Part shown: one piece after another, positions 1 through 64,000 of the stretch
Position numbering within the stretch: position 1 is the stretch's first letter
Layout of the letters: each line of letters begins with the position of its first letter
Assembly: GCA_041671645.1 (NCBI GenBank)
Contig: JBAZBD010000001.1
Location: forward strand, 85,561-149,560
Source of the DNA: Patescibacteria group bacterium
GTDB lineage: Bacteria; Patescibacteriota; UBA1384; XYA2-FULL-43-10; 1-14-0-10-43-13
Length of the DNA stretch: 64,000 nt
Direction: 5' to 3'
Notes under the pieces: model-generated
Databases searched by the model: none
Told to the model about the DNA's origin: nothing
Seen by the model: only the letters and a program-made list of their open reading frames with translations
Program-made: the position numbers and the translations under genes

Positions 1-729
1 ATTCCGATTACCGATGCGCGAGACAGATTCAATCAGATTATTGAAGAAGTCGAAGCCAGCGATGATATGTACGTGGTGACCAAGAACGGCAAACCGTCAG
101 CAATCATCGTCGGTGTCCACCACCTTGAAAAATTGACAGGTAACAAGCTGCCGACAGAGTCATTTTCTGAAGAAAAAACAGATGAACCGGTTGCTAGCGC
201 AACTCCGTCTGCTGATAATATTGACGCAGTTGCACCAATTGATGAACCGATGGAAGAAAAGCCCGTTGACGTAGATTCTTCGGCCTCGGCAGCGACGCCA
301 GTGACCGCCCCAACATCCGATTCTGCAGATATTGATTCGTACAATCCCAAGACAACAGAGGCCCAGGATAATCAAACTGATGACCTTTTCGAAACACCAA
401 AAGACGAAATACTCGCCGCCCCAACCACTTCTACTCCTCCAGTTACCCCAACTGCGCCAGTCGTGCCAGCTCCGGCCGAACCTGTCGCAGCGGCTATAGC
501 CCCAACCGCAGAACCTGCCCCCGTGGCGAAAGAGACCCCAATGACAGCCCCAGCAGAATCAGCTACTTCACCAATTGATGAGCCTCTTCCCGAGGAAAAT
601 CCTGCTTCGACATCAATGCCTTCGACTCCTTTCCCAAATTCTTTCCCCTCGACCATGCCAGCGCCAACACCTCCTGCCACACCAGTCACTCCTCCGACAC
701 CGCCAACCCCACCTGTAACTTCAATTTAA
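1..729 (+). CDS. Phd/YefM-type antitoxin-like domain protein with long Pro/Thr/Ala-rich disordered C-terminal tail (5' end outside window)
   Basis: In-frame translation from base 1 reads IPITDARDRFNQIIEEVEASDDMYVVTKNGKPSAIIVGVHHLEKL, which matches the Phd/YefM fold signature. The remaining roughly 180 aa are a PT/PA-rich low-complexity region (PVTPTAPVVPAPAEP...PPTPPTPPVTSI). Confidence 0.6.
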   Translation: MPITDARDRFNQIIEEVEASDDMYVVTKNGKPSAIIVGVHHLEKLTGNKLPTESFSEEKTDEPVASATPSADNIDAVAPIDEPMEEKPVDVDSSASAATPVTAPTSDSADIDSYNPKTTEAQDNQTDDLFETPKDEILAAPTTSTPPVTPTAPVVPAPAEPVAAAIAPTAEPAPVAKETPMTAPAESATSPIDEPLPEENPASTSMPSTPFPNSFPSTMPAPTPPATPVTPPTPPTPPVTSI

Positions 730-737
730 TATTCAAC

Positions 738-769
738 TAAAAAATCCTTCGGCTCTCGAAGGATTTTTT
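738..769. terminator. Bidirectional rho-independent terminator hairpin between convergent genes
   Basis: aaaaaatccttcg-gctct-cgaaggatttttt is a perfect 13-bp stem with A/T runs on both sides. Confidence 0.7.
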
Positions 770-794
770 GTATAGATACATTTGACTTTCGACT

Positions 795-1421
795 TTAGAC
801 TTTCGACTTTCGACTTAATTTGAGATGTCTCCAGACGTAGAGAACGATCAGAAGTATTACTATCACGAGCATCGCCATATCGAAATTGTGCAATTTGGTC
901 CTGATCGCTTCCCAATTCGCACCCATTTTGACACCGAGCCAGGCGAAAAGCGCCGTCCAGGGCAAAGCGCCCAGGAAGGTATAGATTGAGAAACGCTTAA
1001 AGTTCATCTTGGCGATTCCGGCAGGAAATGAGATATAAGTGCGAATCACTGGTAGGAGTCGGCCAAAGAAAACCGTGGCGTCGCCATATTTCGTGAACCA
1101 CTTGTCGGCTAAATTGAGATCGTGTTTGGAGATCAGGATATATTTGCCGTACTTCTCTATCAGCGGTCTTCCGCCACGATGGCCTATCCAGTAGGCCAGC
1201 CAAGAACCGACCAAATTGCCGAAGGCGCCGAGAAAGGTAATAGCCCAAAAATTCATCTTCCCTTCGGCGACCAGGAATCCGGAGAAAGGCATGATCACTT
1301 CTGATGGCATCGGGATACCGCAAGATTCGACCGTCATGAGCAGGAAGACACCAGAATATCCCATGACATCAATAATATTGATAACTGCTTGGGCCAACGC
1401 ATCGATAATGTTTGTAATCAT
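795..1421 (-). CDS. dedA: DedA/TVP38 family membrane protein
   Basis: VFLLMTVESCGIPMPSEVIMPFSGFLV and GRLLPVIRTYISFPAG are typical DedA motifs in a multi-TM protein. The C-terminus KLSRKSKV is encoded by the GACTTTC tandem repeat. Confidence 0.75.
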   Translation of the reverse strand: MITNIIDALAQAVINIIDVMGYSGVFLLMTVESCGIPMPSEVIMPFSGFLVAEGKMNFWAITFLGAFGNLVGSWLAYWIGHRGGRPLIEKYGKYILISKHDLNLADKWFTKYGDATVFFGRLLPVIRTYISFPAGIAKMNFKRFSIYTFLGALPWTALFAWLGVKMGANWEAIRTKLHNFDMAMLVIVILLIVLYVWRHLKLSRKSKV

Positions 1422-1528
1422 AAGTAGTGTTTCGTATTACGTATTAAGTATTAGGGGGAAATGAAAATTCACTCTTCTAATTCTACTCGATTTGGTTCAT
1501 TTTTTGAAGATGATAACTTACTTACCGT

Positions 1529-2740
1529 TTAGGTTAGTTCCCAGTTTGAATCCACATCAATCTCATCCCAATTCGAAATTTTGCCCTGTTTGATATGATG
1601 ATAAGCCGCCAACCCGATCATAGCCGCATTATCCCCAGTCATGTCTCGAGGCGGAGTCAAAAATTGAATAGTTTTATCTTTCGACTTTATACTTTCAACT
1701 TTCAACTGGATTTGGCTTGCCAGATACTGATTGGCCGAAACTCCTCCAGCGAAAACAACGGTCTTGGGCTGGAACTCCTTGACCGCTCTAGCGGTTTTCG
1801 TCGCCAGTACCTCGGCCACTGCCTCCTCGAAGGCGTACGCAATTTCCTGCTTGATTTCATCTGGAATTTCGGTTGGAGAATTCAAATTCAGTTCTAGGAC
1901 GATATCTTTTGTCTTCTGCAAAACCGAGGTCTTGAGTCCAGAAAAAGAGAAATTATAAGTTCCATCATTCATTACCGGACGCGGGAACACAATAGAGTTT
2001 GGCGTTTGGAGTTTAAAGTTTGGAGTTTCTTCTCCTGACTCCCGGCTCCCGGCTCCCAACCTTCTAAACTCGCAGGCGAGTTTAGAAATCGCTGGTCCCC
2101 CCGGGTAGCCCAGCCCCAGAAGCTTGGCGACCTTGTCATAAGCTTCGCCAACGGCGTCATCGAGTGTCTGACCAAGCGTCTCGTAAATCCCATGATCTTT
2201 CATTAATGTAAGGGACGTATGCCCACCAGAAACAGTCAGGGCAAGAATCGGGAATTGATCATCTGCACTTGATAATTCTCGGCTGAAGGCCGAGTAAATG
2301 TGTCCTTCGATATGATTGATTGGAATTATTGGCAACCCTCTGGCGTAGGCCATAGTTTTCGCTGCATTGAAGCCTACGAGCAGAGAACCGATCAAGCCTG
2401 GCCCAGCGGTGACAGCAATATGAGTAATCCCAGAAAGCTCTTCTATCGCTTCCTGATAATCGGCAGGGCCAACTTCTCGGCCCAATAATAGCGCTTGCGA
2501 GATGACTGGTATAATTGCTTCCATATGAGCGCGACTAGCCACCTCTGGGACGACCCCTCCGGTTTGGGCATGAAGATCAATTTGGGAGGAAATAATATTC
2601 GACAAAATGACAGGTCTAAGGCCTGTCATCCCGGACTTGATCCGGGATCCATCTAATTGCTCTTCAATTACTGCCGCCGCCGTCTCATCACAACTAGTTT
2701 CAATAGCCAGTATGCGAATTTTAGTATTTTTATTATTCAT
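1529..2740 (-). CDS. tsaD: tRNA N6-adenosine threonylcarbamoyltransferase TsaD (Kae1/YgjD family), with low-complexity inserts
   Basis: N-terminus ILAIETSCDETAAAV, plus HIEGHIYSA and GGVSANQYL motifs. It is about 60 aa longer than usual because of repeat-encoded inserts. Confidence 0.9.
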   Translation of the reverse strand: MNNKNTKIRILAIETSCDETAAAVIEEQLDGSRIKSGMTGLRPVILSNIISSQIDLHAQTGGVVPEVASRAHMEAIIPVISQALLLGREVGPADYQEAIEELSGITHIAVTAGPGLIGSLLVGFNAAKTMAYARGLPIIPINHIEGHIYSAFSRELSSADDQFPILALTVSGGHTSLTLMKDHGIYETLGQTLDDAVGEAYDKVAKLLGLGYPGGPAISKLACEFRRLGAGSRESGEETPNFKLQTPNSIVFPRPVMNDGTYNFSFSGLKTSVLQKTKDIVLELNLNSPTEIPDEIKQEIAYAFEEAVAEVLATKTARAVKEFQPKTVVFAGGVSANQYLASQIQLKVESIKSKDKTIQFLTPPRDMTGDNAAMIGLAAYHHIKQGKISNWDEIDVDSNWELT

Positions 2741-2898
2741 ATTTTTTCGCGCCTCGTCTCGTCCTCCGTAGCTTTAGCGAAGGATGGATCACAGCCCCAA
2801 AGGGGCCCCTTCGGGGCTAGTTTCAATGGCTAATATTCTGATTTTGCTCTTTTCCATTCCATTGTTTTACCATTTTTGAGCCTCTGATTCAATCAGAG

Positions 2899-3885
2899 AT
2901 GTTTCCACCTACCCGCTCTACCTGTTATAATTGTGACATGAACAATATCTTCCAATCCAAAGAGTGGGAGCAGTTTAAACTTGCTACCGGTTACCAGAAG
3001 AGCTACTGGGTTGGTGATATTTTGGTCCTGCAGAAAAATCTGCCCCTAGGCTATTCAATGCTGTACGCGCCGATGGCGAATAGCGAATCTGGAATCTGGA
3101 ATCTAGAATCTGGAATAAAAGAATTTTCGAAACAGATAAGAGAAATAGCGAGGCAAAATAATAGCATTTTCTTTCGCTTGGAGTTTAATGTCCCTGTGGC
3201 TGGACCAAATTCAAAATTCAAAATTCTAGATTCCCGCTTTGGTTTTGCCAAAGCGTTCGAGGAAATGCAGCCAGAGCACACTCTCTTGCTTGATCTCTCC
3301 AAAACAGAAGAGGAATTGCTCTCCGAGATGAAGCAAAAGGGACGCTATAATATCAAAGTGGCAAGCAAAAACGAGGTTAAAATTCATTTTGGGACTAGCC
3401 CTAATGACATCGATAGCTTTTACAATCTTTACGAACAAACAGCCAAACGACACGGCATCACCCATCGAGCCAAAAAATATTTCATCCAGCTAGTTGAAAT
3501 CCTCTCGCAAAAAGGTTACTGTCGTGTTTATACGGCCAAGAAAACGATTGGGGGCAAGGAAACGGATCTGGCCGCTATGATTATGGTTTATTCTGGAGAG
3601 ACCGCGATCTACATGTTTGGCGCCTCAAACGATGACTTCAAGAACACGATGGCGCCGTACCTGATGCAATGGACCGCAATCAGGGATGCGAAAGAAGAGA
3701 AATACAAGAAATATGATTTCTTCGGCATCGCACCAGATGATAATCCAAAGCATCCATGGGCCGGCGTGACCAGGTTCAAACAACAGTTCGGCGGACAAGC
3801 AGCCCAAATTGCCGGTAGCTATGACTTGATCATACAGCCTACGGCCTATCAATTATTTAAAATTGCAGAGAAAATCAGACGATGA
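2899..3885 (+). CDS. FemAB-family peptidoglycan interpeptide-bridge aminoacyltransferase
   Basis: GRYNIKVASKN, AAMIMVYSGETAIYMFGAS and YLMQWTAIRDAKEEKYKKYDFFGI match the FemABX family. Confidence 0.7.
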   Translation: MFPPTRSTCYNCDMNNIFQSKEWEQFKLATGYQKSYWVGDILVLQKNLPLGYSMLYAPMANSESGIWNLESGIKEFSKQIREIARQNNSIFFRLEFNVPVAGPNSKFKILDSRFGFAKAFEEMQPEHTLLLDLSKTEEELLSEMKQKGRYNIKVASKNEVKIHFGTSPNDIDSFYNLYEQTAKRHGITHRAKKYFIQLVEILSQKGYCRVYTAKKTIGGKETDLAAMIMVYSGETAIYMFGASNDDFKNTMAPYLMQWTAIRDAKEEKYKKYDFFGIAPDDNPKHPWAGVTRFKQQFGGQAAQIAGSYDLIIQPTAYQLFKIAEKIRR

Positions 3886-3948
3886 TTAATAGAATGATCA
3901 AGGGTCAAGTATCAATGATCAAGTAAGTTATAAAATAATTTAAGAAAA

Positions 3949-5286
3949 ATGCGAAAAATTATATCAAAACTTTTGGGTCAGAACGCCAAGAACCATCTTC
4001 ACAAGCTGGAGGCGTCTTGGTCTGTGATTAAGAATGGCAATCCAGCCAAGAAAATTAAGGTGATCGGTGTGACCGGAACCAAAGGCAAAACGACGATTGT
4101 CAGCATGATTTCTTCGATATTGGACGCCGCAGGGATCAAAAACGCCATGGAGACGACCATCAGCACCAAGATTGGCGACAAAAGAATTGCCCATCAGAGC
4201 AAAGTCCGCTGGGTGACCACTCCTCCCGCCTCCGTCATCCAATCGTTCCTGAAGAAGGCTGTCGACGCTGGTTGTGAATATGCAATATTGGAAGTGACTT
4301 CACAGGCAATCGATCAAAACCGTATCCACGGCATCAAATTCGACACTGTCGTCTACAGCAATCTGTCCCAGGATCACCTCGATTACCACAAGACTCGGGA
4401 GAATTATCTCAACGCAAAGTTAAAATTGTTCAAGGACAATCCAGAGGCCAAATCGGTCGTCAATATGGATGACCAATACTCCGAGAAATTCAATTCCCTG
4501 CCCGCAACCGAAAAATTCCTATATTCGGTCAAAAAACCGATTGAGCATGGCGCGGTCGCCCGAAAAATATTGACCAATCCAAGCGGCGTCACTTTCACAG
4601 CCGCCCACAACGAGGGACAAAATATTGTGAATTTGAAGTTGCCCGGGATTTTCAATGTTTCAAACGCCATGGCCGCCTTTTGCGTCGGATTGGCTCTGAA
4701 AATTGACCCGGCCAAGATTGTAAAGGGGCTAGAAGATATCGAGCTAGTTCCTGGTCGGATGGAACCGATCAAAGTTTCTCCCGACCAAGATTTCACTGTC
4801 ATTGTTGACTACGCTCACAATCCAGACTCGCTCAAGAATGTTTATGAAACTGTCCGTGACGGCATGAGCAATACTGGCGGACGGCTTATTTCGGTGCTCG
4901 GTGCTACTGGCCGACGCGACAAGACGAAGAGGCCAATCATGGGCGCGCTGGCTGGACGCTATGCCGACCTTGTAATATTTACCGACGAAGATCCTTATGA
5001 TGAAGACCCTGCTACTATTATGAATGAGGTGGCCGATGGAATCTTCCGAGGTGGCAAGAAGAATCAGTGGCGGATCAATAGAAATTATTGGAAAGTACTC
5101 GACCGATCTCAGGCGATTCACAAGGCAATCAAAGAAGCTAGGAAGAATGATGTCGTTCTGATTACCGGCAAGGGAGCCGAGGAAGTGATGGCTGTCGGTC
5201 CAATTGGTGAAGATAAATTCATCCCCTTTTCTGATCGTGAAATTAGCCGATCTGAATTGGAAGCAAGATTCAAAGTACGTAAATAG
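3949..5286 (+). CDS. murE: Mur ligase family protein, MurE-like (UDP-MurNAc-L-Ala-D-Glu:diamino acid ligase)
   Basis: P-loop VIGVTGTKGKTT, the Mur ligase central domain, and C-terminal ADLVIFTDEDPYDEDP resembling the MurE DNPR-type motif. The N-terminal domain is shortened. Confidence 0.7.
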   Translation: MRKIISKLLGQNAKNHLHKLEASWSVIKNGNPAKKIKVIGVTGTKGKTTIVSMISSILDAAGIKNAMETTISTKIGDKRIAHQSKVRWVTTPPASVIQSFLKKAVDAGCEYAILEVTSQAIDQNRIHGIKFDTVVYSNLSQDHLDYHKTRENYLNAKLKLFKDNPEAKSVVNMDDQYSEKFNSLPATEKFLYSVKKPIEHGAVARKILTNPSGVTFTAAHNEGQNIVNLKLPGIFNVSNAMAAFCVGLALKIDPAKIVKGLEDIELVPGRMEPIKVSPDQDFTVIVDYAHNPDSLKNVYETVRDGMSNTGGRLISVLGATGRRDKTKRPIMGALAGRYADLVIFTDEDPYDEDPATIMNEVADGIFRGGKKNQWRINRNYWKVLDRSQAIHKAIKEARKNDVVLITGKGAEEVMAVGPIGEDKFIPFSDREISRSELEARFKVRK

Positions 5287-5296
5287 AAAGATATAT

Positions 5297-5482
5297 ATGC
5301 CAGATGAAGAAGAGATAAAAGTTGAAGTGAAACAAATTGTCGATAATAAAACAGGAGTTTCGATCAATTCTGGCCCCCACCTGATCAAAGAGATTCAAAA
5401 AGAAATTGCTGTCATCGAGGAGTCTACAACTCCAGCCAAACAAGCTTTGGCCGAAAACGAAGAGTTCTGGGAAGAAAAATAG
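5297..5482 (+). CDS. Small acidic hypothetical protein (61 aa)
   Basis: ATG at 5297 just after the murE stop. The longer ORF-track form overlaps murE. Confidence 0.3.
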   Translation: MPDEEEIKVEVKQIVDNKTGVSINSGPHLIKEIQKEIAVIEESTTPAKQALAENEEFWEEK

Positions 5483-5485
5483 GAA

Positions 5486-6445
5486 CTATTTTTTGCCATG
5501 AAACTTCTGGTGCACTTCTCGCAGGTGCTGGTCGGTCACATGAGTATAAATTTGGGTCGTGGTGATTGATGAGTGGCCAAGCATAGATTGGACACTTCGA
5601 ATATCGGCACCATTGATTAATAGATCGGTTGCAAAAGAATGACGCAGAGTATGAGGCGTGCATTTTTTGGTTATGCCGGCCAATCCAGCGTACTTCTTTA
5701 CAATTCGCTCTATCGAACGAACGGTCAATCTCTCTCCCTTGGGCGATAATAGTAAAGGGTCGAGTGTCGGAGTGTCGGAGTGTCGGAGTGTCGGAGCTTC
5801 TGGCCTCTCTGCCTCTCCGCCTCTGTGCCCTTTGTTTTTATCATACTGATCTATCCAATACACCGCTGAGTCAGAGAGGAAGACAACTCTGATTTTTTTA
5901 CCCTTGCCCAGGACCGATATTTCACCCCGATCGAAATTGATGTCAGAAGTATCGAGCGCCGCCAGCTCAGAGACGCGCATACCAGTCGAGAATAGAACTT
6001 CTAATATTGCTCTGTCACGAAGACCAGTCACTTTGGTCGTATCAGGCTTCTCTAATATTCCAGAGACTTCTTCGCCTCCCAGGAAGCTGATTTCGCGATC
6101 CCCAGTCTTGGCGACGGGCACTTTCTCTGGCGCTAATGTCTCGATCCCGCGCCAGGAAAGATAGCGCAAGAACGCCCGCAGGGCCAAAATGTGATAATTT
6201 TGAGTAATCAATTTTAGTTCTAATCCCTCTTGGTCGGTCAGACGATTGACATGCAGGCGATATTTGCGCACGATTTCCTGAGTAATATTTGCTGGAGTCA
6301 GCTCCGCCCCAGAATTATTTTCCGCAAGATAGTCCAAGAATCGGGAAATATATCGATCATAATTTTCAATTGTCAGAACAGCCCGACCCTTTTCGAGCTC
6401 ACAATGTTCTAGAAATTGTCTTTTGAGTTCTTGCAGCGAAGCCAT
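5486..6445 (-). CDS. xerD: Tyrosine recombinase XerC/XerD family
   Basis: HTLRHSFATDLLINGADIRSVQSMLGHSSITTTQIYTHV catalytic region with an N-terminal core-binding domain. The likely start is MASLQEL at 6445. It contains a tandem-repeat-encoded insert. Confidence 0.85.
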   Translation of the reverse strand: MASLQELKRQFLEHCELEKGRAVLTIENYDRYISRFLDYLAENNSGAELTPANITQEIVRKYRLHVNRLTDQEGLELKLITQNYHILALRAFLRYLSWRGIETLAPEKVPVAKTGDREISFLGGEEVSGILEKPDTTKVTGLRDRAILEVLFSTGMRVSELAALDTSDINFDRGEISVLGKGKKIRVVFLSDSAVYWIDQYDKNKGHRGGEAERPEAPTLRHSDTPTLDPLLLSPKGERLTVRSIERIVKKYAGLAGITKKCTPHTLRHSFATDLLINGADIRSVQSMLGHSSITTTQIYTHVTDQHLREVHQKFHGKK

Positions 6446-6483
6446 GATTGATAACTTTATACTTTTAACTTTATAGCTAGTTT

Positions 6484-7095
6484 CTAATCCACGTCCCATT
6501 TGTGTTCGTTGTTGTGAACAAGCCAGTAAGCCACGATGCCGGAGGAGATGCCAAGGAAGGCACCGGCCAGGACGTCAGATGGATAGTGTAGCCCTGCCCC
6601 CACACGTCCGGCCCCAACCAGAATTGCCAGGAGAAACAATACCATCCCAAGTCTTTTGTGCCCATAGAGAAATATGCTGGTGGCGATGGCAAAAGCAACA
6701 TAAGTGTGAACTGAGGGAAATGAGACGCTATAGACCCGAAGCCCCTCAATAATTGGCGTCATTACTTCGCTGCTATGGCTGATGAATGGTCTCGGCCGGC
6801 GCCAAAAAAGCGCTATTGCAAGATCGACAAATCCGGCGATTGCCATAGCGGCAAATGTACAGTAAAACGCATTTACTTTGCCCCGCAGGATCAGATAGAT
6901 ATAGGAGAGAAAGAAAAATATGATGCCATATTTGGCACAGAAAAGATAAATCTCGTTTAGCCATGGCCGTCCGTGGATAGCACCATGGAAGAAGAGATAG
7001 GTCTGGTAGTCATAGAATCTGGCTGTATCAAATAAATGTTCCATGACATTATTATACAGGACTGGCTTTCGTCTACCAACTTTTGATAAAATCAC
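6484..7095 (-). CDS. PAP2-family phosphatase (undecaprenyl-diphosphatase/phosphatidic acid phosphatase type 2-like)
   Basis: PAP2 motifs: K...RP (FWRRPRP), PSVH (FPSVHT) and SR...H...D-like (GRVGAGLHYPSDVLAG). The true start may be internal (MEHLFD). Confidence 0.7.
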   Translation of the reverse strand: MILSKVGRRKPVLYNNVMEHLFDTARFYDYQTYLFFHGAIHGRPWLNEIYLFCAKYGIIFFFLSYIYLILRGKVNAFYCTFAAMAIAGFVDLAIALFWRRPRPFISHSSEVMTPIIEGLRVYSVSFPSVHTYVAFAIATSIFLYGHKRLGMVLFLLAILVGAGRVGAGLHYPSDVLAGAFLGISSGIVAYWLVHNNEHKWDVD

Positions 7096-7098
7096 TCT

Positions 7099-7665
7099 AT
7101 GAACGCAGATGAAATTAAGAAAATCCGTACCGAAAGAAATCCCGAGGAAGAGACACTCTGGCGCAAGATTGCTAAATGGGTCCTGATCGTGGCGATTATT
7201 TTGGTCTTCATCGAATTAATTACCAAGCCGCTTCGCCATCACTGGGCAGATGATTACTTGGAGCGGGGCGACCAATATCTAATACAGAAGAAATATCTTT
7301 CAGCCGAGCTTGAATATCAGAAGTCGGCCATATTTTACAAAACAAGTTTGGCAGAAGATCGTCAAGAATTGGCAAATCAAGCCCAGACGGATGTGCTCAA
7401 ACTCAAGCCATTTCTTCAATCCAAAAATATTAGCAAAGCAATCGAGGATTTTGAGACAGCAACTGCCAAATACACTCATTACGACGCCCTGAGGGTGAGC
7501 AAAGAGCTTTATGAGAAGGGCGAGCTCCAACTGGCCCTTGTCGCTCTCGATAATGACCCAGACAAAGCCAACGACGAACACATAAGCTTCGACAAGATTA
7601 TAAACAAAGCGATTTTGGCCAGACTCGAACTTTCCAGCAACGCAAAGCAAAAGTACAGGGAGTAA
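7099..7665 (+). CDS. Hypothetical membrane-anchored protein (single N-terminal TM, helical C-terminal domain)
   Basis: Hydrophobic segment WVLIVAIILVFIELI with no recognisable domain. Confidence 0.4.
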   Translation: MNADEIKKIRTERNPEEETLWRKIAKWVLIVAIILVFIELITKPLRHHWADDYLERGDQYLIQKKYLSAELEYQKSAIFYKTSLAEDRQELANQAQTDVLKLKPFLQSKNISKAIEDFETATAKYTHYDALRVSKELYEKGELQLALVALDNDPDKANDEHISFDKIINKAILARLELSSNAKQKYRE

Positions 7666-7727
7666 ATAGGCACTTTATCGGTTGCAAAATAAACGGTATA
7701 ATAATTGTAACTAATAGCGGAGGGGTT

Positions 7728-9686
7728 TTGGCGAGAGGGTTTAAGCGAACGCTAACATATATTTTGATGATTGCCGTACTGGCAAAGGTTTTTGGTATTG
7801 ATGTTGTGGAAGTTAAGGCAGTCACACCGCCACCACCCACTGGCACCAGTTGGGCGTATGTCAATCAAACGGGGGCTTCAAGCGGTAATGAAATCGCGAA
7901 TCTTCGTCTCAATTACAGCTCTACTCACTGGGATTTCCATAATAGATATGCAGGAAAGACCCTTAATGTTTACGATAATCCTTGGGGCCCAGCTGATAGC
8001 TGGGATCTTTGGCAGGCGGATGGCATGATGAATAACCCATCTATTCCGAATATGTATATTCTTTCCAACAATTCTGTGACTCCGAATTCTCTTGAAAATG
8101 TTTGTTGGGATCAAAAGGACCCAAACCTTGGCCAAGTAGCTGGCGCTAAGGACTTCTTTACTGGCGTGTTTGGCGACTGGAATGCAATATCAATACCAAG
8201 TGTCGGAGTGAAGCTTTGGTGCTACAAGGCTTACGAAGTCGGCTCAATCAACCAAACCCCTGGTGCCCTTTTCTCCACCCGCTCTACATTTACAAACACA
8301 CAGCCAACGGTTGCAGCATGGCAGACGGCTGCTGTCGACTACAATATTGTTTTGCAGAAAGCCAGAGAAAGCATTTCCAAGCCCATAATGCCAACTATTT
8401 TACCGGTGCAAAGGATAGGGCCCATCTCGGCAAACGATCAAGCCTGCAAATCGTGGTATACAACCAGAAGGATTGCCTCGGACGCGGATGCCCAAAAGTG
8501 GATTGACGCTCAGCTCAAGGAGATTAAAACCGTTGTACCAGATGGACAAAACGACGCAGCAGCTCAATATCTCAAGGATTATCTTTCAAACTCAGCCTCA
8601 GCCTCGGCACTGAAAAGCTTCTTGATCAACACAGATGCTGCTTCCTTCCAAAGATATTATGGCACCGCGTCAAAGCAGTATCCCACCGTTGCCCTATCGA
8701 CAAGAGAAGCTAATTCTCTCGTATCCGACTGGGATAAATTAAACGCTGGCATCCCATATGTAATTAACGGTCAGAGTGGTGCAGTCACAGCTTCGAATTG
8801 GTTTCTCGGCGTCGGAGCCGTCGCTCTTATAGCTGCAGGTGTAGTAACCGCTATGGGAGTTGGCGGTACGGTATTATTTGGCTCGGCCGGCGTCACTGCT
8901 CCCGCAGTAGCTGTTACTCAAGCGGCAAGCGGAGCAGCCGTGACTGCCTCAGGCATTGAAATATCCGGAGCATATGGTACTGCCTTGCTTCATGCAGCTA
9001 CTGCCGCCGGGACTGGGACAGTCGTGGATGGCGGTATATTATTGACTACTGGAGCAGTAATACCTGCGACTGCTACTGAAATAGCGGCTGGGAGCGTAGT
9101 CGCAACAACGGCCGCGAAGATAGCCATTGGGGCTGTAGTTACCCTTACGGCTGTATGGCTCCATGAATATATACTGAGAGCTGCCGCCCTAGCAGTCGGA
9201 GTCATAATAGGTGTTTACAATACATTCAAAACTTGGATGGACGCGGCGGCGAAAGCTGGAACATGGAACCCAATAGTTGCGTGGCTCAATAATTCTGAAT
9301 ACAAGGCTGCGAGAGAGGCTTATCTTTACAATATTTCGAAATTCTCCTTGGACATGTACTACGCCAACCAGAATAACCAATACAACAACTGCTTGAAAGG
9401 CAAGGGGGATCCCGCTGCCGTCTTTAATAGCACTGTCGATTCCCAATACCAAAAACTTTTGCCCCAGGGGTATGCGCTCGCTGGAACTTTCAATAATGCT
9501 CCAGGAGCCAGTGATTCTCCTTCGCTCTGCGCCGGATTTGATATGTGGAAGGAACCAATTTCATGGGCTTTTTGTGGTATTATCAGCATTTTCTATGATT
9601 TTGCGACTTGGCTGCAAGGACTTGGGGACAAATGGATGGCAGCCACTATTGGCGTGACCTACGACTCATGCTCAGCGGGCCCATGA
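7728..9686 (+). CDS. Secreted/surface protein with signal peptide and roughly 190-aa Gly/Ala/Val/Thr-rich hydrophobic region (T4SS locus component)
   Basis: TTG start after GGAGGGG, signal-like N-terminus, a PPPPTGTS linker and a GA-rich hydrophobic block (GVGAVALIAAGVVTAMGVGG...). The C-terminal domain is Cys-containing. Confidence 0.5.
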   Translation: MARGFKRTLTYILMIAVLAKVFGIDVVEVKAVTPPPPTGTSWAYVNQTGASSGNEIANLRLNYSSTHWDFHNRYAGKTLNVYDNPWGPADSWDLWQADGMMNNPSIPNMYILSNNSVTPNSLENVCWDQKDPNLGQVAGAKDFFTGVFGDWNAISIPSVGVKLWCYKAYEVGSINQTPGALFSTRSTFTNTQPTVAAWQTAAVDYNIVLQKARESISKPIMPTILPVQRIGPISANDQACKSWYTTRRIASDADAQKWIDAQLKEIKTVVPDGQNDAAAQYLKDYLSNSASASALKSFLINTDAASFQRYYGTASKQYPTVALSTREANSLVSDWDKLNAGIPYVINGQSGAVTASNWFLGVGAVALIAAGVVTAMGVGGTVLFGSAGVTAPAVAVTQAASGAAVTASGIEISGAYGTALLHAATAAGTGTVVDGGILLTTGAVIPATATEIAAGSVVATTAAKIAIGAVVTLTAVWLHEYILRAAALAVGVIIGVYNTFKTWMDAAAKAGTWNPIVAWLNNSEYKAAREAYLYNISKFSLDMYYANQNNQYNNCLKGKGDPAAVFNSTVDSQYQKLLPQGYALAGTFNNAPGASDSPSLCAGFDMWKEPISWAFCGIISIFYDFATWLQGLGDKWMAATIGVTYDSCSAGP

Positions 9687-9690
9687 TATT

Positions 9691-12501
9691 ATGATGAATA
9701 TTCTCGAAAAATTGAACTTATCAAAACAGAGCAGAATAATAGCCTTCTGCATTTTTGGATTTTTCCTTGTCGTTCTAGCTTTCTTGGTCCACCCTACCTT
9801 AACACTGGCCGGTACTGGGACTACCAGTAATCCAGCCACTTCATTTAATCCTCCGACAAGTTTAGCCAAAATCTATGAAGTTCTGGGCACCAACAACGGC
9901 GGTGTAGGTCACGAGATCCGATCTCTTTGGATCACCATGATGGGTATCGTGAATTCGCTGATAGTCTTAGTTCTCCTTTTTGTCGCTTTTGCGGAAATAC
10001 TACGCTTGAATGTCAGTACTTACGGAATCAAGAAGATATTGCCTACCCTAGTCCTGGCCGTACTAGCCGCCAACTTTAGCTACATTCTCTGTCGTTTCAT
10101 AGTCGATGTTGCCAACGTAATGCTGACTCTCTTTTTGAGTGATACCAATACCAAATGTATTACAGAAGGCATCAAAGTCTCAAAGTTCTTTCATGCCGAC
10201 ATCGAATCAATCATCAAAGATTTGAATGCGAACAAGGCAGGAGGTACTTCCGGTGGCCTTTTGACGGCATTGGCCTTGGTAATTTTTTCGATTGTCGCGG
10301 CGGTAATCACCTTAGTCCTGGCTTTTCTCTTTACTATCAGGAATTACATTATATATCTACTTGTGATTGTAGCTCCGATTGGCTTCATGGCCATGGCTCT
10401 GCCCCAAACCAAAACTTACTTCGGCCAATGGTGGAGCATGATGGTGAAATGGACTTTCATGCCTACTGTATCGATTGCCATCATCTGGATGGGTGGGCAA
10501 TTGCTCAAACTATCAGGCATAGGAGACTCCCCGCTCATGGGTATGGTTCTCTCTGTTGCCTTCTTGGTCCTTGCGATCCAGGTCCCCTTCAAGCTCGGCG
10601 GCCCAATCATGCAAAAATGGGGTGACATGGGCAAGAAAGCCTGGGGATCAACAGGTGGAGCTGCCGCCAATAAATGGGGTAGCGGCATCAAGGACTACTG
10701 GACTAATCAGGGGAAAAGCGTGGCCATGCGCGGCTGGAACAACTGGCGCATGACTGGATTAAATATGGTCCGCAAAGGCAACGGTTTCCAACGTGCCTTG
10801 GGAAACAGCTTCCTCTTCGGCTCGGGCGGAGACAAGGCTAAAGCCAATGTCAAATTTGAAGAAGATTTTGCAAAGGGTCTGACTGAGGGTATCCAGGCTC
10901 GTCACTACTACAAAGAAGACAGCACAGGCAAAGCAAGCAAAGCAGGCAAAAACCTCCAAATGCGCCGAGAATATCGGGCGAACCGTGCAGGCGAGGAGAA
11001 AGAGTATGAGGCCTATGCCAAAGAAGATATTATGAAGGTAGGGGCGACCGATCCAGAAGACGAGATGTACACCACCCTCAAGGCATGGCGCGCTTCTTCT
11101 GGACATGCCAGACAGAGAATGGCTATAGCCGAACAGCATATGAACGATTTAGTTGGGCAAGGTACCTTCGCCTCGATCCAGGGATATTTGATGAAAAAAG
11201 AAGACCAGAGTGAGGAAGAGATCAGAGTAGACGCGATTAAGAACAATCCCACTATTACAGACGCTGAGCTTAACAAGATTGTTGAGGAGACCGTAAAGGC
11301 AAGAAAAGAAAGAGACCAGGCAGAATACAAGAAGGTACTGGGAATGAACCAAGATCAATTCAAGGAATGGAGCGAATTCCAGATATTTGTAAATACCGAG
11401 AAAGAAAGTACTAATCGATTGAAAGAAAAAGCCGAGAAAGACCAGCTCGTCAAGCCGACAATGGATCAGCTTGCTATCCATGAACAAGCCGAGCTTTCTC
11501 AAGAAACCAAGCTTACAACACAGAAATTCAAAGAACTCTCTGACGAATTGAAAAAATTCGCCAACGGTATACAGACGAGTGGCAGAAAATTAAGTGAAAT
11601 GACCCAAGAGGAAAGAAACCACTTGCAGTCCAGCGCTTTCAGCGATGACGAAAGAAAGAAGTTTTCTGCCTATCTTAACAACCAGGGTCGCGCCACCGTC
11701 CGCCTTCGAGAGATGGGCGTATTGAATGAGAACGAGGAGTTCCGAGGCAGCGGTGACGCTCACGACTCCGCAATTGCTAAGGCCGTTGAGACGAGAGAAG
11801 CAGAGTTTATCGAGAAATTTATCAAGGGCGAGATGAAAAACGGTAAGAGAGCCGGAAAGGTAAGAATCGACGAGACTACGGGCAGGATTTCTCATATTCC
11901 AGCTCACTTGAGAAACCTGGTCGAACAAGATGCAGACGGGAACATCAAGCTAAGGCGTATGGATAGGACCACCTATACCAGAGGATTGGCTGTTGCTAAC
12001 GATAAAACCAAGGGAAGAGTTGCGGACTATTCCGCTATGACTGTCGACACCCTAATAAATCTGCTTACTGCAGGGGACAAAAAAGACAGCATCACCGCCG
12101 AAGACATCCAGGCCTTTAGAGCTGGACATGCCACCTCAGATACCAATAAGCGTAGCCGTATGATGGCCATGATAGCTTCACTTGCCGCAAAACTCGACAA
12201 GGCAAACGAAGCCAATCCAGCCGCTGAATTCATTATCAGTGGGCTTAGCCGTGATGAGACTACTGGGACCGACGAGACTCAGGAATTATTATCGGAACTT
12301 GAAAAATCTGCGGCGACTGGAGCCGCTTGGTCGACAGGCAAAGGTATGGAGGAGGCGTTAAAAGCAGCGCGGGATGCGTCTGCCGGTGACATAACGGAGT
12401 TTCGTAGAACTTTGACTACTGTTTACGCGACAATCCCCCAAAATCAAAGAGGTACCGTCAACTCTATTATTAGAAAATTTGTCAGAACTGGATCGTATTA
12501 A
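9691..12501 (+). CDS. VirB6/TrbL-like polytopic membrane protein with roughly 600-aa charged coiled-coil C-terminal extension
   Basis: Five to six TM segments across the N-terminal 330 aa with VirB6-like architecture. It is followed by a K/E-rich helical tail and sits in an operon with VirB3/VirB4 homologues. Confidence 0.55.
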   Translation: MMNILEKLNLSKQSRIIAFCIFGFFLVVLAFLVHPTLTLAGTGTTSNPATSFNPPTSLAKIYEVLGTNNGGVGHEIRSLWITMMGIVNSLIVLVLLFVAFAEILRLNVSTYGIKKILPTLVLAVLAANFSYILCRFIVDVANVMLTLFLSDTNTKCITEGIKVSKFFHADIESIIKDLNANKAGGTSGGLLTALALVIFSIVAAVITLVLAFLFTIRNYIIYLLVIVAPIGFMAMALPQTKTYFGQWWSMMVKWTFMPTVSIAIIWMGGQLLKLSGIGDSPLMGMVLSVAFLVLAIQVPFKLGGPIMQKWGDMGKKAWGSTGGAAANKWGSGIKDYWTNQGKSVAMRGWNNWRMTGLNMVRKGNGFQRALGNSFLFGSGGDKAKANVKFEEDFAKGLTEGIQARHYYKEDSTGKASKAGKNLQMRREYRANRAGEEKEYEAYAKEDIMKVGATDPEDEMYTTLKAWRASSGHARQRMAIAEQHMNDLVGQGTFASIQGYLMKKEDQSEEEIRVDAIKNNPTITDAELNKIVEETVKARKERDQAEYKKVLGMNQDQFKEWSEFQIFVNTEKESTNRLKEKAEKDQLVKPTMDQLAIHEQAELSQETKLTTQKFKELSDELKKFANGIQTSGRKLSEMTQEERNHLQSSAFSDDERKKFSAYLNNQGRATVRLREMGVLNENEEFRGSGDAHDSAIAKAVETREAEFIEKFIKGEMKNGKRAGKVRIDETTGRISHIPAHLRNLVEQDADGNIKLRRMDRTTYTRGLAVANDKTKGRVADYSAMTVDTLINLLTAGDKKDSITAEDIQAFRAGHATSDTNKRSRMMAMIASLAAKLDKANEANPAAEFIISGLSRDETTGTDETQELLSELEKSAATGAAWSTGKGMEEALKAARDASAGDITEFRRTLTTVYATIPQNQRGTVNSIIRKFVRTGSY

Positions 12502-12509
12502 ATTTATTT

Positions 12510-13298
12510 ATGGACAAAGATTACACTAATTTGATTAGGCTACTAATTCAGGCAGATGACAGATCACTTGGTGACGAGTCAGTCACTTCTATTTTGTCGC
12601 GAGCTCAATCCGTCGACGCTTCTGTCAAGAGGACAGTGGCTGAAAATTATGATGATATCAAAATATTTGTCGCTTCAAGGAAAGCCGACATTTATCCTCG
12701 TCATCTCCTGTTGGAAAGGCTTCAGCTGAAATTACTCGACGCCGTGCTTCTCGATGTCAATGCGTCTCAAGTTTCATCCTGGAAACCCGAACAGATTATC
12801 GAAAAGATAAATCATGACATTGTTGAGGGCAAGGGAGACTTTAAGTTAAATAAAATAGACAATATCCTGGACATTATTCACAAGATCCAGACCGTGGAGA
12901 AAGTAAACCGCTCCATCGACCTGATCTATTATTATGATCTTGCCCAGAAGGCATATTTTCACATGCCATATTTTCGGAACCTAGAACAAAATGTTATTGA
13001 GAATATAATTCGCGATTTGGAAAACAATTTCCCTAGAGTTAGATACACCTTGTCCGATGAGACAGCCTCCAAGAAAATAGCCACTGCCTGCTTGCTGTCC
13101 AAGGGATTCACTCAAAGCCAGCTATCTCCGCTGACTGCACCATCACTTTTCGAGATCATGAAGGACATTTTCTTTTGCTGTGTGGCGACCCTAATATTGA
13201 GAAGCACAAACAAAAGTAATTCATATACCTCCGCTGAGGCAGTCGACACCCTCGACCTTCTCATGGTTGATGATCAAATCATGAGCAATTGGGATTAG
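12510..13298 (+). CDS. Hypothetical cytoplasmic protein of T4SS locus
   Basis: ORF in the operon with no recognised motifs. Confidence 0.4.
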   Translation: MDKDYTNLIRLLIQADDRSLGDESVTSILSRAQSVDASVKRTVAENYDDIKIFVASRKADIYPRHLLLERLQLKLLDAVLLDVNASQVSSWKPEQIIEKINHDIVEGKGDFKLNKIDNILDIIHKIQTVEKVNRSIDLIYYYDLAQKAYFHMPYFRNLEQNVIENIIRDLENNFPRVRYTLSDETASKKIATACLLSKGFTQSQLSPLTAPSLFEIMKDIFFCCVATLILRSTNKSNSYTSAEAVDTLDLLMVDDQIMSNWD

Positions 13299-13399
13299 TA
13301 CTTCGCCGAGCTGACCTTATAAATTTTGGCACGGCTGATCTGTTGCTGTACTTTGGTATCAATGTTATAATTTCCCTAGAGATTAATTTGGAGGGGATA

Positions 13400-13819
13400 T
13401 TGAGATTTAAGGTTCCGCAAAATATCGACATGCAGGATCGCATTTTGGGGCCACTGACCATGGTTCAATTTATCTATGCCGTGGTCGGATTTGGCATTTG
13501 CTACGCTATATTCTCGGCCATACCTGCGCCGCTCTCCTATCTGCTGGTCATACCAATCGGCCTTTTTGTCGTATGTCTCGATTTCGTCAAGGTCAACGAG
13601 AGGCCTTTCCTAAACTTTTTCATGTCAGCGATCCAATTCGCCGGTTCGCCCAAACAAAGGTTTTGGAGCCAGGGCAGCGATTCAGATATGGAAGTGGAGA
13701 TTTATCAAGCCCAAGTCCAACAAACAACCCATCCACACAAAGATATTAGCCACGCCGAGATCGAAGCCCTGGCTGGGAAAATAGACACTATTTCAGGCAA
13801 ACAGATGATTGAAAGATAG
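13400..13819 (+). CDS. VirB3/PrgI-like small two-TM membrane protein
   Basis: Two hydrophobic helices (FIYAVVGFGICYAIF and LLVIPIGLFVVCL), size, and position immediately upstream of VirB4. The likely start is TTG 13400 after GGAGGGG (or ATG 13430). Confidence 0.5.
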   Translation: MRFKVPQNIDMQDRILGPLTMVQFIYAVVGFGICYAIFSAIPAPLSYLLVIPIGLFVVCLDFVKVNERPFLNFFMSAIQFAGSPKQRFWSQGSDSDMEVEIYQAQVQQTTHPHKDISHAEIEALAGKIDTISGKQMIER

Positions 13820-13824
13820 TTTTT

Positions 13825-14811
13825 ATGGCATTTTCAACTCAACAACAAATTGAGATTGCGGGTATCAAGGACGGTATTATCATCATGAAAGATGGAACGT
13901 ACCGTGTCATTTTGGAGGTGACTGCTACCAACTTTGCGCTCAAAAGCGAGATGGAGCAAAACTCTCTAATCATGCAATATCAGAGCTTCCTAAATTCCCT
14001 ACATTTTACGATCGAGATCACCATACGCTCGAAAAGATTGGATTTAGCTCCTTATCTGACCAAGATGAAGGCACTGGGCGACAAACAGCCGAGTGAACTG
14101 ATCCGAGAGCTATCCGCTGATTACGTCGACTTTATCGGCAAGCTCGTCACCATCGCCAACATTATGAAGAAAAGCTTCTTTGTCACCATCGCTTACTCTC
14201 CTATTTCGGTCAAACAGGTCGGGCTTTTCAACATGCTATTCGGGCAAAAAACACAAAAATTTGATCATTTGAAAATCTCCGATGTTGATTTCAAGAACGC
14301 AACTGAGAAATTGCTTGAAAACGCCGGTATAGTCGCTTCTGGCCTAGGCTCGATGGGGCTCCACTGCTTTCAGCTTTCAACCGAACAGATCATTGAGCTC
14401 TTTTATCAAATTTACAATCCAGCTGAATCAACCAAGGAGCGATTGACCGACGCTGAGATGCTAGCTTCTCAGGTCGTCTCCACCAAGAAAGCTCCGGCGG
14501 ATGGCAAGGTGCCGGAGATCGATGGTATCACGCCGATGCTGATTGACAACACTCATATTGTGACGGCCCAGATGCAGCAGGAGGCGGAGCAGAGACGACA
14601 GGCCACTGAGATGGAAAATATGAATGCTCCTGCTGGAACGCAAGTACCACAGACCGCAGCCACAGAACAGGCTGGGGCCAGCAAAGCACCAGAGCTCAAT
14701 GAACTAGACGTTGCCACGGTAAACACCTCGGCATCAACCCCAACTACCAATTCTCCATTAGATAATTTGAGTAAAGACGATGACGGACCAGAACCCAAAC
14801 CCACAACCTAA
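13825..14811 (+). CDS. VirB4/TraE-family ATPase, N-terminal portion (first fragment of a split gene)
   Basis: IKDGIIIMKDGTYRVILEVTATNFALKSEMEQNSLIMQYQSFLNSLHFTIEI matches the N-terminal domain of Gram-positive VirB4 (PrgJ/TcpF type). It ends in a Q/A/T/P-rich low-complexity tail. Confidence 0.55.
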   Translation: MAFSTQQQIEIAGIKDGIIIMKDGTYRVILEVTATNFALKSEMEQNSLIMQYQSFLNSLHFTIEITIRSKRLDLAPYLTKMKALGDKQPSELIRELSADYVDFIGKLVTIANIMKKSFFVTIAYSPISVKQVGLFNMLFGQKTQKFDHLKISDVDFKNATEKLLENAGIVASGLGSMGLHCFQLSTEQIIELFYQIYNPAESTKERLTDAEMLASQVVSTKKAPADGKVPEIDGITPMLIDNTHIVTAQMQQEAEQRRQATEMENMNAPAGTQVPQTAATEQAGASKAPELNELDVATVNTSASTPTTNSPLDNLSKDDDGPEPKPTT

Positions 14812-16714
14812 TCCTGTCCAGCCGGACGCTCAAGCCCCAGCCCCAGTTCCACAGGCTCCTCCGGCCGATGCTAGAGCGATTGCAAACCAGAACCTGAAGT
14901 CCAGAGAGAAAAGCTCGATGACTCCAGACGAATTTTGGAACAAAAAGGCAGAAGCGTCCAAAATCAAGAGTGGGGCGACCTCAGTTCGAGATATTGTCGC
15001 ACCTGCCTCTTTCGCTGTTTCGTCCAATTTTATCCAAATCGACAATTATTTCGTCAAAACTCTCTTTGTCTTCACCTACCCCCGGTATATCGAGACGAAT
15101 TGGCTCTCGCCAATTATCAACTACGATATTTCGATGGATATCGCCATGTATATCCACCCGATGGAGACCAGAGACGTCATGACCGAGCTCAAGACTCAAG
15201 TTGGTAAGCTCGAGTCCACCCTTTCAATCGAGCGGGAAAAGGGCCAGCCCAGAGACCCAGAAGTCGAGACCGCGCTCGGTGACGTTGAGGCGCTTCGAGA
15301 TGTTCTCCAGCGTGGCGAGGTCAGATTATTTCAATTTGGGCTTTACTTCACTATCTACGCCGGCTCAGCCGAAGAACTTCGCACCGTCATGGATCAGCTC
15401 GAATCAACCTTGGGCGGACTCCTGATTTATACCAAAGAGACACTTTTCCAAATGGAGCAGGGCTTCACTGCCACTTTGCCTCTGATGCAGGACAAGATCA
15501 ACGTCCTTCGCAATTTGGACACCGCCTCTCTCTCCTCTACTTTCCCCTTCGTCTCGAGCGAATTGACCCAAGACGATGGAATTCTGTACGGAATCAATCG
15601 CCACAACAATTCCCTAATTATTTTCGATCGATTTTCTCTTGAAAACGCCAACTCTCTAGTCCTGGCCAAATCCGGCTCGGGTAAATCGTACTTGGTCAAA
15701 TTGGAGGCCTTGCGCTACTTGATGCTTGGCACCGACGTAATCGTGATCGACCCAGAAAACGAGTACAAAACTCTTTGCGATTCCGTCGGCGGTAGTTACT
15801 TGGATATTTCGTTAAACTCCGACAAACGAATTAATCCGTTCGACCTCCCAATCAACCCCTACGAAACAGGCGAAGACGTCCTCCGCTCTAATATCGCTTC
15901 CCTCCATGGCCTGATCAATATCATGGTCGGTGGCCTCACCCCAGAAGAAGACTCCACCGTAGACAAGGCTCTTTATGAGACTTACGCCATCAAGGATATT
16001 ACGACCGATCCAGAAAGCCAGACCAATCAGCCTCCTCTGCTTCAGGACTTCTTCAATATCCTCTCCAACATGCAGGGCACTGAATCGCTTCGGGCCAGAC
16101 TGGTCAAATACACCGAGGGCACCTACGCCAATCTTTACAACCAGCCGACCAATTTTGAGCTCAAAGAAGGTTTCGTTTGCTTCTCTGTCCGCGACTTGGA
16201 AGATCAGCTCCGCCCAATCGCTATCTATACTGTCCTTGATTATATCTGGACCAAAGTCAGAATGAACCGAAAACAGCGCATCATGATCGTGGATGAAGCC
16301 TGGTGGATGATGCAATATGAGGATTCTGCCAAGTTCCTTCACGGCCTGGCCAAGAGAGCAAGAAAATATAACCTTGGGCTTACAATCATCAGTCAGGACG
16401 TCGAGGATTTCTTGGGTAGCCGTTATGGCAAAGCCGTCTTGGCCAACTCCTCAATGCAAGTCCTGATGAAACAATCGACCGCTTCGATCAATTTGATCGC
16501 TGATGTTTTCAATTTGACTGAGGGCGAGAAATATTTGCTTCTCGAGTCTGATGTCGGAGAAGGTCTCTTCTTCGCGGGCTTGAATCACGTAGCTTTCAAA
16601 GCGATTGCTTCCTACACCGAAAATGAAATTATTACTGTCGAGCCAGAAGAGCTGGCAAAACAGGGGCCAGAAGATGCTGTAGCGGCAGCAGACCCTAACA
16701 CACCAACCCAATGA
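14780..16714 (+). CDS. virB4: VirB4/TraE-family T4SS ATPase, middle and C-terminal ATPase portion
   Basis: Walker A AKSGSGKSYLV and Walker B IMIVDEAWWMM. FVKTLFVFTYPRYIETNWLSPIINYDISMDI matches the VirB4 middle region. It starts with a P/Q-rich low-complexity stretch in a different frame from the upstream fragment. Confidence 0.85.
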   Translation: MTDQNPNPQPNPVQPDAQAPAPVPQAPPADARAIANQNLKSREKSSMTPDEFWNKKAEASKIKSGATSVRDIVAPASFAVSSNFIQIDNYFVKTLFVFTYPRYIETNWLSPIINYDISMDIAMYIHPMETRDVMTELKTQVGKLESTLSIEREKGQPRDPEVETALGDVEALRDVLQRGEVRLFQFGLYFTIYAGSAEELRTVMDQLESTLGGLLIYTKETLFQMEQGFTATLPLMQDKINVLRNLDTASLSSTFPFVSSELTQDDGILYGINRHNNSLIIFDRFSLENANSLVLAKSGSGKSYLVKLEALRYLMLGTDVIVIDPENEYKTLCDSVGGSYLDISLNSDKRINPFDLPINPYETGEDVLRSNIASLHGLINIMVGGLTPEEDSTVDKALYETYAIKDITTDPESQTNQPPLLQDFFNILSNMQGTESLRARLVKYTEGTYANLYNQPTNFELKEGFVCFSVRDLEDQLRPIAIYTVLDYIWTKVRMNRKQRIMIVDEAWWMMQYEDSAKFLHGLAKRARKYNLGLTIISQDVEDFLGSRYGKAVLANSSMQVLMKQSTASINLIADVFNLTEGEKYLLLESDVGEGLFFAGLNHVAFKAIASYTENEIITVEPEELAKQGPEDAVAAADPNTPTQ

Positions 16715-16715
16715 A

Positions 16716-18161
16716 ATGCCTGACCTCGATGTCTCAAAAGTTGCAGGCGGGTTCAAGATCCAAAAATATCTGATTCCGATCGGCGGATTTTTTGTCGTCA
16801 TGCTTTTCTCTGTGATCGGTTTTTCTTTTTTTGGGATAATGAGGGACAATCGAATTCCCGAAGTGACACCCATGACCTCAATTTCTGGCGCATCTGTCAC
16901 CTGTCAGGACTGGGGCGCAGGCACAAAGGGTGCCGTCAATTTCCAGGAAGATATTACATATGCTGCCAACAATTCCAAGATCCAGCCAGCTCTGCTAGGC
17001 GCGATTTTTTCGGCTGAGCATGGAGGCTGGCCAGTTTCAAATTGGGCTACTGACGACTATACGACACCAAACCAAACAAGCGGTGCGATGGGCCCGTTTC
17101 AATTCATGCCTGGTACATGGGCTGAACAGTGCAAAAAATACAATAACGATCAGGTTAAAAAATTAGGCTTAGCCCCAATCGCAGATTGCGGTCCGGATAC
17201 CGCCAAGGATTTCAAATCTGCGTCCAAAGTCTCAGCCTATTATCTGAAATATCTGGCCGGCCGGATTACGAAGAATAGTAAAACTGCTGAAAAAGCTGAT
17301 ATTCAAGGTATAGCCGTTTCTTATAACGGTGGCCCAGGAACTTACGATGATTGGAAAGACTCTGGATTTGCGACCCTAAATAGCGAATCCAGCGGATACA
17401 AAACGAAGGTTTGGGATCGCTTTCAGGTTCTATACAAAGGGTGCTCCTCCAATGACGCTACCAATCTACCGACAACTATCTCCTCCTTTGACACTTCATT
17501 TATGAACGCAGAGCCGCTGAAGAGTTGGCTGAAGAATCGACCCAAGATTAACACACAGAGTCAGACCGCCACAGGCATTACTCTCCACTGGACGGGAAGC
17601 TGGGACAAGAATGTGACAGCAGAGCAGGCAGTCAGTAAGTTGATAACCGGTTGGTACAATCGTGATACGGAGACAGACGGCACGAAGTCTTCGGTATTTA
17701 ACCATCTGGTGATTGATCCGGCTGGCAAGGTTTGGCAGCTTATCCCGCTAGATGTAAGACAAGCTGGTTCGGGCAAGGGAACAGTAAATAATATTAGCGC
17801 CAATGACTTCACTATCGGCATTGAGATAGCAGGCACGGGGCCGGCAGATGTGGGGCCCGACACTGCCGCCTACAACGCAGCCCTTACTACTGTCGAAAAA
17901 CTGTTATCCGAGATTCCAACCATCAAGAACGACAGAGGCAATGACCTTAATTTCAAGGCTAAGTCTGGAATATTCGGTCACTTCCAAACCGCAACTGCGA
18001 CAAGCACGAGCACAGTTGGCTGTTCAAGCGCCAAGGATGACCCTGGGCTGGCCTTCATGAAGGAACTTTGGGATGACCTCAAGATTTGGCAGGGGCTCCG
18101 GACAAATGGCAACGGTTGTTATTTCGAAAATGGAAAAAAGAAATATTACCCACCAAGATAA
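16716..18161 (+). CDS. Bifunctional peptidoglycan hydrolase: SLT lytic transglycosylase plus N-acetylmuramoyl-L-alanine amidase (amidase_2/PGRP) domains; VirB1 functional analogue
   Basis: SLT motif AIFSAEHGGW...GAMGPFQFMPGTW. The C-terminal amidase_2-like region is NHLVIDPAGKVWQLIP...FTIGIEIAG. An N-terminal TM anchor is present. Confidence 0.7.
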   Translation: MPDLDVSKVAGGFKIQKYLIPIGGFFVVMLFSVIGFSFFGIMRDNRIPEVTPMTSISGASVTCQDWGAGTKGAVNFQEDITYAANNSKIQPALLGAIFSAEHGGWPVSNWATDDYTTPNQTSGAMGPFQFMPGTWAEQCKKYNNDQVKKLGLAPIADCGPDTAKDFKSASKVSAYYLKYLAGRITKNSKTAEKADIQGIAVSYNGGPGTYDDWKDSGFATLNSESSGYKTKVWDRFQVLYKGCSSNDATNLPTTISSFDTSFMNAEPLKSWLKNRPKINTQSQTATGITLHWTGSWDKNVTAEQAVSKLITGWYNRDTETDGTKSSVFNHLVIDPAGKVWQLIPLDVRQAGSGKGTVNNISANDFTIGIEIAGTGPADVGPDTAAYNAALTTVEKLLSEIPTIKNDRGNDLNFKAKSGIFGHFQTATATSTSTVGCSSAKDDPGLAFMKELWDDLKIWQGLRTNGNGCYFENGKKKYYPPR

Positions 18162-18201
18162 GTTCATATTTCGATGATTTTAGGGTAAAATTATAGTAGA
18201 G

Positions 18202-18248
18202 AATTCTTAGTTAGTAGTTATTAATTTTTATTCAATTTTTAATTTATA
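18202..18248. repeat. AT-rich repeat family member flanking four-helix-bundle gene (left)
   Basis: aattcttagttagtagttattaatttttattcaatttttaatttata is about 85% similar to the 36782 repeat. Confidence 0.6.
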
Positions 18249-18611
18249 ATGTCAAACCCCGACATCTTAAATCTGGAAGAAAGAACCGCAAAATTTGGTG
18301 AGGCGATAATACATTTATGCCAAGAATCAAAGGTAACAATTATTACCGAGCCAATTATACGACAGATAATACGTTCAGCCACGAGTATCGGTGCAAATTA
18401 CATGGAGGCGAATGGGGCCTGCTCAAAGAGTGATTTTAGAAATAAAATCTTTATCTGCAAGAAAGAGACAATGGAGACAAAACACTGGCTGAGAATGCTA
18501 TCGTCAGCTTTACCAGACAAATCCGATGAATTGCGAGAGTTATGGAAAGAAGCGCAGGAGTTAACTTTGATATTTTCTAAAATTGCCGGGTCCTTAAAAT
18601 CTAAAAATTAA
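18249..18611 (+). CDS. Four-helix-bundle protein (23S rRNA intervening-sequence protein family, TIGR02436-like)
   Basis: QIIRSATSIGANYMEANGACSKSDFRNKIFICKKETMETKHWLRML matches the family core (SIGANxAEG...SKxDF...KE..ET..WL). Confidence 0.7.
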   Translation: MSNPDILNLEERTAKFGEAIIHLCQESKVTIITEPIIRQIIRSATSIGANYMEANGACSKSDFRNKIFICKKETMETKHWLRMLSSALPDKSDELRELWKEAQELTLIFSKIAGSLKSKN

Positions 18612-18655
18612 TAATTGATTAAAAAATAGAAATTAATAAATAAGAATTAATTTGA
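18605..18655. repeat. AT-rich repeat family member flanking four-helix-bundle gene (right, inverted and degenerate)
   Basis: Its reverse complement aligns to the left flank (aattctta...ttattaattt...caatt.ttaattt). Confidence 0.5.
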
Positions 18656-19923
18656 ATCTAGAACTGAAAAAAATTGCCTTGTCCCTCTATGTCACGATAT
18701 TTATTGTTGTTTTGGCCATTTTGGGTGCGATCTGGTATTTTACTCGCTCTTTCGCCACGATCAAGGTCTTCCCTGTGGTGGCGACCGTGCGGATAGACGG
18801 CAAAATCTACAAAACTCAAAACGGCACAATCAAGACAATCCTTGAGCCTGGCGTTCATGAAGTTGTAGTTGAGGCGCCCGACAGTATCGGCACCAGCCAA
18901 AAGGTAGATCTGGGCCGAGGATCGAACAAAGAAGTCAGCGTTGCACTGGCCGAGATGCCCAAACCGATCAAAATCGCCTCTGACGCCAAGATGACTTCTC
19001 GCGGTAATGACTTCAATAGCTTCTACTATCTTGGTGAGAATAGCCGAACACTTTTCCGAGTCAAACTCGGAATCGATGACAAGACAGGAGAGATCAAGAC
19101 GCTAGAACATCGCTCTATCACCGATCCGAAACTATCGAGCAACAAGGAGATTGCCTGGTCACCCTCGGGGCAGCTGGCTCTCTTTCGCAAGAACAACAAT
19201 GACATCAACCTCTTTGACTTTGCCAAATATGACTTTGTGAATCAGACCGAGAGGCTCTGGGGCAAGAATATCGGCAGCATGGCCTGGGCACCAGATGATT
19301 CCGAAATCGCTTACTACTACAATCCTGGCACAGGAGAAGAGTCGCTCATCCTTTCAAACCTCGGCAACACCGACATGACTCGGGTAGCCGATTTTGGAGC
19401 TTATAATATTAACAACCCGATATTACACTGGTCGCCAGATTCCGAGTGGCTCTTGGTCATTCCTCGCAACAGCGATTACGCTACCAACAAGATTTATCTC
19501 TTCAATGCCTACGCTCGATCGATCAAGGAGTTCACGGCCGAGGGAGATCAATTGGACGCCTCTTTCTCGCCAGACTCGAACAAAGTCCTTTTCTCGACCT
19601 ACCAGAAGGATCCCAGCAGCTCCATCCCGGGCACCCTCTCGATCATGGACAAAGACGGGCAGAATCTCAAGAATTTGAATTTGAGAGCAGACTTGTCCAA
19701 AATTGTTTGGGCTAATGACTCCAAACATATCGTTGTCTCTACTTACAATCCTGATCTCAAACACGATGAAATCTTCCGATTCAACACCGATACGGGCGAG
19801 AAAGCTGGTTTTATTCTCCGCAACCTTGGGGATATCACGATCAACAACCTTGTTTTGTCCGATGATGAGAAGATGGTAATATATGAGACAAAGGACGGGG
19901 TATACGCCGTCAAAGTGAATTAG
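18652..19923 (+). CDS. Membrane-anchored PEGA-like plus TolB/PD40 beta-propeller repeat protein
   Basis: N-terminal TM, PEGA-like VRIDGKIYKTQNGTIKTILEPGVHEVVV, and repeated PD40 motifs (AWSPSGQLALF, AWAPDDSEIAY, HWSPDSEWLLV, SFSPDSNKVLF). TTG start. Confidence 0.6.
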   Translation: MNLELKKIALSLYVTIFIVVLAILGAIWYFTRSFATIKVFPVVATVRIDGKIYKTQNGTIKTILEPGVHEVVVEAPDSIGTSQKVDLGRGSNKEVSVALAEMPKPIKIASDAKMTSRGNDFNSFYYLGENSRTLFRVKLGIDDKTGEIKTLEHRSITDPKLSSNKEIAWSPSGQLALFRKNNNDINLFDFAKYDFVNQTERLWGKNIGSMAWAPDDSEIAYYYNPGTGEESLILSNLGNTDMTRVADFGAYNINNPILHWSPDSEWLLVIPRNSDYATNKIYLFNAYARSIKEFTAEGDQLDASFSPDSNKVLFSTYQKDPSSSIPGTLSIMDKDGQNLKNLNLRADLSKIVWANDSKHIVVSTYNPDLKHDEIFRFNTDTGEKAGFILRNLGDITINNLVLSDDEKMVIYETKDGVYAVKVN

Positions 19924-19933
19924 CGGAGGGGTA

Positions 19934-21787
19934 TTGGCAGATACGGGACGCAAAAAATTTTTTGATGTTGTATTTAAGAGAAAAGTCAGTCAGCCTAAGC
20001 CGGCTGGCAGTTTTGCTGATGAAGTCGCACCTTACGGCAAATCTCTAACCGACGAGGAAATCGAGAAAGACGAGAAGAATATGGCCCCGCAGGGGGGATC
20101 CTTTGGGGCGAGTCCCGTTGGGGCGGGCACGATCGGCACGCCAAGACCAGGCAGGGCTAATAATCCAAGCGGCGGGGAAGCTTTTGGCAGAGATTTAAAC
20201 GCCCGGTCTTCTTCAGAAAATCCAAATGCGAATGGAGAGAAAGAGGAAAATGAGGATGAAGATGAAGACCCAGAAGACGAGGGTGGAAATGATAGCGATC
20301 AGCCAAAGAAGAAAAATCCTGAGTCCGAAAATTTAGAAAATGAAGCCTTAGAGAAAGCCCAGCAAGAAGAAACTGATCGGGTTGCCAAGAAGGAGGGCCG
20401 TTCGGATCTCCAACAGCCAGATCCAATCCAATCGGGCCATATGAATGCGGAGCCCCAGAAACCAGGGGCTGAGGGACAGAAAAATGGAGACACTGGCGAC
20501 GATGAATCGAGCCAAAAAGCCAAACAAGCTGGGCAAGAAGGCACACCGAAGCCGGCAGCCGCTCAGGGGAACACTGCCGCCCAAAAGGTAGGCCAAGGAG
20601 CGAAGACGGCTGGTAAAGCCGTTAGTAAAGTGGCCGCTGGCGCAGGTCGAGCTATTATGGCCTTCTTCGCCACGCCTCCAGGCCAGATCGTCTTAATCGT
20701 TATCATCTCAATAATTCTAATTGCCATCTTGGTTGGCGTATCTATGAACGGAAGCAAGAAGCAAAACGCACTGAACGGTACAGGCGGGGCTCCGATTGAA
20801 ACTAGACCGATCTCAGACGACGACGCACTGACCAAGCTTCTGATGCTCTCGGGGGATGCCAAAGTCCAGACCGAAATCTCTGACGCACAGATCAACAAAC
20901 TAATCGCTGCTCTCGACGTCGCCATAGCCGATGAAAAAATTGGCGATTACACCGTCCCTGACGGTAATAATAAAATTCCGCTCAAGGATGCCCTGACTGC
21001 GGTCAGAGCGAAATTTACAGCTGCTTCCAAGCTCACCGACGCAAATCAAAAGAAGACTGATCTCCAAGCCGCAATCAAATCCCTACAAGCGCTAGCGGCC
21101 AAGCTTAACACTTCCTGCTTACAGCTTCGGTCTTCCACTTTCTCAAATGTTGCGAAAGCCAACGACAAGCTCGGTCTTCTGACTGGGTGGTTCGTCAGAA
21201 AAGATGGCGCAAAGATTCCAGCGGACAGCTCAATGTGTCAATTCTTTCTCTTCGTAGAAGAAAGCAAAGCCGACAGTCTGCTCAAGGAGAACGGCGTAAG
21301 TATCCTACAACTTTCCTCAATCGTTGGGGCGCACGATATTTATGTGACCAGCAGTATGAACAGCAAAAATGCGGCCATAAACGCTAGTCAAGACAACATC
21401 TGCGTGAAATGTGAGACCAGCTACACCCCAGCTTGCGACAAGAAGTATAATATTACATACAAAACCCAGGGCGGCCAATCGGCCACAGGTTCATGGGCTT
21501 GTATCATGTCTCAGCATGCGACCGGGCATGGCGTTGATATAAATAATCTGAATACAGAAACCGCTGAGGCGAAACAAAAATCAGAAGCCTTTGGCCGATG
21601 GGTGATACAACATTTGCCCGAGTTAAATACAAAGAAAATACTGATTCACCAGTTGATTATCGGCGACAGAGAGTGGGTGCGCGACAACGTAGACAAGACA
21701 GATGAACAAAAGACAGGCCCAATGACAAAAGTCGCGGGGCATACCAACCATACCCACATCGGTTTTGGCAAATACGTAACAAAATAA
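19934..21787 (+). CDS. Hypothetical protein: acidic disordered N-terminal region, single TM, C-terminal domain with M15/VanY-like metallopeptidase motif
   Basis: The E/D/K-rich first roughly 230 aa are followed by the TM segment IVLIVIISIILIAILVGV. The C-terminus contains SQHATGHGVDIN (M15 SxHxxGxAxD-type motif) and a His-rich GHTNHTHIGF. TTG start after GGAGGGG. Confidence 0.45.
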   Translation: MADTGRKKFFDVVFKRKVSQPKPAGSFADEVAPYGKSLTDEEIEKDEKNMAPQGGSFGASPVGAGTIGTPRPGRANNPSGGEAFGRDLNARSSSENPNANGEKEENEDEDEDPEDEGGNDSDQPKKKNPESENLENEALEKAQQEETDRVAKKEGRSDLQQPDPIQSGHMNAEPQKPGAEGQKNGDTGDDESSQKAKQAGQEGTPKPAAAQGNTAAQKVGQGAKTAGKAVSKVAAGAGRAIMAFFATPPGQIVLIVIISIILIAILVGVSMNGSKKQNALNGTGGAPIETRPISDDDALTKLLMLSGDAKVQTEISDAQINKLIAALDVAIADEKIGDYTVPDGNNKIPLKDALTAVRAKFTAASKLTDANQKKTDLQAAIKSLQALAAKLNTSCLQLRSSTFSNVAKANDKLGLLTGWFVRKDGAKIPADSSMCQFFLFVEESKADSLLKENGVSILQLSSIVGAHDIYVTSSMNSKNAAINASQDNICVKCETSYTPACDKKYNITYKTQGGQSATGSWACIMSQHATGHGVDINNLNTETAEAKQKSEAFGRWVIQHLPELNTKKILIHQLIIGDREWVRDNVDKTDEQKTGPMTKVAGHTNHTHIGFGKYVTK

Positions 21788-21790
21788 AAG

Positions 21791-24700
21791 TTGAGGGATG
21801 TGAAGAAATTTTTGCAAAAATTTGTGTTCACGCTGGTTGCGCTGATTTTGGTGTTGAACCCATATATCGAGCTCATCCCGACAGATTACTTCTCCAGCAA
21901 GGCCAAAGCGGCGATCAACGATATCCCTGATCCAGAGATCGCGTCAACCGATGAGAGCGATCATGATTATGAGGAGGAAGTAGATAGCGATTACACCCCA
22001 GAATACTCTCCGAATTTCATCCCCGACCCAGTCAAAGATGCCTTCTCCCTCGTGGTGACTGATACCACTGAGACCTTTACTGATCTTACCAGCACGAGCA
22101 GTCTGCTTGAAGATATTGGTGATGCCAAAATCATCCTGACCCAGAGTGATTTTGACGCGATCAAGGCCCTTCGTTGCATGAAGAATCTACTCCCGCCATT
22201 CGCCGAGAACATGTCAAAACTCTATGAGTTTACGATTCCCGAGGGTATCATTAATTCTAACGAACAATACAAAAACTTCCCAGCCAAAGAGGAAATTGAC
22301 GATGCAGTCTCTAGTGAGGGATCTCAAGCGACGCCAAGATTCGGCACACCCGAAGAATACCTCTCCTATCTCAAATACGGAGACTCTGGCGACCCGCTCC
22401 TCACCACAAACCAGAACAAGGAAAAATTTGTTAACTATGTTGATTCAGCCAAAGCATATTACGGCGACGATCGCTTAAGGGCAGACTGGCTTGCGCAAAT
22501 CGACAACCTTGCAGAGAACAAAACTCTCGATACCGATATAAATACTCTAGCTTGCGTCACTCGGATTACTGACGCAGAACAGCTGATGGCTCTGATTCGA
22601 GAAAGCAAAACTGATGAGACCAAGCGACAGTACTTGCTCGACAGAATCAATGAGAGTCTAGACGGACTCAAGATTGACATCCGCGCAGTCAAGGCCCTGA
22701 TTTATTTGGTTACGCCTAAGAACAAGGGAGGCGCTGGACACTGGAGAATCCGCGTCAAGAAATTCCTCCAAACTGGCCGCAAATCAGGTGAGTCTGATGC
22801 GTTGCTGACTGGAGCCGCCAAAACAGTGAACTGTGATCCGGCCAAATCCGCCGCTGAATGCGGCATGGCTCAGTACCAACCGGGCGAGGCGACGATAGAA
22901 GAGAAAGATGGTAGCGCCTACACTGCCTATCTAGAGTCTATGAACGACGGTGAGCAAAATGATTCAATGCACCAGCAGGGTCAGGCTATTGATATTTCTG
23001 AGATTGACGACATAAGATGCACGATACGGAAAGAGGTTAAGCAGTGGGGAAATGTTAAGGGCCAGAACACTCCTCAACCAACAAGACCAATTAAGTTGGC
23101 CTGGCAGACTACAGAAGGGTTCAACAAATCAGAGGGTGCCAATGACTTTGATATGATGTCTCTTATCAAATCGATGGCGACCTCCGAGGTGGTCGACTTC
23201 CTGGGCTCGATCAACGAGACTGATATGTCTGACTATGAGGGCGACCTGACCAGAGCCAGTTTTGGAGATCTAGTCAACGTAGTGGGCAAGTCCCTAATGA
23301 CTGAAATTCTCGCTTCGCCTGATCATAATTTGAAGGGCTATAGCACCGACAGCACTCTTAGAAACCTGGGTGGTATCTATATCGCTGACTATCTCGGGAT
23401 TAATCGAAAATTATTTACAGACAAACATATCAACACTCCGGGAGATCTCTTCTATGAAATCGGCCGCGGCGCGATCGAGACTCGGATGAAATTGCCTCTC
23501 AACTCACTCGACACGACCAATCCTGCCGTGCCCCTCTTCTCGACCTTGGCCCAGACAGGAACTAGGAAATTGGAGTATGAATTGGGGCTAGCCAACGGAG
23601 ATCTGGCGCGCCTAGACCCAAACTCGGTTGCCAGCATCTATATTGGCGCCCGTGTGATCGAAGGAACGCTTAATTTCAAGAAATTCGTTTGGCCAAGCCA
23701 GGACAAGCCATTTGCTGAGTTTGCCAGCACAGCAGAGGGTCTGAATTGGTTTGATCTGCTTCGGCTCAGCCCAGACACAATCGACATGATGCTTCACCTG
23801 AAGTCTGGTGTGACTGAAGCCTTGGTCAAGGGCAAGACCTTGACTCCGGCTCAGTATGACAAAATGATGAAGTTGCCCGAGGGCACGACGACAGAGTCAG
23901 TCAAGATGAACTCGGACCGATACGCTAGTATCGTTGGGCAAGTTAGATTGGATGAGACAACTTTTGGCTTTCAATACTTCGCCGCCAACGATGCCGCCTT
24001 CTCCTTGCCAACTGGGCTCTGGGCTGAGGTAATCAAATTTAGCCCAGATACTTTGCAACAGAGCCTCGCTGAAGTCGGAATTTATACGCTCTCTCGACTA
24101 TTCGGCGAAGATGATGCTTCTCCTTTGCCAAAGCTAGAAGTGGGAGAGCAGGTTGTCAGTATCCAGACCCATGAGTACGGCAAGGATGTAACTTTCCAGG
24201 CAAATGATGGTAACTTTGGTCGCTGGGTATTCCGAAGTTGGCTTCGAGACAACCTAACCAAATCAACCGAAGAGGCTTGTCAGGCGCCGGCCCGTCCGAT
24301 TGAGGTTGATGTTTCCTTTGATCAAGCTGGCGCTCAGCAGCCAAATCCAAACAGTCTGCTAGATGTTCAAGCAACTTTTGGAACCAATGTATTCAAACCG
24401 GTCAGTCTAGCTCTAGACTACCAAGTCACCTATAATCCAGCCGCCAATGGCATACCACAGCCTTCGAAAACGCTGACCAAAGACGTCTCTGAGATTAGAC
24501 CAATTTCCGAAGAAAAGGCAACGAAATATGGCTTTGTAAATCGAGACTTACAAAGAATCTTTGGCTGTGCATCAGCCAATGGGCGTGATGTCTACCAGCG
24601 GATAGGCTCTGAGCTCCTCTACACCGCCCTGATCAACCAGGCGCTGAGCGAGACTGACCGCGCCAAGATTGACATTATGGACACCGATCCTACAATTCAT

Positions 24701-27700
24701 GTTGCCAACGAAGAGATCAACTTCTACATCCAACGCATCTTCTATATTAAGAAATTGCTTGGACAGATCGACACCCAATACGGCTCAATCGTATCTGAGG
24801 GCAAAGACGACATTAAATCTTTTGTAGATCTTTCGAAACTATCTTATGACCAGCTCAAACAGGTATATGGAGACCTGACCAATCTCCAACTGTTCTCCAT
24901 CAGCAAAATAGCCGCTACCGCCTCACAGACTATGACCGATATCGACACGCTAAAACAGGTGGCCTCCGATTGGAAAGAGTACATGCGGACACGAAGGGCA
25001 GACTTGGTCGGAGATATAGCTGCCGTCAATCAGATTGTTTATCTCGTCAACGAGCTTTGGACCACTATTGCCGAGCTCGATCGTGGCAAGGCTATTAATG
25101 GTGTTGATCGTATTAAATTTCAGCAGATTGATTCTACTCCGCTACAGGAAGTCGTAAACCAGGACAGAAGACAGCAAGCACAAGAGAGATCAGACTCGGC
25201 CAAGAAAAAGGGCCTCTCTGCTTGGCAGGTTGCACAGATGATGTTCGACTGGATTGCCGGTACGATCACTTCCTCCGAGCTCTTTTATCGCCTGGGCGCC
25301 AACTCGATCGAAGCTAACATCGGCCTTCCGCCCAATAGCCTAGTCTACCTAGTCCGCAATTATGACCAAAATGGCATATCTGGCCTCGACGCCTTTTATC
25401 AATCGGTTGGCCAGGCCAGGATTGAGGAAAATTTTGGCATGCCCGCCTTCTATTTCCAGGGCAACTTTGATGCCCAGGCCAAGCCCAACTTCCAATCTGA
25501 CCTGAAGGCAGTCTACAACATGATTACGACGGATTCTGTGCTTAAGCACGATTATCCCGATCTGGCCGCACTATCCGAAGCAGACTTCCTGAAGTATATG
25601 GATAGCCTGCTCACGGCGCCGATGCTCGATTATGCCGCCGATCCCTGGATACAGCTTATCAGGACCCCCGGTAGTCCATATTCGATCAGTAGTGAGCCCA
25701 AGACCCCAGGTGATGATCTCAATGCCTACAAGGCCTTCTACAAGAAAATCGCCGATAGTCAAAAAGCTTATACCAAGAGCACGGCTCATTGGCAGGCAAT
25801 TGTTGACAATGTCGACAAACGTTGGAAAGCCAAGCGCGCCAGTGATGTCAAGGGATTGGGCAGTAGCAAGTACAGCGAATCAACAGTCCAAGACATCGTA
25901 GCAAATATCAAACAGCGCTGCTTCACTGGTGTAAACAAAGCTCAAGCGGATGGTACAGTGAAATGTCTCAATATGACTCGGTCCCCCGAGGATGATCTCC
26001 TTTTCCGTATGGGTCTCCCGCGTGGAAACTTTAACGCTATGACCGCAGAGAATTCAGTCAACAACACGTCCCTCTGGACTCGACTAGCAGGCACTACTCA
26101 GTCAATCGAGCAGGGATTCACAATCGATCAAAACGCGATCAAAGCCCTCTTTACCGGAGAAGATACTCGCTATATTAATCTTTCCCGAAAAGAGAAGCAG
26201 GTGGTCGAGGGTTCTGCTCTCAAAATCAATACCAACGTACTAAGTTTCTACGCTCAGATGCTTAATGGTGAGGTTCTGCCCAACGACACAGATCAGTATA
26301 ATTTGGACACTTGGACTCAGTACTACGTCAGCAACCCGTATGCACCGAAACAGCAAGCCAGTGAGACTTGCCCAGTTCTTTATTTGCCAAAAGGTGACGC
26401 AAGCGGCACCTTTATGGTCAATGAGACTACCCTTGAAAACAATTCATACTGCTATTATGACGCCAAGGGAAGACACTGCTTCAAGAGTTGGGATGAAGCC
26501 CAGCGCTATGCCATTGCCCACGAAGCCGACTCGATAAGACATCTGAAAGTCGTGATAGACGGCAAAGAGCAGGAAATTAGCAACAATATTCTGGGATATC
26601 TTGCCAATCAACTTGTTCTGGCCAACAATGCCGCTTTACCTGACCAAGCGACCACAGATGCCGCCGCAAATGCAAATGTCACCATCCATGGAACTATCGA
26701 ATTAAATCTGAGTGATGTCTACGCAGGACTGGTCAGATTTGTGAATGACAACTCGATGGTCGATATCTTTGGGGATAAGAACAAGAGTATAGCCATGATT
26801 TCGGCCATCGCTGGCTCGACGACTGTGCCGGCTAGTATACTAGAAAAGCTTTTTACTCGTGAACCGAGCGTAAATTCCGTCGCCACTTTCAAGAAGAAGG
26901 TTGGTGTCAAGGAAGCACAAAAAGTTGTCACTTACCAAATTTTTGGAGCTTTGCAACTTGGCCTCGCCGTTGGGCCGGACTACTTCGACGCAGGCGACCT
27001 CTATGATGTCTTGAACGGCGACTACACTGCGCTGACCAACATCGCGACCAATTATATTGATCTGAAGGCTGAGCTGAAGCCTGGCACAACACGTCTTCTC
27101 TACGAAGCTCGCAATCCAGAATCAATTACTTGCGCCCTCGCCCAAGCTGGTGGCTCAATGCTCGGTCGGATCTTTGGCCTCAACAATATTCCGCTCAATG
27201 GGATCCAAAACGTCTCATCATTTAAAGAAGCGGTCGGTCAAGCCAAGGTCGAGGAGACCCTCTCCCTGCCTCGAGGTACCTTCAGGGGCAACAATCTGTA
27301 TGAACTGCTCGACAATGTCGGACCGATCAACTTCATGATCGCCTTTAAGATACCGGTTGACCCATCAGTTGCGAATGGGATTTCTGACGATATCGACAAG
27401 ATACTCAACTCCAACACTAGCTACTCTCAGGGAGCCAATTTGGCCTATCGCTTGACTCGGGTAAGAGATGTTCTCTCGACTCGCAATATTCTTCAAAGTG
27501 ATATTGGCACAGCCATCGCCAATATCAACAGCGCTCTCAAAAATTATTTCATCAATGATCTGCTCAAACAATTTGAAAATGATCCGACCAAGATCCAAGT
27601 TGCCCTGTCGGCCCGTAATCAAAACAATAGAGATTGGTATTATGCGGTCCAGGATTTCTATCAGCAGACCAGTTCACTGGACAAAACTTTTGCGGTCAGC

Positions 27701-30700
27701 AACGGTAGCACTTATCAGCTTCTAACCAACTCGATCAAGCCAAAAACCTATATCAATCGAATTGGCGAGAATCTCATGGTCACTGCCGCCATTTCCAACG
27801 CCGCCACTCTGCTTGGGATTTCCGACGCGAAAGTTCAGGCAGCAGCCGGCGTCCTGGGTGCAATCAAGAACAATTTTGTCTGCGAGAAAAGCAAGATCAT
27901 CACCAGAGATAATTATCCATCAAACGGCGTTTCTGACGGACATTTTCTCTACGATGTGCAAGTAAACAATATCAAAAATGACTACTGGGAACAGTATCTC
28001 AGAACCGGCAAACATACTTATGACGATGTTGGCTTTCCCGTCTTGGTTTATGATGAGGTTGGCGCTGCAATCGGCTACTGTAGCGATGACACTTATGGCC
28101 AATTCGGCGAACTGTATACCAATCTTAATACCCTCTTCGGCTTCAATCTTGATGACAGGATGAATTTGCCGGAAGGCACGATCAGCAAAGTTCTATCTGA
28201 CCCCGACCACATCGTCGATAATATATTGAATATCGGACTCAGCAAACTTGACCAACAACTTGGACTTGACTATACCGTGGACGGTTCTTTCTCATTCAAT
28301 GGCTTCTGGAAAGCGACCTTTTACAAGGACGGCCAGAAGAAGGACGCAGAGAGAGAAAAAATCGACAGAAAGTGCTACAGCCAAAGTTATCCAGGGGGGA
28401 CAGACGTCGCCATCAAAACTCAGTATGACGCTGCCAACAACGATATTAAGCGATTGCTCGGAGAGTGGCCGGCCCGAGGAGCTTCACGGATCGAGGGCGA
28501 AAATTACCAGCAGTACTCGCAGAGAGTAACTTCTCAAGCCACTTTGGACGCCACTCACACTACTGAGATGCGGGACGCTTGGGTTAGCGATTGGGAAAAA
28601 TACAATCAGCAGGCTAACACTGCTAGCGGCAATATTACTATCCAAAACAATGCCTTTAATCAATGTAAGCTCGACAACAGGAAGCCAGTAAGTAACGCGG
28701 CGTTACGAGCAGATATTCTTGACTACGCCACCGGCCAACTTGTCACTTTGACTGGCAAACTACTGCGAGACGTTGTCGTTACGATTCCTGATTGCCAAAA
28801 CAATCGCGCCGCTTATCTTGACGGGGCAGGCAGCTATGACCCCGTTCTCTCCAACCAGCTTGATTATTTCGGCCAGCCTATTGGCTATGAAGAGTGCAAA
28901 GCCAAGGTCGGTGTTGTTGTTCCGAGAGAAGATTTGAAAGCACTTATCCAGGGCGACCTTCGCTATCTTTCCCCGATTGCCATGACAATCGCTTCAAACA
29001 TCGCCATGATACCGGTAGACATGTGGGGCACGGATAACTGCAATCCAGACGCCGATGGCCGATGTGAGAGTGCCGTTCCACCTCAATTCAAGCTCAGTTA
29101 CAACGACTACAAATATGCCATTTTTGGCAACGCTCAGTCCGACCAAGCGGCTCGGGACGTCGCCGCTTATAGTCACTTCAACTTAATTGAAAAAAACCCT
29201 GACGGCGTACGCATCAACTCAGGGCCGGAGTATCCTGTCTCTACTGATCCCTTCGACACGGGTCTTGGCATACTTTCAGATACCAGGGTGGCAAAAGTAG
29301 CGAATCAACCTGGCAGAGAGATTATCAACAACAAGACTGATATCTACACACAATACGGCTATACCCCAAGTAGTGCCGAGGCTGTCGATGCAATCAGCCA
29401 ACGAGCCGATTTGCAAAACAGCGTGGCCGACTTTGAAAACGCTTGCGGCATCAAGTATGGGCTTATCAGCAACAGCGCGGCGACTTGCCACAATGGGTCA
29501 CCAGAGTTTGCGGCCTATATTTCAGATAGAACTCAATTAACCGCACTAAGAGATAGGGAGACTGCGATTCTAGGCGAATCAAAGAACCTCTACCGAAACA
29601 ACTTGATGTACAAGGCGATAGACATAGCCGCCTGGAAACTTGATGGCAACGCCTATCCTGGATTTGCTCGCGCAATCGCAATCGGCACTCCCAAAATGAA
29701 GGCAGAGGCCCTTGTCACTTATCTCAAGATTGGTGCTCAGAGAGGCCATCTCTTCGGCATGGATTTCAGAGCAGTCAAAGATATCGAGCAGTGGGCCGGG
29801 GCCGCTCAATTTCTCTACGAGGCTGGGCAAAATATTCTTCGCGATACGGATACGTTTGACCCCCTAAGCACTCTTGCCAAGAATCCTAGCGCTCGATATT
29901 TCATCCAAGATTTTATCGTCTCTCGCTCAAAGGCCTGGTTTGGCTTCGAGATCCAACCAGACATGGCTGAGGGTATTATAGTCGGCATTGGTACTATGGG
30001 CTCAGCCGACCATCCTTGGGGCAATTGGGGGATCAAGGATGTCGGCATCGACAAAGTTTTTGAGGACCCGAACAACACGGGCGTCACTATTAATGTTGGA
30101 GGAGACAAGACAGTCCAGATGAAGACTCTGGGCGGAGCAACACAAGAGTATCTGGTCGACCGTCTTTTCTCCTGGGCCGACACCAAACTTGGTCTCGAGG
30201 CAGGCACTTCCTTCAAGCTCGCCAAGGGCATATATGACGCTTTCACTGCTTACGGCAAAGTATCTGCCGCCATCAAGGCCGCCAAGCTGGCTGGTTGGGT
30301 TGTGCCAAACTTGCCTCATACTGCCGCTGGCCTGGAAGCGATAGCCGACACTCTTTTCGATAAAGCAGACGCGTTAGCTTTGGATATAACAGACGCAGAA
30401 CTTTCGGCAAGCCTAACAGGGGCTGACGCTAACCAAATCGTTTATGAGAATACCGGATTTGATGGCGTAGACGCAGGAGAAAAAGCTGCCGAGGATGCCA
30501 AAGCTGCCTCTAAGACTATAAATACCGAGGGAACCAAATTCCAAGCTGCCAAAGACCTTGTTGCGGCCATAATCATTGAAATCTTAATTGGTAAAGCGCT
30601 TGGCAAAATCGTGGCCGGTTGGGAACAGGATCTTGGTATGATCCCTGGCACTCTGATGCCACTGGTTTCTGGTATTGTCACTTTCGTGTTTATCTTCGTC

Positions 30701-31282
30701 TGGAATACGGTGATGGCCACGATTGGAGCGGAGGTATTAATGCTATCCCAGGTGCCAGGACTTCAGTGGCTTGCTATAGCAATAGCCGTCATCGGTTTCA
30801 TTGGTGGGATGCTCTTTAGCACTAAATATTTCTACTGGTGTACTGCCGATGGATACTACCCAAGAGTTGGGTCTTTTGATTACAACAAGGACGTGGGTGG
30901 ATTTGGAGAAATAGGCGGACGAATCGATCGCGGCGCAGCCTTCTTGGGACCGCTCATGGCAACTTATGGCGTGAAAGTGGCACAATACAAAGCTCGCCAA
31001 TTGGTTGGCGACATGCTGGCTCTGCAAAACTCTCCTCGATTCAAAGATTCATATGGCGACGATATCGTACCAATCCAAATCATGACTGGTCGCAAAGTTG
31101 ATGTTGATTTCTGGAAAGAGAGCATTGATACCAATATGTGCAAGAAGATGCTTGATGAAGATTACATCGCCTGTGACGGCATGTGCGGCAAAGCGACTAG
31201 CGATGGCGGCTGTGTCAGTACTTCCCGTATGGGCGTCTGGGCCAATCCACAAACGATAGGCTGGACGCATATTGGATTTTAG
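21791..31282 (+). CDS. Giant (3163 aa) membrane-anchored surface protein
   Basis: Single uninterrupted ORF with an N-terminal hydrophobic signal/anchor and a C-terminal cluster of TM helices (GIVTFVFIFVWNTVMATIG, LQWLAIAIAVIGFIGGMLF). No recognisable catalytic motif; it is in an operon after the T4SS genes. Confidence 0.7.
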   Translation: MRDVKKFLQKFVFTLVALILVLNPYIELIPTDYFSSKAKAAINDIPDPEIASTDESDHDYEEEVDSDYTPEYSPNFIPDPVKDAFSLVVTDTTETFTDLTSTSSLLEDIGDAKIILTQSDFDAIKALRCMKNLLPPFAENMSKLYEFTIPEGIINSNEQYKNFPAKEEIDDAVSSEGSQATPRFGTPEEYLSYLKYGDSGDPLLTTNQNKEKFVNYVDSAKAYYGDDRLRADWLAQIDNLAENKTLDTDINTLACVTRITDAEQLMALIRESKTDETKRQYLLDRINESLDGLKIDIRAVKALIYLVTPKNKGGAGHWRIRVKKFLQTGRKSGESDALLTGAAKTVNCDPAKSAAECGMAQYQPGEATIEEKDGSAYTAYLESMNDGEQNDSMHQQGQAIDISEIDDIRCTIRKEVKQWGNVKGQNTPQPTRPIKLAWQTTEGFNKSEGANDFDMMSLIKSMATSEVVDFLGSINETDMSDYEGDLTRASFGDLVNVVGKSLMTEILASPDHNLKGYSTDSTLRNLGGIYIADYLGINRKLFTDKHINTPGDLFYEIGRGAIETRMKLPLNSLDTTNPAVPLFSTLAQTGTRKLEYELGLANGDLARLDPNSVASIYIGARVIEGTLNFKKFVWPSQDKPFAEFASTAEGLNWFDLLRLSPDTIDMMLHLKSGVTEALVKGKTLTPAQYDKMMKLPEGTTTESVKMNSDRYASIVGQVRLDETTFGFQYFAANDAAFSLPTGLWAEVIKFSPDTLQQSLAEVGIYTLSRLFGEDDASPLPKLEVGEQVVSIQTHEYGKDVTFQANDGNFGRWVFRSWLRDNLTKSTEEACQAPARPIEVDVSFDQAGAQQPNPNSLLDVQATFGTNVFKPVSLALDYQVTYNPAANGIPQPSKTLTKDVSEIRPISEEKATKYGFVNRDLQRIFGCASANGRDVYQRIGSELLYTALINQALSETDRAKIDIMDTDPTIHVANEEINFYIQRIFYIKKLLGQIDTQYGSIVSEGKDDIKSFVDLSKLSYDQLKQVYGDLTNLQLFSISKIAATASQTMTDIDTLKQVASDWKEYMRTRRADLVGDIAAVNQIVYLVNELWTTIAELDRGKAINGVDRIKFQQIDSTPLQEVVNQDRRQQAQERSDSAKKKGLSAWQVAQMMFDWIAGTITSSELFYRLGANSIEANIGLPPNSLVYLVRNYDQNGISGLDAFYQSVGQARIEENFGMPAFYFQGNFDAQAKPNFQSDLKAVYNMITTDSVLKHDYPDLAALSEADFLKYMDSLLTAPMLDYAADPWIQLIRTPGSPYSISSEPKTPGDDLNAYKAFYKKIADSQKAYTKSTAHWQAIVDNVDKRWKAKRASDVKGLGSSKYSESTVQDIVANIKQRCFTGVNKAQADGTVKCLNMTRSPEDDLLFRMGLPRGNFNAMTAENSVNNTSLWTRLAGTTQSIEQGFTIDQNAIKALFTGEDTRYINLSRKEKQVVEGSALKINTNVLSFYAQMLNGEVLPNDTDQYNLDTWTQYYVSNPYAPKQQASETCPVLYLPKGDASGTFMVNETTLENNSYCYYDAKGRHCFKSWDEAQRYAIAHEADSIRHLKVVIDGKEQEISNNILGYLANQLVLANNAALPDQATTDAAANANVTIHGTIELNLSDVYAGLVRFVNDNSMVDIFGDKNKSIAMISAIAGSTTVPASILEKLFTREPSVNSVATFKKKVGVKEAQKVVTYQIFGALQLGLAVGPDYFDAGDLYDVLNGDYTALTNIATNYIDLKAELKPGTTRLLYEARNPESITCALAQAGGSMLGRIFGLNNIPLNGIQNVSSFKEAVGQAKVEETLSLPRGTFRGNNLYELLDNVGPINFMIAFKIPVDPSVANGISDDIDKILNSNTSYSQGANLAYRLTRVRDVLSTRNILQSDIGTAIANINSALKNYFINDLLKQFENDPTKIQVALSARNQNNRDWYYAVQDFYQQTSSLDKTFAVSNGSTYQLLTNSIKPKTYINRIGENLMVTAAISNAATLLGISDAKVQAAAGVLGAIKNNFVCEKSKIITRDNYPSNGVSDGHFLYDVQVNNIKNDYWEQYLRTGKHTYDDVGFPVLVYDEVGAAIGYCSDDTYGQFGELYTNLNTLFGFNLDDRMNLPEGTISKVLSDPDHIVDNILNIGLSKLDQQLGLDYTVDGSFSFNGFWKATFYKDGQKKDAEREKIDRKCYSQSYPGGTDVAIKTQYDAANNDIKRLLGEWPARGASRIEGENYQQYSQRVTSQATLDATHTTEMRDAWVSDWEKYNQQANTASGNITIQNNAFNQCKLDNRKPVSNAALRADILDYATGQLVTLTGKLLRDVVVTIPDCQNNRAAYLDGAGSYDPVLSNQLDYFGQPIGYEECKAKVGVVVPREDLKALIQGDLRYLSPIAMTIASNIAMIPVDMWGTDNCNPDADGRCESAVPPQFKLSYNDYKYAIFGNAQSDQAARDVAAYSHFNLIEKNPDGVRINSGPEYPVSTDPFDTGLGILSDTRVAKVANQPGREIINNKTDIYTQYGYTPSSAEAVDAISQRADLQNSVADFENACGIKYGLISNSAATCHNGSPEFAAYISDRTQLTALRDRETAILGESKNLYRNNLMYKAIDIAAWKLDGNAYPGFARAIAIGTPKMKAEALVTYLKIGAQRGHLFGMDFRAVKDIEQWAGAAQFLYEAGQNILRDTDTFDPLSTLAKNPSARYFIQDFIVSRSKAWFGFEIQPDMAEGIIVGIGTMGSADHPWGNWGIKDVGIDKVFEDPNNTGVTINVGGDKTVQMKTLGGATQEYLVDRLFSWADTKLGLEAGTSFKLAKGIYDAFTAYGKVSAAIKAAKLAGWVVPNLPHTAAGLEAIADTLFDKADALALDITDAELSASLTGADANQIVYENTGFDGVDAGEKAAEDAKAASKTINTEGTKFQAAKDLVAAIIIEILIGKALGKIVAGWEQDLGMIPGTLMPLVSGIVTFVFIFVWNTVMATIGAEVLMLSQVPGLQWLAIAIAVIGFIGGMLFSTKYFYWCTADGYYPRVGSFDYNKDVGGFGEIGGRIDRGAAFLGPLMATYGVKVAQYKARQLVGDMLALQNSPRFKDSYGDDIVPIQIMTGRKVDVDFWKESIDTNMCKKMLDEDYIACDGMCGKATSDGGCVSTSRMGVWANPQTIGWTHIGF

Positions 31283-31287
31283 CGGTT

Positions 31288-31308
31288 CTTCCCCTTTTGA
31301 AGGGGAAG
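31288..31308. terminator. GC-stem hairpin terminator after giant gene
   Basis: cttcccctt-ttg-aaggggaag has a 9-bp stem. A near-identical copy is at 39521-39541. Confidence 0.55.
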
Positions 31309-31408
31309 TTAGATGGGGTTTATAATAAGCCTCACCTACCCTCTGCTTGCCGGCCGTAGCCTTGGCGAAGGCTGGCCACTCTGCCACTCGTTCTGTTACA
31401 ATCTATTC

Positions 31409-31690
31409 ATGGATAACCTGAAGAATATATTGAACCGTTCTCTTGCCAAAAGAGGCCTCAAGAAGACGCTAGAAGGCCCCTTGGTTTGCTTTTATTGCGC
31501 CGAATGGCCAGGACAGCCCTTCACTCCAGTTTCCTACGCCAACGGCGTTCTGAAGGTCTCAGTCGCTTCTTCCCCCGCCGCCGCTGAATTACAGATGGTC
31601 GAGTCAGAACTCAAAGAATTTTTGAACAAAAAAACCGCCAAGCAGACGGTCAGGCAGATTAGAATCGTAGTTTCGAATAGGTCTGATTAG
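31409..31690 (+). CDS. DUF721/DciA-like small protein (helicase-loader family usually near recF/dnaN)
   Basis: Roughly 94 aa with Cys pairs (CFYCAEW) and the conserved synteny position next to recF-dnaN-dnaA. Start taken at the internal ATG 31409. Confidence 0.45.
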   Translation: MDNLKNILNRSLAKRGLKKTLEGPLVCFYCAEWPGQPFTPVSYANGVLKVSVASSPAAAELQMVESELKEFLNKKTAKQTVRQIRIVVSNRSD

Positions 31691-31703
31691 CCCTGAACTG
31701 TGG

Positions 31704-32726
31704 TCAGAGCTCGACCACTTTGCACTCTTTGATATCAACTAGATATGAACTATCAGTCGTCGTCAGCACGGTCTGATAATTTTCAATTAGTTTCGAGAGG
31801 TGGCTTCTGCGATCAAGATCAAATTCGGAGAAAAGATCGTCCAAAAGTAGCATCGGTTTGTCGTTCTCGTCAGTCAAGAACTCCAGCTCAGCGATTTTGA
31901 GAGCCAATATAGCCGAACGACACTCTCCACGCGAAGCAAAGCTAGCCATCGGCTTATCGTTCAAATTGAACACGAGATCATCGCGATGCGGGCCGAAGAG
32001 CGAGCGCTTTGATCTAATCTCCCGCCAGATATTTTGCTTGATCGCTTCTTCTAACCCCTCGGGGGCAGAATTTTCGTATTCGATTTGTAATTTGTCCTTT
32101 GGATTGCCGGAGACAGAGCGGTAGAGGGAGCTTAGCCTTTTGTTTAGCTTTTTGATAGCGAGAAGACGCGCCTCGACAATAGACTGGCCGAGAGAGATAA
32201 ATTCTTTGTTCCAAAAATCTAGTTCGTCCGTCTGGGCGCGATGCTCGAAGATCTTCTGGAGGAGAGAATTTCTCTCAGCTCGGACTTTTTCGAAGGCCAT
32301 CACTTCTTTGAGATAATGCCTTTCAGATTGGCTGATCATAATGTCCAGGAAGCGGCGGCGCAACCGTGGAGAGCCGTTGATTAGCAGTATCATTTCTGGT
32401 GAGAAAATAACGCTTTTTTTGGTCCCGATGAAGTCGGATTGCTTGCGAAAAGCGCCGTTTTCCTTGGCTCGAAGCAAAAAGGTTGGTGCGTTCTGGATGA
32501 AGATTTCGAGCTCATCTGCTTTGATCCTGGCAAAATCATTGCCGATCATGACTAGGTTTCTCCTGTCATCTTCGCGAAAAGAACGGCAAGCAGAAACGAG
32601 ATAAATCGCCTCCAATATGTTGCTCTTCCCAACTCCGTTTTTGCCGATTATGGCAGTGACTGGGGAGAGCTCAAGCCGAAAATCTTTGTGATTACGGAAA
32701 TTTTCGAGTTCGATTGTTGTTAGCAT
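31704..32726 (-). CDS. recF: DNA replication and repair protein RecF
   Basis: N-terminal MLTTIELENFRNH, Walker A GKNGVGKSNILEAIYL, and the SMC-like signature. Confidence 0.9.
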   Translation of the reverse strand: MLTTIELENFRNHKDFRLELSPVTAIIGKNGVGKSNILEAIYLVSACRSFREDDRRNLVMIGNDFARIKADELEIFIQNAPTFLLRAKENGAFRKQSDFIGTKKSVIFSPEMILLINGSPRLRRRFLDIMISQSERHYLKEVMAFEKVRAERNSLLQKIFEHRAQTDELDFWNKEFISLGQSIVEARLLAIKKLNKRLSSLYRSVSGNPKDKLQIEYENSAPEGLEEAIKQNIWREIRSKRSLFGPHRDDLVFNLNDKPMASFASRGECRSAILALKIAELEFLTDENDKPMLLLDDLFSEFDLDRRSHLSKLIENYQTVLTTTDSSYLVDIKECKVVEL

Positions 32727-32751
32727 TATCGTTAGACTATGGCTTTCGGCC

Positions 32752-33861
32752 TTAGGATTCTAGCTTGAGCGGCATGATGATGTAGGTGTAATCCTCATCC
32801 TTTTTACCCTTGAAGACTCCAGCCGACGCATTGTCGTTGAATCCCAAGACGATTTGGTCATCCCCGGCTACAGCGAGGAAATCTAGAATATAGCGTGCGT
32901 TAAATGAGATCTCGAGAACGCCGCCGCTGACTTCAGCCTCAATCTCCGACCTGGCAGAGCCAGCCTGTGAGGCTGCCGACAGAATAGAAATTCCCTTCTC
33001 GCCGACTACAACCTTGATATTATTGTTGGCCGTATCCTTGGCAAAAAGAGAGGACATTTTCACGGCCGAAGCCAATTCGGCTAATTTGACAGTGGCCTTG
33101 ATCTTGGAACTATTGGGGATGATAGCCTGATAATTTGGATACGTACCCTCGATCAAACGTGAGGTGATGTGGGTATCACCGATTAGGAACGAGACTTGGC
33201 TGTCAGAAGATAATATCTTAACCTCTTCGGCGTGCTCGGTCGAAGCCAAAATTCTGAGAACTTCAGTCATGGTCCGGCCAGGGATAATCATGTGGTGCTG
33301 TGCAAACTTGGCGGCTAGTTTGATCTTCTTCTCGGCCAGTCGATAAGAATCAGTGGCGGCTAATATTAATTCATCTTCCTTGACGGAGAAATAAATACCG
33401 GCCAGGACTGGGCGCGTCTCGTCGGTAGCTGGGGCAACTGCTACTTTCTTCAGCGATTCGATAAAAAGGTTTTTGTTAATAACTACTGGTTCGGTCTTAG
33501 GAGCCTCAGGAATAGTTGGGAACTCTTCGGCGGCAATACCTTGGATCTTGGCCTCAAAATGGCTAGACTTGAGCTCTGCGGCCGTCCCGGTGGTGATAAT
33601 CTCAATGGATTCATCCTTATTATTCAAGACAAAGTCAGAGAGAAGCCTTGCGGGAAGAGTAATCTCCCCTTCCTCTTCAACCTTCCCAATAGTCTGGGTG
33701 GTGACGCCAACTTCCAAATCGGTCGCCGAGAATTTTATTTTTCCCTTTTCGGCTTTGATGTGGATATTGGACAAGACTGGCAATGTCGTCCTGGCGCCAA
33801 CTATCCGGCTGGTCGCTCCCAATACTTTAGCGATGTTTGATTGCAAAAGTATCACTTTCAT
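32752..33861 (-). CDS. dnaN: DNA polymerase III beta subunit (sliding clamp)
   Basis: 369 aa in three domains with a typical N-terminus (MKVILLQSNIAKVLGATSRIV) and the synteny dnaA-dnaN-recF. Confidence 0.9.
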   Translation of the reverse strand: MKVILLQSNIAKVLGATSRIVGARTTLPVLSNIHIKAEKGKIKFSATDLEVGVTTQTIGKVEEEGEITLPARLLSDFVLNNKDESIEIITTGTAAELKSSHFEAKIQGIAAEEFPTIPEAPKTEPVVINKNLFIESLKKVAVAPATDETRPVLAGIYFSVKEDELILAATDSYRLAEKKIKLAAKFAQHHMIIPGRTMTEVLRILASTEHAEEVKILSSDSQVSFLIGDTHITSRLIEGTYPNYQAIIPNSSKIKATVKLAELASAVKMSSLFAKDTANNNIKVVVGEKGISILSAASQAGSARSEIEAEVSGGVLEISFNARYILDFLAVAGDDQIVLGFNDNASAGVFKGKKDEDYTYIIMPLKLES

Positions 33862-34273
33862 TTGTTCTCCTATTCTTACTTATCCCCATTTTGGGGTAAA
33901 CCTGTGTCTAACTTAGTTATTTATATTGTTAAATTATCTTCTTCCAGACTATCTTATTTCGCTGAATCTTTTTGGTTGTGGAAAAGTGCAATTTATCACC
34001 AATTCGTTGTGAACAATCCCTCAAGTTATCAGCACTTTCTTTTGACTTTCAACTTTCAACTTTCAACTTTTGAGGTTCTCCCCATCTTTTCCCTAAGTTA
34101 TACCCCCGCTCTTTCCACAGCTTAGATAGGTAATAAGCTTCTCTAGCAATGGCTTATTTGACTTATCCCCTCTGTCCACACCCCTTATTACTACTACTAT
34201 TTATAAAGCATATTGTATATCTAACCCAAAAGGTTTGGATCCCAGTTCAAGCCTGGGATGACACCAAGGGGTG
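33862..34273. promoter_or_regulatory. Candidate oriC segment (dnaA-dnaN intergenic) with multiple DnaA-box-like 9-mers and embedded CAACTTT tandem repeat
   Basis: DnaA-box-like 9-mers are TGTGGAAAA (33977), TTATCACCA (33993), TGTGAACAA (34008), TTATCAGCA (34026), CTTTCCACA (34111) and TGTCCACA (34174). The region is AT-rich. Confidence 0.6.
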
Positions 34274-35662
34274 TCAACTGTAGGAAGTAAATATTCTATC
34301 TTTAATCACTGTCAGATCTTCTTTTAATCTTGGATCAGTAGCAATAGACTTTCCAATCTTCTGTTCTCCATGCATGATAGTGGAGTGATCTTTGCCACCC
34401 ATCTTCCTGCCTATTTCTGGATAGGAGAGGCCACACTCGCTTCGAAGCAGATACATGGTGATCTGTCTGGGGAATACTAATTCTTTTGTTCTTTTCTTGC
34501 CGAGCAAATCCTCGATCGGAATCCGGAAATACTTATGAACCTCACGGATAACTAACTCTGCGGTGACGTGTTGCTGTTTTTCTTCGATAATCGAATCTAA
34601 TATCTTAGCTGTCTGCTCCATATTCAATTCACAGTGCATAAGTTCGCAGGTGGCCAGCACTTTATTGAGAGCACCTTCGAGCTCGCGGACGGATGATTTA
34701 ACTCTCTCTGCGATGAAAGTAATAATCTTGTCGTCAACTTTGAGATTCATCCGCTCAGCTTTTTGTCTCAGAATCGCTTCTCTTGTTTCTAGATCTGGGT
34801 GGCCAATATCGCAAACCATACCGCCTTCAAAACGAGTCTTGAGTCTGATTTCTAGGCCCTTAATATCCTTTGGGACTCTATCCGAAGTCAAAACAACTTG
34901 TTTCTTGTTTTGGTGCAAATGATTGAAGGTGTGGAAGAATTCGTCCTGGGTTTGCTCTTTGGTGGAGAGAAACTGAATATCATCAATTAAAAGTAGGTCG
35001 ACGGTGCGGTATCTGTTTTTGAAATCCTTGGCTTTACCAAAACCTGATCCAACAGCTTGGATGAAGTCATTGGTGAAGGTCTCGGTCGAGACATAGAGGA
35101 CTTTCTTGTCGGGGAAGCGTTTCAGATAGGCGTGGCCGATTGCTTGCATCAGGTGGGTCTTGCCCAGGCCAGAGTCGCCGTAGATAAAGAGTGGATTGTA
35201 TTGCGTTCCTGGTTTTTCTGAGACGGCGTTGGCGGCGGCGAAAGCCAGTTGATTGGAAGGGCCAACTACAAAATTATTGAAGATATAATTATCATTCAGG
35301 GAAGAATTCTGCGGCAAAGGGACGGGGATTTCTCTATCCACAGTTAGGGTAGGTTTATCCACAGGCTTGTGGATAATTACCCCAGATTCGAGGTCTACCA
35401 CCTGGTCGGGGTCTGGGTTGGCGATCTTGAATTTGATCCCCAAAATGGCCTCATCAACCTGATTTTGAAGAGCTTTCTGGATTTCTTTGAGATGCTTCTT
35501 TTTTAGCCAATCTTCGACGAAGAAAGTAGGCACTCCGATCGTAAAAACACCTTTTTTGTAATCAAAAATGAAGGTTCTCTTGAACCAAGTTTCAAAGTTT
35601 GGCTTCGACAGAGTGACCTGAAGTTCGCCCAAAGTGTTTCGCCAGATTTCTGTTAGATCCAT
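34274..35662 (-). CDS. dnaA: Chromosomal replication initiator protein DnaA
   Basis: AAA+ Walker A GDSGLGKTHLMQAIG, box VII, and the C-terminal helix-turn-helix region (KRTKELVFPRQITMYLLRSECGLSYPEIGRKMGGKDHSTIMH). Confidence 0.95.
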   Translation of the reverse strand: MDLTEIWRNTLGELQVTLSKPNFETWFKRTFIFDYKKGVFTIGVPTFFVEDWLKKKHLKEIQKALQNQVDEAILGIKFKIANPDPDQVVDLESGVIIHKPVDKPTLTVDREIPVPLPQNSSLNDNYIFNNFVVGPSNQLAFAAANAVSEKPGTQYNPLFIYGDSGLGKTHLMQAIGHAYLKRFPDKKVLYVSTETFTNDFIQAVGSGFGKAKDFKNRYRTVDLLLIDDIQFLSTKEQTQDEFFHTFNHLHQNKKQVVLTSDRVPKDIKGLEIRLKTRFEGGMVCDIGHPDLETREAILRQKAERMNLKVDDKIITFIAERVKSSVRELEGALNKVLATCELMHCELNMEQTAKILDSIIEEKQQHVTAELVIREVHKYFRIPIEDLLGKKRTKELVFPRQITMYLLRSECGLSYPEIGRKMGGKDHSTIMHGEQKIGKSIATDPRLKEDLTVIKDRIFTSYS

Positions 35663-35928
35663 GATTATCCAATCGGTTATTTCCTAGTCGTAGAAAATAT
35701 AACAAGTTATCCACAAGGAGCGCAATGGTAGGGGCTTCGAGGCATTTATAATCAGCTTCCAGCCGATTGAATTGTTAATTTCTAATTACCCCCAAAGGGG
35801 AGCCTTCGGCTTAATTTCCAATCAATTTATATTTATTAATTAATAATTGAATAAAAATTAAGAACTAAAAAATAAGAATCACTGATTGGGTTGATTTTCT
35901 CTCATCTTTCTGTTATTATCCCTCTGTT
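35663..35928. promoter_or_regulatory. dnaA-rpmH divergent intergenic region with consensus DnaA boxes (dnaA promoter/second oriC module)
   Basis: A perfect TTATCCACA lies at 35707-35715 and TTATCCAAT at 35665-35673. The region also contains the mini-hairpin motif and the AT-rich repeat. Confidence 0.6.
35821..35868. repeat. AT-rich inverted repeat, left copy (flanks rpmH-rnpA-yidD)
   Basis: 35834-35868 is the exact reverse complement of 36782-36816 (35/35). The match extends with one or two mismatches to roughly 48 bp. Confidence 0.8.
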
Positions 35929-36069
35929 ATGGCAACATTTGGAACATATCAACCGAAGAAGAGACGCCGACAACGCGTCCATGGATTTTTGAAGAGGATG
36001 GCTACATTAAATGGCCGTCTCGTTTTGAGTCGCCGAAGAGCCAAAGGCCGCAAAGAACTCGCAGTATAA
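35929..36069 (+). CDS. rpmH: 50S ribosomal protein L34
   Basis: [46 protein letters not shown]. The ORF is under 60 aa and so absent from the ORF track. Confidence 0.9.
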
Positions 36070-36180
36070 GAAAATGAGCAGAAATAGCTCATTTTTTTGT
36101 TGGGAAAAATCCAAATATTGAACTCGCAGTAATAAGTTAATTTACTTGGCAACGAGCGTAATTCGTGCTATGTTCTCTTT

Positions 36181-36543
36181 ATGTTACCGAAGAAAAACAG
36201 AATAGTGGCCAAGGATTTCAAGAAGCTCAAGCTTTTCAAGAAGGGCACAGTTTCTGGTAAGCTTTCGTTCAAATTAAAGGAAAGCGGCCAGGTTAATCCT
36301 TCGAAATTTGGCTTTGTCGTCTCCAACAAGATTAGCAAAAGGGCGACGGACAGAAATGCTCTAAAGCGCAAACTCCGAGCGATGGCTTGGGATGTTCTGC
36401 CACAAATTGGCAACGGCAAAGAGATAATCGTCTTTGTAAAAAGTGCTTTCGCCAAGCCTTATAACTTTGCTGAAATCAAAAGTGAATTTGATCGCGGCTT
36501 GGCTAATATTGGTTTGATTTATGTTCAAAAAAATAATCGTTAG
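36181..36543 (+). CDS. rnpA: Ribonuclease P protein component
   Basis: 120-aa basic protein (KRATDRNALKRKLR) in the conserved rpmH-rnpA-yidD-yidC synteny. Confidence 0.8.
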   Translation: MLPKKNRIVAKDFKKLKLFKKGTVSGKLSFKLKESGQVNPSKFGFVVSNKISKRATDRNALKRKLRAMAWDVLPQIGNGKEIIVFVKSAFAKPYNFAEIKSEFDRGLANIGLIYVQKNNR

Positions 36544-36754
36544 AACAATTGAGTTGTATCAGCGGACACTGAGTCCTGATCACGGTTGGCGTAAAGGCCT
36601 TTATCCTGTAGGATATTGCAGGTATACTCCTTCTTGCTCTCAGTATTTCAAGGAGGCAGTGATCAAAAAGGGAGCGCTTCGTGGCTCCGTCCTCGGAATC
36701 TGGCGAATCATACGTTGCAATCCCTGGAGTAAGGGAGGACATGACCCCGTCTAA
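36521..36754 (+). CDS. yidD: Membrane protein insertion efficiency factor YidD
   Basis: YQRTLSPDHGWRKGLYPVGYCRYTPSCSQY with the conserved Cys motif. It overlaps the rnpA end. Confidence 0.85.
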   Translation: MFKKIIVRTIELYQRTLSPDHGWRKGLYPVGYCRYTPSCSQYFKEAVIKKGALRGSVLGIWRIIRCNPWSKGGHDPV

Positions 36755-36781
36755 AGACGAAAGTAGTAAGTTTTTAGTTTC

Positions 36782-36829
36782 TAGTTCTTAATTTTTATTC
36801 AATTATTAATTAATAATTATAAATTGATT
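36782..36829. repeat. AT-rich inverted repeat, right copy
   Basis: tagttcttaatttttattcaattattaattaataa. See the partner at 35821-35868. Confidence 0.8.
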
Positions 36830-36862
36830 AGAAATTAGAAACTAATAAATAGAAATTATTTT

Positions 36863-37747
36863 ATGAAACAATTCTTTTTCGTTCTTCTCTATCAACCGCT
36901 CTACAATTTACTTATCTTCTTGGCTTGGTTGGTGCCGGGACACTCTATCGGTTGGTCAATTATCGTCTTGACCATCCTGATCCGGCTTGCCCTTCTCCCC
37001 TCCTCGCTCAAAGCGGCTCATTTTCAGGCCAAAAACAACAAGCTTCAGCCTCATGTCAACAAAATTCGCAAGGAGATTACCGACAAACAGGAGCAGACCA
37101 AAGCGATCATGGAGCTTTACAAAACTGAGGGTCATTCCCCTCTCGGCTCCTGCCTACAATCGCTGATCCAACTGCCGGTCTTGATCGTGCTCTACAATGT
37201 ATTTCGTAGCGGGTTGAACGAAACAGGATTCAAAGACCTATACTCTTTCACCCCTCATCCTGACACGGTTAACACTATGTTCTTCGGTATGAATATAGTT
37301 CACCCAGATCTTTGGGCGCTACCAATTATCGCTGCTGTGCTCCAATTTGGTTTGTCATACCTCATGATGCCAAAGAAAATCGAAGGCGCACCAGATGATC
37401 CAGCCGCCGCTATGAGCAAACAGATGCTTTTCTTGGGCCCGATTATCACCCTATTCTTCGGCCGAAGCATGCCAGCCGCCTTGGTAATTTACTGGATTGT
37501 AACGACTCTATTTAGTTTGGTTCTCCAATATTTCGTCAACAAGCAGATACATGCAACTCCGCTAGTTCGAGATGGCGGCAAGGCTTTGCCAGCTCCAAAA
37601 GTGGAAAAAGCAGAGAAGATAGAGCCCGTCAGAATCGAAAAGCCAAGCAAGAAAGAAATGCTTTATAATATCATGAACAAACGCCTCGACAAAAAAGAGA
37701 AGAAGTCGGGTGTCAATGTGACTGTGCGCACCAAGAAGAAATGGTAA
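36863..37747 (+). CDS. yidC: Membrane protein insertase YidC (short form)
   Basis: IVLTILIRLALLP and LQPHVNKIRKE followed by QLPVLIVLYNVF are conserved YidC/Oxa1 motifs. Five TM segments and a basic C-terminal tail. Confidence 0.85.
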   Translation: MKQFFFVLLYQPLYNLLIFLAWLVPGHSIGWSIIVLTILIRLALLPSSLKAAHFQAKNNKLQPHVNKIRKEITDKQEQTKAIMELYKTEGHSPLGSCLQSLIQLPVLIVLYNVFRSGLNETGFKDLYSFTPHPDTVNTMFFGMNIVHPDLWALPIIAAVLQFGLSYLMMPKKIEGAPDDPAAAMSKQMLFLGPIITLFFGRSMPAALVIYWIVTTLFSLVLQYFVNKQIHATPLVRDGGKALPAPKVEKAEKIEPVRIEKPSKKEMLYNIMNKRLDKKEKKSGVNVTVRTKKKW

Positions 37748-37811
37748 GGATAGTCCAAAGTCTATAAAGTTTGTAAAGTCCATAAAGTCCATAAAGTCGA
37801 AAGCAAAGAAT

Positions 37812-37901
37812 GGAAGGTTGGCAGAGTGGTTTATCGCGCTGGTCTCGAACACCAGTTGGGCAGCAATGTCCTCAGAGGTTCAAATCCTCTACCTTCCGCC
37901 A
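37812..37901 (+). tRNA. tRNA-Ser (anticodon CGA)
   Basis: GGAAGGT acceptor stem, anticodon loop CTCGAAC, long variable arm, TTCAAAT T-loop and encoded CCA. Confidence 0.85.
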
Positions 37902-37920
37902 AACTTAATTAGAGATATAT

Positions 37921-38667
37921 ATGAAACATAGATCTCGTATATTACAGAAAGAACAAAAAACCCTCGAGGGTTTTTTTGGTAAGAAATTTGTCGATATTCC
38001 TGATTTGCCGTCCTGGGTGACGGACGAATTGATCGAGCACTGGGAGGAGAATCTATTCTTCGTCCACTATTTGCCGGATATCTCGCTCGAGCATCATCTC
38101 GAGTTGCCCGCTTGGAAAGACAGGCCAGCCAAAATCTTTTACCAAAAGATCAAAGAGGGCAAACTACATCCGAAGGCCAAGAGTTTGCCTGGCAAGTGGA
38201 TATTGCTCGATGGCCGCGACAAGCCCGAGCAGAAAGTTTTTTGGATCTCGGCGTTGGACGCCAAAGTAATTAAAAAGTTTGTGGCTGATCCCAGGGACCA
38301 TATCCGCAAATGGAGCAGCCAGAAGCACGGAAAAGAGTATTTGAAGGATGAGCTGGGGAAGCGGGGCTTTGGCTCTCGTTATTGTCTGACACCCTCTGAC
38401 ATTCATGAACTCAAGCCGTTTATTCTAAAGTTTCTTAAAATTGATCCGAAGCAAAAAATTCGCTTGCCATATTTCATCGAGTTCAATTACCTTGGCAACG
38501 CGGCATATCCGCAGTGGCGGAAGACCAAAACATGGGAGTGGTTTGAGGACAAAATGACCGATAATTGTCATCTGGCCAGCGGGAGCAAGAGCGTCGGTAT
38601 TATCGGCTGGGATCCGACTGATCACTGGAGCACAATCCTAGGCTTCAGGGTGGTGATCGAGCTATGA
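37921..38667 (+). CDS. Hypothetical protein
   Basis: 248-aa ORF with no recognised motifs. Confidence 0.4.
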   Translation: MKHRSRILQKEQKTLEGFFGKKFVDIPDLPSWVTDELIEHWEENLFFVHYLPDISLEHHLELPAWKDRPAKIFYQKIKEGKLHPKAKSLPGKWILLDGRDKPEQKVFWISALDAKVIKKFVADPRDHIRKWSSQKHGKEYLKDELGKRGFGSRYCLTPSDIHELKPFILKFLKIDPKQKIRLPYFIEFNYLGNAAYPQWRKTKTWEWFEDKMTDNCHLASGSKSVGIIGWDPTDHWSTILGFRVVIEL

Positions 38668-39497
38668 ACGAGAAAACTACCAAATCTCTTCCGGTCTGGT
38701 TTTTCACCAATGAGAAACTTGGCCAATTTTTTGCAAAAAATGAACACAATCAACCGATCGAAAGAGTTTACGCAATTGGTGGAGCTGGCGATTTCGCCTT
38801 CTCGCTTCTGGCACAAGACGTACGAAACAAGATTAAAGAAATTGATCTTTGTGATATTAGACCGATGGCAAATGTGACAATTGATCTCAAAATCGCGCTA
38901 TTTAAGAATTATGATTTATCACAAATTAAAAGTTTGTTTTGGGGTCGAAGCGAAGATACGCTCGGCTCTATTTACGCTAAATTGAAGTCAACGCTTCCGC
39001 CTGCGGTGCTAAGTGCGGTCAAAAAAAGCGGGGCGGGGAAGTTTTCCGAAAGTTTGAAAAAATCAGGTTTGTGGTACAGGGAAAGTTGGCGAAAAGCCAA
39101 GGATGTTGAGGGCTATCTCCCCTATCTCTCCTCGGAATCGAACTATCGCCTGATGCAGAAAAATCTAGATAAAATTGTGATTCACGAGGGTGATTTTAAT
39201 GATAATCTTAAGTCTGCCGGCGATGGATATTACGACCTGATTTATTGCTCAAATATCTTGGATAGTGAGACGTACTGCAAATTTCCCGACCAGTATCTGC
39301 AAAATATCCAGGCAAAGCTAAAGGACGGCGGCATTTTATTTGTCCTTACTCAAAATAATCCGAAAAAGATGATCAAACTGATTGAAAAGCAGGGCATTCA
39401 TTCACTAAGATCGGAACTGCACAAATTCTCCCCTCTATCTCTCTTGTCCAATCATTATTCGTACTCAATTCTACTTTTTCAAAAAGCGGAAAGGTGA
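38664..39497 (+). CDS. Hypothetical protein, possibly class I SAM-methyltransferase fold
   Basis: Weak motif-I-like VYAIGGAGDFAFSLL, DLIYCSNIL and GGILFVLT. Start overlaps the upstream gene's stop. Confidence 0.35.
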   Translation: MNEKTTKSLPVWFFTNEKLGQFFAKNEHNQPIERVYAIGGAGDFAFSLLAQDVRNKIKEIDLCDIRPMANVTIDLKIALFKNYDLSQIKSLFWGRSEDTLGSIYAKLKSTLPPAVLSAVKKSGAGKFSESLKKSGLWYRESWRKAKDVEGYLPYLSSESNYRLMQKNLDKIVIHEGDFNDNLKSAGDGYYDLIYCSNILDSETYCKFPDQYLQNIQAKLKDGGILFVLTQNNPKKMIKLIEKQGIHSLRSELHKFSPLSLLSNHYSYSILLFQKAER

Positions 39498-39520
39498 GGT
39501 TGGAGATAAACCCCTTCTAG

Positions 39521-39541
39521 CTTCCCCTTGAAAAGGGGAAG
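39521..39541. terminator. GC-stem hairpin (cttcccctt-gaaa-aggggaag)
   Basis: 9-bp stem downstream of the 38664-39497 gene. It is paralogous to the hairpin at 31288. Confidence 0.5.
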
Positions 39542-39555
39542 AACTACTCTGTCCC

Positions 39556-41235
39556 TTGGACACTTCGTTGTTGTATAATGAATTTATGGTTGATATCAAC
39601 AACACAATTAGCTTTCTGACGCGGGAGCAGGAGGAGAGGCACACCAAAGAAACCGCTGCTAAGCTCAAGCTTCCCTATATGAATCTGGTCAATTACCCGA
39701 TCGTCAAGGAGGTTTTGGAAGTCATCCCAGAGGAGGATGCGATTGCTTACCAAGTCGCGCCATTTCTGAAGGTGGGGCATCAGATTAGGATAGGGATGGT
39801 TGACCCAACAAATGAGAAATCTAAGGCATATTTGAGCAAAATCGCTGAGGAAAAGAATGTTTCTTTTGCCGTCAGTTTGGTCTCCAAGACCAGCTTCATC
39901 TTTGGTGTCTATGCTTACGAACAGATCAAAACCAAAGCGATCGAAACAAAAGCAGAAGAAGAAAAACGAAAAGAAGATAATTCTTTCTACAATATCAAAG
40001 ACATCAAGGGCGCGGCCGAGGCGGCCAAGACGGCTACGATCACTCGGCTCCTTGAGACGATCCTCTTTGGTGCGATCAATCTGGGCGCTTCTGATGTTCA
40101 CTTGGAGCCGGCTGAAAACAAGTTTTTAGTCAGACTCCGAATAGATGGTGTGCTTCAGGATCTAGTAGACTTACCCTTACAAAAATATAAGCAGCTGCTC
40201 CAACGTATTAAGTATGTGGCCAAGCTCCGAATGGATATTACGGACAAACCGCAGGATGGACACTTCTCACTGGCTAGCCCGGACAACAAAAGTCTTGATT
40301 TTCGTGTTTCTACTATGCCATCAGCTTCAGGCGAAGCAGTCGTGCTCCGTCTCCTTAACATGGAGGGAGATTTCTTGAAGCTCGAAAATATGGGCTTTCG
40401 CCCGGATGCGCTGGTGGCGATTCGAGAGGCAATAGGCCGCCCACATGGCATGGTCATCACTTCTGGCCCGACAGGATCGGGCAAGACCACAACTCTCTAC
40501 GCACTTCTTTTGGAGATCAAAAAGCCAGGGGTCAAAATAATTACATTGGAAGACCCAGTAGAGTTCAAGATGGAAGGGATCGAACAGAGCCAGATCAAGC
40601 CTGGACAGGGCTACGAATTTGCCGATGGCCTCAGGGGCTCGATGAGACAGGATCCAAACGTCTTGATGGTAGGAGAGATTCGAGACTTGGAAACGGCGGA
40701 AATCGCCATCCAGGCCGCTCTGACGGGGCATTTGATGCTCTCTACCATCCATGCCAACTCTGCGCCAGCCGTCTATGCCCGCTTCCTCGAGATGGGGGTC
40801 AAGCCTTTTCTTCTGACTGGCTCACTCAACATTATTATGGCTCAGCGCTTGGTTCGTCGAATTTGCAAAGATTGCGCCACTCAATATGAAGCTTCCGACA
40901 AAGACTGGAAAGCGATCGTGGATATCTTGTCTCCTATCGTCGAACGACTGGATCCCGCAATTGCGGTCAAACTTGAAAACGGCCAGAGGACACTTTTCCA
41001 GGCCAAAGGTTGCTCAGTTTGTAGTAGTACTGGCTATGTTGGGCGAGTGGCAGTAGTCGAATATATTGTGCCAAATGATACAATCGAAGGCCTTGTAACA
41101 TCAGGAGCTTCTATATCAATGTTCGACAAAGAAGCCCGCAAGGAGGGTATGATTACGATGGAGCAGGACGGCCTGATCAAAGCTCTTGCTGGTATTACAA
41201 CGCTAGATGAAGTCTGGCGCGTCACGCGCAGTTAA
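39556..41235 (+). CDS. pilB: Type II secretion/type IV pilus assembly ATPase (GspE/PilB family)
   Basis: N-terminal GspE_N-like domain, Walker A GPTGSGKTTTLYALL, Asp/His boxes (MVGEIRDLETAEIAIQAALTGHLMLSTIHAN) and a tetracysteine motif (CKDC...CSVC). Confidence 0.85.
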   Translation: MDTSLLYNEFMVDINNTISFLTREQEERHTKETAAKLKLPYMNLVNYPIVKEVLEVIPEEDAIAYQVAPFLKVGHQIRIGMVDPTNEKSKAYLSKIAEEKNVSFAVSLVSKTSFIFGVYAYEQIKTKAIETKAEEEKRKEDNSFYNIKDIKGAAEAAKTATITRLLETILFGAINLGASDVHLEPAENKFLVRLRIDGVLQDLVDLPLQKYKQLLQRIKYVAKLRMDITDKPQDGHFSLASPDNKSLDFRVSTMPSASGEAVVLRLLNMEGDFLKLENMGFRPDALVAIREAIGRPHGMVITSGPTGSGKTTTLYALLLEIKKPGVKIITLEDPVEFKMEGIEQSQIKPGQGYEFADGLRGSMRQDPNVLMVGEIRDLETAEIAIQAALTGHLMLSTIHANSAPAVYARFLEMGVKPFLLTGSLNIIMAQRLVRRICKDCATQYEASDKDWKAIVDILSPIVERLDPAIAVKLENGQRTLFQAKGCSVCSSTGYVGRVAVVEYIVPNDTIEGLVTSGASISMFDKEARKEGMITMEQDGLIKALAGITTLDEVWRVTRS

Positions 41236-41258
41236 CTCTAAACAATTATCATCAATCG

Positions 41259-41290
41259 AAAAAACCGTCTCAGTTATAAGACGGTTTTTG
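41259..41290. terminator. Bidirectional terminator hairpin
   Basis: aaaaaaccgtct-cagttata-agacggttttt lies between convergent pilB and the pilin-like operon. Confidence 0.75.
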
Positions 41291-41332
41291 TATACACGCA
41301 TCCCAGAAACCTGTGTCGAACTCAATGAGGTA

Positions 41333-41653
41333 TTAACTTATCAGATTAACGACTGCAATTATCATAACATAAGATAATGCAATGATGATCAAGCCAATAA
41401 CAGCGTTCAGTATACCCTGCATGCCTTTCTTGGCTGACTCTGCATTTCCGCCAGCGGTCAAGTAAAGAAAGCCGCCGATGATCAGAAAGACGAATGCGAT
41501 AATAGCACCTATTCCTGCTGACCAATTAAGAATATTCACTGCTATCGATTGGAACCCAGTATCACCCGCAACCGGTTGAACGAATTTTAGAACAGGAAAA
41601 GTGTTCGCTGGTGCTGTTGGATCCGCTGCTAAAACTTTCTCGATTAGATTCAT
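41333..41653 (-). CDS. Pilin-like two-TM hairpin protein, paralogue 1 (VirB2/TrbC-like candidate)
   Basis: Roughly 45-aa hydrophilic N-terminus, then TM1 (GIGAIIAFVFLIIGGFLYLTAGG), loop NAESAKKGMQG and TM2. It shares the motif F/Y-x-T-A-x-G-(N/D)...AKK...G-L with four neighbouring genes. Confidence 0.5.
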   Translation of the reverse strand: MNLIEKVLAADPTAPANTFPVLKFVQPVAGDTGFQSIAVNILNWSAGIGAIIAFVFLIIGGFLYLTAGGNAESAKKGMQGILNAVIGLIIIALSYVMIIAVVNLIS

Positions 41654-41717
41654 AAATCCTCCGTTAATTATTTTGTTTATTATATTTTAAAACTTTTGGG
41701 ACAACCTAGTCAATAGC

Positions 41718-42047
41718 CTATTTGCTCAGCAACCACAGAAGGGTAGTAAGAGTTATCCATGAAAGCGAAATCACAACCAGGCCAACTACAGAGTTGATGA
41801 TGCCCTTCACTGCCTTCTTGGCTGATTCTGCGTTTCCGGCGGCGGTCATGTATTGAAAGCCAGAGACAATGAATACCACGAATGCGATAAAAGCTGCTAC
41901 TTCGCAGGTTATAGTGAAGACCGTGTTTATTTGGGTCGTAATGATGCTCAAATAGCTACCCCCCACTTCCGCGTCAGACCTGACAGGGTTGTCCAGCTTT
42001 AGCGGGTTAAGATCGATAGCCAATACCTTTTCGATAATCGTATTCAT
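41718..42047 (-). CDS. Pilin-like two-TM hairpin protein, paralogue 2
   Basis: The QYMTAAGNAESAKKAVKGIINSVVGLVVISL motif is shared with the neighbours. Confidence 0.5.
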   Translation of the reverse strand: MNTIIEKVLAIDLNPLKLDNPVRSDAEVGGSYLSIITTQINTVFTITCEVAAFIAFVVFIVSGFQYMTAAGNAESAKKAVKGIINSVVGLVVISLSWITLTTLLWLLSK

Positions 42048-42049
42048 AG

Positions 42050-42388
42050 CTAAAACACTTTCTGCGCCAAGATTCGGATCAGACTAGCCAAGCCAACTAT
42101 CGCCAACCCTCCTATCGACCAGAGCAGGGTTTTCTTGGCCGTTTCGGCCTTGGCATCTTCTCCAAAGGACGTGACATATAGGAAACAGCCCCAAAGGAAC
42201 ATGGCGAACGCGACGATACCAGCAAAGGATATTGCCATCACTACGAACGAATTGGCTGCGCTATTGATAGTGTTGAGGTCTTTGTTTGTGTCAATCCCAT
42301 TGAAATCACAAAGGAAATCACTGAGGGTGGAAACACCATCTCCCTTTATTTCTGCACATTTTGTAGCGTCTATGATGGGGCTGGCCAT
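42050..42388 (-). CDS. Pilin-like two-TM hairpin protein, paralogue 3
   Basis: FLYVTSFGEDAKAETAKKTLLWSIGGLAIVGL. It is translationally coupled, starting 2 nt after the upstream stop. Confidence 0.5.
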   Translation of the reverse strand: MASPIIDATKCAEIKGDGVSTLSDFLCDFNGIDTNKDLNTINSAANSFVVMAISFAGIVAFAMFLWGCFLYVTSFGEDAKAETAKKTLLWSIGGLAIVGLASLIRILAQKVF

Positions 42389-44229
42389 TATTTAAATCTC
42401 TTTATTATATTTACTACAAACAATATTATCGTATACGACAGGGTTCCTGCAACAAGGCCAACAATTAGGTAGATCGCAGATTTCTTGGCTTGCTCTACCT
42501 TCTTGTCGTCCCCAGCGGCGGTCAAGAAGAGGAAGCCGGTAAAGAGGATACCGATCAGGGCGCCGGCGCCAATCAGTATCATCAGTATTCCTGGGTGGGT
42601 AGCGTCTTTGCCAAAGAGGCTGTTGTAAAGGTCGCCGATTTTGTGAATAGTGCCACCGACGAGTTTGCTGGAGTTGAGCACGATTTTCTTGCTGGTCCCG
42701 CCAGTAGTACCTCCAGTAGTACCTCCAGTTTCCTGCTTAACTGGCTGCTTGATCAAAGATTTTCCTGGTAGGCAATCATCTGGGCTTAAGTATACCCAAC
42801 CGACAGAGCGATCTGCGCTCCATGTTTCGCCGATTGTGGAACTGTTTGCTGTAACGGTTACTACCCCGTAGTGGGCTCCGTTGTTGGGATCAGCCTCGGC
42901 CTGGCTTATTCCTGTCTTTCGCTTGAGGAGTTTGACAGTAGCTTCGTGGTAATAAGGCTCAGAAGTGTTGGAAAAAGTGTGAGTGAACTCGGGATTGAAG
43001 GTGTAGGAGTTGTAATTATCAAGTGTTTGGAAATCGCAGATCCAGTTTTGGCCTTCCCCTGAGCATGCCGCTCCTGAGTCGTCGAGATGGCTCCTCAAAG
43101 TGGGATTGTCTCCAGGAGTGATGGAGTAGCCCTTGTAGCTGATGTACATCTTGACAATATATTCTGAAGGATCCTTCGGTTTTTCTGGTAGAGTGACGTT
43201 GACGTTGACGGTAAGATCCCTGTTGGTGGCACGAATCATACAGGCGTTGTAGACTTCTCTTCCGTTGAACCTGACGTCCAGTCTCGGCTGGCTTATGTTC
43301 GGAGCGTACTCTTCCCCCGCGTTTGTGAGAGTGTAATAGGCTGGCGGAGAGTCCCATCTAGTACCATTGCCATCTAGGAAATAACCCTTAATGGCGTATG
43401 CCCCCGTTGCCAATCCGCTGAGATCTGACCAGCTAGCGGTGCATGATCCCCTGATGGTGTCGCTGGTTGTGTCATCAACATTACGATTGGTATAGAGCCA
43501 GGAAAATTCTGAGTCATCGGCGTTGCCATCTGTTCCTGGCTCGTCTGATCTCATAATTACGCAATCTGTCAGAACGGGAACGATTGAAGTCGATGTGAGG
43601 GACAAGGGCATGTCGATATTTACTGATGATGTTGTTGCTATGTCGATTGTCTGGTTCGACGGTAGATAGGCAGAACCGAGCGCATCTTGCGAAATCGGAT
43701 CTTCTGGTGGAAAATCTGGGGTGTCGGCGACACAATAGTAGGTGTCATCGGGATAATTATCGCAATAATTAGCGTCATAGGGGTTTATTACTGTTACCCA
43801 GTTCGAATCTCGTGATACTGGTACAGGATTACCCTCCTGGTATAACTCGGCTGTAAACTGGTATTGGTTGTCGGGGGTAAATTCGTCTGTGGTCCATGAT
43901 CCAGAGCAATATTGGTTGCTGTCTGTGACATCCACGTATATCGACCACTCATCGGTGACGTCTAGACCAAACTGTGTCCCGTTTTCAACATAGATGTAGC
44001 ACTCGTAATTTGGATCAGATAGCTCACCATCGGGTAAATTAAAATCCGTCCAAAAATCCACAGTTTCTCCAGCGTATATCTCCTGCGGGTCGCCGTAGAC
44101 TAATATCGTCGGTTGATCCTCTGCTCTCGCTGGAGTCACGAAATAAGCTGATCCTAGGAATAGGAGACAGGTGATGAAAACAATTCTAATAATTTTTCGA
44201 GAAATTTTCATCAAGATTTGGCTGGACAA
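42388..44229 (-). CDS. Secreted 613-aa protein with large N-terminal extracellular domain fused to a C-terminal pilin-like two-TM domain
   Basis: Signal peptide (ITCLLFLGSAYFVTPARAED), a roughly 500-aa Cys/Asp/Asn-rich ectodomain and a GGTTGGTTGGTS linker. The C-terminus GILMILIGAGALIGILFTGFLFLTAAGDDKKVEQAKKSAIYLIVGLVAGTLSY matches the neighbouring small proteins. Confidence 0.6.
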   Translation of the reverse strand: MSSQILMKISRKIIRIVFITCLLFLGSAYFVTPARAEDQPTILVYGDPQEIYAGETVDFWTDFNLPDGELSDPNYECYIYVENGTQFGLDVTDEWSIYVDVTDSNQYCSGSWTTDEFTPDNQYQFTAELYQEGNPVPVSRDSNWVTVINPYDANYCDNYPDDTYYCVADTPDFPPEDPISQDALGSAYLPSNQTIDIATTSSVNIDMPLSLTSTSIVPVLTDCVIMRSDEPGTDGNADDSEFSWLYTNRNVDDTTSDTIRGSCTASWSDLSGLATGAYAIKGYFLDGNGTRWDSPPAYYTLTNAGEEYAPNISQPRLDVRFNGREVYNACMIRATNRDLTVNVNVTLPEKPKDPSEYIVKMYISYKGYSITPGDNPTLRSHLDDSGAACSGEGQNWICDFQTLDNYNSYTFNPEFTHTFSNTSEPYYHEATVKLLKRKTGISQAEADPNNGAHYGVVTVTANSSTIGETWSADRSVGWVYLSPDDCLPGKSLIKQPVKQETGGTTGGTTGGTSKKIVLNSSKLVGGTIHKIGDLYNSLFGKDATHPGILMILIGAGALIGILFTGFLFLTAAGDDKKVEQAKKSAIYLIVGLVAGTLSYTIILFVVNIIKRFK

Positions 44230-44240
44230 GCTATTATTTT

Positions 44241-44570
44241 TTACGAAATATTGAATGTGGGCATGCCTAGGAAATCGAGGATCATGCCAAGGGTCAAAAG
44301 CAGGACGTATCCAAGGAGCGTGCCCATGAAGACGTCTTTGGCGGTGTTGATCTTGGTATTATCTCCCTGGGAGGTCATATATACGAAGCCGGCGTAGATA
44401 ATCATGAGGACCGTGAGAGTGCCACCGAGCTTGAGGGCAAATTGATAAATAGCATGGACGTATTCGCCATAGTCAAAATTATCCTTCCCATCTATCTTGA
44501 GACCGACTTGCACTCCGGCTTGGGCAGCATTCACCAAATGAAAACCAATTTTTTCTATCACATTTACCAT
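44241..44570 (-). CDS. Pilin-like two-TM hairpin protein, paralogue 4
   Basis: VYMTSQGDNTKINTAKDVFMGTLLGYVLLLTLG. It overlaps the upstream lipoprotein gene end by a few nt. Confidence 0.5.
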   Translation of the reverse strand: MVNVIEKIGFHLVNAAQAGVQVGLKIDGKDNFDYGEYVHAIYQFALKLGGTLTVLMIIYAGFVYMTSQGDNTKINTAKDVFMGTLLGYVLLLTLGMILDFLGMPTFNIS

Positions 44571-45934
44571 GTTTCTTTCCTGAGTAAGACAGTGATATTG
44601 TCAGCGGCTTGGTTGAGAGCGGCCTGGGCTGTTAGTGTTCCCTTGTTCACCGCCCTGATGGCGTTGCGCATATTGGCGTCGAAATCCCCAGGGTAGCGAC
44701 CCTTTTGAAATGCTTTGGCTGTCGCGAGCTCTAATTTCTCAGGATTATTCCCAGTTCTGTTCTCTATGCCTATTTCGTATGAATCGTACTTGTAGGAGCC
44801 ATAAAGTCTTGAGGCGGATGTAATATTACTAGAATATGTCGTAGCTAGGCCATGTACTACATTCCAAGCTATGGCTGAGTTGGGGGTGATAGCGCTGACA
44901 CCAAATGCGTTGAATCTAGCATAGTCAATAATCTTATCTGGTTCAGTGTTAACCTGTGGCACATAGGTAGTAGCATAATCTTTAAAGGTAGGATATTTCT
45001 GGGCGAACACATTGAGTAGTCGATCATAACCGAAGAGGATGGCAACTTTGCCGTTAACGAAGGCTTCGACATCATTGCCCATCGATTCATTCCAGGTATA
45101 GTTGGCACCCTTGGGATTGGCAAATGAAGTGTAGAATTCGAGTGCCCTCTTGCCAGGGACTTCTTCGGTGCCGACTGGAGTACTGCTCGGTAGGCTGAAC
45201 ATGGCCAATTTGAGATCGTCAGAGAGGATCTTGGTCTCGTTTTGGAGCATGAGAAGATAGAGAATATCCTGTGGATAGGAAACATTGTCAGAGCCAATGG
45301 CCGCTCCCGCTATGCTAATATTGTCGCCATCTCGCTTGGTCAAGTATGGCATTGCTTCGGCAAAATTTGTCCAGGTATTGGGGACGGGGTCGAACATCTT
45401 CGAGATTCTCTCATATGTGACACCACTGACAGTGCTTTTCTCAAGATCAGACAGTGCTTGTCGGATCAGGCTGGGATTGTAGTACACAATCATCGGCTCT
45501 GCTGAAGCAGATAGGGCGTAAATATTATTATCAATCTGGACACTTTGTTTGATCGATTGAACATAGCCCTCATCCATATTGACCTTGCTGGTGATAGCGG
45601 TAGGAGCAGGGACCAGTTTATCCTTGTGGCGGTAGACCCAATCATTCGGCATAGACCAGACATCGGGGCCGGTACCGGAAAGCTGAGAGTTTAGGACCTT
45701 GTTCTCATAGGCGGCGTCGAGGGTCTGTTGGACGTACTCCATAGTGTAGCCCTTGTTGGTCGACTCGAAGTCCTTGACGATTGGTTTCCAGACGTCGGGA
45801 TCCTCAAAGCTCCAGACTATGACCTTGGTGGCTCGTGCGTCTGTGGTGCTGGTTTTCTTGGTACAGCCCGACAGCGCCACAGTAAAAAAGGCCATCATCA
45901 CTGCATAGCTGGCGAATTTAAGAAATCGTTTCAT
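44564..45934 (-). CDS. Lipoprotein, extracellular solute-binding protein family 1 (sugar-type ABC substrate-binding fold)
   Basis: Lipobox ALSGC after an N-terminal signal (start MKRFLKF at 45934). VWSFEDPDVWKPIVKDFE and PDVWSMPNDWV are typical of SBP_bac_1. No permease or ATPase genes are adjacent. Confidence 0.6.
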   Translation of the reverse strand: MKRFLKFASYAVMMAFFTVALSGCTKKTSTTDARATKVIVWSFEDPDVWKPIVKDFESTNKGYTMEYVQQTLDAAYENKVLNSQLSGTGPDVWSMPNDWVYRHKDKLVPAPTAITSKVNMDEGYVQSIKQSVQIDNNIYALSASAEPMIVYYNPSLIRQALSDLEKSTVSGVTYERISKMFDPVPNTWTNFAEAMPYLTKRDGDNISIAGAAIGSDNVSYPQDILYLLMLQNETKILSDDLKLAMFSLPSSTPVGTEEVPGKRALEFYTSFANPKGANYTWNESMGNDVEAFVNGKVAILFGYDRLLNVFAQKYPTFKDYATTYVPQVNTEPDKIIDYARFNAFGVSAITPNSAIAWNVVHGLATTYSSNITSASRLYGSYKYDSYEIGIENRTGNNPEKLELATAKAFQKGRYPGDFDANMRNAIRAVNKGTLTAQAALNQAADNITVLLRKETW

Positions 45935-46082
45935 ATATACCCTCCACTTCGTCGGAGACGAAGCAATTATCAATTATCAAATATCAATAATCAAATATTA
46001 ATTGTTCACTTGTAAACCTGAAAAATTAAATGCCCTGAAAGGGTCCCTTTGGGAATCATTGACCATTGATACTTGATATTTT

Positions 46083-46970
46083 TTACAGTTTTCCGGCGAT
46101 CTCTTTGATAAACTGCGAAAAATCACCGTTTATGTCCGGCCTCTTCAGCGCCATCTCAACATTTGTTTTCAGATATTGAGTGACATTACCACAATCATAA
46201 TATTTTCCACCCTTTATTTCAACAGAGTAGGCATCGTTCCCCCGCTCTCTCAACTTGTTGACGCCGTCGATGTAGACCAATTCCCCACCCGGTTTGACTT
46301 CACGGCCCGCTTCTTCGAGAGCGTCAAAAATTTCTGGTGGGAAGACATAGCCGCCAAGGCTGGCATAGTCGGATGGTTTGTTGTCGTCGCCTGGTTTCTC
46401 AATCAACTCTTCGATCTTCATAATCCCGTCTTCTACCGTATGACCCTTGGTGAAGCCGTATTTCTTACCATCTCCTGGGCTGTTCATGATGAGTGAGGCA
46501 ATAATGGTGCTTTGGTATTTGTTGTAAGCCTCGACAAGCTGCTTGGTCTTGAGTGGGTCAGAGACGAGGAGCTCGTCACCCCAACAGACGACAAAAGGTT
46601 CGTCGCCAACAACATTCTTGGCGGTCAAAATGGCGTCGCCATTCCCCTTTTGCTCCTTTTGTCTGACAAAGACAAACTCTGCCATCTTGGAAAGATTTTT
46701 GATCTGCTCAAGTTGCTCCATCTTGCCCGATTCGGCAAGCTTGTTCTCAAGCTCTAGGTGGCGATCGAAATGGTCCTCTATCGCCCGTTTGTGCCAGCCG
46801 GTGACTAAGATAATTTGTTCAATTCCAGAAGCGACCAATTCCTCAACCACATATTGGATCACTGGCTTGTCTACAATCGGTAACATCTCTTTGGGCATCG
46901 CCTTGGTCCATGGCAAAAATCTTGTGCCATAGCCAGCGGCAGGAATAACAGCTTTTCTGACAGGTTTCAT
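46083..46970 (-). CDS. galU: UTP--glucose-1-phosphate uridylyltransferase
   Basis: KAVIPAAGYGTRFLPWTKAMPKEMLPIVDKPVIQYVVEE is the canonical GalU N-terminus. Confidence 0.9.
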   Translation of the reverse strand: MKPVRKAVIPAAGYGTRFLPWTKAMPKEMLPIVDKPVIQYVVEELVASGIEQIILVTGWHKRAIEDHFDRHLELENKLAESGKMEQLEQIKNLSKMAEFVFVRQKEQKGNGDAILTAKNVVGDEPFVVCWGDELLVSDPLKTKQLVEAYNKYQSTIIASLIMNSPGDGKKYGFTKGHTVEDGIMKIEELIEKPGDDNKPSDYASLGGYVFPPEIFDALEEAGREVKPGGELVYIDGVNKLRERGNDAYSVEIKGGKYYDCGNVTQYLKTNVEMALKRPDINGDFSQFIKEIAGKL

Positions 46971-47080
46971 AACGCTCCTTAAAATTACTAATCCCCCGCT
47001 CTCATATTAACACTGATTATATCAAACAAAAAAGCACTTAGAAAGTGCTCAACTGCAAACCGTGTCGATATCGGTAAACC

Positions 47081-47464
47081 CTATTTGCTCTCTTTTCCAT
47101 CATTAATCTTGATGAATTTGGTCTTGGCTTTTTCGTCCTTGGAGATTTCAATGCGAAGAAGGCCGTCTTTCAAAGTAGCCTTGGCACTCTCAGAATTGAT
47201 GGCGATTGGCATGACGTAGGAGCGTGAAAAAGGCCCCCAATAGCACTCTTGGGTGAAATGTTTGTCGCTTGGCAAATCATGTCCGGCCTGGCGGGTACCC
47301 TTGATGGTGATAACTTCGTCAGTGATGGAGATATCCACATCAGAAGCTTTCACCCCGGCGATTGGGGCCAAGATGTAAACATTGTGGTCATCATGAAAAA
47401 CATCGACAGCAAGCTGGCCTTCTGTTTCTTCGGCTAACCAATCATTGTTATGATTTTCGACCAC
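47081..47464 (-). CDS. Hsp20/alpha-crystallin family small heat-shock protein
   Basis: Alpha-crystallin domain (AVDVFHDDHNVYILAPIAGVKASDVDISITDEVITIKG ... LKDGLLRIEISK). Confidence 0.8.
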   Translation of the reverse strand: MVENHNNDWLAEETEGQLAVDVFHDDHNVYILAPIAGVKASDVDISITDEVITIKGTRQAGHDLPSDKHFTQECYWGPFSRSYVMPIAINSESAKATLKDGLLRIEISKDEKAKTKFIKINDGKESK

Positions 47465-47540
47465 GACCCTCCTTTAGGTTCTGGACTAGTTCAAATCAAG
47501 CGATATACTAGATATAAATATTATATACTTATAGAGACCC

Positions 47541-48284
47541 ATGTCAACAACTTTTGAAAAATCAAAATATGGCAAAATGCTCTCTTTTCCAAAGCTAATC
47601 CTGGCATCACTATTTGACATTCTTTATCCCAATAGATGTATCAATTGCGGGCATTATGGACAACTCTTATGTCTTGAGTGTGCCAGCGATCTCGAGATTC
47701 TCAAAAGCTATACCTGCTATGGATGTGGGAAACTGAGCCAATTTGGAAAATTGTGCAACAATTGCAAGAAACAGCTTGGTGGTAACATCGATAGCATCAT
47801 TTATGCAGTTGATTATAGTAGTAAGATAGCCAAAACGTTGATATCGGCCTTCAAATACTCTGGAATTACGGAGTTATCCACAACTTTGTCCGCCCTGTTG
47901 ATAACTCGAATCCCGAGCTTGGAGCCTGGAATTATAATGCCTGTACCACTACATCCATCAAAGAAATTGCGGCGAGGATTTAACCAATCAGAATTACTGG
48001 CCAAGGAGATATCGAAAAAGCTAGGATTTCCCCTGAATAACTATTTAGTTCGGGTCAAGAATACCCAGTCGCAGGTCGGCTTGTCGCGAGCGAAAAGACT
48101 TCAAAATTTGGAACAAGCATTTGTCTGCCGAAATAGCTGGCGGATCAAGGGGAAAGTGGTCTATTTGGTTGATGATGTAGTGACGACGGGGAGTACTTTT
48201 GCTGCCTGTGCGAGCGTTTTGAAAGAGGCAGGGGCCAAAAAGGTAGTCTGCCTGGCAATCGCCCGCAATCTCCACATGAAATAA
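47541..48284 (+). CDS. comFC: ComF/GntX family phosphoribosyltransferase-domain competence protein
   Basis: N-terminal double zinc ribbon (CINCGHY...CLEC ... CYGCGK...CNNC) and a C-terminal PRTase motif VVYLVDDVVTTGST. Confidence 0.8.
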   Translation: MSTTFEKSKYGKMLSFPKLILASLFDILYPNRCINCGHYGQLLCLECASDLEILKSYTCYGCGKLSQFGKLCNNCKKQLGGNIDSIIYAVDYSSKIAKTLISAFKYSGITELSTTLSALLITRIPSLEPGIIMPVPLHPSKKLRRGFNQSELLAKEISKKLGFPLNNYLVRVKNTQSQVGLSRAKRLQNLEQAFVCRNSWRIKGKVVYLVDDVVTTGSTFAACASVLKEAGAKKVVCLAIARNLHMK

Positions 48285-48355
48285 CGACCAAGCAATTAAT
48301 TTTTCGTAATTCAGCTTGAATATTTGCCCAAAAAATGTTATTGTTTGAGCTGCCT

Positions 48356-48443
48356 GGAGAGGTCGCATAGTGGTCGAGTGCAACTGTCTTGAAAACAGTC
48401 AGGCCGCAAGGTCTCGTGGGTTCGAATCCCACCCTCTCCGCCA
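48356..48443 (+). tRNA. tRNA-Ser (anticodon UGA)
   Basis: GGAGAGG acceptor stem, anticodon loop CTTGAAA, long variable arm, TTCGAAT T-loop and encoded CCA. Confidence 0.85.
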
Positions 48444-48521
48444 ATGAAAATGTCGCTAGTAATAGCGGCTTTTTTGTTGCATTATCATGGTACAATTAAA
48501 GTAATTAAATAGAGGAGTATC

Positions 48522-48902
48522 ATGACAAAGAACCTGGAGATTTATCACTGTCCTGTCTGCGGTAATACTGTCGAGATTGTCGGTGAAGGCGCGGGAAAAT
48601 TGGTTTGCTGCGGCCAGCCAATGGAGAAAATGACGGAGAATACAAGTGATGGGGCAAAGGAAAAACATGTCCCGGTAATTGAAAAAGATACGGAAAACAA
48701 GAAGCTAATCGTTAGGATAGGGGAGGCGCCTCACCCAATGACTGATGAGCATTATATACAATGGGTCGAGGTAACAACAGATGGATCTACGCGAAGGAAG
48801 TTTCTGAACGCCGGGGACGACCCAAAGGTCGAATTCTGCTTACCAAAGGGCGATATAACGGTACGAATCTACTGTAATCTGCATGGACTCTGGAGCAAAT
48901 AG
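48522..48902 (+). CDS. dfx: Desulfoferrodoxin (superoxide reductase, 2Fe type)
   Basis: N-terminal desulforedoxin Cys cluster (CPVCGN...CCGQPM) plus the His/Cys centre II ligands (HVP...H...H...C..H). Confidence 0.8.
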   Translation: MTKNLEIYHCPVCGNTVEIVGEGAGKLVCCGQPMEKMTENTSDGAKEKHVPVIEKDTENKKLIVRIGEAPHPMTDEHYIQWVEVTTDGSTRRKFLNAGDDPKVEFCLPKGDITVRIYCNLHGLWSK

Positions 48903-48918
48903 AGCGACAGTTTATAAC

Positions 48919-48953
48919 AAATAAACACCTCAGATATCTGAGGTGTTTATTTT
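48919..48953. terminator. Bidirectional rho-independent terminator
   Basis: aaataaacacctcag-atat-ctgaggtgtttattt is a perfect 15-bp stem with flanking A/T runs. Confidence 0.8.
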
Positions 48954-48971
48954 ATGGTAGCAGTTTGAAGA

Positions 48972-49496
48972 TTACTCGATGCAACAGTCGATTGCTTTTT
49001 TGACCAAGGTACCTAGTTTGCCGAAGACGCCCTTCTTGGTCTCATCTTTCTTGTCTAGCGCTCCGTCATCAATCTTTTTTACTTCATCCAATTTGATCGC
49101 TTTTAAGTTGATGCCCCAGAAGAGGGAATAAAGATTATAGGCCTTTTCGAACATGTCCTTGGCTTCGTCGTCTTTGCCACGGCCTAGTGCCTTGGTCCCC
49201 ACTTCCATCAGTCTCATAGATGCTGACAAGAGGTGTTTGGAGATACACCAGACTTCGCCTTCGTAATCAGGCACAATCTTCTTGAGTAGCTCTTTGCGCA
49301 TCTCTCTGGTCTCTTTGAGCAAATCGAAATACTTATCATCACCCGTTTTCTTGGCGGTAAAGAAAAAGTGCTCTTCGATTGAAATCAAGTTCATAATTGC
49401 AATCGAAAGATCCTCATCGGCGGAAAGGTCAAACTTGTTGTCCTTTTTCGAGTCGTTTATCTTCTGAATGAACTTATCTACATTATCTATTGGCAT
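48972..49496 (-). CDS. Hypothetical protein
   Basis: 174-aa K/E-rich helical ORF with no recognised motifs. Confidence 0.4.
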   Translation of the reverse strand: MPIDNVDKFIQKINDSKKDNKFDLSADEDLSIAIMNLISIEEHFFFTAKKTGDDKYFDLLKETREMRKELLKKIVPDYEGEVWCISKHLLSASMRLMEVGTKALGRGKDDEAKDMFEKAYNLYSLFWGINLKAIKLDEVKKIDDGALDKKDETKKGVFGKLGTLVKKAIDCCIE

Positions 49497-49512
49497 TACG
49501 ATCCTCCACTAT

Positions 49513-50109
49513 TTAAAACATGGCTGAATGGTCGGCGCGGACATAATCAGGGTAAATTTCCTCTTCGGAAAACCAGTGCGCGATTTCATTCTCGGCTTCT
49601 TCGGCGGTCTCTGAGGCGTGAACGAGGTTCTTGACAGCTCGCTGATTGAGGTTGGCGGCGGCAGGGGAGTCTACAGAATAATCTCCTCTGATCGTACCGA
49701 TTTCAGCCTTGTTCGGCAGGGTAGAGCCGGTAATTTTGCGAATCATGTCTCTTGCGTGGATGCCTTCGATGACCATAGCGACGACTGGAGCCTCAGTCAT
49801 AAAATCGATCAACCATTGGCGGACCTGTTTGCCAGCTTCTAGATTGTTGTCGGTCCCCATAACTTCTTTAGGATCAAGACCATACTCCTTGAAAACGTTG
49901 AATCCCTTGTCCCCGAGACGGGCGATCCAAGTTTCGTCTTTGGGGTAGTGATCGTTGATATGCTCGAGGGTTGGCTTGACCATCTTGAGGGCGATAACCT
50001 TGAGCCCACGTTTTTCGAAACGGCTGACTATTTCTCCAATCAATCCTCTCTCTACACCGTCAGGTTTGACCATAACGAATGTTCTCTCAATCGCTGTACG
50101 ATTTTCCAT
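49513..50109 (-). CDS. ndk: Nucleoside diphosphate kinase (with roughly 40-aa internal insertion)
   Basis: ERTFVMVKPDGVERGLIGEIVSRFEKRGLKVIALKM N-terminus and active-site region NLVHAS(E). An insertion follows the HY motif. Confidence 0.8.
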   Translation of the reverse strand: MENRTAIERTFVMVKPDGVERGLIGEIVSRFEKRGLKVIALKMVKPTLEHINDHYPKDETWIARLGDKGFNVFKEYGLDPKEVMGTDNNLEAGKQVRQWLIDFMTEAPVVAMVIEGIHARDMIRKITGSTLPNKAEIGTIRGDYSVDSPAAANLNQRAVKNLVHASETAEEAENEIAHWFSEEEIYPDYVRADHSAMF

Positions 50110-50117
50110 TTTATTCC

Positions 50118-51398
50118 TTAAAACCTTAATATTTCTTCTGCTTTTTCTTTGCTAAAATTCTGGCCGACAAAACCCAAGGCAAGATTCGACTCAATCAGAT
50201 ATTTCCTGCCAATGTTGATTATATCATCTCGGGTAATTTTTTCTAATATAATAGAAATTTCCTTTACGCTCAATATTTCCTTGCCCATGACTGATTGCAG
50301 GGCGAAGTGTGTGGCGACTTCACTGGTGTCTTCTTCGCTGATGAGCATTCGCCCGTAAACGATCTCCTTAGCCCGTCTGACTTCTGCCTCGGTAAGATCT
50401 TCAAAGACGCGGTGATATTCACGCAGAATCGCTTCTATCGCCTCGGAGACACGTTCATGTGGTACGCCGGCGTATGTTTCGATGACACCGATGTCTTGGT
50501 AGCTAGAGGAGGAGGTTCTGACCGCATAGGCCAAGCCCTTTTTCTCGCGAATTTCAGTAAACATTCTGGAGCTCATGGAGCCGCCAAGAATCATCGCCAG
50601 AAGCTTCAAGGCATATTTATCTTTATTATTGTACCCAGCGCCTCGAAACCCGATGATGACGTTGGATTGCTCAGTTTGCTTCTCTACAAGTTTGATTGCT
50701 TTGCTAGTGTTTAGATTTGTATCGGGGCAAAGGGTTTCCTCACCCTCGGGAAGGGTAAAATATCTTTGAACCAAGGCTTTGGCCTCATCGAGAGTAATAT
50801 CGCCAATGTTTCCAGCCAAGACGACAATGCCGTTGGCAGCAGTATAATTATCGTGATGGTAATTGACCAAGTCCTCACGTGTGAGAGAGACGATGCTTTT
50901 CTCGTATCCGATCACGTCTCGGCCTAGATTGTTACTGCCAAGCAGAGCTTCTTCAAATTTACTCGAAGCGACCTCCATAGGGAGATCTTCGTACATTTTT
51001 AATTCCTGCAAAATAACCTGCTTTTCCTGCTCAAACTCTTCCTCGGGGAAGAGCGGATTGAGGACAAGGTCAGAAACAAAATCGATCGATCTTTCCAAAT
51101 ATTTAGAGGCAACTTTGGCGTAATAACCAGTGTATTCTTTGCTGGTGAAAGCGTTGTGCTCTCCGCCGATATCCTCGATAAACTCTGAGATCAAAGTCGA
51201 GGTTGGTCTTTGTGTCGTCCCCTTGTAGAGCATGTGCTCAAGAACATGGGAAATGCCAGCAATCCGGTCCTCTTCATAACGACTGCCAACACCAAATACT
51301 GCCATCGTTGTTACGACTTCACGTGAGCTGTCTGGAATTATGACCAGCCGCAATCCGTTGTCCAAAGTGAATTTTGTGTATTTTTCTATGTTTTTCAT
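50118..51398 (-). CDS. M16-family zinc peptidase (insulinase/pitrilysin-like)
   Basis: Inverted zinc motif HVLEHMLYKGT (HxxEH). Start chosen at MKNIEKY (51398) because a longer extension would overlap tRNA-Arg. Confidence 0.8.
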   Translation of the reverse strand: MKNIEKYTKFTLDNGLRLVIIPDSSREVVTTMAVFGVGSRYEEDRIAGISHVLEHMLYKGTTQRPTSTLISEFIEDIGGEHNAFTSKEYTGYYAKVASKYLERSIDFVSDLVLNPLFPEEEFEQEKQVILQELKMYEDLPMEVASSKFEEALLGSNNLGRDVIGYEKSIVSLTREDLVNYHHDNYTAANGIVVLAGNIGDITLDEAKALVQRYFTLPEGEETLCPDTNLNTSKAIKLVEKQTEQSNVIIGFRGAGYNNKDKYALKLLAMILGGSMSSRMFTEIREKKGLAYAVRTSSSSYQDIGVIETYAGVPHERVSEAIEAILREYHRVFEDLTEAEVRRAKEIVYGRMLISEEDTSEVATHFALQSVMGKEILSVKEISIILEKITRDDIINIGRKYLIESNLALGFVGQNFSKEKAEEILRF

Positions 51399-51479
51399 GA
51401 CTTTCAATATAGCTTTTTTGTGTTGCCAAAGCAACGCCAACGAAAAAAGCGGCCTAAGCCGCAATTTATCAAATGAAAA

Positions 51480-51555
51480 TGGTACCCGCGAAGGGAATCG
51501 GACCCCCGACCTCTCGGACCGCAACCGAGCGCTCTATCCACTGAGCTACGCGGGC
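51480..51555 (-). tRNA. tRNA-Arg (anticodon read as GCG; atypical T-loop)
   Basis: The reverse complement gives GCCCGCGTAGCTCAGTGGATAGAGCGCTCGGTTGCGGTCCGAG...CGCGGGTACCA. It has a canonical D-arm, 7-bp acceptor and encoded CCA, but the T-loop TCCGATT is non-canonical. Confidence 0.7.
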
Positions 51556-51563
51556 ACAAATAA

Positions 51564-52097
51564 CTAAAATTTAATCCAGCGGTTAATTCTATCGGTCAAA
51601 CCCTCGCCATGACTTTCCTCGGGCAGATGATTGGCCAGGAATTCTCTGATCTTCTCAACGTCGGCGTTTTTGGCTGGCATCATGATCTGATTGGCAACTT
51701 TACCTGACAGGGTGAAGTAAAACTTTGGCACCAGTCCGTCAATCAGCCAGAAGTCCTTCATCTCTTGAAAATCGACAACCCGATTGTCTACAACGATGCC
51801 TTTTTCGTACACGGCACACTCAAGTATCCGTGGCTTTAATCCTGTCAAAAAAAGATAAAGATAAGCGACCAGAACCAAAACCATACCAGTCCACATGGTC
51901 TGAAAATAAAGCAGGGCGCCAAGGGCTATAGCAATAATTGTCGTAACCAGATACCAGAGCGGACTTCGCTCCTGACTTGCAAAATCGGCTGATTTCCAGT
52001 TGAAAACGGGCTTATCAACTTTGGTGTCCAGGCTCGGTTTGGCTGGAGCCGGCGCTTTTTTCTCGGCCTTTTCTTTCTTGCTATCTTCTTTTGCCAT
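51564..52097 (-). CDS. Hypothetical membrane protein (two TM helices, Lys-rich N-terminus)
   Basis: ORF with LWYLVTTIIAIALGALLYF and MVLVLVAYLYLFL hydrophobic segments. Confidence 0.45.
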   Translation of the reverse strand: MAKEDSKKEKAEKKAPAPAKPSLDTKVDKPVFNWKSADFASQERSPLWYLVTTIIAIALGALLYFQTMWTGMVLVLVAYLYLFLTGLKPRILECAVYEKGIVVDNRVVDFQEMKDFWLIDGLVPKFYFTLSGKVANQIMMPAKNADVEKIREFLANHLPEESHGEGLTDRINRWIKF

Positions 52098-52158
52098 ATT
52101 CCCCTCTTTCTTAACAAATTTGGCGGAACGCTAAGCGTTCCATTTGCCACGCTAAGCG

Positions 52159-52251
52159 TGGCGGAAGGTGAGGGATTCGAACCCTCGTGGCGGCTTTTAG
52201 ACCACCGGCGGTTTAGCAAACCGCTCCCTTAAGCCACTTGGGTAACCTTCC
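52159..52251 (-). tRNA. tRNA-Ser (anticodon GCU)
   Basis: The reverse complement gives GGAAGGTTACCCAAGTGGCTTAAGGGAGCGGTTTGCTAAACCGC...GAGGGTTCGAATCCCTCACCTTCCGCCA. Long variable arm. Confidence 0.85.
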
Positions 52252-52391
52252 TTATGCAAATGGTACCTTCCGGACTTCGTTTAGATTACCATAATTCTCT
52301 AGGGAAATCCACCCACCCCAGTTGAAATAAGTCTGATAACAAGAGATAATGCTTTTAGTTTATAGCCTTTAGTTCTTAGAATTTTGTTATT

Positions 52392-52916
52392 ATGCACAAA
52401 AAGCAGTCAGCTTTTATTTTCAGCTCGTTTGCGATGGTTTCTGCCGGTATCTTGCTGGTTCCGGCCAAGGCTTTTGCTATCTGCCAGGTAGTTTGTCCGA
52501 TTGTGGTGGCTAGCACGTTGACTCTTCTAGAGAAATATGGCATCGATAACACAATTTCCGGTCTCTGGATTGGGGGAGCGCTACTGCTCTCGTCTATTAT
52601 CACGATTGACTGGATCAAGAAGTGGAAAAGTCATTGGTCAATCAACTTGGCTGTGTTTACTTTATTTTACGCGGGGACATTTCTACCTCTCTATTTCAAG
52701 CATATCATCGGTGACCCGACCAAGGTGCTCTGGGGCATGGACAAAACTCTTCTCGGCGTCGTGGTTGGAAGCATATTTTTCTACCTTGGTGATTGGGCAT
52801 ACCGAATTATCAAGGCGAAAAATGGTGGCAAGGCCTGGTTTCCTTTTCAGAAGGCGGTCATGCCCCTGATCCCGATCGCAATTTTTAGCTGGATATTTTA
52901 TCTCATCACCAAGTAA
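52392..52916 (+). CDS. Hypothetical integral membrane protein (4-5 TM)
   Basis: Hydrophobic ORF with no motif. Confidence 0.4.
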   Translation: MHKKQSAFIFSSFAMVSAGILLVPAKAFAICQVVCPIVVASTLTLLEKYGIDNTISGLWIGGALLLSSIITIDWIKKWKSHWSINLAVFTLFYAGTFLPLYFKHIIGDPTKVLWGMDKTLLGVVVGSIFFYLGDWAYRIIKAKNGGKAWFPFQKAVMPLIPIAIFSWIFYLITK

Positions 52917-52930
52917 ACCATAAAGCATTT

Positions 52931-54019
52931 ATGCAATATTTAATTGGTTTCTCAATAGCCCTTGTCCTCTCACTCTTTTTGACTGGAATCGCTCGCAAAA
53001 TCGGCATCAAATACAACATAATGTCCAAGCCGAGGAAGCGGGACGTCCATTTGCGCCCGATGCCTAGAATCGGTGGCCCGGCTATTTTTGTTGCTTTTGC
53101 TGTCGCTCTTTTCCTCGTCTTTCTACGTTTTAATATAGATCCGAGCGCCGATAACACCACGCATATATTTAATCTACGTATCTGGGGGATTGTGCTGGGC
53201 GGTCTGGCAGTAGTTGGTCTTAATTTATTTGATGATCTTAAAGGTCTTTCTCCTCTCAAAAAGCTAATGATTCAGGTTTTTGCCGCTCTGGTCGTGATTG
53301 CTTCTGGCGTTGGGATAGACCATCTGACTAATCCATTCGGCCCAGAGATTAATCTAAACTCTGTCTATGTCCCGATATTCTCGCTGGACGGGGTAGTCTA
53401 CCACTTCTCTCTTTGGTCCGATCTGCTGACTCTGATCTGGCTCGTCGGGATGATGAATATCATGAACTTCGTCGACGGTGTTGATGGCTTGGCGGGTGGG
53501 CTTGCCACTATCGCCGCATTTATCCTCTTCCTGCTCTCGATTTCAACGGTTGTCAATCAACCTTCTACTGCCATGATCGCAATAGTCTTCGCTGGGGCGG
53601 TCTCGGGCTTTCTTTATTGGAATTTCCCGCCAGCCAAGATCTTCATGGGTGATTCCGGTAGTATGTTCTTGGGCTTTATGCTTGGTGTCCTTCCGCTCAT
53701 TTCTGGAGGCAAATTGGCAACTGCCTTCCTGGTCCTGGGCTTTCCAATTATCGATGGCTTTGTTGTAGCAATCGGGAGAATTGTGAGAGGGAAGAATCCG
53801 ATCAATACTCCCGACAAAACGCACATTCATCACCGTTTCTTGGGCGCAGGATTTTCAACACGCCAGTCAATATTGGCAATGTATTTTATTGCCGCCGCCT
53901 TTGGTTGGGTCGCCCTTCGCTCCACAACAGCAGAAAAATTCACCGCCGCCGGTGTTTTGTTCCTGTTAGTATTACTTACGATATATTTGCTCACTCGTTT
54001 TCGTCGAAAACGCTCTTAG
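52931..54019 (+). CDS. Glycosyltransferase family 4 polyprenyl-phosphate sugar-1-phosphate transferase (MraY/WecA family)
   Basis: DDLKGLSPLKKL and NFVDGVDGLAGG are conserved MraY/WecA motifs. 10-11 TM segments. Confidence 0.75.
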   Translation: MQYLIGFSIALVLSLFLTGIARKIGIKYNIMSKPRKRDVHLRPMPRIGGPAIFVAFAVALFLVFLRFNIDPSADNTTHIFNLRIWGIVLGGLAVVGLNLFDDLKGLSPLKKLMIQVFAALVVIASGVGIDHLTNPFGPEINLNSVYVPIFSLDGVVYHFSLWSDLLTLIWLVGMMNIMNFVDGVDGLAGGLATIAAFILFLLSISTVVNQPSTAMIAIVFAGAVSGFLYWNFPPAKIFMGDSGSMFLGFMLGVLPLISGGKLATAFLVLGFPIIDGFVVAIGRIVRGKNPINTPDKTHIHHRFLGAGFSTRQSILAMYFIAAAFGWVALRSTTAEKFTAAGVLFLLVLLTIYLLTRFRRKRS

Positions 54020-54555
54020 ATTGCTTCGGCCGAAATGCTCTCTGCCGCTTGTTCTATGGCTAGAATAGGGCTTTTCCCTTTGACGATGATCTTGCGGCCG
54101 TCAAAATCGATCACATCTTTCGAGGGGATGACGGTCTCTTTGAGAAGACTTTGAATATAAAACTTTGAGAGGGCGAGAGTTTTGCTATCGATCAAATAAT
54201 CATAAACTTTGCCGATATAAGCGCCTGATTCAAAAAAAGCTTTTTGATTTAGGCCATAATATCTTTTCTTAAATAAATCCTTGGCCGTCTGTGCCTCTTC
54301 GAGCTGGATGACGGCATCTTCGTCTTTGACGATGACTGCCTCCTTTAATACTTCAATCACGTCAACTGCTAGCACGACACGAGGCGCCCCAAACGAAAAA
54401 ATAGAATTCAGAAGTATGAATCCTATTATTTTTTGGCCGCTTGGATCTACAAGAATATCGGCGACTTTACCAAGTCTGCTCTGATCGCGGAGGTCAAATA
54501 TCGGCAATCCAATAAGTTTGGTATAACGCAAAATCATAGCTAGATCATAGTTCAA
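54016..54555 (-). CDS. PRC-barrel domain protein
   Basis: LIGLPIFDLRDQSRLGKVADILVDPSGQKIIGFIL and a second IGKVYDYLIDSKT repeat resemble PRC-barrel modules. Confidence 0.4.
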   Translation of the reverse strand: MNYDLAMILRYTKLIGLPIFDLRDQSRLGKVADILVDPSGQKIIGFILLNSIFSFGAPRVVLAVDVIEVLKEAVIVKDEDAVIQLEEAQTAKDLFKKRYYGLNQKAFFESGAYIGKVYDYLIDSKTLALSKFYIQSLLKETVIPSKDVIDFDGRKIIVKGKSPILAIEQAAESISAEAI

Positions 54556-54583
54556 AAATGCAAATTGTTCAAACTATTTTCGC

Positions 54584-55147
54584 CTAATTGGCGCGTTCGA
54601 CGTAAGATCCGTCGCGAGTGTCGACCACGATTTTGTCACCTTCTTTGATAAAGATTGGGGTGTCGATAATGGCATCAGTCTCGATGGTGACTCTCTTGGT
54701 CACGGCTGAAGCGGTGTTGCCTTTGACGGCTGGAGGAGCGGAAGTAACCTTGAAAATCATTTTGATTGGCAACTCAATGTCCAAGGCCTCATTGTTGAAA
54801 TAAAGAATATCGACGTTTGAATTTTCAATCAGATATTGTTTCTGGCTTCCGATCTTGGAGGCAGGGATAGTGAATTGGTCGAAGGACTGATTGTCCATGA
54901 AGTAAGCCTCATCTTCATCGGAATAGAGGTAGAGGGCAGTTTTCTTGGAGAGATCGGCTTCATCAACTTTGTCAGCTCCCTGAAAGGTCTTGTCGACGGT
55001 GGCGCCAGTGCGAAGATTCTTGATCTTAGTCTTGACGACTGCGCCGCCTCGTCCCTGCTTGGAATGGTAATAGGAAATAACGACGAAAGGATCACCTTCC
55101 ATCGTAAATTTGGTTCCTGTTTTGAGATCGGTAATTGAAAGCATCAC
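54584..55147 (-). CDS. efp: Elongation factor P
   Basis: MLSITDLKTGTKFTMEGDPFVVISYYHSKQGRGGAVVKTKIKNLRTG is the canonical EF-P N-terminus with the KQGRGG loop. Confidence 0.9.
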   Translation of the reverse strand: MMLSITDLKTGTKFTMEGDPFVVISYYHSKQGRGGAVVKTKIKNLRTGATVDKTFQGADKVDEADLSKKTALYLYSDEDEAYFMDNQSFDQFTIPASKIGSQKQYLIENSNVDILYFNNEALDIELPIKMIFKVTSAPPAVKGNTASAVTKRVTIETDAIIDTPIFIKEGDKIVVDTRDGSYVERAN

Positions 55148-55149
55148 AA

Positions 55150-55230
55150 AAAATTTCTAATTAATAATTATTAATTTCTAATCAAATTCTAATTCTCAAT
55201 TATTAAAAATTAGAAAATGAAAATTAATAA
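55150..55230. repeat. Related AT-rich repeat (ctaattaataattattaatttctaat...) between efp and rpsR
   Basis: It shares the ATTAGAAATTAATAAT-type core with the 36806-36856 extension. Confidence 0.45.
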
Positions 55231-55231
55231 T

Positions 55232-55438
55232 TTATCTGACTGTGTAAGGCAAAAGAGCAAGGAATCTAGCTTTCTTGACTGCGTTTTCGACAGCGCGCTG
55301 GTGGCCGGCACAGTTGTTGGTGCGGCTAGCAGGCTGGATCTTGTTCCAGCGATCAAGATAGCGTGAAAGAGCGGCTACGTCTTTGTAGTCAATCTCCATA
55401 TTCTTTGTTTTGCAAACTAAACATCTTCGTTTTGGCAT
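55232..55438 (-). CDS. rpsR: 30S ribosomal protein S18
   Basis: IDYKDVAALSRYL...RTNNCAGHQRAV...KKARFLALLPY. Confidence 0.9.
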   Translation of the reverse strand: MPKRRCLVCKTKNMEIDYKDVAALSRYLDRWNKIQPASRTNNCAGHQRAVENAVKKARFLALLPYTVR

Positions 55439-55449
55439 GGTATTTCCTA

Positions 55450-55902
55450 TTAAAATGGTATTTCTTCTATGTCGATTTCTTCATCGTTCTTTGGTGCGCT
55501 AACAGGAGCAACTTTCTCTGCTGGAGCGTGTTCGGCTGAACTCTTTGGCTCGTAGCTTCCGCCGCCTGTGCGGCTACCGAGAACGATAATATTGTCAGCG
55601 ATAATTTCTGTTTTGTATCTTTTGACGCTGTCCTGGCCTTCCCAGTTGCGTGTCTCGATTCGTCCTTCGATGAAGACTGGCCCGCCCTTTTTCAGCATTG
55701 GCACTACTGCCTCAGCTTGTTTGCCCCAGACCACAATGTCGTGGTATTGGGTATCTTCTCCGTCAGCGGCGCCATCTCGGCCTTTCCATTTGCGGTTGGT
55801 GGCAACTGCGAAGTTGGCAACAGCTTGGCCGTTTGGGGTGAATCTCATCTCGGGGTCACGGGTCAAATTTCCTATCAGTTGAGCACGGTTTAGATTAAGC
55901 AT
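55450..55902 (-). CDS. ssb: Single-stranded DNA-binding protein
   Basis: MLNLNRAQLIGNLTRDPEMRFTPNGQAVANFAVATN OB-fold and an acidic C-terminal tip DIEEIPF. Confidence 0.9.
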   Translation of the reverse strand: MLNLNRAQLIGNLTRDPEMRFTPNGQAVANFAVATNRKWKGRDGAADGEDTQYHDIVVWGKQAEAVVPMLKKGGPVFIEGRIETRNWEGQDSVKRYKTEIIADNIIVLGSRTGGGSYEPKSSAEHAPAEKVAPVSAPKNDEEIDIEEIPF

Positions 55903-55944
55903 ACGTTCCTTTCAACTATGTTAAATATCAAATTCCTATTTGGA

Positions 55945-56640
55945 TTATAACTCGTCTTTGAGGATGTCGTCGAGCTCTTCGTTGAGCTTAGATAGACGCT
56001 CAGCTTCGTCAGCTGGCTCTTTCTTCTTCGCAACTTTGCGAACTGGCTTAACTTCTTCTTTTACTTCTACAACTGGTTTCTCTTTGACAACTTTTTCTTT
56101 TTTGACTGGTTTGATTTCAGCCTCAACCTTTTCAACCTTAACTTCAGGCTCCTCTGTCTCTTCTTCAGGACTTTCAACTTTCGACTTTGGACTTTCAACT
56201 TCCGTGGCTTCTTCTTTTTCTTCTCTTACGGCCATGAGATCACGACTCTGCTCTGTCTCACCTTCGATTGCCTCAAATGATTTGTGGCCAATCAGGGCTT
56301 CGATCTCTTCGGTTCCTGCAATTTCGTCCTGTGTCAATGTGATTGTCTGGTCTCCGTAATCTTTGACCATCATCAATTGGCGAATGACAGTAGTTTCAAG
56401 TCTAATCTCTCTCTCGAGCTCGCGAGCCTTGTCGGCTGGAAGTGAAAAATAGATAGTAACGTAAGTTGCAAAGTCCTGCTTTTTGATCGTATAGCAGAGT
56501 TTGCGCCGTCCCCAAATGTCCTCTTTGCTGATTTTGCCGCCGAGACCATTAATAAGACCTGCAATTTTGCCGGTCACTTTGTTCAAATCTGTCTCGCGTA
56601 CTTCATCAGAAATCATGTACGTAAGTTCGTACTGTCTCAT
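55945..56640 (-). CDS. rpsF: 30S ribosomal protein S6 with long acidic/lysine-rich C-terminal extension
   Basis: MRQYELTYMISDEV...GKISKEDIWGRRKLCYTIKK is the bS6 core. It is followed by a roughly 120-aa E/K-rich tail that contains a GACTTTC-type tandem repeat. Confidence 0.85.
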   Translation of the reverse strand: MRQYELTYMISDEVRETDLNKVTGKIAGLINGLGGKISKEDIWGRRKLCYTIKKQDFATYVTIYFSLPADKARELEREIRLETTVIRQLMMVKDYGDQTITLTQDEIAGTEEIEALIGHKSFEAIEGETEQSRDLMAVREEKEEATEVESPKSKVESPEEETEEPEVKVEKVEAEIKPVKKEKVVKEKPVVEVKEEVKPVRKVAKKKEPADEAERLSKLNEELDDILKDEL

Positions 56641-56784
56641 GTAATCCTTTCGGCGCTAGCTGGCCCTTTCGGGAGTCCAATTGAGATCGGACGCTAGCTT
56701 CCTTGTCATCAAAGCCAAGGAAAAGTTAATTAATTTAAGCCAATAATAGCACGAAAATCGCTGGTCGTCAATCGTTTGGCACTC

Positions 56785-58143
56785 TCAATTGAGAGGGTCT
56801 AGATTCATCGGCCTGCGAGTGTCGTAGAAGGACTGATTGACCCACTCTGGCACGGGCTCATTTTGGTAGAGATCGAAGAATTCCGAGAGAAAAGTAGTGG
56901 CGTAGGAACCCTTGTCGAGATCAAAATAGAAAACATAGCCCATTGGCGCTTTGTAGGCGTTGTAAATCTTGGGCATGATTCTGGTCTTGATCATGATCGG
57001 AGTGTTGCCGAAAAGTTCACCGAAGAACGGCTGATCAAACTGAAGGGTAGAGAGCTCTGATTCTGGAATTATTGGGCGATAAAGAGCTAGTACTTCGGCC
57101 GAACCATTCAATACTGGTAATTCGTCCGGGAGCTGGAGATTGTTCTTGATGTAATGTGAAACTAGGCGGTTAAACCAGAAGCTTCGGTAAGCGTGAACGA
57201 ATAGTTTGGTTGATTTGAATATCTGCTTCAGCGCCAAGACTGGCTTGCCCGTGCTTTGCAATTCGCGAAGGAGCTCTAGGTCATAACGGAAGAAATAGGG
57301 GAATTGAGCGAACGATTCAGTCATCTTGGCCCAATCTCCATAAAAGGCCGCGGCCTTGGCTCGAATGTCAGCCAAAACTTTGATCTCTTGGGTTGAAGGC
57401 TCTGCCAATATCAATCTGATCGCTTCGTCATAATTGCCCTTAAATATGGCTTGGCCGACGAAGTGATTATTGAGTCTGACTGAGCCGAAGCGTTGGAGGG
57501 AATAGAAGTTCAAGAATCCCGCCTTATTTACCTCTGTGACCCGCTCTCGCAGGATTTCTTCGTTCAATTGAGGATTTGTCCGGACCAGGATGGTGAAGCG
57601 GTTGCCGGTGAGGTCTCCGACTCCGACAACTCCTTTGCGCAAGCGGATATTCTTGAGAGTTAGGTTTGGCAAATCGACGCTTCGAAGCTGTTCCTTGGAT
57701 ACTCCGTTGAAGGTCATCTTCTGAGAAGTAATGGCGTTTTCGTCTTTGAGTCCCGCATAGCCGATTTCTGAGAGAGAAATACGAAGGGCGTTGGCTAATC
57801 GGTCGGCCGCTTCGAGCGTGCCAATTCCGTTTTTGACCACCTCTGCTTCGGTGATCGGTCGGTTGCTCAATTCAACTTCGTCTGGAAGCACGTCCTTTTC
57901 TTTGTTGATCGTGCTCACCTGCCCGTCCAGACCGATCTCTTCGACGATAAAGTCGGAGGGCAAAAATTTGATCATGCCAAGGCCTGCGATTTTGCGATCA
58001 TAATCGATGCCGATATAGCGGAGGAAGGGAGTGGTAAATTGAGGCGAATGAGGCGCGACAACAGAGGCGGGGTCCAGGCGTTTGATCTCACTAAGCTTGG
58101 CCTCGTCAATCTCCTTGAGGGCTAATTCTTCTTTTTCTTGCAT
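56785..58143 (-). CDS. truD: tRNA pseudouridine(13) synthase TruD
   Basis: FLPSDFIVEEI and GYAGLKDENAITSQ are TruD signature motifs. Confidence 0.7.
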   Translation of the reverse strand: MQEKEELALKEIDEAKLSEIKRLDPASVVAPHSPQFTTPFLRYIGIDYDRKIAGLGMIKFLPSDFIVEEIGLDGQVSTINKEKDVLPDEVELSNRPITEAEVVKNGIGTLEAADRLANALRISLSEIGYAGLKDENAITSQKMTFNGVSKEQLRSVDLPNLTLKNIRLRKGVVGVGDLTGNRFTILVRTNPQLNEEILRERVTEVNKAGFLNFYSLQRFGSVRLNNHFVGQAIFKGNYDEAIRLILAEPSTQEIKVLADIRAKAAAFYGDWAKMTESFAQFPYFFRYDLELLRELQSTGKPVLALKQIFKSTKLFVHAYRSFWFNRLVSHYIKNNLQLPDELPVLNGSAEVLALYRPIIPESELSTLQFDQPFFGELFGNTPIMIKTRIMPKIYNAYKAPMGYVFYFDLDKGSYATTFLSEFFDLYQNEPVPEWVNQSFYDTRRPMNLDPLN

Positions 58144-58250
58144 GGGATTATTATACTATTTGTTTATAATTTAGGCCAATTTGGCAAAATTGGGCATAGA
58201 AATGGCTCGTACCGAATGATATTTCGTGGTACGAGCCTGATTTCCTCCTT

Positions 58251-58913
58251 TTATTTGTGCGGGATCCCCACAACGTTTACAAAGGCTTGGCCGCCCCTGC
58301 AGACAAAAGCCACATCGGTCTCTTTTACGTATAGGGAGTGGCCTTCGCTCGGGACGTAGAGAAGAATGTTCGCCGAATCGGCGGATTGGCCGCTGGACAG
58401 ATCTGGCGGGTTGCGCCAAACATTCGGGAAATTTAACCGTACGCCGGTTGGGCTACCTTCTGGCCCAGCCAGCCTCCGCAAGATTGCGGCGAACTGGGCG
58501 CCACTCAGAGCGCCAGAGCCTTCGGCCGATGGGCCTTGGCGAATTTCGAGGCGTGTGTCTTTTGCCATCCCTGAGGAGTCAACTGTGCAGACCCACCGGG
58601 CGTGCCAGAGGATCTGCGGACGGGTCAAGAAGTCCGCCAAGAGAGCACCATCGAAGGTCCCCTTGGTTTGGAGTTGAATTCCCAAATCGATGGTCCCTCG
58701 ATCATTGGTTGAGATCGTTTCGGGGTCGATTCCGAGAGCGGTGGCAAGAGTCTCCCACTTGGTCGACTGACCGGTCTGATCCCTCTCAACCGGTTTTATT
58801 TGGTCGAGAAAGGGACAGAGTCGCTCAATACCCCGGAGGGTAATGAGACTTATAAACACGAACGGGTCTAAGCCCGCGGCAATCTTCTGTTGCCAGTATT
58901 CTTGTACGTTCAT
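58251..58913 (-). CDS. Hypothetical protein in a locally GC-rich segment
   Basis: 220-aa ORF with GC content visibly higher than its surroundings and no motif recognised. Confidence 0.4.
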   Translation of the reverse strand: MNVQEYWQQKIAAGLDPFVFISLITLRGIERLCPFLDQIKPVERDQTGQSTKWETLATALGIDPETISTNDRGTIDLGIQLQTKGTFDGALLADFLTRPQILWHARWVCTVDSSGMAKDTRLEIRQGPSAEGSGALSGAQFAAILRRLAGPEGSPTGVRLNFPNVWRNPPDLSSGQSADSANILLYVPSEGHSLYVKETDVAFVCRGGQAFVNVVGIPHK

Positions 58914-58934
58914 GGCGTACCTCCAGTTCAGAAT

Positions 58935-58968
58935 TTTGGTATTTCAGTAATGGAATATAATACCAAAA
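58935..58968. terminator. Terminator hairpin downstream of ychF
   Basis: ttttggtatt-(loop)-aataccaaaa with flanking A/T runs. Confidence 0.55.
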
Positions 58969-59009
58969 AAGAGCCAATTTGTCAACAGGCTTTTGTGTTT
59001 GGGGAGAGT

Positions 59010-60134
59010 TTAGACGTTGAAACGGAAGAGTACGACGTCGCCGTCACGCATGATATAGCTCTTGCCTTCAGTGCGAATGAGGCCCTTCGATTTGGCATTT
59101 GCCCACGAATTAGAGTTCAAAAGATCTTTGTAATTGACGATTTCAGCGGCGATGAAGCCTCTTTCAAAGTCGCCATGTATGACGCCAGCCGCTTGAGGAG
59201 CAGTGTCTCCCTGATGAATAGTCCAAGCCCGAGTTTCGTCCTCGCCGGTAGTCAGATATGTCTGTAGACCGAGTATCCGATAAGCTTCCTTGATTAGTCG
59301 GTCTAGTCCGGAATCCTCGAGTCCTAACTCGGCCAAATATTCTGCTTTTTCCCCTTCGTCGAGCTCATTTAGCTCCGATTCAAGCTTTGCGGAAATAGGG
59401 ATAAAATCATTTGTCATCCCAGACTTGATCTGGGATCCAGAAATATTAGCCTGGATTCCAGTCTTCACTGGAATGACACGATCAAAATTGGCAATTTTAT
59501 CTTCGGCGACGTTGGCGATATAAATGACTGGTTTCTGAGTCATCAAGCCCAAGTTCTTGATCTGTAGTTTTTCGTCGTCATTTAAGTCTGTTTCACGAGC
59601 ATTTTTGCCGGCATTTAGTACAGTTTGAACCTTTTTCAATCCTGATTGTAAACTCTTGGCTTCCTTGTTCCCACTTTTGAGCTCTTTTTCGACGGAAGAA
59701 AGGCGTTTTTCGACAGTATTTAAGTCAGCCAATTGGAGCTCTGTTTCGATCGTATTGATGTCGTCTGCAGGGTCAATTTTGCCTTCGACGTGGACGACAT
59801 TTTCGTCTTCGAAGAAGCGGACGACCATGCCGATAGCGTCGCATTCGCGGATAGCGGCCAGGAATTTGTTGCCTAGTCCTTCACCTTTGGAAGCGCCGCG
59901 AACAAGGCCGGCAATATCGACGAATTCGACTACAGCAGGCACGATTTTCTTGGATTTTGACATTTCGGCTAGCGGTGCGAGCCTTTCGTCGGGAACTTCA
60001 ACAATACCCACATTGGGCTCGATGGTGCAGAAGGGATAATTGGCCGCTTCCGCATGAGAGCCTTTGACAAGGGTGTTGAACAAAGTTGATTTGCCGACAT
60101 TTGGCAGGCCGACGATGCCGATTTTTAAACTCAT
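59010..60134 (-). CDS. ychF: Ribosome-binding ATPase YchF (Obg-like)
   Basis: MSLKIGIVGLPNVGKSTLFNTL G1 motif, DIAGLVRGASKGEGLGNKFL, and a C-terminal TGS domain. Confidence 0.9.
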   Translation of the reverse strand: MSLKIGIVGLPNVGKSTLFNTLVKGSHAEAANYPFCTIEPNVGIVEVPDERLAPLAEMSKSKKIVPAVVEFVDIAGLVRGASKGEGLGNKFLAAIRECDAIGMVVRFFEDENVVHVEGKIDPADDINTIETELQLADLNTVEKRLSSVEKELKSGNKEAKSLQSGLKKVQTVLNAGKNARETDLNDDEKLQIKNLGLMTQKPVIYIANVAEDKIANFDRVIPVKTGIQANISGSQIKSGMTNDFIPISAKLESELNELDEGEKAEYLAELGLEDSGLDRLIKEAYRILGLQTYLTTGEDETRAWTIHQGDTAPQAAGVIHGDFERGFIAAEIVNYKDLLNSNSWANAKSKGLIRTEGKSYIMRDGDVVLFRFNV

Positions 60135-60204
60135 AATGGGCTGATTCTAGCAGAAAAGGGCTCAAATTGAAACATGAATTAAAAAAGCAGGCAAATGATG
60201 CCTG

Positions 60205-60867
60205 CTAACCGATAAGTTTGAAGGGGAAGCTGTCACGCTCCTCACTATGAATGTTCTGTCCGATGATGACTTTGGCGCGAAGCCAGAAGAGTATTCGTTT
60301 CAGATAAGTACTGCCCATAATCTGATCATTTGTCGAGTCAAGGGCTTCTACCAAGTTTGATCTGTTTGGGATCAGATAGGGCACCGCATCTTCGGTGAAT
60401 CGATTGGTAAAAGGTTCCTTGATCTGATCCAACATATGACGCAGAACTTTTTCAGCAAATGAGATTTCGTCCTCGATTGGCTGTTTTATCTCTGGTCCGA
60501 CGAATTGCCTATACTCGCGAATGAGTGAATCATGACGCAGATCATTGTCGTACCAGGCCGAGAGGCCATTTCTGTTCATGTCCGTCCACCCTTCCGGTGG
60601 TTCAATCGGATTGACTACTGGCCATCGCTCTTTGTATTGAGCAAGAGCATAGAGGGAATAGGTCAGAACCTTTTTCCCGCTGTCACAGTCTAAGGTGAAG
60701 ACAACTGAGACACAGAAGGCAGTCTTGGGTATGCAAGCGAGCATGACACTTGTCTGTATGCTCGTCGTCTCAGGCATAGGCGGGTTGAATAGCTCTTTGT
60801 AATAAAGCTTCAGCCCGAAGGATTCAAAGATTCCGCCAAATTGGCGTGCAATATTCTGAATATCCAT
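60205..60867 (-). CDS. Hypothetical protein
   Basis: 220-aa ORF with no motif. Confidence 0.4.
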   Translation of the reverse strand: MDIQNIARQFGGIFESFGLKLYYKELFNPPMPETTSIQTSVMLACIPKTAFCVSVVFTLDCDSGKKVLTYSLYALAQYKERWPVVNPIEPPEGWTDMNRNGLSAWYDNDLRHDSLIREYRQFVGPEIKQPIEDEISFAEKVLRHMLDQIKEPFTNRFTEDAVPYLIPNRSNLVEALDSTNDQIMGSTYLKRILFWLRAKVIIGQNIHSEERDSFPFKLIG

Positions 60868-60932
60868 TGTAAATACCTCTTGCCTGTCTTATAACACTTT
60901 TCATCTTTTTTGGCAAATAAAAATCTCCATTA

Positions 60933-61484
60933 TCATGGTAATGGAGACTGGCTTTGCTTTTTCATCTTAGAACGTGGGATGCCCTCAGCGCCGAGGACGA
61001 TGGCGTTTGTTATGTATTCTTTAATTAAGCTTTTCGGCTGAAAAGGTTCATGTTGAGCCATCACATATGGTCTTGTTACATAACTTGATGCAAAGATCGT
61101 GATTTTCTCTGGCACATCTGTCCAGAATTCTTCATTTATGATTACTCGATAAGCGTAGAAGACGACGTCCTCATCGTTCATTTCTCGGAGTGTTACAGGA
61201 TACTTTCCTTCTGGCAAATACGCCATCATAGCGTAGACTCTCCCAAGCAACTCCCTGAGTGCTGAGCCACAAGTCGTGAGCGCTTGCTTACCTGTGAAAT
61301 ATCTAGCGATAAAGTAAGCCAGAACGCCGATGCCAGCGATTGCTAAATCGATCAATACTCCGAACCAACCCTTTGTTGCGTAATCGTTCATTAACGAACG
61401 AACTGAATCTATAACTATGTACACTAACACTATGCCCGCGACAACAAAGAAAATAATCCTTGTCGTGTTCATTCTTTTGTTCAT
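60933..61484 (-). CDS. Hypothetical membrane protein
   Basis: Start taken at MNKRMNTTR with GGGGGG upstream. Two TM helices. Confidence 0.4.
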   Translation of the reverse strand: MNKRMNTTRIIFFVVAGIVLVYIVIDSVRSLMNDYATKGWFGVLIDLAIAGIGVLAYFIARYFTGKQALTTCGSALRELLGRVYAMMAYLPEGKYPVTLREMNDEDVVFYAYRVIINEEFWTDVPEKITIFASSYVTRPYVMAQHEPFQPKSLIKEYITNAIVLGAEGIPRSKMKKQSQSPLP

Positions 61485-62204
61485 TTCTAGTCCCCCCTGA
61501 AATGCATTCACAAACAAGTTGTGTGGATTTTTTATAACACGCTTTATTCTTTTTGGCAAATAGAAAAGCCCCGATAGTTCGGGGCTTGGGTAATTAGTTA
61601 TGCTTTTTGGCATTGGATGCCATGTAAGCATGTCGGCGCCATCTCTGTACGGAGTGGGCGCATGTCGGCGCGACGTGGTAATGCACCATCAACATCCTTA
61701 TGGCGATGCGGCGAAACGGTCGTGGCGACTTGAGCGTTTGGATCATCGGTTCGACGACCCACAGTCCCCATTCTTTCCTCGAAAGGATGCGAACGATTGG
61801 GGAAAAAAATAATGTCGGGATCAACATGATGGCCCAGAAGGCCAAGGAAGCGTTAAGCTTCGCTCGTCTCAAGGCCCACATCACGTGTGGACTGATCCTC
61901 ATTGTTACGGGATCTGAGAGATCCCAAGTTCTGGAGCTTGAACCGACCATTGGTCGATTCATAGTGTTTTCTGCTGTAACCATTGCTACTACATCCTTTG
62001 GGGAAGTTGGCCGAAAAATAAAACACTCCTTCGATGAAGGGGTGTAAATATTACTTTTAGACCTAAAGTCATATTAACATGTTATCTCTATGTAGTCAAG
62101 GGTTTTCGACCTTTATTTTTCACTCAGGCCCCGAAGGGGAGCCTTCGGCTTTGGCGAGTGAGTAGGTTCTTTAATTCTAAATCAAGATACGTTATCATCA
62201 GTGC

Positions 62205-63203
62205 ATGGAAAAGAAAACACTAGTATTGATAGATTCGAACGCGATAATTCATCGCGCTTATCATGCTTTGCCCAAGACGATGTCGACGCGCAAAGGCGAG
62301 CTGACCAATGTTGTCTACGGTTATACCACGACTTTAATCAAAGTTTTGGAGGATTTGAAGCCTGACTACATTGCTGCTTCGTTTGATGTCTCAAAAAACA
62401 CCTTTCGACTGGCAGAATATGCCGAGTACAAAGCCCATCGGGTCAAAGCCGATCAGGAGCTATATGATCAAATCCCTCGAGTCAAGCAATTATTGAACGT
62501 CTTGAGCGTTCCGATATATGAGTTGGAAGGATTTGAGGCTGATGACGTCATCGGCACGATTGCACATATTTGTCAGGAGTCAGGAGTCGGGGGTCAGGAG
62601 AATGGCTCCAAACTCCAAACTCCAAACTCCCTGCATATTTACATCGTGACGGGGGACAAGGACGCATTTCAATTAGTCGACGGTAACATTGAAGTTTATG
62701 ATTTGAAACACGGTCTATCTGACGCACAGATTGTCAATTCGACGGTGATCAAGACGCTCTGGAATTTGGATCCTTACGACTTCATCGATCTCAAGGCTCT
62801 GGCCGGCGATCCCTCTGACAACATCCCGGGCGTGCCAGGGATTGGGCCCAAGACTGCAACTCTTCTTTTGCAAAAATATGACACGTTAGTAGATATATAC
62901 AAGAGAATCGACGAGGGCCTGGAGCTCGACGTTAAACCCAGAATTCTTGGCTTGCTCAAGGAGTACAAAGAGCAAGCATTTCTCTCCCAGCGACTCGCCA
63001 CCATCCGCAAGGACGTACCGCTTGATTTCAAACTGGAAGATTGCCAATGGGGGGACTATGATAAGGATAGCGTCAGGGACTTTTTCGAAGAAATGCAGTT
63101 TAACTCACTGCTTCGACGATTCGGAGCGATCAAAGGCGACATGCCCAAGACCGAGCAATCAAAAGAACAAAAGAAGCAAGATGATCAATTAAAATTGTTA
63201 TAG
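62205..63203 (+). CDS. 5'-3' exonuclease (Pol I N-terminal/FEN-like, stand-alone)
   Basis: LVLIDSNAIIHRAYHALP, GFEADDVIGT, and the H3TH region GDPSDNIPGVPGIGPKTA. It contains a tandem-repeat-encoded insert. Confidence 0.85.
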   Translation: MEKKTLVLIDSNAIIHRAYHALPKTMSTRKGELTNVVYGYTTTLIKVLEDLKPDYIAASFDVSKNTFRLAEYAEYKAHRVKADQELYDQIPRVKQLLNVLSVPIYELEGFEADDVIGTIAHICQESGVGGQENGSKLQTPNSLHIYIVTGDKDAFQLVDGNIEVYDLKHGLSDAQIVNSTVIKTLWNLDPYDFIDLKALAGDPSDNIPGVPGIGPKTATLLLQKYDTLVDIYKRIDEGLELDVKPRILGLLKEYKEQAFLSQRLATIRKDVPLDFKLEDCQWGDYDKDSVRDFFEEMQFNSLLRRFGAIKGDMPKTEQSKEQKKQDDQLKLL

Positions 63204-63222
63204 TAAACAATGGAGTAAAATA

Positions 63223-63903
63223 ATGGATTCGGCAGAACACAATACGATTAAATACTCGATTTCTTACCAAGACACCCAAATGGATTTTCGAAATATCAAA
63301 AGATTGCAGAAAATCATCAGGCTCATCGATCCTTGCGATGATTTTCTTGATATAGGTTGCTGGGACGGCTACTTGATGAAGCAGTTTGTGAAAAGTGGCA
63401 AAGTCAAGAAAGCTGTCGGTGTTGATAATTCAAAGTCAGCTATTGAAATGGCGAAAAAGGATGGTCTTGAGGTTGTATTGGTTGAATCAGTTGATAAAAA
63501 GATTCCTTTTGGCGATGAAAGTTTTGATTGTGTATTCGCTGGAGAAATTATTGAGCATATTTATGATGTGAACAATTTTACTCTCGAAATAGAAAGAGTT
63601 TTAAAGAAAAATGGTCAACTCATAATTACAACGCCAAATCTGGCTTCATTTGGATCGCGGATGAGATTGTTGTTTGGCAAGACGCCTTGGATGATTGAAA
63701 ATATTCTGGAGAAAGATTCGGCTGGCCATATCCGATATTTTACCTTTGACTCCTTGGAAAAAGTGCTGGAGGACCGTGGGTTTACAGTCGAACAATGCGC
63801 AACAAATGTTATTCAGCTCAACAAATATAATTTGACTGGTTCCCTCGCCGATTTATTTTATAAGTTAGGCTCAAATATTATTATCAAGTGTAGAAAGAAT
63901 TGA
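63223..63903 (+). CDS. Class I SAM-dependent methyltransferase
   Basis: Motif I LDIGCWDGYL and Methyltransf_11-like FDCVFAGEIIEHIYD. Confidence 0.7.
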   Translation: MDSAEHNTIKYSISYQDTQMDFRNIKRLQKIIRLIDPCDDFLDIGCWDGYLMKQFVKSGKVKKAVGVDNSKSAIEMAKKDGLEVVLVESVDKKIPFGDESFDCVFAGEIIEHIYDVNNFTLEIERVLKKNGQLIITTPNLASFGSRMRLLFGKTPWMIENILEKDSAGHIRYFTFDSLEKVLEDRGFTVEQCATNVIQLNKYNLTGSLADLFYKLGSNIIIKCRKN

Positions 63904-63907
63904 TCAG

Positions 63908-64000
63908 ATGAATGATTCAGCTATGAAAGTATTACTCACAACCAAAGACCAAGACATTTATCCCGACGAAACTTTTGACCCAGACAACGATTGGAAAAAA
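63908..64000 (+). CDS. Hypothetical protein (5' fragment, continues beyond window)
   Basis: ATG at 63908 (MNDSAMKVLLTTKDQ...) running off the end. Confidence 0.3.
   Translation, partial: MNDSAMKVLLTTKDQDIYPDETFDPDNDWKK

Follow-up and report, generated by a model that had tools for sequence, protein, structure and literature searches.

A split VirB4 in Patescibacteria: very probable natural gene fission into a TrsD-like protein and an ATPase encoded by overlapping genes

The locus raises the question of whether a virB4 that appears in two pieces encodes two proteins or one broken one. The window (the whole stretch of 64,000 nucleotides of Patescibacteria DNA that was analysed; all positions refer to it, and all features described lie on the + strand) contains, according to the ORF listing, an upstream open reading frame at 13825..14811 (328 aa, ATG start, frame 1) and a downstream one at 14780..16714 (644 aa, ATG start, frame 2). 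A dual-coding segment of 32 nt (14780..14811), running from the ATG of the second gene at 14780 to the TAA of the first at 14809-14811, is common to both; a sequence-only reading of this DNA had described the same two overlapping frames, and its coordinates were reproduced. Three explanations had been offered in that reading: a genuine two-polypeptide VirB4, a +1 frameshift (programmed, or a sequencing error) and a recently inactivated type IV secretion system (T4SS). The evidence collated below makes it very probable that virB4 underwent a natural, ancient fission into two co-transcribed genes, one for a TrsD-like piece and one for the ATPase.

The product of the upstream ORF was assigned as a TrsD-like protein, a stand-alone VirB4 N-terminal subdomain, from NCBIfam profiles, PF26593, Foldseek and pN/pS estimates. 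In the NCBIfam profile search, residues 6-129 corresponded to positions 2-126 of NF045971 (CD1110-type VirB4, 752 positions) and residues 12-201 to positions 111-279 of NF045975, and TIGR00929 was also matched (positions 18-128). The TrsD/TraD profile NF041427 was matched by residues 7-122 (E 7.2e-6, profile positions 17-142 of 201) with a score of 25.9 bits, which is far under the curated cutoff of 200 and makes the relationship significant yet remote. Precomputed annotation places PF26593 (TraC-like) on all homologues of the ORF; a local Pfam scan of the ORF itself gave no match even at E<=10, and a phmmer search against PDB sequences returned chance matches only. When the AlphaFold (AF2) model was compared with the PDB by means of Foldseek, the only credible matches were TrwK/VirB4 chains (E 2e-3, prob 1.0), and these accounted for all of the top 14. 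The ORF also aligns with the N-part of the fused protein of one relative (L034). The VirB4 N-domain homology claimed for this ORF is thus present in both profiles and structure; the sequence-only reading was right that the piece is VirB4-related, but it missed the known family (TrsD, PF26593) and the arrangement published for Patescibacteria (PMC12102498). The ORF is equivalent to roughly the first 200 residues of the canonical VirB4 N-terminal domain and, judged by its sequence, is a TrsD homologue with a folded core at residues 1-215 (13825-14469). The NCBI record labels the 328-aa ORF 'hypothetical protein'.

The downstream gene (14780..16714) encodes the VirB4 ATPase, in which a P/Q/N-rich head (residues 1-55) is followed by the remaining VirB4 N-domain (~56-261) and by the ATPase C-domain (262-615). 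Residues 56-607 matched positions 174-735 of NF045971 with 368.8 bits (cutoff 325, E 5.6e-110), and residues 54-617 matched positions 276-892 of NF045975. The Pfam families P-loop_TraG, AAA_10 and DUF87 were found, residues 262-615 matched the VirB4 C-domain structure PDB 4AG5 (E 8.5e-49), TrwK was also matched, and the identity with pSK41 TrsE was 23% (E 1e-32). The P-loop ATPase C-terminal domain carries both a Walker A motif (GSGKS, residues 299-303, 15674..15688) and a Walker B region (VDEAW, residues 504-508, 16289..16303). Positions 1 to ~173 of NF045971 are missing from this chain and are supplied by the upstream ORF; together the two pieces cover NF045971 head-to-tail, and on NF045975 they abut, so that the halves do tile a full VirB4, as had been supposed.

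Both genes lie within a T4SS cluster. The first recognisable T4SS gene encodes a VirB6/TrbL-like polytopic membrane protein of 936 aa (9691..12501), assigned from the precomputed PF19590 (TrbL_3) annotation of the identical product in L074, an independent assembly; a local Pfam scan of this product gave no match. It is followed by a tightly packed ORF for a 262-aa protein (12510..13298; no Pfam match, also called in L074) and by a gene for a PrgI family (VirB3-like) membrane protein of 176 aa (13289..13819; PF12666, E 3e-10, 40.9 bits, cutoff 27). Downstream of the ATPase gene lies that of a VirB1-like cell-wall hydrolase of 481 aa (16716..18161) with SLT transglycosylase (PF01464, E 5e-6) and Amidase_2 (PF01510, E 4.2e-13) domains. 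The ATPase gene therefore has VirB3- (PrgI), VirB6- (TrbL_3) and VirB1-like (SLT + Amidase_2) neighbours, and the order is PrgI/VirB3-like, TrsD-like, VirB4, hydrolase; the upstream ORF encodes a small stand-alone protein and is flanked by the VirB3-like gene and by a shortened virB4, which is the position of TrsD. Among the window ORFs that were scanned (part of all ORFs), none belonged to a VirD4 or relaxase family.

The split was then compared across relatives. The best 120 homologues of the upstream ORF (44-100% identity) were all stand-alone proteins of 297-385 aa, and both genes were separate in every close relative examined. When representatives (50%-identity clusters from a library of 1.84-billion proteins) were considered, 149 of the best 150 among 1986 with E<=1e-3 measured 97-478 aa, and one, P0190, measured 898 aa; the latter and L034 (865 aa) are the rare single-ORF relatives. 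Some TrsD homologues, among them P0202, P0222 and P0187, are extended by 100-230 aa at the N-terminus and were considered as candidate PrgI-TrsD fusions; no PrgI domain was found in them, and the idea was discarded. The three extensions that were read, those of the proteins just named, are Q/P/A-rich and of low complexity. Among the related loci, 22 have an ATPase gene next to the TrsD-like gene; at these, the frame offset of the junction was +0, +1 or +2, and the two genes either overlapped (by 32, 14, 11, 4 or 1 nt) or were separated (by ~14, 56 or 130-150 nt, and by up to 611 nt). The 32-nt overlap recurs in L001 and L042, overlaps of 11, 11, 14 and 1 nt occur in L002, L003, L045 and L044, respectively, and in L043 the halves are separated by a 611-nt spacer that holds a 133-aa gene. 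The start of the ATPase (MTDQN / MDNNNP) is conserved among these relatives while the upstream stop shifts. This comparison of orthologous loci lends strong support to a genuine two-polypeptide VirB4.

The same data bear on the possibility that a single-base indel, introduced by sequencing or assembly in a repetitive segment, has split one virB4. An error of this kind might be suspected from the compositionally biased sequence at the junction, in which indel errors are commoner, and from the rare relatives with one fused ORF (L034, P0190), but an independent Logan assembly of SRR18595301 was identical over 10825-16490 (5,666 nt), junction included, and the overlap of identical length in L001 and L042 comes from other samples. 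Moreover, the sole 38 nt in which an indel could fuse the frames (14771-14808) contain no homopolymer of four or more nucleotides, all of the 120 closest homologues stand alone, and in L043 a further gene lies between the two halves; an artefact has next to no probability.

A programmed +1 ribosomal frameshift within 14771-14808, by which some or all ribosomes would produce a full-length fused VirB4, was also considered. The two frames do overlap with an offset of +1, and the window, L001 and L042 share the last ~9 nt ahead of the stop (ACAACCTAA) without a difference, even though saturation has been reached at synonymous sites elsewhere. That the overlap is conserved is, however, explained by its coding in two frames, as PTT* and as QPN, and the orthologous junctions, which fall in all three frame relations and extend from the 32-nt overlap to the 611-nt gap, retain neither a conserved site nor a conserved frame relation. 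An open frame 2 begins no earlier than 14771, and the virB4 ORF has its own conserved ATG near the frame-2 stop, as the third sense codon after it. Within 14771-14808 there is no X XXY YYZ heptamer, and no stable structure follows: the RNA fold of 14760-14900 gave z = +1.05, and 170 of 200 shuffles folded at least as well. No SD-like motif was found near the site; since the window genes mostly lack an SD motif, such a test says little about the ATPase start. With the check for a slippery heptamer or structure negative and the independent assembly identical, the suggestion of a +1 frameshift or sequencing error was rejected, the programmed event being highly improbable.

A third possibility, that the T4SS is decaying and that the split is a fresh pseudogene, has nothing in its favour other than the split itself and is equally close to being excluded as the sequencing error. 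In the comparison of the window with L001, the N core (pN 0.039, pS 0.73) was found to be as constrained as the ATPase body (pN 0.036, pS 0.71); pN/pS is ~0.05 for both, which is not the relaxed selection of a pseudogene. The split is common to relatives down to ~35% identity, Walker A and Walker B are intact, and the adjoining T4SS genes are intact and tightly packed. Furthermore, the homologous T4SS cluster is essential in a cultivated relative, Ca. Southlakia epibionticum ML1 (PMC10633639, Wang et al. 2023). Recent inactivation, as entertained in the sequence-only reading, does not stand against these conservation and selection data.

The natural fission having been retained, the low-complexity sequence on both sides of the junction was considered. 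The composition described earlier, a Q/A/T/P-rich tail on the upstream protein and a P/Q/N-rich head on the ATPase, holds (T15 A14 P11 Q9 E9 per 113 residues in residues 216-328 of the former; P11 A8 Q6 N6 per 55 residues in residues 1-55 of the latter), but the upstream tail is not of low complexity throughout, as residues ~240-266 are conserved and are modelled with confidence. This block (residues 240-266, 14542..14622), recognised from conservation and AlphaFold, consists of an IDN motif, in which 51 homologues show no variation at D241 and N242 and next to none at I240 and V246, and of a predicted helix at 243-266 (pLDDT of the block 88-91). Disorder is confined to the T/A/P-rich C-terminal tail at residues 267-328 (14623..14808; pLDDT 39-49 and composition). 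Residues 216-328 as a whole are fast-evolving between the window and L001 (pN 0.26), still well under the pS of 0.73. The further claim that this genome places disordered inserts in many proteins found little support within the window: when 40-aa windows with <=10% hydrophobic residues and low entropy were sought in ORFs of >=200 aa, three of 36 ORFs were flagged, two of which were the halves described here.

Nor could the split be tied causally to such an insert. The equivalent split is found in relatives and in TrsD/TrsE of pSK41 without tails of this kind; in L035 the two genes overlap by 4 nt (ATGA) and the conserved cores lie ~16 + 28 residues apart, and the linker at the break point of the fused L034 protein amounts to only ~36 aa. 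Since the same split exists without them, the tails are best regarded as later, lineage-specific extensions of already free termini, and a role for them as the cause of the split is, from the sequences, not supported.

By homology and gene order, the following picture of the two proteins may be proposed. Translation of the ATPase would be coupled to that of the TrsD-like protein by the 32-nt overlap, and translational coupling of this kind is probable. The two proteins would associate non-covalently to form a complete VirB4 protomer, in which the TrsD-like piece, as the module closest to the membrane, may dock on PrgI/VirB3 in the way that the VirB4 N-domain does in the R388 system. The hexameric ATPase would then power the Gram-positive-type T4SS needed for the epibiotic life of Patescibacteria, and the Q/P/T/A-rich segments would represent lineage-specific disordered extensions grown on the termini freed by the split.

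The TrsD-like protein may, however, do more than complete VirB4. At 45 of 72 related loci (Peregrinibacteria/Gracilibacteria type) a search of both strands to a distance of 3.5-4 kb from the TrsD-like gene found no gene for the ATPase, from which it follows that tight linkage to virB4 is not obligatory; a PrgI gene beside the TrsD-like gene was confirmed at one of these loci only, L020, where it lies directly upstream. The class Gracilibacteria has been described as an exception to the adjacency of TrsD and virB4 (PMC12102498), and the 45 loci reproduce that exception. Together with the clade-specific extensions, including the conserved helix 243-266, these loci would fit an autonomous PrgI partner with a role of its own, as adaptor or regulator, and not simply a missing piece of VirB4. 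Against such a role, virB4 directly follows the gene in the window and, without exception, in close relatives, natural fusions exist (L034, P0190), and most genomes that bear TrsD also encode a Patescibacteria-type VirB4 (PMC12102498); it is considered unlikely. An autonomous role would be compatible with the fission and does not exclude it. An equally tentative extension is that the protein is an autonomous PrgI-partnered module whose association with the ATPase is conditional, being tuned, for example, by the clade-specific conserved helix (residues 240-266) and by the disordered Q/P/T/A-rich sequence at the two termini that the split produced. If this were true, the TrsD-like protein might work without the ATPase in Peregrinibacteria/Gracilibacteria-type lineages that encode it away from virB4, and the fission would have given the essential Patescibacteria T4SS a checkpoint for regulation or assembly.

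For the fission itself, the consequences for annotation are direct: the 328-aa ORF should read TrsD-like VirB4 N-domain protein, and neither a frameshift nor a pseudogene should be recorded for the virB4 pair. Only one genetic study of a Patescibacterium exists to date, on Ca. Southlakia epibionticum, and the T4SS is among the few machines that proved essential there for living as an epibiont.

Canonical VirB4 proteins (TrwK of R388, PDB 7O41/8RTB; the CD1110-type of Gram-positive ICEs) consist of one polypeptide, whereas here two polypeptides jointly cover the profile; fused forms are rare in the clade of the window (L034; one of the 150 best representatives). The arrangement resembles that of the staphylococcal plasmids pGO1/pSK41 (MPF_FATA, pGO1 subclass), in which TrsD + TrsE (= TraD + TraE) likewise comprise a small homologue of the VirB4 N-terminus directly upstream of a shortened VirB4 ATPase (227 aa + 672 aa in pSK41; 328 + 644 aa here). 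The pSK41 order is trsC, trsD, trsE, trsF, trsG; as here, the pair follows a VirB3-like protein (TrsC/PrgI) and precedes a cell-wall hydrolase, and the break point is equivalent (TrsE residue 36 aligns with residue 71 of the downstream ORF); a comparison of the upstream ORF profile with pSK41 TrsD by hhalign was weak (E 2.6e-4, probability 42%, 59 columns). The two systems differ in the junction (a 14-nt gap between trsD and trsE; an overlap here), in the Q/P/T/A-rich tails and the conserved helix 243-266, which pSK41 lacks, and in setting, since pSK41 is a plasmid conjugation machine with relaxase and coupling protein and the present cluster is chromosomal. With similarity this remote, the Patescibacteria and staphylococcal splits may go back to one event or to two. 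Guglielmini et al. 2014 (PMC4027160) do not use the word TrsD in their main text. The T4SS described for Patescibacteria (PMC12102498, Quinonero-Coronel et al. 2025) and for Ca. Southlakia epibionticum ML1 (PMC10633639) is the same system as that of the window, with a Patescibacteria-clade VirB4 and TrsD, PrgI/VirB3, VirB6 and VirB1 nearby. In the 2025 work TrsD, which resembles the VirB4 N-terminus, outnumbered every other T4SS component in Patescibacteria, with 2,272 homologues found by the CONJScan/MacSyFinder TrsD profile, 1,664 of them next to VirB4, and it was listed as essential in strain ML1. That the split exists and is widely conserved has therefore already been published (PMC12102498); what the present analysis contributes is the anatomy of the junction (a frame and spacing that vary among loci, and an overlap of 32 nt here), together with estimates of selection and a description of the clade-specific tails.

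The two open reading frames overlap over 32 nt that begin with the ATG at 14780 and end with the TAA at 14809–14811. The first (N-ORF; 13825..14811, + strand, frame 1, 328 aa) encodes a TrsD-like protein and the second (C-ORF; 14780..16714, + strand, frame 2, 644 aa) a VirB4 ATPase; the frames, the overlap and the composition of the ends (Q/A/T/P-rich at the end of the first, P/Q/N-rich at the start of the second) had been described correctly in the sequence-only reading. Its suggestion that the halves together make up a full VirB4 was confirmed with NCBIfam profiles, which were covered by both products: on NF045971 (CD1110-type VirB4, 752 positions) the N-ORF occupied positions 2–126 and the C-ORF 174–735, and on NF045975 the pieces abutted (111–279 and 276–892). 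The C-ORF alone scored 368.8 bits on NF045971, above the curated cutoff of 325 bits. It carries P-loop_TraG, AAA_10 and DUF87 domains, its residues 262–615 matched the solved VirB4 C-domain (4AG5, E 8.5e-49), and its Walker A (GSGKS, 299–303) and Walker B (VDEAW, 504–508) motifs are intact.

The exact N-ORF product is deposited, from an 868-kb contig of a Patescibacteria-group MAG, under the name hypothetical protein; its precomputed annotation is PF26593 (TraC-like), and the NCBIfam TrsD/TraD model matched it at E 7.2e-6, with a score far short of the cutoff for the family. An AlphaFold model built from 51 homologues (mean pLDDT 73) comprised a well-folded alpha/beta core (residues 1–215), a confident helix (243–266) and a disordered tail (267–328). 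Credible PDB matches of this model were limited to 14 chains, all of them TrwK/VirB4 of the R388 T4SS (best E 2e-3, probability 0.89–1.0).

All of the 120 best homologues of the N-ORF (44–100% identity) were 297–385 aa long. When 1.84 billion cluster representatives were searched exhaustively with the N core (residues 1–215), 1986 proteins were matched at E<=1e-3; 149 of the 150 best matches measured 97–478 aa, and one (P0190, 898 aa) was a full-length fused VirB4. Both halves were also mapped onto 72 related loci: a separate ATPase gene followed the N-gene in 22, the two parts were fused in 5 (e.g., L034, 865 aa), and in 45 the N-gene occurred in a locus that contained no ATPase. Such single polypeptides, exemplified by L034 (2613–5210) and P0190, are rare in this broad clade; a short linker joins their TrsD-like part to the ATPase, and they represent re-fusions or else an ancestral form that was retained.

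The comparison with orthologous loci, proposed earlier as a check, showed no conserved junction in the 22 split loci. The relative frame was +1 in the window, L001, L002, L003, L042, L045, L036 and others, +0 in L004 and L046, and +2 in L005, L007, L035, L043, L044, L069 and others. Overlaps of 32, 14, 11, 4 and 1 nt were found, as were gaps of approximately 14, 56 and 130–150 nt and, in L043, a spacer of 611 nt containing a complete 133-aa gene; the ATPase start is conserved (MTDQN... or MDNNNP...), and the upstream stop shifts. An independent Logan assembly of SRR18595301 and the window agreed at every position of a 5,666-nt stretch, junction included. Relative to L001, synonymous sites were near saturation (pS 0.71–0.73) and pN was similar in the N core (0.039) and the ATPase body (0.036); the N tail (residues 216–328; pN 0.26) and the C head (C-ORF residues 1–55; 0.088) evolve faster, yet with pN below pS.

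Homologue lengths, related loci, the variable junction, the independent assembly and selection thus bear out a genuine, conserved two-gene VirB4, and they refute the two other origins that had been considered: a sequencing error, at odds with the identical SRR18595301 assembly and with a split kept in relatives, and a recently inactivated T4SS, at odds with the low N core pN. A programmed +1 frameshift producing a fused VirB4 is not supported. The open stretch of frame 2 begins only at 14771, with ATG 14780 as its third sense codon, and a fusing +1 event would be confined to 38 nt; this stretch contains neither a homopolymer of at least 4 nt nor an X XXY YYZ heptamer, RNA structure around and downstream of the junction was no better than in shuffled sequence (z +1.05), and the frame relation varies among orthologues.

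The split had also been tied to a disordered insert, but it is not a consequence of one. L035-type Woesebacteria loci have approximately 16 + 28 residues between the conserved cores and an ATGA overlap, the linker of the fused L034 is approximately 36 aa long, and the Q/P/T/A-type tails of the window ORFs are missing from the staphylococcal plasmid pSK41. Other TrsD homologues carry Q/P/A-rich N-terminal extensions: in P0202, P0222, P0187, P0147, P0173, P0232, P0262 and P0264 the core is displaced by 100–230 residues, the three extensions read (P0202, P0222, P0187) were of Q/P/A/T-rich low complexity, and a PrgI domain was detected in none of the eight proteins. Disordered extensions thus occur on either terminus, depending on lineage, and the disordered segments therefore represent growth at free termini in particular lineages. 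Within the clade, an IDN motif and helix (N-ORF residues 240–266) are conserved. The low-complexity composition itself stood; its supposed presence in many proteins of the genome was weakly supported, as only 3 of 36 large window ORFs had comparable segments by a simple criterion.

Both ORFs lie in a tightly packed operon (gene spacings 4, 8, −10, 5, −32 and 1 nt) with a TrbL_3/VirB6-like membrane protein (9691–12501, 936 aa), a 262-aa protein of no assigned function, a PrgI (VirB3-like) protein (13289–13819) upstream of the N-ORF and an SLT + Amidase_2 hydrolase (16716–18161) downstream of the C-ORF. The T4SS operons also contain inserted small genes for four-helix bundles of the "23S rRNA-intervening sequence protein" type. 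The window copy (18249–18611), which matches PF05635, follows the hydrolase gene and precedes the next one; L043 has one copy between the TrsD-like gene and virB4 (4744–5145) and another just upstream of the TrsD-like gene (3056–3424). It looks as if a mobile family of small genes had inserted repeatedly. Immediately beyond the T4SS genes, a 617-aa ORF (19934–21787; long acidic/G/N/P-rich low-complexity region, no Pfam match) and a giant 3,163-aa ORF (21791–31282) may encode T4SS-associated surface or effector proteins. A tyrosine recombinase (5486–6499, − strand; Phage_integrase and SAM-like N domain), approximately 1.2 kb upstream of the unannotated and T4SS gene block starting at 7099/7728, could be XerC/D or an integrative-element remnant. 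Within window positions 1–34000, only 4 of 20 large genes checked carry an SD-like motif in the 25 nt before the start codon, and TTG is the predicted start of several genes; in this genome, translation appears to be initiated largely without SD motifs.

The two genes would be co-transcribed, with ATPase translation probably coupled through the 32-nt overlap to translation of the TrsD-like protein. The latter would supply the first subdomain of the VirB4 N-domain and associate non-covalently with the ATPase to give a complete protomer, which may then form the hexamer powering the T4SS. In the R388 structures, the VirB3 contact probably runs via the N-terminal region of VirB4. VirB3 binds VirB4 and anchors it to the membrane (PMC12102498; R388 inner-membrane-complex structures, e.g., 8RTB, TrwM/VirB3–TrwK/VirB4). 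The TrsD-like gene is paired with an upstream PrgI gene in the window, with trsC in pSK41 and again with PrgI in one of the TrsD-only loci, L020, an arrangement that fits this reassembly model.

TrsD is the most abundant T4SS component in Patescibacteria (2,272 homologues, 1,664 associated with VirB4), with the class Gracilibacteria as a "notable exception" to this association (Quinonero-Coronel et al. 2025, PMC12102498). That exception was reproduced: the 45 TrsD-only loci (L006, L008–L023, L025–L033, L037, L038, L040, L047–L056, L058–L061, L071, L072), labelled Peregrinibacteria, Peribacteria, Gracilibacteria or Altimarinota, gave no VirB4 ATPase match within 3.5–4 kb on either strand, even at E<=10. 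In L020 (3039–5103), the PrgI gene just upstream and the TrsD-like gene are followed by a 146-aa uncharacterised protein and housekeeping genes. In L038 (4001–4665, Peribacteria MAG) the TrsD-like gene is itself broken (residues 4–95 in frame 2, 101–210 in frame 1), owing either to a real frameshift or to an error in the assembly of that genome. The T4SS cluster of Ca. Southlakia epibionticum, which has its closest counterparts in Gram-positive conjugative systems, is essential to epibiotic growth (Wang et al. 2023, PMC10633639); in strain ML1 the TrsD homologue adjoining VirB4 is listed as essential (PMC12102498). As TrsD next to VirB4 has been published, the split two-gene VirB4 is already known for Patescibacteria (PMC12102498), and in practical terms the result improves the annotation and warns against "repair" of the gene.

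The trs operon of pSK41 (NC_005024) has the gene order of the window: trsC (VirB3-like), trsD (227 aa), trsE (672-aa DUF87 ATPase), a membrane protein and a CHAP hydrolase. The C-ORF matched TrsE with E 1e-32, and alignment of its residue 71 with TrsE residue 36 places the starts of both ATPase polypeptides at equivalent positions; the alignment of the N-ORF family profile with TrsD was in register, though weak (E 2.6e-4, probability 42%). The two-gene VirB4 has already been described in prototype from pGO1/pSK41-type plasmids.

Follow-up and report, generated by a model that had tools for sequence, protein, structure and literature searches.

An IVS-like four-helix-bundle gene cassette bounded by inverted heptamer arms in a T4SS locus of a Patescibacteria genome

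Cutting of the stems of intervening sequences (IVSs) by RNase III has been shown experimentally for the rRNA-borne members of Coxiella, Leptospira and Salmonella. Those 23S rRNA IVSs that contain an ORF (Leptospira, Coxiella burnetii, Brucella, Xanthomonas) hold in their loop a gene of the S23p family, the same family that is found in the cassette described here. The Coxiella IVS is 428 nt long, is closed by a 28-bp terminal stem, and has three to four heptamers in tandem immediately ahead of the S23p ATG, with a poor Shine-Dalgarno sequence; RNase III cuts it in mid-stem in vitro, and the resulting ends have been mapped by RACE (PMC4990558). What the IVS-encoded ORF does and how IVSs spread have been open questions since the early 1990s, and the excess of heptamers in bacteria has been without explanation since at least 2007 (PMC4990558, PMC4692102, PMC4679880). 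Several such heptameric repeats have been named, including the cyanobacterial STRR, GGGAATC of Xanthomonas, GGGGA(C/T)T of Nostoc and TAACTGA of the Beggiatoaceae. They often form convergent (inverted) pairs, 70-75 of them in Xanthomonas, and the arrays vary in length and have no known function (PMC4692102; PMC4679880). The arms of the cassette resemble them in being intergenic tandem 7-nt units, often placed directly upstream of start codons; studies of these repeats drew no link to four-helix-bundle (4HB) genes, whereas the pairs considered here enclose such a gene. A literature search found no paper that connects inverted or heptameric flanks with 4HB genes located elsewhere than in rRNA, but subscription journals were mostly not covered by it and an earlier description remains possible.

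The gene in question (18249-18611, plus strand, 120 aa) lies in a window of 64,000 nt, the whole stretch of Patescibacteria DNA that was analysed. The preliminary description had taken it for a 4HB gene of the rRNA-IVS type, and this identification is borne out by two profile HMMs, by AF2/Foldseek and by the published account of the family (PMC4990558). The product exceeds the curated cut-offs of both profiles, scoring 49 bits (E 7.9e-13) with PF05635 23S_rRNA_IVP, where the cut-off is 33.8, and 69.1 bits (E 3.3e-19) with TIGR02436 'four helix bundle protein', where it is 24, and so belongs to the S23p family. The AF2 monomer model (pLDDT 92; helices 4-26, 33-55, 60-87 and 89-118) satisfies the definition of a single-domain up-down four-helix bundle of the BT_0352/Xcc0516 kind. 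Its best PDB matches in Foldseek are 2rld (E 1e-5, TM 0.77-0.85), 2gsc (TM about 0.8) and Avd, 4dwl (TM 0.71-0.79), and 2rld was also matched in a separate PDB search with the protein (E 1.4e-10). Both 2gsc and 2rld are pentamers with five chains each; the 120-aa protein was modelled as a monomer only. The conserved family motif, (G)xxRxxxSxxxNxxE (Lin 2006; Zhang & Ye 2013, quoted from PMC3936711), is represented by Q39-R42-S46-N50-E53, in which R42, S46, N50 and E53 all agree with the consensus and Q39, invariant in alignment A2, replaces the consensus G. The protein has 7684 homologues, and one database protein (P0001) is identical to it; a scan of viral contigs found no relatives. With pN at 0.13-0.28 against a saturated pS of 0.7-0.9, the protein is under purifying selection.

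The bundle is the fold shared with Avd of the diversity-generating retroelements. Avd forms a pentameric nucleic-acid-binding ring that keeps the reverse transcriptase and a structured RNA in one complex (PDB 8ub7 and related entries). The gene differs from avd in that neither a reverse transcriptase nor a template/variable repeat pair was found next to it, the arms being the sole repeats in the region, and in that its best Pfam match is PF05635 and not bAvd.

The statement that the gene belongs to a T4SS locus also holds, because its neighbours are genes for a VirB4/TraG-type ATPase (14780-16714, upstream), an SLT+amidase protein (16716-18161, directly upstream) and a beta-propeller protein (18652-19923, directly downstream), the last two on the same strand as the 4HB ORF. 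There is no rRNA in the window, where Rfam finds four tRNAs only. Outside the arms there is no space for a promoter of the gene's own, and a promoter/terminator scan of 17900-18900 yielded nothing above chance.

Flanks of about 50 bp, AT-rich and imperfect inverted repeats of each other, had been reported on both sides of the gene, and formal analysis supports each of these properties. The left arm (18202-18248, plus strand) is 47 nt long with 11% G+C and consists of about 6.5 imperfect heptamers (…AGTTAGT AGTTATT AATTTTT ATTCAAT TTTTAAT TTATA), the last base of which directly precedes the ATG, so that the heptamers abut the start codon, before which there is no obvious Shine-Dalgarno sequence. 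The right arm (18602-18648, plus strand), also of 47 nt but with 6% G+C, is made of reverse-complement heptamers; it begins 7 nt upstream of the stop codon, spans the last codons and the stop, and is separated by 3 nt from the next gene, which starts with TTG at 18652. Of the boundaries given at first, 18202-18655, the end lay 7 nt beyond the right arm and inside the start of that gene. The two arms pair without gaps, are 81% complementary and lie 353 nt apart. Self-match at a lag of 7 nt is 0.68 in the left arm, against 0.42 +/- 0.07 in shuffles, and 0.65 in the right arm. Arm, ORF and arm (18202-18648, 447 nt) were found to constitute a discrete unit.

Arms with 6-11% G+C have a high random complementarity, and it might be held that two low-complexity AT-rich spacers resemble each other by chance, or that ordinary terminator or insulator hairpins are involved; the ordinary MFE of the region as a whole (z -1.2) could be cited in support. 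When the region is folded, as the preliminary description had suggested, the terminal stem is part of the MFE structure and of the centroid structure alike. Chance is contradicted, however, by the ungapped inverted-repeat (IR) score of 24.5, compared with 10.0 +/- 1.6 (maximum 17.5) in shuffles, none of which (0/2000) reaches it, so that negligible similarity of the flanks, which would have refuted the original proposal, is not what alignment returns. The RNA duplex of the two arms has an energy of -22.9 kcal/mol, against -12.8 +/- 3.0 in dinucleotide shuffles, 4/1000 of which do as well. The flanks of 24 4HB genes have a median IR score of 19.5, those of 1021 other ORF-genes a median of 7.0 (75th percentile 8), and the 265 controls with AT-rich flanks a median of 8; of the ten best-scoring 'other' genes, four proved to belong to PF05635 as diverged members, and the remaining outliers have separate explanations. 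Nor does a terminator fit, as the scan found no terminator-like site and each arm has its partner in the other, 353 nt away, rather than folding on itself, and GC-richer cassettes keep the same layout. Chance is therefore already refuted by the shuffle and control-gene comparisons, and we give this reading almost no credence.

The layout of a terminal stem, an ORF that fills the loop and heptamers before the ATG matches that of the Coxiella IVS. The cassette has the closing stem, formed by terminal inverted repeats, the S23p-family ORF in the loop and in sense to the host transcript, the heptamers just before the ATG, and a weak or absent Shine-Dalgarno sequence; the sizes are close (447 nt and 428 nt), and both kinds of element have a sporadic distribution and an ORF that decays to leave bare stem-loops (PMC4990558). 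Of the defining properties of an IVS it lacks location in a 23S rRNA helix, for its host site lies between protein genes, in a spacer or a 5' leader, and not in helix 9, 25 or 45. It differs further in that its ORF is under purifying selection while that of Coxiella is decaying, and in that excision by RNase III is demonstrated for IVSs and only inferred here.

On balance, we consider it probable that the locus is an IVS-type cassette that resides outside rRNA, is transcribed by read-through, was gained in the course of evolution and decays to bare hairpins, with co-transcription and RNase III cleavage as its inferred components. The 4HB gene occupies precisely the loop of the long hairpin that the heptamer arms make up. 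Transcription would reach it by read-through, starting either in the host operon or at a promoter-like site just upstream, and in the transcript the arms would pair into a stem of ~45 bp, punctuated by mismatches, that encloses both start and stop codons. As judged from the rRNA-borne members and without any transcript data, this stem may be a substrate of RNase III, cleavage by which would free the 4HB mRNA and part the flanking cistrons unharmed. It should be noted that the A-U stem between the arms is weak, with a mismatch roughly every 7 bp, and that a search for an rnc signature found none in the 64-kb window, which does not cover the rest of the genome.

Comparison of orthologous T4SS loci, which had been proposed as a check on the cassette idea, reveals filled, ORF-less, remnant and empty states, and the outcome that would have counted against it, a gene always present at this position without the repeats, is not observed. 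The closest relative (L001) has no cassette at the orthologous site and only a 16-nt remnant; the outermost bases of the right arm, AAATAAGAAT, are kept there, and AATCTAAAATAAGAAT is likewise kept at this site without a cassette. Another close relative (L081), which with L001 makes up the two closest, has an ORF-less hairpin in the same spacer (fold z -3.8), and in the outgroups and more distant relatives the amidase|beta-propeller spacer measures 30-45 nt and bears no trace of the element. A single site thus offers natural filled, ORF-less and empty alleles.

The same distribution might be accounted for by a resident, vertically inherited small regulator, with the hairpin acting in cis as an autoregulatory element through which the gene controls its translation or stability, and with patchiness due not to gain but to repeated loss by replication slippage at the hairpin. 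Strong purifying selection on the protein, a stem that would sequester start and stop codons, the resemblance of the L001 remnant to the base of a deleted hairpin and the lack of evidence for recent movement all speak for such a history, and one proposal sees sites of post-transcriptional regulators in heptamers whose end lies 1 nt ahead of a start codon (PMC4679880). However, the short outgroup spacers without trace of the element do not suggest loss, and the position of the gene in the conserved T4SS operon varies among relatives (before VirB4, after VirB4, after the amidase gene). The nearest relatives of the protein are found in unrelated contexts (recX|PPDK, L25|SLT and Wzy|hypothetical), obligate operons of other phyla are split by the gene (RND adaptor|permease, drmD|pglX, csx2|cas1), and the 4HB gene tree, seen in outline, is incongruent with the host species tree. 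Purely vertical descent with loss is, in our estimation, quite improbable.

The closest relatives of the 4HB protein (78-80% identity) are encoded in another organism between recX and the pyruvate phosphate dikinase (PPDK) gene. The arms of the cassette at that recX|PPDK site (L089) are homologous to those in the window, the left arm included. Judged by comparison of the sequences alone, the module moves as a unit, arms included. Column-by-column covariation between the arms of these two cassettes was uninformative, as the lone G/C position differs on one side only. For two close homologues, identical proteins were found on 18-24 contigs in one genomic context each and without sequence variation, which gives no hint that movement continues; population samples of the two (10 loci each) likewise had zero variation and offered no polymorphism in heptamer copy number to score. 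The suggestion that the module is mobile can thus be upheld on an evolutionary time scale and not for the recent past, as exact-protein look-ups gave no sign of recent transposition and no mobility mechanism was identified.

Only one copy in the window carries an ORF. The repeat that flanks rpmH had been assigned to the same family as the arms, and indeed ORF-less hairpins of this family lie on both sides of rpmH-rnpA-yidD and match both arms at 86-92%. The one between yidD and yidC (36770-36855, plus strand) has the left-arm and right-arm types around a loop of ~16 nt, with an RNA fold of -20.4 kcal/mol (z -3.8) and a lag-7 self-match of 0.65, and on sequence grounds it can be described as the cassette minus its gene. 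The second, in the dnaA-rpmH divergent spacer (35812-35880, minus strand; lag-7 0.55), folds weakly (-11 kcal/mol, z -1.1). From the left arm, 18215-18250 matches 36782-36817 (92% over 36 nt) and 35867-35833 (91% over 35 nt); from the right, 18613-18642 matches 36822-36851 (90% over 30 nt) and 18606-18647 matches 35838-35879 (86% over 42 nt). Between themselves, the two copies at the rpmH operon, which lie in inverted orientation, share 96% identity over 56 nt. A more diverged AT-rich heptamer hairpin without ORF (55150-55235, minus strand) has short matches to the other copies, a minus-strand fold of -20.6 kcal/mol (z -2.6) and a lag-7 self-match of 0.61. The last ORF-less hairpin (45961-46085, strand not assigned) has arms of AATTATC units and their reverse complement around a loop of about 45 nt; its inverted repeat (45979-46007 / 46053-46081) is 72% complementary, and lag-7 self-match is 0.49 against 0.30 in shuffles. 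Under the reading as an IVS-type cassette, loss of the ORF over time would leave bare heptamer hairpins of the kind seen at 35.8, 36.8, 46.0 and 55.2 kb.

Intergenic palindromes with TIRs, in several similar copies per genome and with larger gene-carrying relatives, also bring MITEs and REPINs to mind. The arms could be the TIRs of a non-autonomous element of this kind that is moved in trans at the DNA level, for example by a Y1/HUH transposase that recognises the hairpins, with the 4HB gene as cargo or accessory and the bare hairpins as miniatures. The unit of insertion or deletion coincides with the arms, the ORF-less copies within the genome are 90-96% alike, some related loci (L043, L002) contain IS200-like Y1 transposase genes, and it has long been proposed that IVSs are remnants of transposition (Burgin 1990, cited in PMC4990558). 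Yet the Y1 elements found carry inverted repeats of their own that are not heptameric, and no transposase was seen in or adjoining any cassette. No clear target-site duplication could be recognised either; AGAATT/AATT occurs at both ends of the cassette, but as part of a palindrome, and comparison with the empty site of L001 resolves no duplication. Near-identical copies or a transposase, which would define a MITE, are missing: a likeness of 96% is confined to the two hairpins without an ORF at 35.8 and 36.8 kb, and ORF-carrying copies that share a genome have diverged to 40-67% protein identity (L063, L012). Identical proteins are never found at two sites. The cassette also departs from MITEs and REPINs in carrying a non-transposase gene, in having arms that are tandem-repetitive inside, and in its strong co-orientation with host transcription. 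The downstream gene is co-oriented in 39/39 cases and the upstream gene in 37/40 (median spacers 52 and 58 nt), which would not be expected of a symmetric TIR element unless transcription is selected; a few cyanobacterial copies oppose their neighbours (L102, L130, L131, L134). On the other side, sense and antisense arm duplexes are equal in energy across 38 cassettes (Wilcoxon p 0.92, from G.U asymmetry, with low power in A+T-rich arms), as symmetry at the DNA level would predict, and the data so far give no preference to a stem in the RNA over an inverted repeat in the DNA. Transposition in trans is consequently an explanation that we hold to be unlikely without discarding it. An integron cassette was rejected, there being no integrase nearby and the flanks pairing together rather than each forming an attC hairpin, as was a type III toxin-antitoxin system, whose direct repeats of ~36 nt are unlike the inverted 7-nt units.

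Whether other 4HB genes are flanked in the same manner had been raised as a further check. Inverted flanks are present for most of about 45 other 4HB genes in related Patescibacteria, and of 16 4HB genes on plasmids of Cyanobacteriota, Bacteroidota, Chloroflexota and Spirochaetota, 13 have flank IRs with z >= 6; one close homologue (L093) has direct instead of inverted flanks. Hosts of such cassettes include Nostoc punctiforme (pNPUN02, 59135-59506) and Planktothrix (the drmD|pglX copy). Each arm is a run of about 5-7 imperfect heptamers, inverted between the two sides, and the median arm length is 34 nt (4.9 units). In 43 cassettes, the two arms reach a lag-7 match of 0.46 and 0.52, compared with 0.33 and 0.34 in shuffles (z 16), and 7 is the best lag in 29/43 upstream and 35/43 downstream arms. 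Arms of different cassettes cannot be aligned with one another, and GC-richer cassettes are built from units such as AACACGT, CGTAAAT and CACTGGT. The layout of arm, ORF and arm with a 7-nt periodicity is therefore found around most of the family members examined, in five phyla; the periodicity and the generality of the arrangement are both new relative to the first observation. The cassette is thus no mere curiosity of rRNA, for the same module is found in ordinary operons of Patescibacteria and four other phyla, and an orphan protein family is now tied to the unexplained heptamer repeats of bacteria. A word of caution concerns 23S_rRNA_IVP genes at cas or defence loci, which may be passengers of the operon and not functional partners.

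The heptamer arms provide a defined candidate ligand, RNA or DNA, for a small protein of a crystallised kind, although binding data are lacking. It may be speculated that the protein forms a pentameric ring that binds the arms, at about five units per arm, and that such binding competes with formation of the stem and so controls the protein's own translation or processing. A broader conjecture, which is doubtful but worth stating, is that S23p proteins and tandem heptamers make up one widespread system in which the ring binds ~5 heptamers in RNA or ssDNA, rRNA IVSs and operon cassettes are the same selfish or regulatory element, and much of the heptamer excess is its footprint or set of binding sites. 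If this were true, the cyanobacterial STRR, the GGGAATC pairs of Xanthomonas and TAACTGA of the Beggiatoaceae would largely be such footprints or a binding repertoire, and the heptamer-repeat load of a genome should follow its PF05635 copy number. A census of tandem units in the Patescibacteria loci studied counted 41 arrays with a unit of 7 and 0-7 arrays for each unit of 4-6 or 8-12. 'Free' heptamer arrays share loci with 4HB genes in 8/8 cases as against 5/25 (Fisher p 9e-5, without phylogenetic correction), and many of the flank IRs of the plasmid-borne genes of the four other phyla are perfect tandem heptamers.

The four-helix-bundle (4HB) ORF at 18249-18611 (+ strand, 120 aa) lies between an SLT+amidase gene (16716-18161), upstream of which is a VirB4/TraG-type ATPase gene (14780-16714), and a beta-propeller gene (18652-19923). 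The window, part of a Patescibacteria genome, has a G+C content of 46%, and its nearest relatives are MAGs labelled Berkelbacteria or 'Saccharibacteria'. The 4HB product exceeds the curated cut-offs of PF05635 (23S rRNA-intervening sequence protein) and TIGR02436 (four helix bundle protein), matches PDB 2rld in sequence searches, and carries the family motif (PMC3936711) as Q39-R42-S46-N50-E53. Its predicted structure is a four-helix bundle (pLDDT 92), the closest structures being 2rld, 2gsc (Xcc0516) and Avd, a protein of diversity-generating retroelements. Further along, directly 3' of the T4SS-like genes, is a single 3163-aa ORF (21791-31282); the 617-aa ORF that precedes it has an N-terminal half made up of a long acidic/basic stretch of low complexity.

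The preliminary description had placed the gene between imperfect inverted repeats, and this was borne out. The two 47-nt arms (18202-18248 and 18602-18648) are 81% complementary without gaps; the flank score of 24.5 compares with 10.0 +/- 1.6 when both flanks are shuffled, and no shuffle in 2000 reached it. The last base of the left arm directly precedes the ATG and the right arm begins within the final codons, so that the ORF fills the loop exactly. The RNA duplex of the arms (-22.9 kcal/mol) was matched by 4 of 1000 dinucleotide shuffles, and MFE and centroid folds of 18190-18670 alike contain the terminal stem. The total energy of the region is ordinary (z -1.2), as is expected where an A-U stem closes a 350-nt coding loop.

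A VirB4 protein scan of species-representative genomes yielded 80 related loci, in which two profile iterations recovered about 40 4HB ORFs. The inverted-repeat score between 100-nt flanks had a median of 19.5 for 24 of these ORFs, compared with 7.0 (75th percentile 8) for 1021 other genes and 8 for 265 genes whose flanks are A+T-rich. Four of the ten top-scoring 'other' genes proved to be diverged PF05635 members; the remainder were IS200-like Y1 transposases, which have 38-nt inverted repeats of their own, genes with a GC-rich palindrome on either side, and PrgI genes between two adjacent hairpins. Arm units vary among cassettes (AATTTCT, AAATTTT, TAAAGTC, AACACGT, GATATTA and others), but the arms remain complementary. 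The inverted flanks are a property of the 4HB gene family, not of the window locus alone. One exception (L093 3900-4480, also L094-L100), encoding a protein 76% identical to that of the window between L25 and an SLT-like gene, has direct rather than inverted flank copies of CAATCAAAATTCAAAATTAGAAATTAAA, as might follow from inversion or replacement of one arm. The Y1 transposase genes (PF01797; L043 7168-7806, L002 1823-2461) adjoin the T4SS locus in two different MAGs, and the 38-39-nt GC-containing inverted repeat that brackets them (GGGGACGGTTCTCTTCTGATCTCGG…) is conserved between the two.

The arms also have an internal order. In 43 cassettes, lag-7 self-match of the 56-nt stretches upstream of the ATG and downstream of the stop codon was 0.46 and 0.52 against 0.33 and 0.34 in shuffles (z 16), with a lag-14 signal at z 7-10; the strongest lag was seven for 29 upstream and 35 downstream arms, out of 43 each, and the window's own arms scored 0.68 and 0.65. 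Ungapped arms have a median length of 34 nt, about 4.9 heptamer units. That a pentameric 4HB ring might bind about five heptamers is no more than speculation, drawn from the RNA binding of Avd and from other ring proteins that recognise RNA motifs repeated in tandem. In 1.31 Mb of related loci there were 41 strict tandem arrays of unit 7, whereas units 4-6 and 8-12 gave 0-7; just seven of the 41 lie directly beside a 4HB gene, roughly ten more are paired with an inverted array, and the remainder stand alone. Among loci of at least 20 kb, all eight that have arrays outside a 300-nt margin around 4HB genes contain such a gene, as against 5 of 25 array-free loci (Fisher p 9e-5, without phylogenetic correction). 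Intergenic heptamer repeats are abundant in Xanthomonas, Nostoc, Beggiatoaceae and Bacteroidetes, in many cases paired convergently or stopping just short of a start codon, with function and binding factor unknown; the passages searched of these two reports (PMC4692102, PMC4679880) contain no mention of the 4HB family. Within the window, arrays with GC-containing units (GACTTTC, GGAATCT, CAACTTT) occur at 777-819, 3073-3119 and 34035-34074; the second has an inverted partner at 3216-3239, 99 nt off, and the others are apparently solitary.

The kinship of the cassette flanks with the repeat beside rpmH, also proposed in the preliminary description, held as well. The yidD-yidC spacer (36770-36855) contains left-arm-type and right-arm-type segments separated by a loop of about 16 nt, matching the cassette arms at 92% over 36 nt and 90% over 30 nt (fold z -3.8), and by its sequence looks like a cassette minus the 4HB gene. 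A second, inverted copy, 96% identical to it over 56 nt, occupies the dnaA-rpmH spacer (35812-35880), and weaker relatives lie at 55150-55235 and 45961-46085. The replication-origin neighbourhood (34274-37747) comprises dnaA (34274-35662, - strand), a perfect DnaA box TTATCCACA (35707-35715), rpmH (35929-36069), rnpA (36181-36543), yidD (36521-36754) and yidC (36863-37747). The position of the AT-rich hairpin of heptamers (35812-35880) is that expected of an unwinding element.

The cassette is not fixed at its site. At the orthologous amidase/beta-propeller site of L001 (VirB4 93% identical) it is absent and only AATCTAAAATAAGAAT, resembling the outermost bases of both arms, is present; L081 (VirB4 91%) has a 150-nt ORF-less hairpin (5830-5985; fold z -3.8) with different arm sequences, and the more distant L002, L003, L043 and L082 have 30-45-nt spacers without any element. 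On the same L081 metagenomic contig, a 4HB ORF upstream of VirB4 (935-1370) is split into two frames (tblastn 994-1134, 1146-1319) and still has a 36-nt, 89% inverted repeat. A resident, autoregulated gene lost repeatedly might leave such a pattern, and the 4HB protein is maintained, with pN of 0.13-0.28 against pS of 0.7-0.9 among seven cassettes. Other lineages have their cassettes before or after VirB4 instead, within the conserved operon (at most three per locus), the nearest proteins (80% and 78%) are encoded between recX and the pyruvate phosphate dikinase gene, and the next (76%) between L25 and an SLT-like gene. The arms of the L089 cassette are recognisably homologous to those of the window, despite saturation of synonymous sites in the ORF; since arms and ORF recur together in a different context, the whole module changed genomic address as a unit. 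A purely resident gene is an improbable explanation. Two close homologues found on 18-24 contigs show a single context each and zero variation, and thus no sign of current transposition.

Among the Patescibacteria, all 39 downstream genes share the strand of the 4HB gene, as do 37 of 40 upstream genes. The spacers, with medians of 52 and 58 nt, are barely longer than the arms, so any promoter of the cassette's own must lie within them; immediately to the left of the cassette, at 18163-18191, a promoter-like TTCATA-17-TAAAAT is conserved in both of the nearest relatives, and such matches are no more numerous than chance. Read-through transcription is the simplest reading, in the absence of transcript data. 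The stem would then form in the transcript and be cut by RNase III, as favoured by co-orientation, codon sequestration and experimental precedent. Like the cassette, the Coxiella intervening sequence (IVS) has a terminal stem (28 bp) and, immediately 5' of the ATG of its 4HB protein, S23p, a run of three to four GACAGAT units in tandem (PMC4990558); its ORF is decaying, whereas that of the present cassettes is maintained. Sense and antisense arm duplex energies are neutral between an RNA and a DNA stem, and the alternative of a MITE-like element acting as DNA remains possible, if improbable. An IVS-type, read-through RNase III substrate is the account we consider probable, with cleavage inferred only. 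The initial interpretation of an IVS-like module is supported overall: the window element is an IVS-type 4HB cassette outside rRNA, one instance of a general architecture. This arm/ORF/arm arrangement is apparently undescribed so far, no prior description having been found in the literature searched, from which most subscription journals were missing.

Cassettes also occur beyond the Patescibacteria. A tblastn search of plasmids gave 4HB genes in 24 records; of 16 read, 13 had flanking inverted repeats with z of at least 6, several with perfect tandem heptamers (AATTCAA x5, TAATTCG x4.7-5.5, CAATTCG x4-5, CCCCAAT x6 plus CGTAAAT x4, CACTGGT x13). Obvious operons are split by them: drmD/pglX, csx2/cas1, RND adaptor/permease and helicase/methylase. 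Those within defence operons (L101, L105, L106, L129 and L132, on plasmids of Planktothrix, Chlorohelix, Pseudanabaena and Dolichospermum) lie between DISARM drmD and BREX pglX or MmeI, helicase and N6-methylase, or csx2 and cas1. Such insertions probably account for the description of the 23S_rRNA_IVP gene as 'CRISPR-associated' in earlier work (PMC3936711, PMC10910872). Exceptions to the co-orientation seen in Patescibacteria are cyanobacterial 4HB genes antisense to both neighbours (L102 and L130, on Anabaena and Nostoc plasmids, L131 and L134), for example between cas2 and cas1, which retain inverted heptamer-type arms. Some cassettes are trailed by an additional half-hairpin or array: L101 and L129 have an extra run of left-arm-type heptamers (CCCCAAT / CCCAAAT) after the right arm and before the next gene, and L109 has a second array, of GAGATTT units, ahead of the next gene.

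Follow-up and report, generated by a model that had tools for sequence, protein, structure and literature searches.

Results

A giant gene closes a T4SS operon

The window, the whole stretch of 64,000 nucleotides analysed from a Patescibacteria group bacterium, carries a real and intact gene for a protein of 3,160 amino acids (hereafter the giant), which is the last gene of a chromosomal, origin-proximal T4SS operon in Berkelbacteria-like bacteria. On sequence comparison the giant's family is undescribed and lineage-specific, found in Berkelbacteria-like Patescibacteria, which are ultrasmall bacteria, and its best-conserved parts resemble what is left of a cell-wall zinc peptidase more than any known adhesin.

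Integrity of the gene and extent of the family

21800..31282 (end includes the stop codon), forward strand: gene of the giant, 3,160 aa when read from GTG 21800; TTG 21791 is where the mechanical open reading frame begins

As the sequence-only reading had described it, the gene is a single 9.5-kb frame, uninterrupted from 21791 to 31282 on the forward strand (3,163 codons counted from TTG 21791). The GTG at 21800 is the probable start because an independently called NCBI MAG protein, WC227_00520 ("hypothetical protein", Patescibacteria group bacterium), encoded on a contig of 867,751 bp, matches the 3,160-residue product at 100% identity. GC content is flat along the gene (0.47-0.49), there are no internal stops, homologues are collinear with the giant over 97-100% of its length, and the N-proximal and C-terminal domains co-occur within one open reading frame across the family. 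Since composition is flat, homologues are collinear and both end domains lie in one frame, chimerism or a frameshift is unlikely; these were among the grounds on which the sequence-only reading could have fallen, and at sequence level neither is seen. That the gene is an assembly artefact, a chimera or a decaying pseudogene has an almost negligible probability against the identical NCBI protein, the flat composition, the lack of internal stops, the conservation of both termini, the 63 full-length collinear homologues and the wider set of 187 cluster representatives.

The 63 homologues are 2,400-3,160 aa long, and a profile of the best-conserved domain retrieved the 187 representatives, of 1,300-3,300 aa. 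The giant diverges fast, with 25-35% identity where VirB4 of the same loci has 62-87%, and it contains variable, indel-rich regions (for example residues 850-900, 1250-1350, 2050-2100 and 2200-2350). Searches with the full-length giant gave no match to Pfam, NCBIfam or PHROG families (Pfam/NCBIfam cut-off E<=0.01), Pfam gave none for eight distant relatives, and the precomputed Pfam annotation is empty for all 63 homologues. In particular, RHS/YD, cadherin-like and polymorphic toxin domains, any of which would have spoken against the sequence-only reading, have no Pfam or NCBIfam match in the giant at E<=0.01 and do not appear in the annotations of the homologues. Profile searches of PDB with the N-proximal domain, residues 280-655, the C-terminal 330 aa and a spliced N-half plus C-terminal domain yielded no meaningful match; two short matches in these searches, to "QGGAGHW" of RavD (E=0.2-0.85) and to "GVWkaPanVA" of the Pvc3 sheath (E=0.41), were treated as chance.

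The T4SS operon and the upstream partner

The genes that precede the giant are as follows.

9691..12501, forward strand: VirB6-like membrane protein encoded by a gene of its own, polytopic, with about 6 TM helices in 936 aa (weak TrbL match, E=0.13)
13289..19923, forward strand: T4SS core genes of the same operon (Pfam, NCBIfam, synteny in 29 loci), itemised in the next six lines
13289-13819, forward strand: PrgI/VirB3-like gene (Pfam/NCBIfam)
13825-14811, forward strand: TrsD/TraC-like VirB4 N-domain (Pfam/NCBIfam)
14780-16714, forward strand: VirB4 P-loop (Pfam/NCBIfam)
16716-18161, forward strand: SLT+Amidase_2 hydrolase (Pfam/NCBIfam)
18249-18611, forward strand: 23S-rRNA-IVP-like gene (Pfam/NCBIfam)
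18652-19923, forward strand: TM-anchored beta-propeller, in the T4SS operon upstream of the giant
19934..21787, forward strand: upstream partner gene, 617-aa ORF with an acidic low-complexity N-region, a TM segment at residues 252-270 (20687-20743) and a C-terminal M15-like domain
21509-21541, forward strand: M15-like motif SQHATGHGVDI of the partner
21740-21766, forward strand: M15-like motif HTNHTHIGF of the partner

The association with a T4SS, which the sequence-only reading proposed to check through co-occurrence with VirB4, is strict: VirB4 lies on the same strand in every one of the 29 related loci whose upstream DNA reaches 5.4 kb or more, and the same 29 loci also carry PrgI, a split VirB4, the wall hydrolase and the beta-propeller gene, all on that strand. 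The order is VirB6-like gene, one further gene, PrgI, TrsD, VirB4, hydrolase, beta-propeller, peptidase protein and giant, followed by DciA/recF/dnaN/dnaA; it is the same in loci L001-L003 and L041, and a distant relative of 1,504 aa has the same T4SS context. The positional homologues of the VirB6-like gene in loci L002 and L003 match TrbL_3. With PrgI/VirB3, TrsD, VirB4 and VirB6-like genes near dnaA and VirB2-like pilins nearby, the cluster has the make-up of the patescibacterial origin-proximal MPF-FATA-like type (PMC12102498, PMC10633639); the ORFs scanned, part of those in the window, included neither a relaxase nor a T4CP. For the IVP/Avd-like gene of the operon a DGR or mobile cassette was considered and dropped, as a TR/VR-type repeat pair was not found and a second 120-aa ORF proved unrelated.

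The partner gene ends 3 nt before TTG 21791 and 12 nt before GTG 21800, and the stop and start of the two genes abut or overlap in many loci. Furthermore, the N-terminal module of the partner family is fused to the giant in loci L031, L035 and L037 and in 11 representatives (E 1e-24 to 1e-6). The partner slot holds an M23 peptidase protein in most relatives and an M15-like domain in the type found in the window. The only PDB matches of the partner-domain profile are M15 D-Ala-D-Ala carboxypeptidases, the domain aligning with SRHMYGHAADL and GHNDHTHV of 1lbu, and in Pfam it weakly matches VanY, M15_4 and M15_3.

A peptidase-like signature near the N-terminus

22667..23134, forward strand: N-proximal conserved alpha/beta domain, residues 290-445, putative LAS/M15-like N-half (most conserved block, with invariant residues)
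22964..22996, forward strand: motif SMHQQGQAIDI, residues 389-399 (SxHxxGxAxD = H-x6-D), with H391 and D398 as putative zinc ligands

The N-proximal domain consists, in order, of a helix (IDIRAVKALIYLVTPK), GGAGHWRIRV, a variable insert (residues 336-382), SMHQQGQAIDI and PIKLAWQT. Residues H314, E331, S332, H391, D398, D403 and C407 of this block are invariant; H391, G394 and D398 do not vary across 63 sequences, and the SxHxxGxAxD motif occurs within the first 700 aa of 127 of the 167 large family members. The sequence-only reading saw no recognisable catalytic motif in the giant. That claim has to be given up, since the H-x6-D signature of LAS/M15 zinc peptidases sits in the most conserved domain and, further, this domain is remotely homologous to the M15-like domain encoded by the adjacent gene: hhalign aligned it with the domain of the 617-aa neighbour over 57 columns with P=6e-5, against 0.76 for the reversed control and 0.0097-0.92 for 24 other tiles of the giant.

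The link from the giant to M15 is indirect, running only through the neighbour's domain, whose three PDB matches score E=1-7. The profiles of the giant itself gave no significant match to the curated M15, M74 or VanY families or to solved LAS structures; the weak Pfam matches of the N-proximal domain are Extensin-like_C (E=0.063), VanY (0.076) and M15_3 (0.14). When the domain, with or without its variable insert, was compared by hhalign with the neighbours' canonical M15_4 and M74 proteins, only the 11-residue motif aligned, which was not significant. AF2 modelled the domain with low confidence (pLDDT 35-79), and Foldseek returned no fold match for it.

A third zinc-ligand histidine (HxH or ExxH), sought within a compact domain of about 150-200 aa, is not present; no histidine after D398 is conserved in the N-proximal domain, and the only conserved one in the rest of the protein is H3157 in the terminal THIGF, some 2,760 residues further on. 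Catalysis is doubtful because the N-proximal domain lacks the canonical third ligand and, in the giant, the first histidine of HxH is replaced (WTH).

Membrane anchoring and the C-terminus

21821..21877, forward strand: N-terminal signal peptide or signal anchor, residues 8-26, FVFTLVALILVLNPYIELI, after MKKFLQK (hydropathy 2.2)
30554..30619, forward strand: helix S1, residues 2919-2940, followed by conserved E..LG(L/M)(V/I)PGT; probably amphipathic and interfacial rather than membrane-spanning
30653..30817, forward strand: uncharged hydrophobic hairpin, the putative membrane anchor, residues 2952-3006 (hydropathy, orthologue comparison)
30827..31279, forward strand: conserved Cys-containing C-terminal domain, residues 3010-3160, CTADGYYP ... 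QIMTGR ... GVWxNPQT ... THIGF-COOH (conservation 0.5-0.8)
31262..31279, forward strand: extreme C-terminal motif WTHIGF (H3157), matching HxH(I/V)G(F/Y) of the neighbour's M15-like domain

The N-terminal signal or anchor of the sequence-only reading stands, as hydrophobic residues 8-26, and such a segment is common to most family members. The same reading placed a multi-helix membrane anchor at the C-terminus; hydrophobic segments are indeed present there (residues 2919-2938, 2952-2976 and 2988-3006), and across 27 orthologues they are better read as an amphipathic helix followed by an uncharged hairpin. S1 has a median of 3 charged residues and a hydropathy of 0.88 in these orthologues, whereas the hairpin, of 34-65 aa, has a median of 0 charges and a central Pro/Gly turn. 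In the giant itself S1 has a hydropathy of 1.73, which would be enough for a third span and would put the C-terminal domain inside the cell. The more likely topology, judged from hydropathy, is that S1 is amphipathic and the hairpin uncharged, so that both ends of the giant would lie outside the cell; a membrane-anchored protein with a mostly extracytoplasmic body is thus the picture supported.

An HMM of the C-terminal domain matched 130 of 183 family proteins, and its profile had no match among PDB sequences. H[IVLF]x[FYW] occurs in the last 12 aa of 144 of the 167 large members, against a background of 0.09% per window, and the full HxH in 15. In the hhalign tile test the C-terminal motif gave P=0.0017, a value that supports the last 5 residues only (5 columns); comparison of the whole domain with the upstream family, M15_4 and M74 was not significant. 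The giant ends in ...NPQTIGWTHIGF, with no LPXTG.

Helical repeats in the body of the protein

23207..23764, forward strand: conserved block of helical repeats, residues 470-655, holding three copies of a motif of about 25 aa
25274..25447, forward strand: two more copies of this motif, residues 1159-1181 and 1196-1216 (iterated HMM, i-E 2e-5 and 1e-6)
27209..27283, forward strand: further copy, residues 1804-1828 (iterated HMM, i-E 7e-9)

Tandem Repeats Finder detected no tandem repeats in the giant gene, in agreement with what had been said of it from the sequence; a dispersed, degenerate motif of about 25 aa does exist, with the consensus NLEDFFLNIGQAKIEKELGLPSGSL and around 6 copies per protein. 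The copies of the block at residues 470-655 are at 546-570, 587-602 and 614-626, and the AF2 model of residues ~520-640 is all-helical with a pLDDT of 85-94.

Discussion

It is proposed, tentatively and at slightly less than an even chance, that the giant goes back to a wall peptidase and now serves the T4SS as a lineage-specific accessory protein, which acts with the neighbouring hydrolases to penetrate or grip the wall and extend toward a host. The giant would be exported by Sec via its N-terminal signal or anchor, and the uncharged hairpin, about 150 residues from the C-terminus, would hold it in the membrane of its own cell; signal or anchor and hairpin tether together would place essentially all of its ~3,000 residues outside the cytoplasm. 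The conserved ends, with a proposed origin in a LAS/M15-type peptidoglycan zinc peptidase, the kind of domain that the upstream gene carries, may bind and perhaps cut peptidoglycan stem peptides, and the long, fast-evolving middle, at least partly made of helical repeats, could be an extended arm crossing the wall or S-layer in the direction of the host surface. The giant, the single-pass M15/M23 peptidase protein encoded upstream of it, the SLT/amidase hydrolase and the TM-anchored beta-propeller would form one working unit, which may clear a passage across the wall and hold the VirB4/VirB6/pilin machine in place.

A bolder possibility, which we regard as unlikely, is that the family represents a LAS/M15 zinc-peptidase domain split by an insertion of 1,000-2,800 residues, whose ends refold into one metal site. 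The N-half (helix, strand, H-x6-D) would then lie near the N-terminus and the final strand with (H)xH would be the extreme C-terminus, both predicted to be outside the membrane; the ectodomain would be closed into a membrane-tethered loop, whose opening and closing might be coupled to wall binding or T4SS assembly, and in evolutionary terms the giant and the upstream peptidase gene would be tandem paralogues, the giant having been expanded from within. A spliced N-half plus C-domain profile found no match among LAS structures. The N-site and the C-terminal histidine tend to be lost together (odds ratio 3.3, p=0.017), a weak association that is confounded by phylogeny and alignment failures.

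Alternatively, the giant could be purely a host-attachment adhesin whose conserved ends serve only as anchors and whose linkage to the T4SS reflects co-regulation, not wall penetration. Surface topology and size would suit such a protein, as would the fast divergence and the large indel-rich variable regions; for other CPR bacteria, host recognition has been proposed as the function of giant membrane proteins (PMC8080830), and adhesins are essential in S. epibionticum (PMC10633639). Adhesin, Ig, lectin, cadherin and LPXTG features are absent from the giant and its 63 homologues, however, the strongest purifying selection falls on a peptidase-like set of His, Asp, Cys and Glu, and the coupling to the peptidase protein, by translation and by fusion, is tight; we think a pure adhesin improbable. 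The extended VirB6-type channel subunit, comparable to the giant VirB6 paralogues of Rickettsiales, is disfavoured and given a very small chance: size, T4SS linkage and C-terminal hydrophobic helices fit it, and there are precedents for extended VirB6 proteins that bear large hydrophilic domains (PMC12857230), but the giant has 2-3 hydrophobic segments on its C-terminal side and not the expected at least 5, no TrbL/VirB6 match was found, and the same operon already has its separate VirB6-like polytopic protein at 9691-12501.

It is also conceivable, with a probability somewhat lower again than that of an adhesin, that the giant is delivered, whole or processed, as an effector or translocon, its hairpin entering the host membrane and its peptidase-like module attacking the host wall, in the manner of phage tape-measure or ejection proteins or of the wall-degrading toxins that Xanthomonas delivers by T4SS. 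The giant is the operon's last gene, wall-hydrolase genes adjoin it, the hairpin lacks flanking positive charges, and the highly conserved C-terminal domain of ~150 aa with its invariant end motif resembles a secretion signal; Xanthomonas X-Tfe effectors have a conserved C-terminal XVIPCD domain. Against delivery, the Sec-type signal or anchor points to insertion into the membrane of the producing cell itself, the operon genes scanned showed no VirD4-type coupling protein, and a small immunity-like gene is not consistently adjacent. Similarity to tape-measure or ejection proteins is likewise absent, with no match in the PHROG tape-measure families and a best BFVD Foldseek hit of E=0.16 (modelled residues 280-655 only). 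Such phage proteins share with the giant their length, their largely helical make-up, hydrophobic segments on the C-terminal side and peptidoglycan-peptidase motifs, and they serve envelope crossing; the giant differs from them in its Sec-type N-terminus and in belonging to a T4SS operon instead of a phage.

Among known enzymes, the LAS/M15 peptidases (VanY-like; Streptomyces albus DD-carboxypeptidase, 1lbu) resemble the giant in having SxHxxGxAxD after a helix and a strand and an H-x-H-type motif later, and also in extracytoplasmic location (predicted for the giant) and a gene neighbourhood rich in wall hydrolases. Their two motifs are ~40-80 residues apart, as against ~2,760 in the giant, which moreover has no significant profile or fold match to any curated M15 family and has lost the first histidine of HxH by replacement. 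Similar in setting are the VirB1-type and PrgK/TraG/CwlT-type hydrolases of monoderm conjugation systems and SEML1_0007/SEML1_0006, which like the giant are membrane-anchored and encoded just downstream of VirB4 in MPF-FATA-like T4SS, with domains of peptidoglycan-hydrolase type as the giant's appear to be. The origin-proximal T4SS cluster of Southlakia epibionticum is homologous and essential (PMC10633639 supplement; PMC12102498); within it the genes of SEML1_0007, an essential protein of 1,113 aa with a Hedgehog/DD-peptidase domain, and of a lysozyme protein, likewise essential, follow closely on VirB4 (PMC10633639 supplement). These proteins have 400-1,100 aa and contiguous, recognisable catalytic domains (SEML1_0007 being compared by description), whereas the giant is three times longer, is mostly unfamiliar helical-repeat sequence and bears a degenerate, divided peptidase-like signature.

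PrgB/aggregation substance of Gram-positive T4SS is, like the giant, a large surface protein encoded with a monoderm-type T4SS, and a role in cell-cell contact is plausible for the giant too. The giant differs in ending with THIGF instead of an LPXTG signal, in lacking adhesin, Ig or polymer-adhesin domains, and in showing no sequence similarity, so that the earlier statement that the giant is unrelated in sequence to PrgB-like adhesins agrees with the Pfam, NCBIfam, PHROG and homologue comparisons. The extended VirB6 proteins of Rickettsiales and CagY of Helicobacter are likewise very large, fast-evolving T4SS envelope proteins with surface-exposed variable regions; the giant has neither a VirB6 polytopic core nor a VirB10 domain, and a VirB6-like gene is present separately.

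No T4SS before that of Patescibacteria had been shown to be vital to the cell that owns it, here an epibiont growing on another bacterium; the questions in the literature are what this T4SS carries and how it reaches through two cell envelopes (PMC10633639, PMC12857230). The giant family adds a conserved, very large and previously undescribed T4SS component in a whole branch of the phylum, and its invariant metal-site-like constellation, dedicated partner protein and defined anchor offer experimental handles on how ultrasmall parasites may breach the wall. If the peptidase is indeed divided, it would be an extreme case of domain insertion, of general interest for protein evolution. The giant gene takes up about 1% of the 868-kb genome.

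Integrity and conservation of the giant gene

The gene that closes the T4SS operon is a single uninterrupted ORF (window 21791..31282, + strand), as the sequence-only reading had claimed; from the GTG at 21800 it encodes 3,160 aa, identical to the NCBI MAG protein 'hypothetical protein WC227_00520, Patescibacteria group bacterium', carried on an 867,751-bp contig. Tandem Repeats Finder detected no tandem repeats in the gene, which bears out a further claim of that reading, and base composition is flat along it. The 63 homologues (2,382-3,160 aa, plus one partial of 1,762 aa; 25-35% identity) are collinear with the giant, many across 97-100% of its length. Because of this collinearity a frameshift or chimera, which had been named as grounds for doubt, is judged very unlikely from sequence comparison, and the flat composition also speaks against it; we give next to no credence to the giant being an artefact.

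The genes upstream of the giant were as follows.

Genes preceding the giant (window coordinates, strand, product)
9691-12501, +, VirB6-like polytopic protein
13289-13819, +, PrgI/VirB3
13825-14811, +, TrsD/TraC-like, N-domain part of split VirB4
14780-16714, +, P-loop ATPase, second part of split VirB4
16716-18161, +, SLT+Amidase_2 hydrolase
18249-18611, +, 23S-rRNA-IVP-like (Avd-like four-helix) protein
18652-19923, +, TM-anchored PD40/Tricorn-like beta-propeller protein
19934-21787, +, 617-aa partner, directly before the giant

Downstream of the giant lie DciA, recF, dnaN and dnaA. The operon is an origin-proximal, MPF-FATA-like T4SS of Patescibacteria, of the relaxase-less kind described in PMC12102498; work on Southlakia epibionticum (PMC10633639) has shown this T4SS to be essential there. 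The T4SS core and five VirB2-like T4SS pilin genes (41333-44570, - strand) lie on opposite sides of the replication origin; one of the five (42388-44229) encodes 613 aa with the pilin domain in the C-terminal part only. Two operon ORFs without a family match, 7728-9686 (652 aa, several TM segments) and 12510-13298 (262 aa), are candidates for the VirB8-like or coupling components not otherwise accounted for. The two VirB4 genes overlap by 32 nt, and since the split is kept in loci L001-L003 and most related loci, it is natural and not a frameshift. In a distant lineage (locus L041) VirB4 is an unsplit protein of 895 aa, and a 1,504-aa distant relative of the giant holds the equivalent position.

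The same gene order, with the giant at the end, surrounds three distant homologues. Scanning a single genome from each species gave 37 loci, and every one belongs to a MAG labelled Berkelbacteria, 'Patescibacteria group', unclassified 'bacterium' or 'uncultured Saccharibacteria'. Where 5.4 kb or more of upstream DNA is available, as in 29 loci, VirB4 (62-87% identity) was always present, and TrsD, PrgI and the propeller usually accompany it; in the 11 loci without VirB4 the upstream sequence is simply absent.

Family architecture and membrane topology

Searching 1.84 billion representatives with a profile of the best-conserved domain recovered 187 proteins, 141 of them at E<=1e-10. These span 1,300-3,300 aa if some shorter and apparently partial entries are set aside; the domain invariably lies close to the N-terminus, the giant's C-terminal domain is present in 130 of 183, and no Pfam match was obtained among those tested. 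Conservation in the giant peaks at residues 290-650 and 3,000-3,160, with islands at about 900-1000, 1150-1250, 1700-1850, 2100-2150 and 2600-2650; the stretches between these islands are variable and rich in indels. An iterated HMM identified a dispersed motif of about 25 aa, NLEDFFLNIGQAKIEKELGLPSGSL, in some six copies per protein; in the second AF2 model the copies at residues 520-640 fold with confidence (pLDDT 85-94) into an all-helical repeat.

Most family proteins have an N-terminal hydrophobic segment and others 150-250 residues from the end. By hydropathy the giant's lie at residues 8-26, in keeping with the N-terminal signal/anchor proposed earlier, and at 2919-2938, 2952-2976 and 2988-3006. 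The three latter segments match the proposed C-terminal multi-helix anchor, but the orthologue pattern departs from it: the helix preceding the conserved E..LGLVPGT (S1) shows median values of three charges and 0.88 hydropathy, and the 34-65 residues that follow have zero charges and a central Pro/Gly turn. This fits a predicted interfacial amphipathic helix plus hairpin, an arrangement that would place the Cys-containing C-terminal domain on the ectodomain's outer side. Alternatively, the C-terminus of the window's giant may span the membrane three times, since its S1 is more hydrophobic (1.73).

The upstream partner and its coupling to the giant

The N-region of the 617-aa partner is acidic and of low complexity; the protein also has a single strong TM (residues 252-270) and a C-terminal domain with SQHATGHGVDI followed 70 residues on by HTNHTHIGF. 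In most relatives the gene in this position encodes a protein whose C-terminal domain is an M23 peptidase; in the window, L002, L004, L012, L014 and L019 it carries this second domain type (alignment A7). The A7 profile had only three PDB matches, all M15 D-Ala-D-Ala carboxypeptidases (4jid and 4mph, E about 1; 1lbu, E=7), aligned at SRHMYGHAADL and GHNDHTHV, and weak Pfam matches to VanY, M15_4 and M15_3.

In many loci the stop codon of the upstream gene directly adjoins the start of the giant, or the two overlap. Further, the upstream family's N-terminal module (tail plus TM) is fused ahead of the giant (E 1e-24 to 1e-6) in L031 (4386-10535), L035 (8978-15043), L037 (9212-14935) and 11 family representatives (P0096-P0098, P0100, P0148, P0149, P0155, P0160, P0164, P0172, P0179). 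The fused proteins are shorter, ~1,900-2,650 aa, and no separate upstream peptidase gene was found in L031 and L037. This coupling and these fusions point to an operon that encodes a set of membrane-anchored, putatively wall-active proteins right after VirB4. The S. epibionticum T4SS is alike in this respect, having at the corresponding position two essential proteins, a lysozyme protein and one of 1,113 aa with a Hedgehog/DD-peptidase domain (PMC10633639 supplement; PMC12102498).

Peptidase likeness of the two conserved ends

Invariant residues of the N-proximal domain include D293, R295, P306, K307, H314, E331, S332, H391, G394, D398, D403 and C407, and it carries the motif SxHxxGxAxD, a hallmark of VanY/M15 (LAS) zinc peptidases. 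Pfam matches were not significant (best E 0.06-0.14; VanY, M15_3, Extensin-like_C), PDB profile searches gave no LAS match, and hhalign against neighbouring canonical M15_4 and M74 proteins aligned the motif alone, without significance. With the variable insert (residues 336-382) removed, 57 columns aligned to A7 (hhalign, P=6e-5), spanning helix IDIRVLKTLVYLV, strand WRIKV and the H-x6-D motif; the reversed query gave P 0.76, and P ranged from 0.0097 to 0.92 when 24 further tiles of the giant were aligned. On the strength of this alignment and its controls the domain is regarded as a remote homologue of the N-half of an M15-like domain, short of M15 membership itself.

The giant ends WTHIGF and the partner family HxHIGF. 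H[IVLF]x[FYW] occurs within the last 12 residues of 144 of the 167 large family members (background 0.09% per window), a full HxH at the end of 15, and distant subfamilies end ...DHIHVRW or ...HIHIGF. One zinc site divided between both chain ends would be categorically new; we consider it unlikely, because the statistical signal is confined to the last five residues, a profile of the spliced N-half and C-domain did not find LAS structures, and loss of one site is only weakly tied to loss of the other. In the C-terminal test the lowest P among 27 tiles was 0.0017, and for 24 of the 95 proteins the C-half HMM scored highest at the C-end.

The C-terminal consensus C.G.TRAGVW.NPQT.A.THIG (window 31190-31279, residues ~3131-3160) also resembles the Pvc3 motif CQTDNRRGVWKAPANVALTGIG; this likeness to a contractile-injection sheath (PDB 6j0n chain t) reached E=0.41 only and is probably chance.

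Possible roles of the giant

The best-supported reading, held tentatively, is that the giant descends from a wall peptidase and serves the T4SS as an accessory protein. Sec would export it and the hairpin would anchor it; the conserved ends would bind or cut peptidoglycan, the long helical middle would reach through the envelope toward the host, and the protein would work jointly with the partner peptidase, hydrolase and propeller. That it is purely an adhesin, closest to the attachment role first suggested, seems unlikely, a delivered effector or translocon somewhat more so, and an extended VirB6 is highly improbable. Full-text literature searches turned up no description of the family or of a giant gene closing a T4SS operon; what they did turn up was papers on the Patescibacterial T4SS and general remarks on giant CPR membrane proteins. 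T4SS-associated wall-active envelope proteins are known as a class, among which this family would be a new variant.

Other features of the locus

The beta-propeller (18652-19923), found in 31 of 40 related loci compared, equals VirB4 in how strictly the operon retains it; no T4SS counterpart of a TM-anchored beta-propeller is known. The position of the IVP/Avd-like gene within the operon differs among related loci, and no DGR-type template/variable repeat pair was seen with it. The gene is flanked by AT-rich repeats of ~55 nt (18195-18250, 18594-18672); further copies lie around the intergenic regions of dnaA-rnpA-yidC (35812-35879, 36762-36870) and at 55.1 kb (55122-55206). The DciA-like gene (31313-31690; 51% identity to the L001 copy) is on the + strand in the window and the - strand in L001-L003, a small local inversion adjoining the giant's stop codon.
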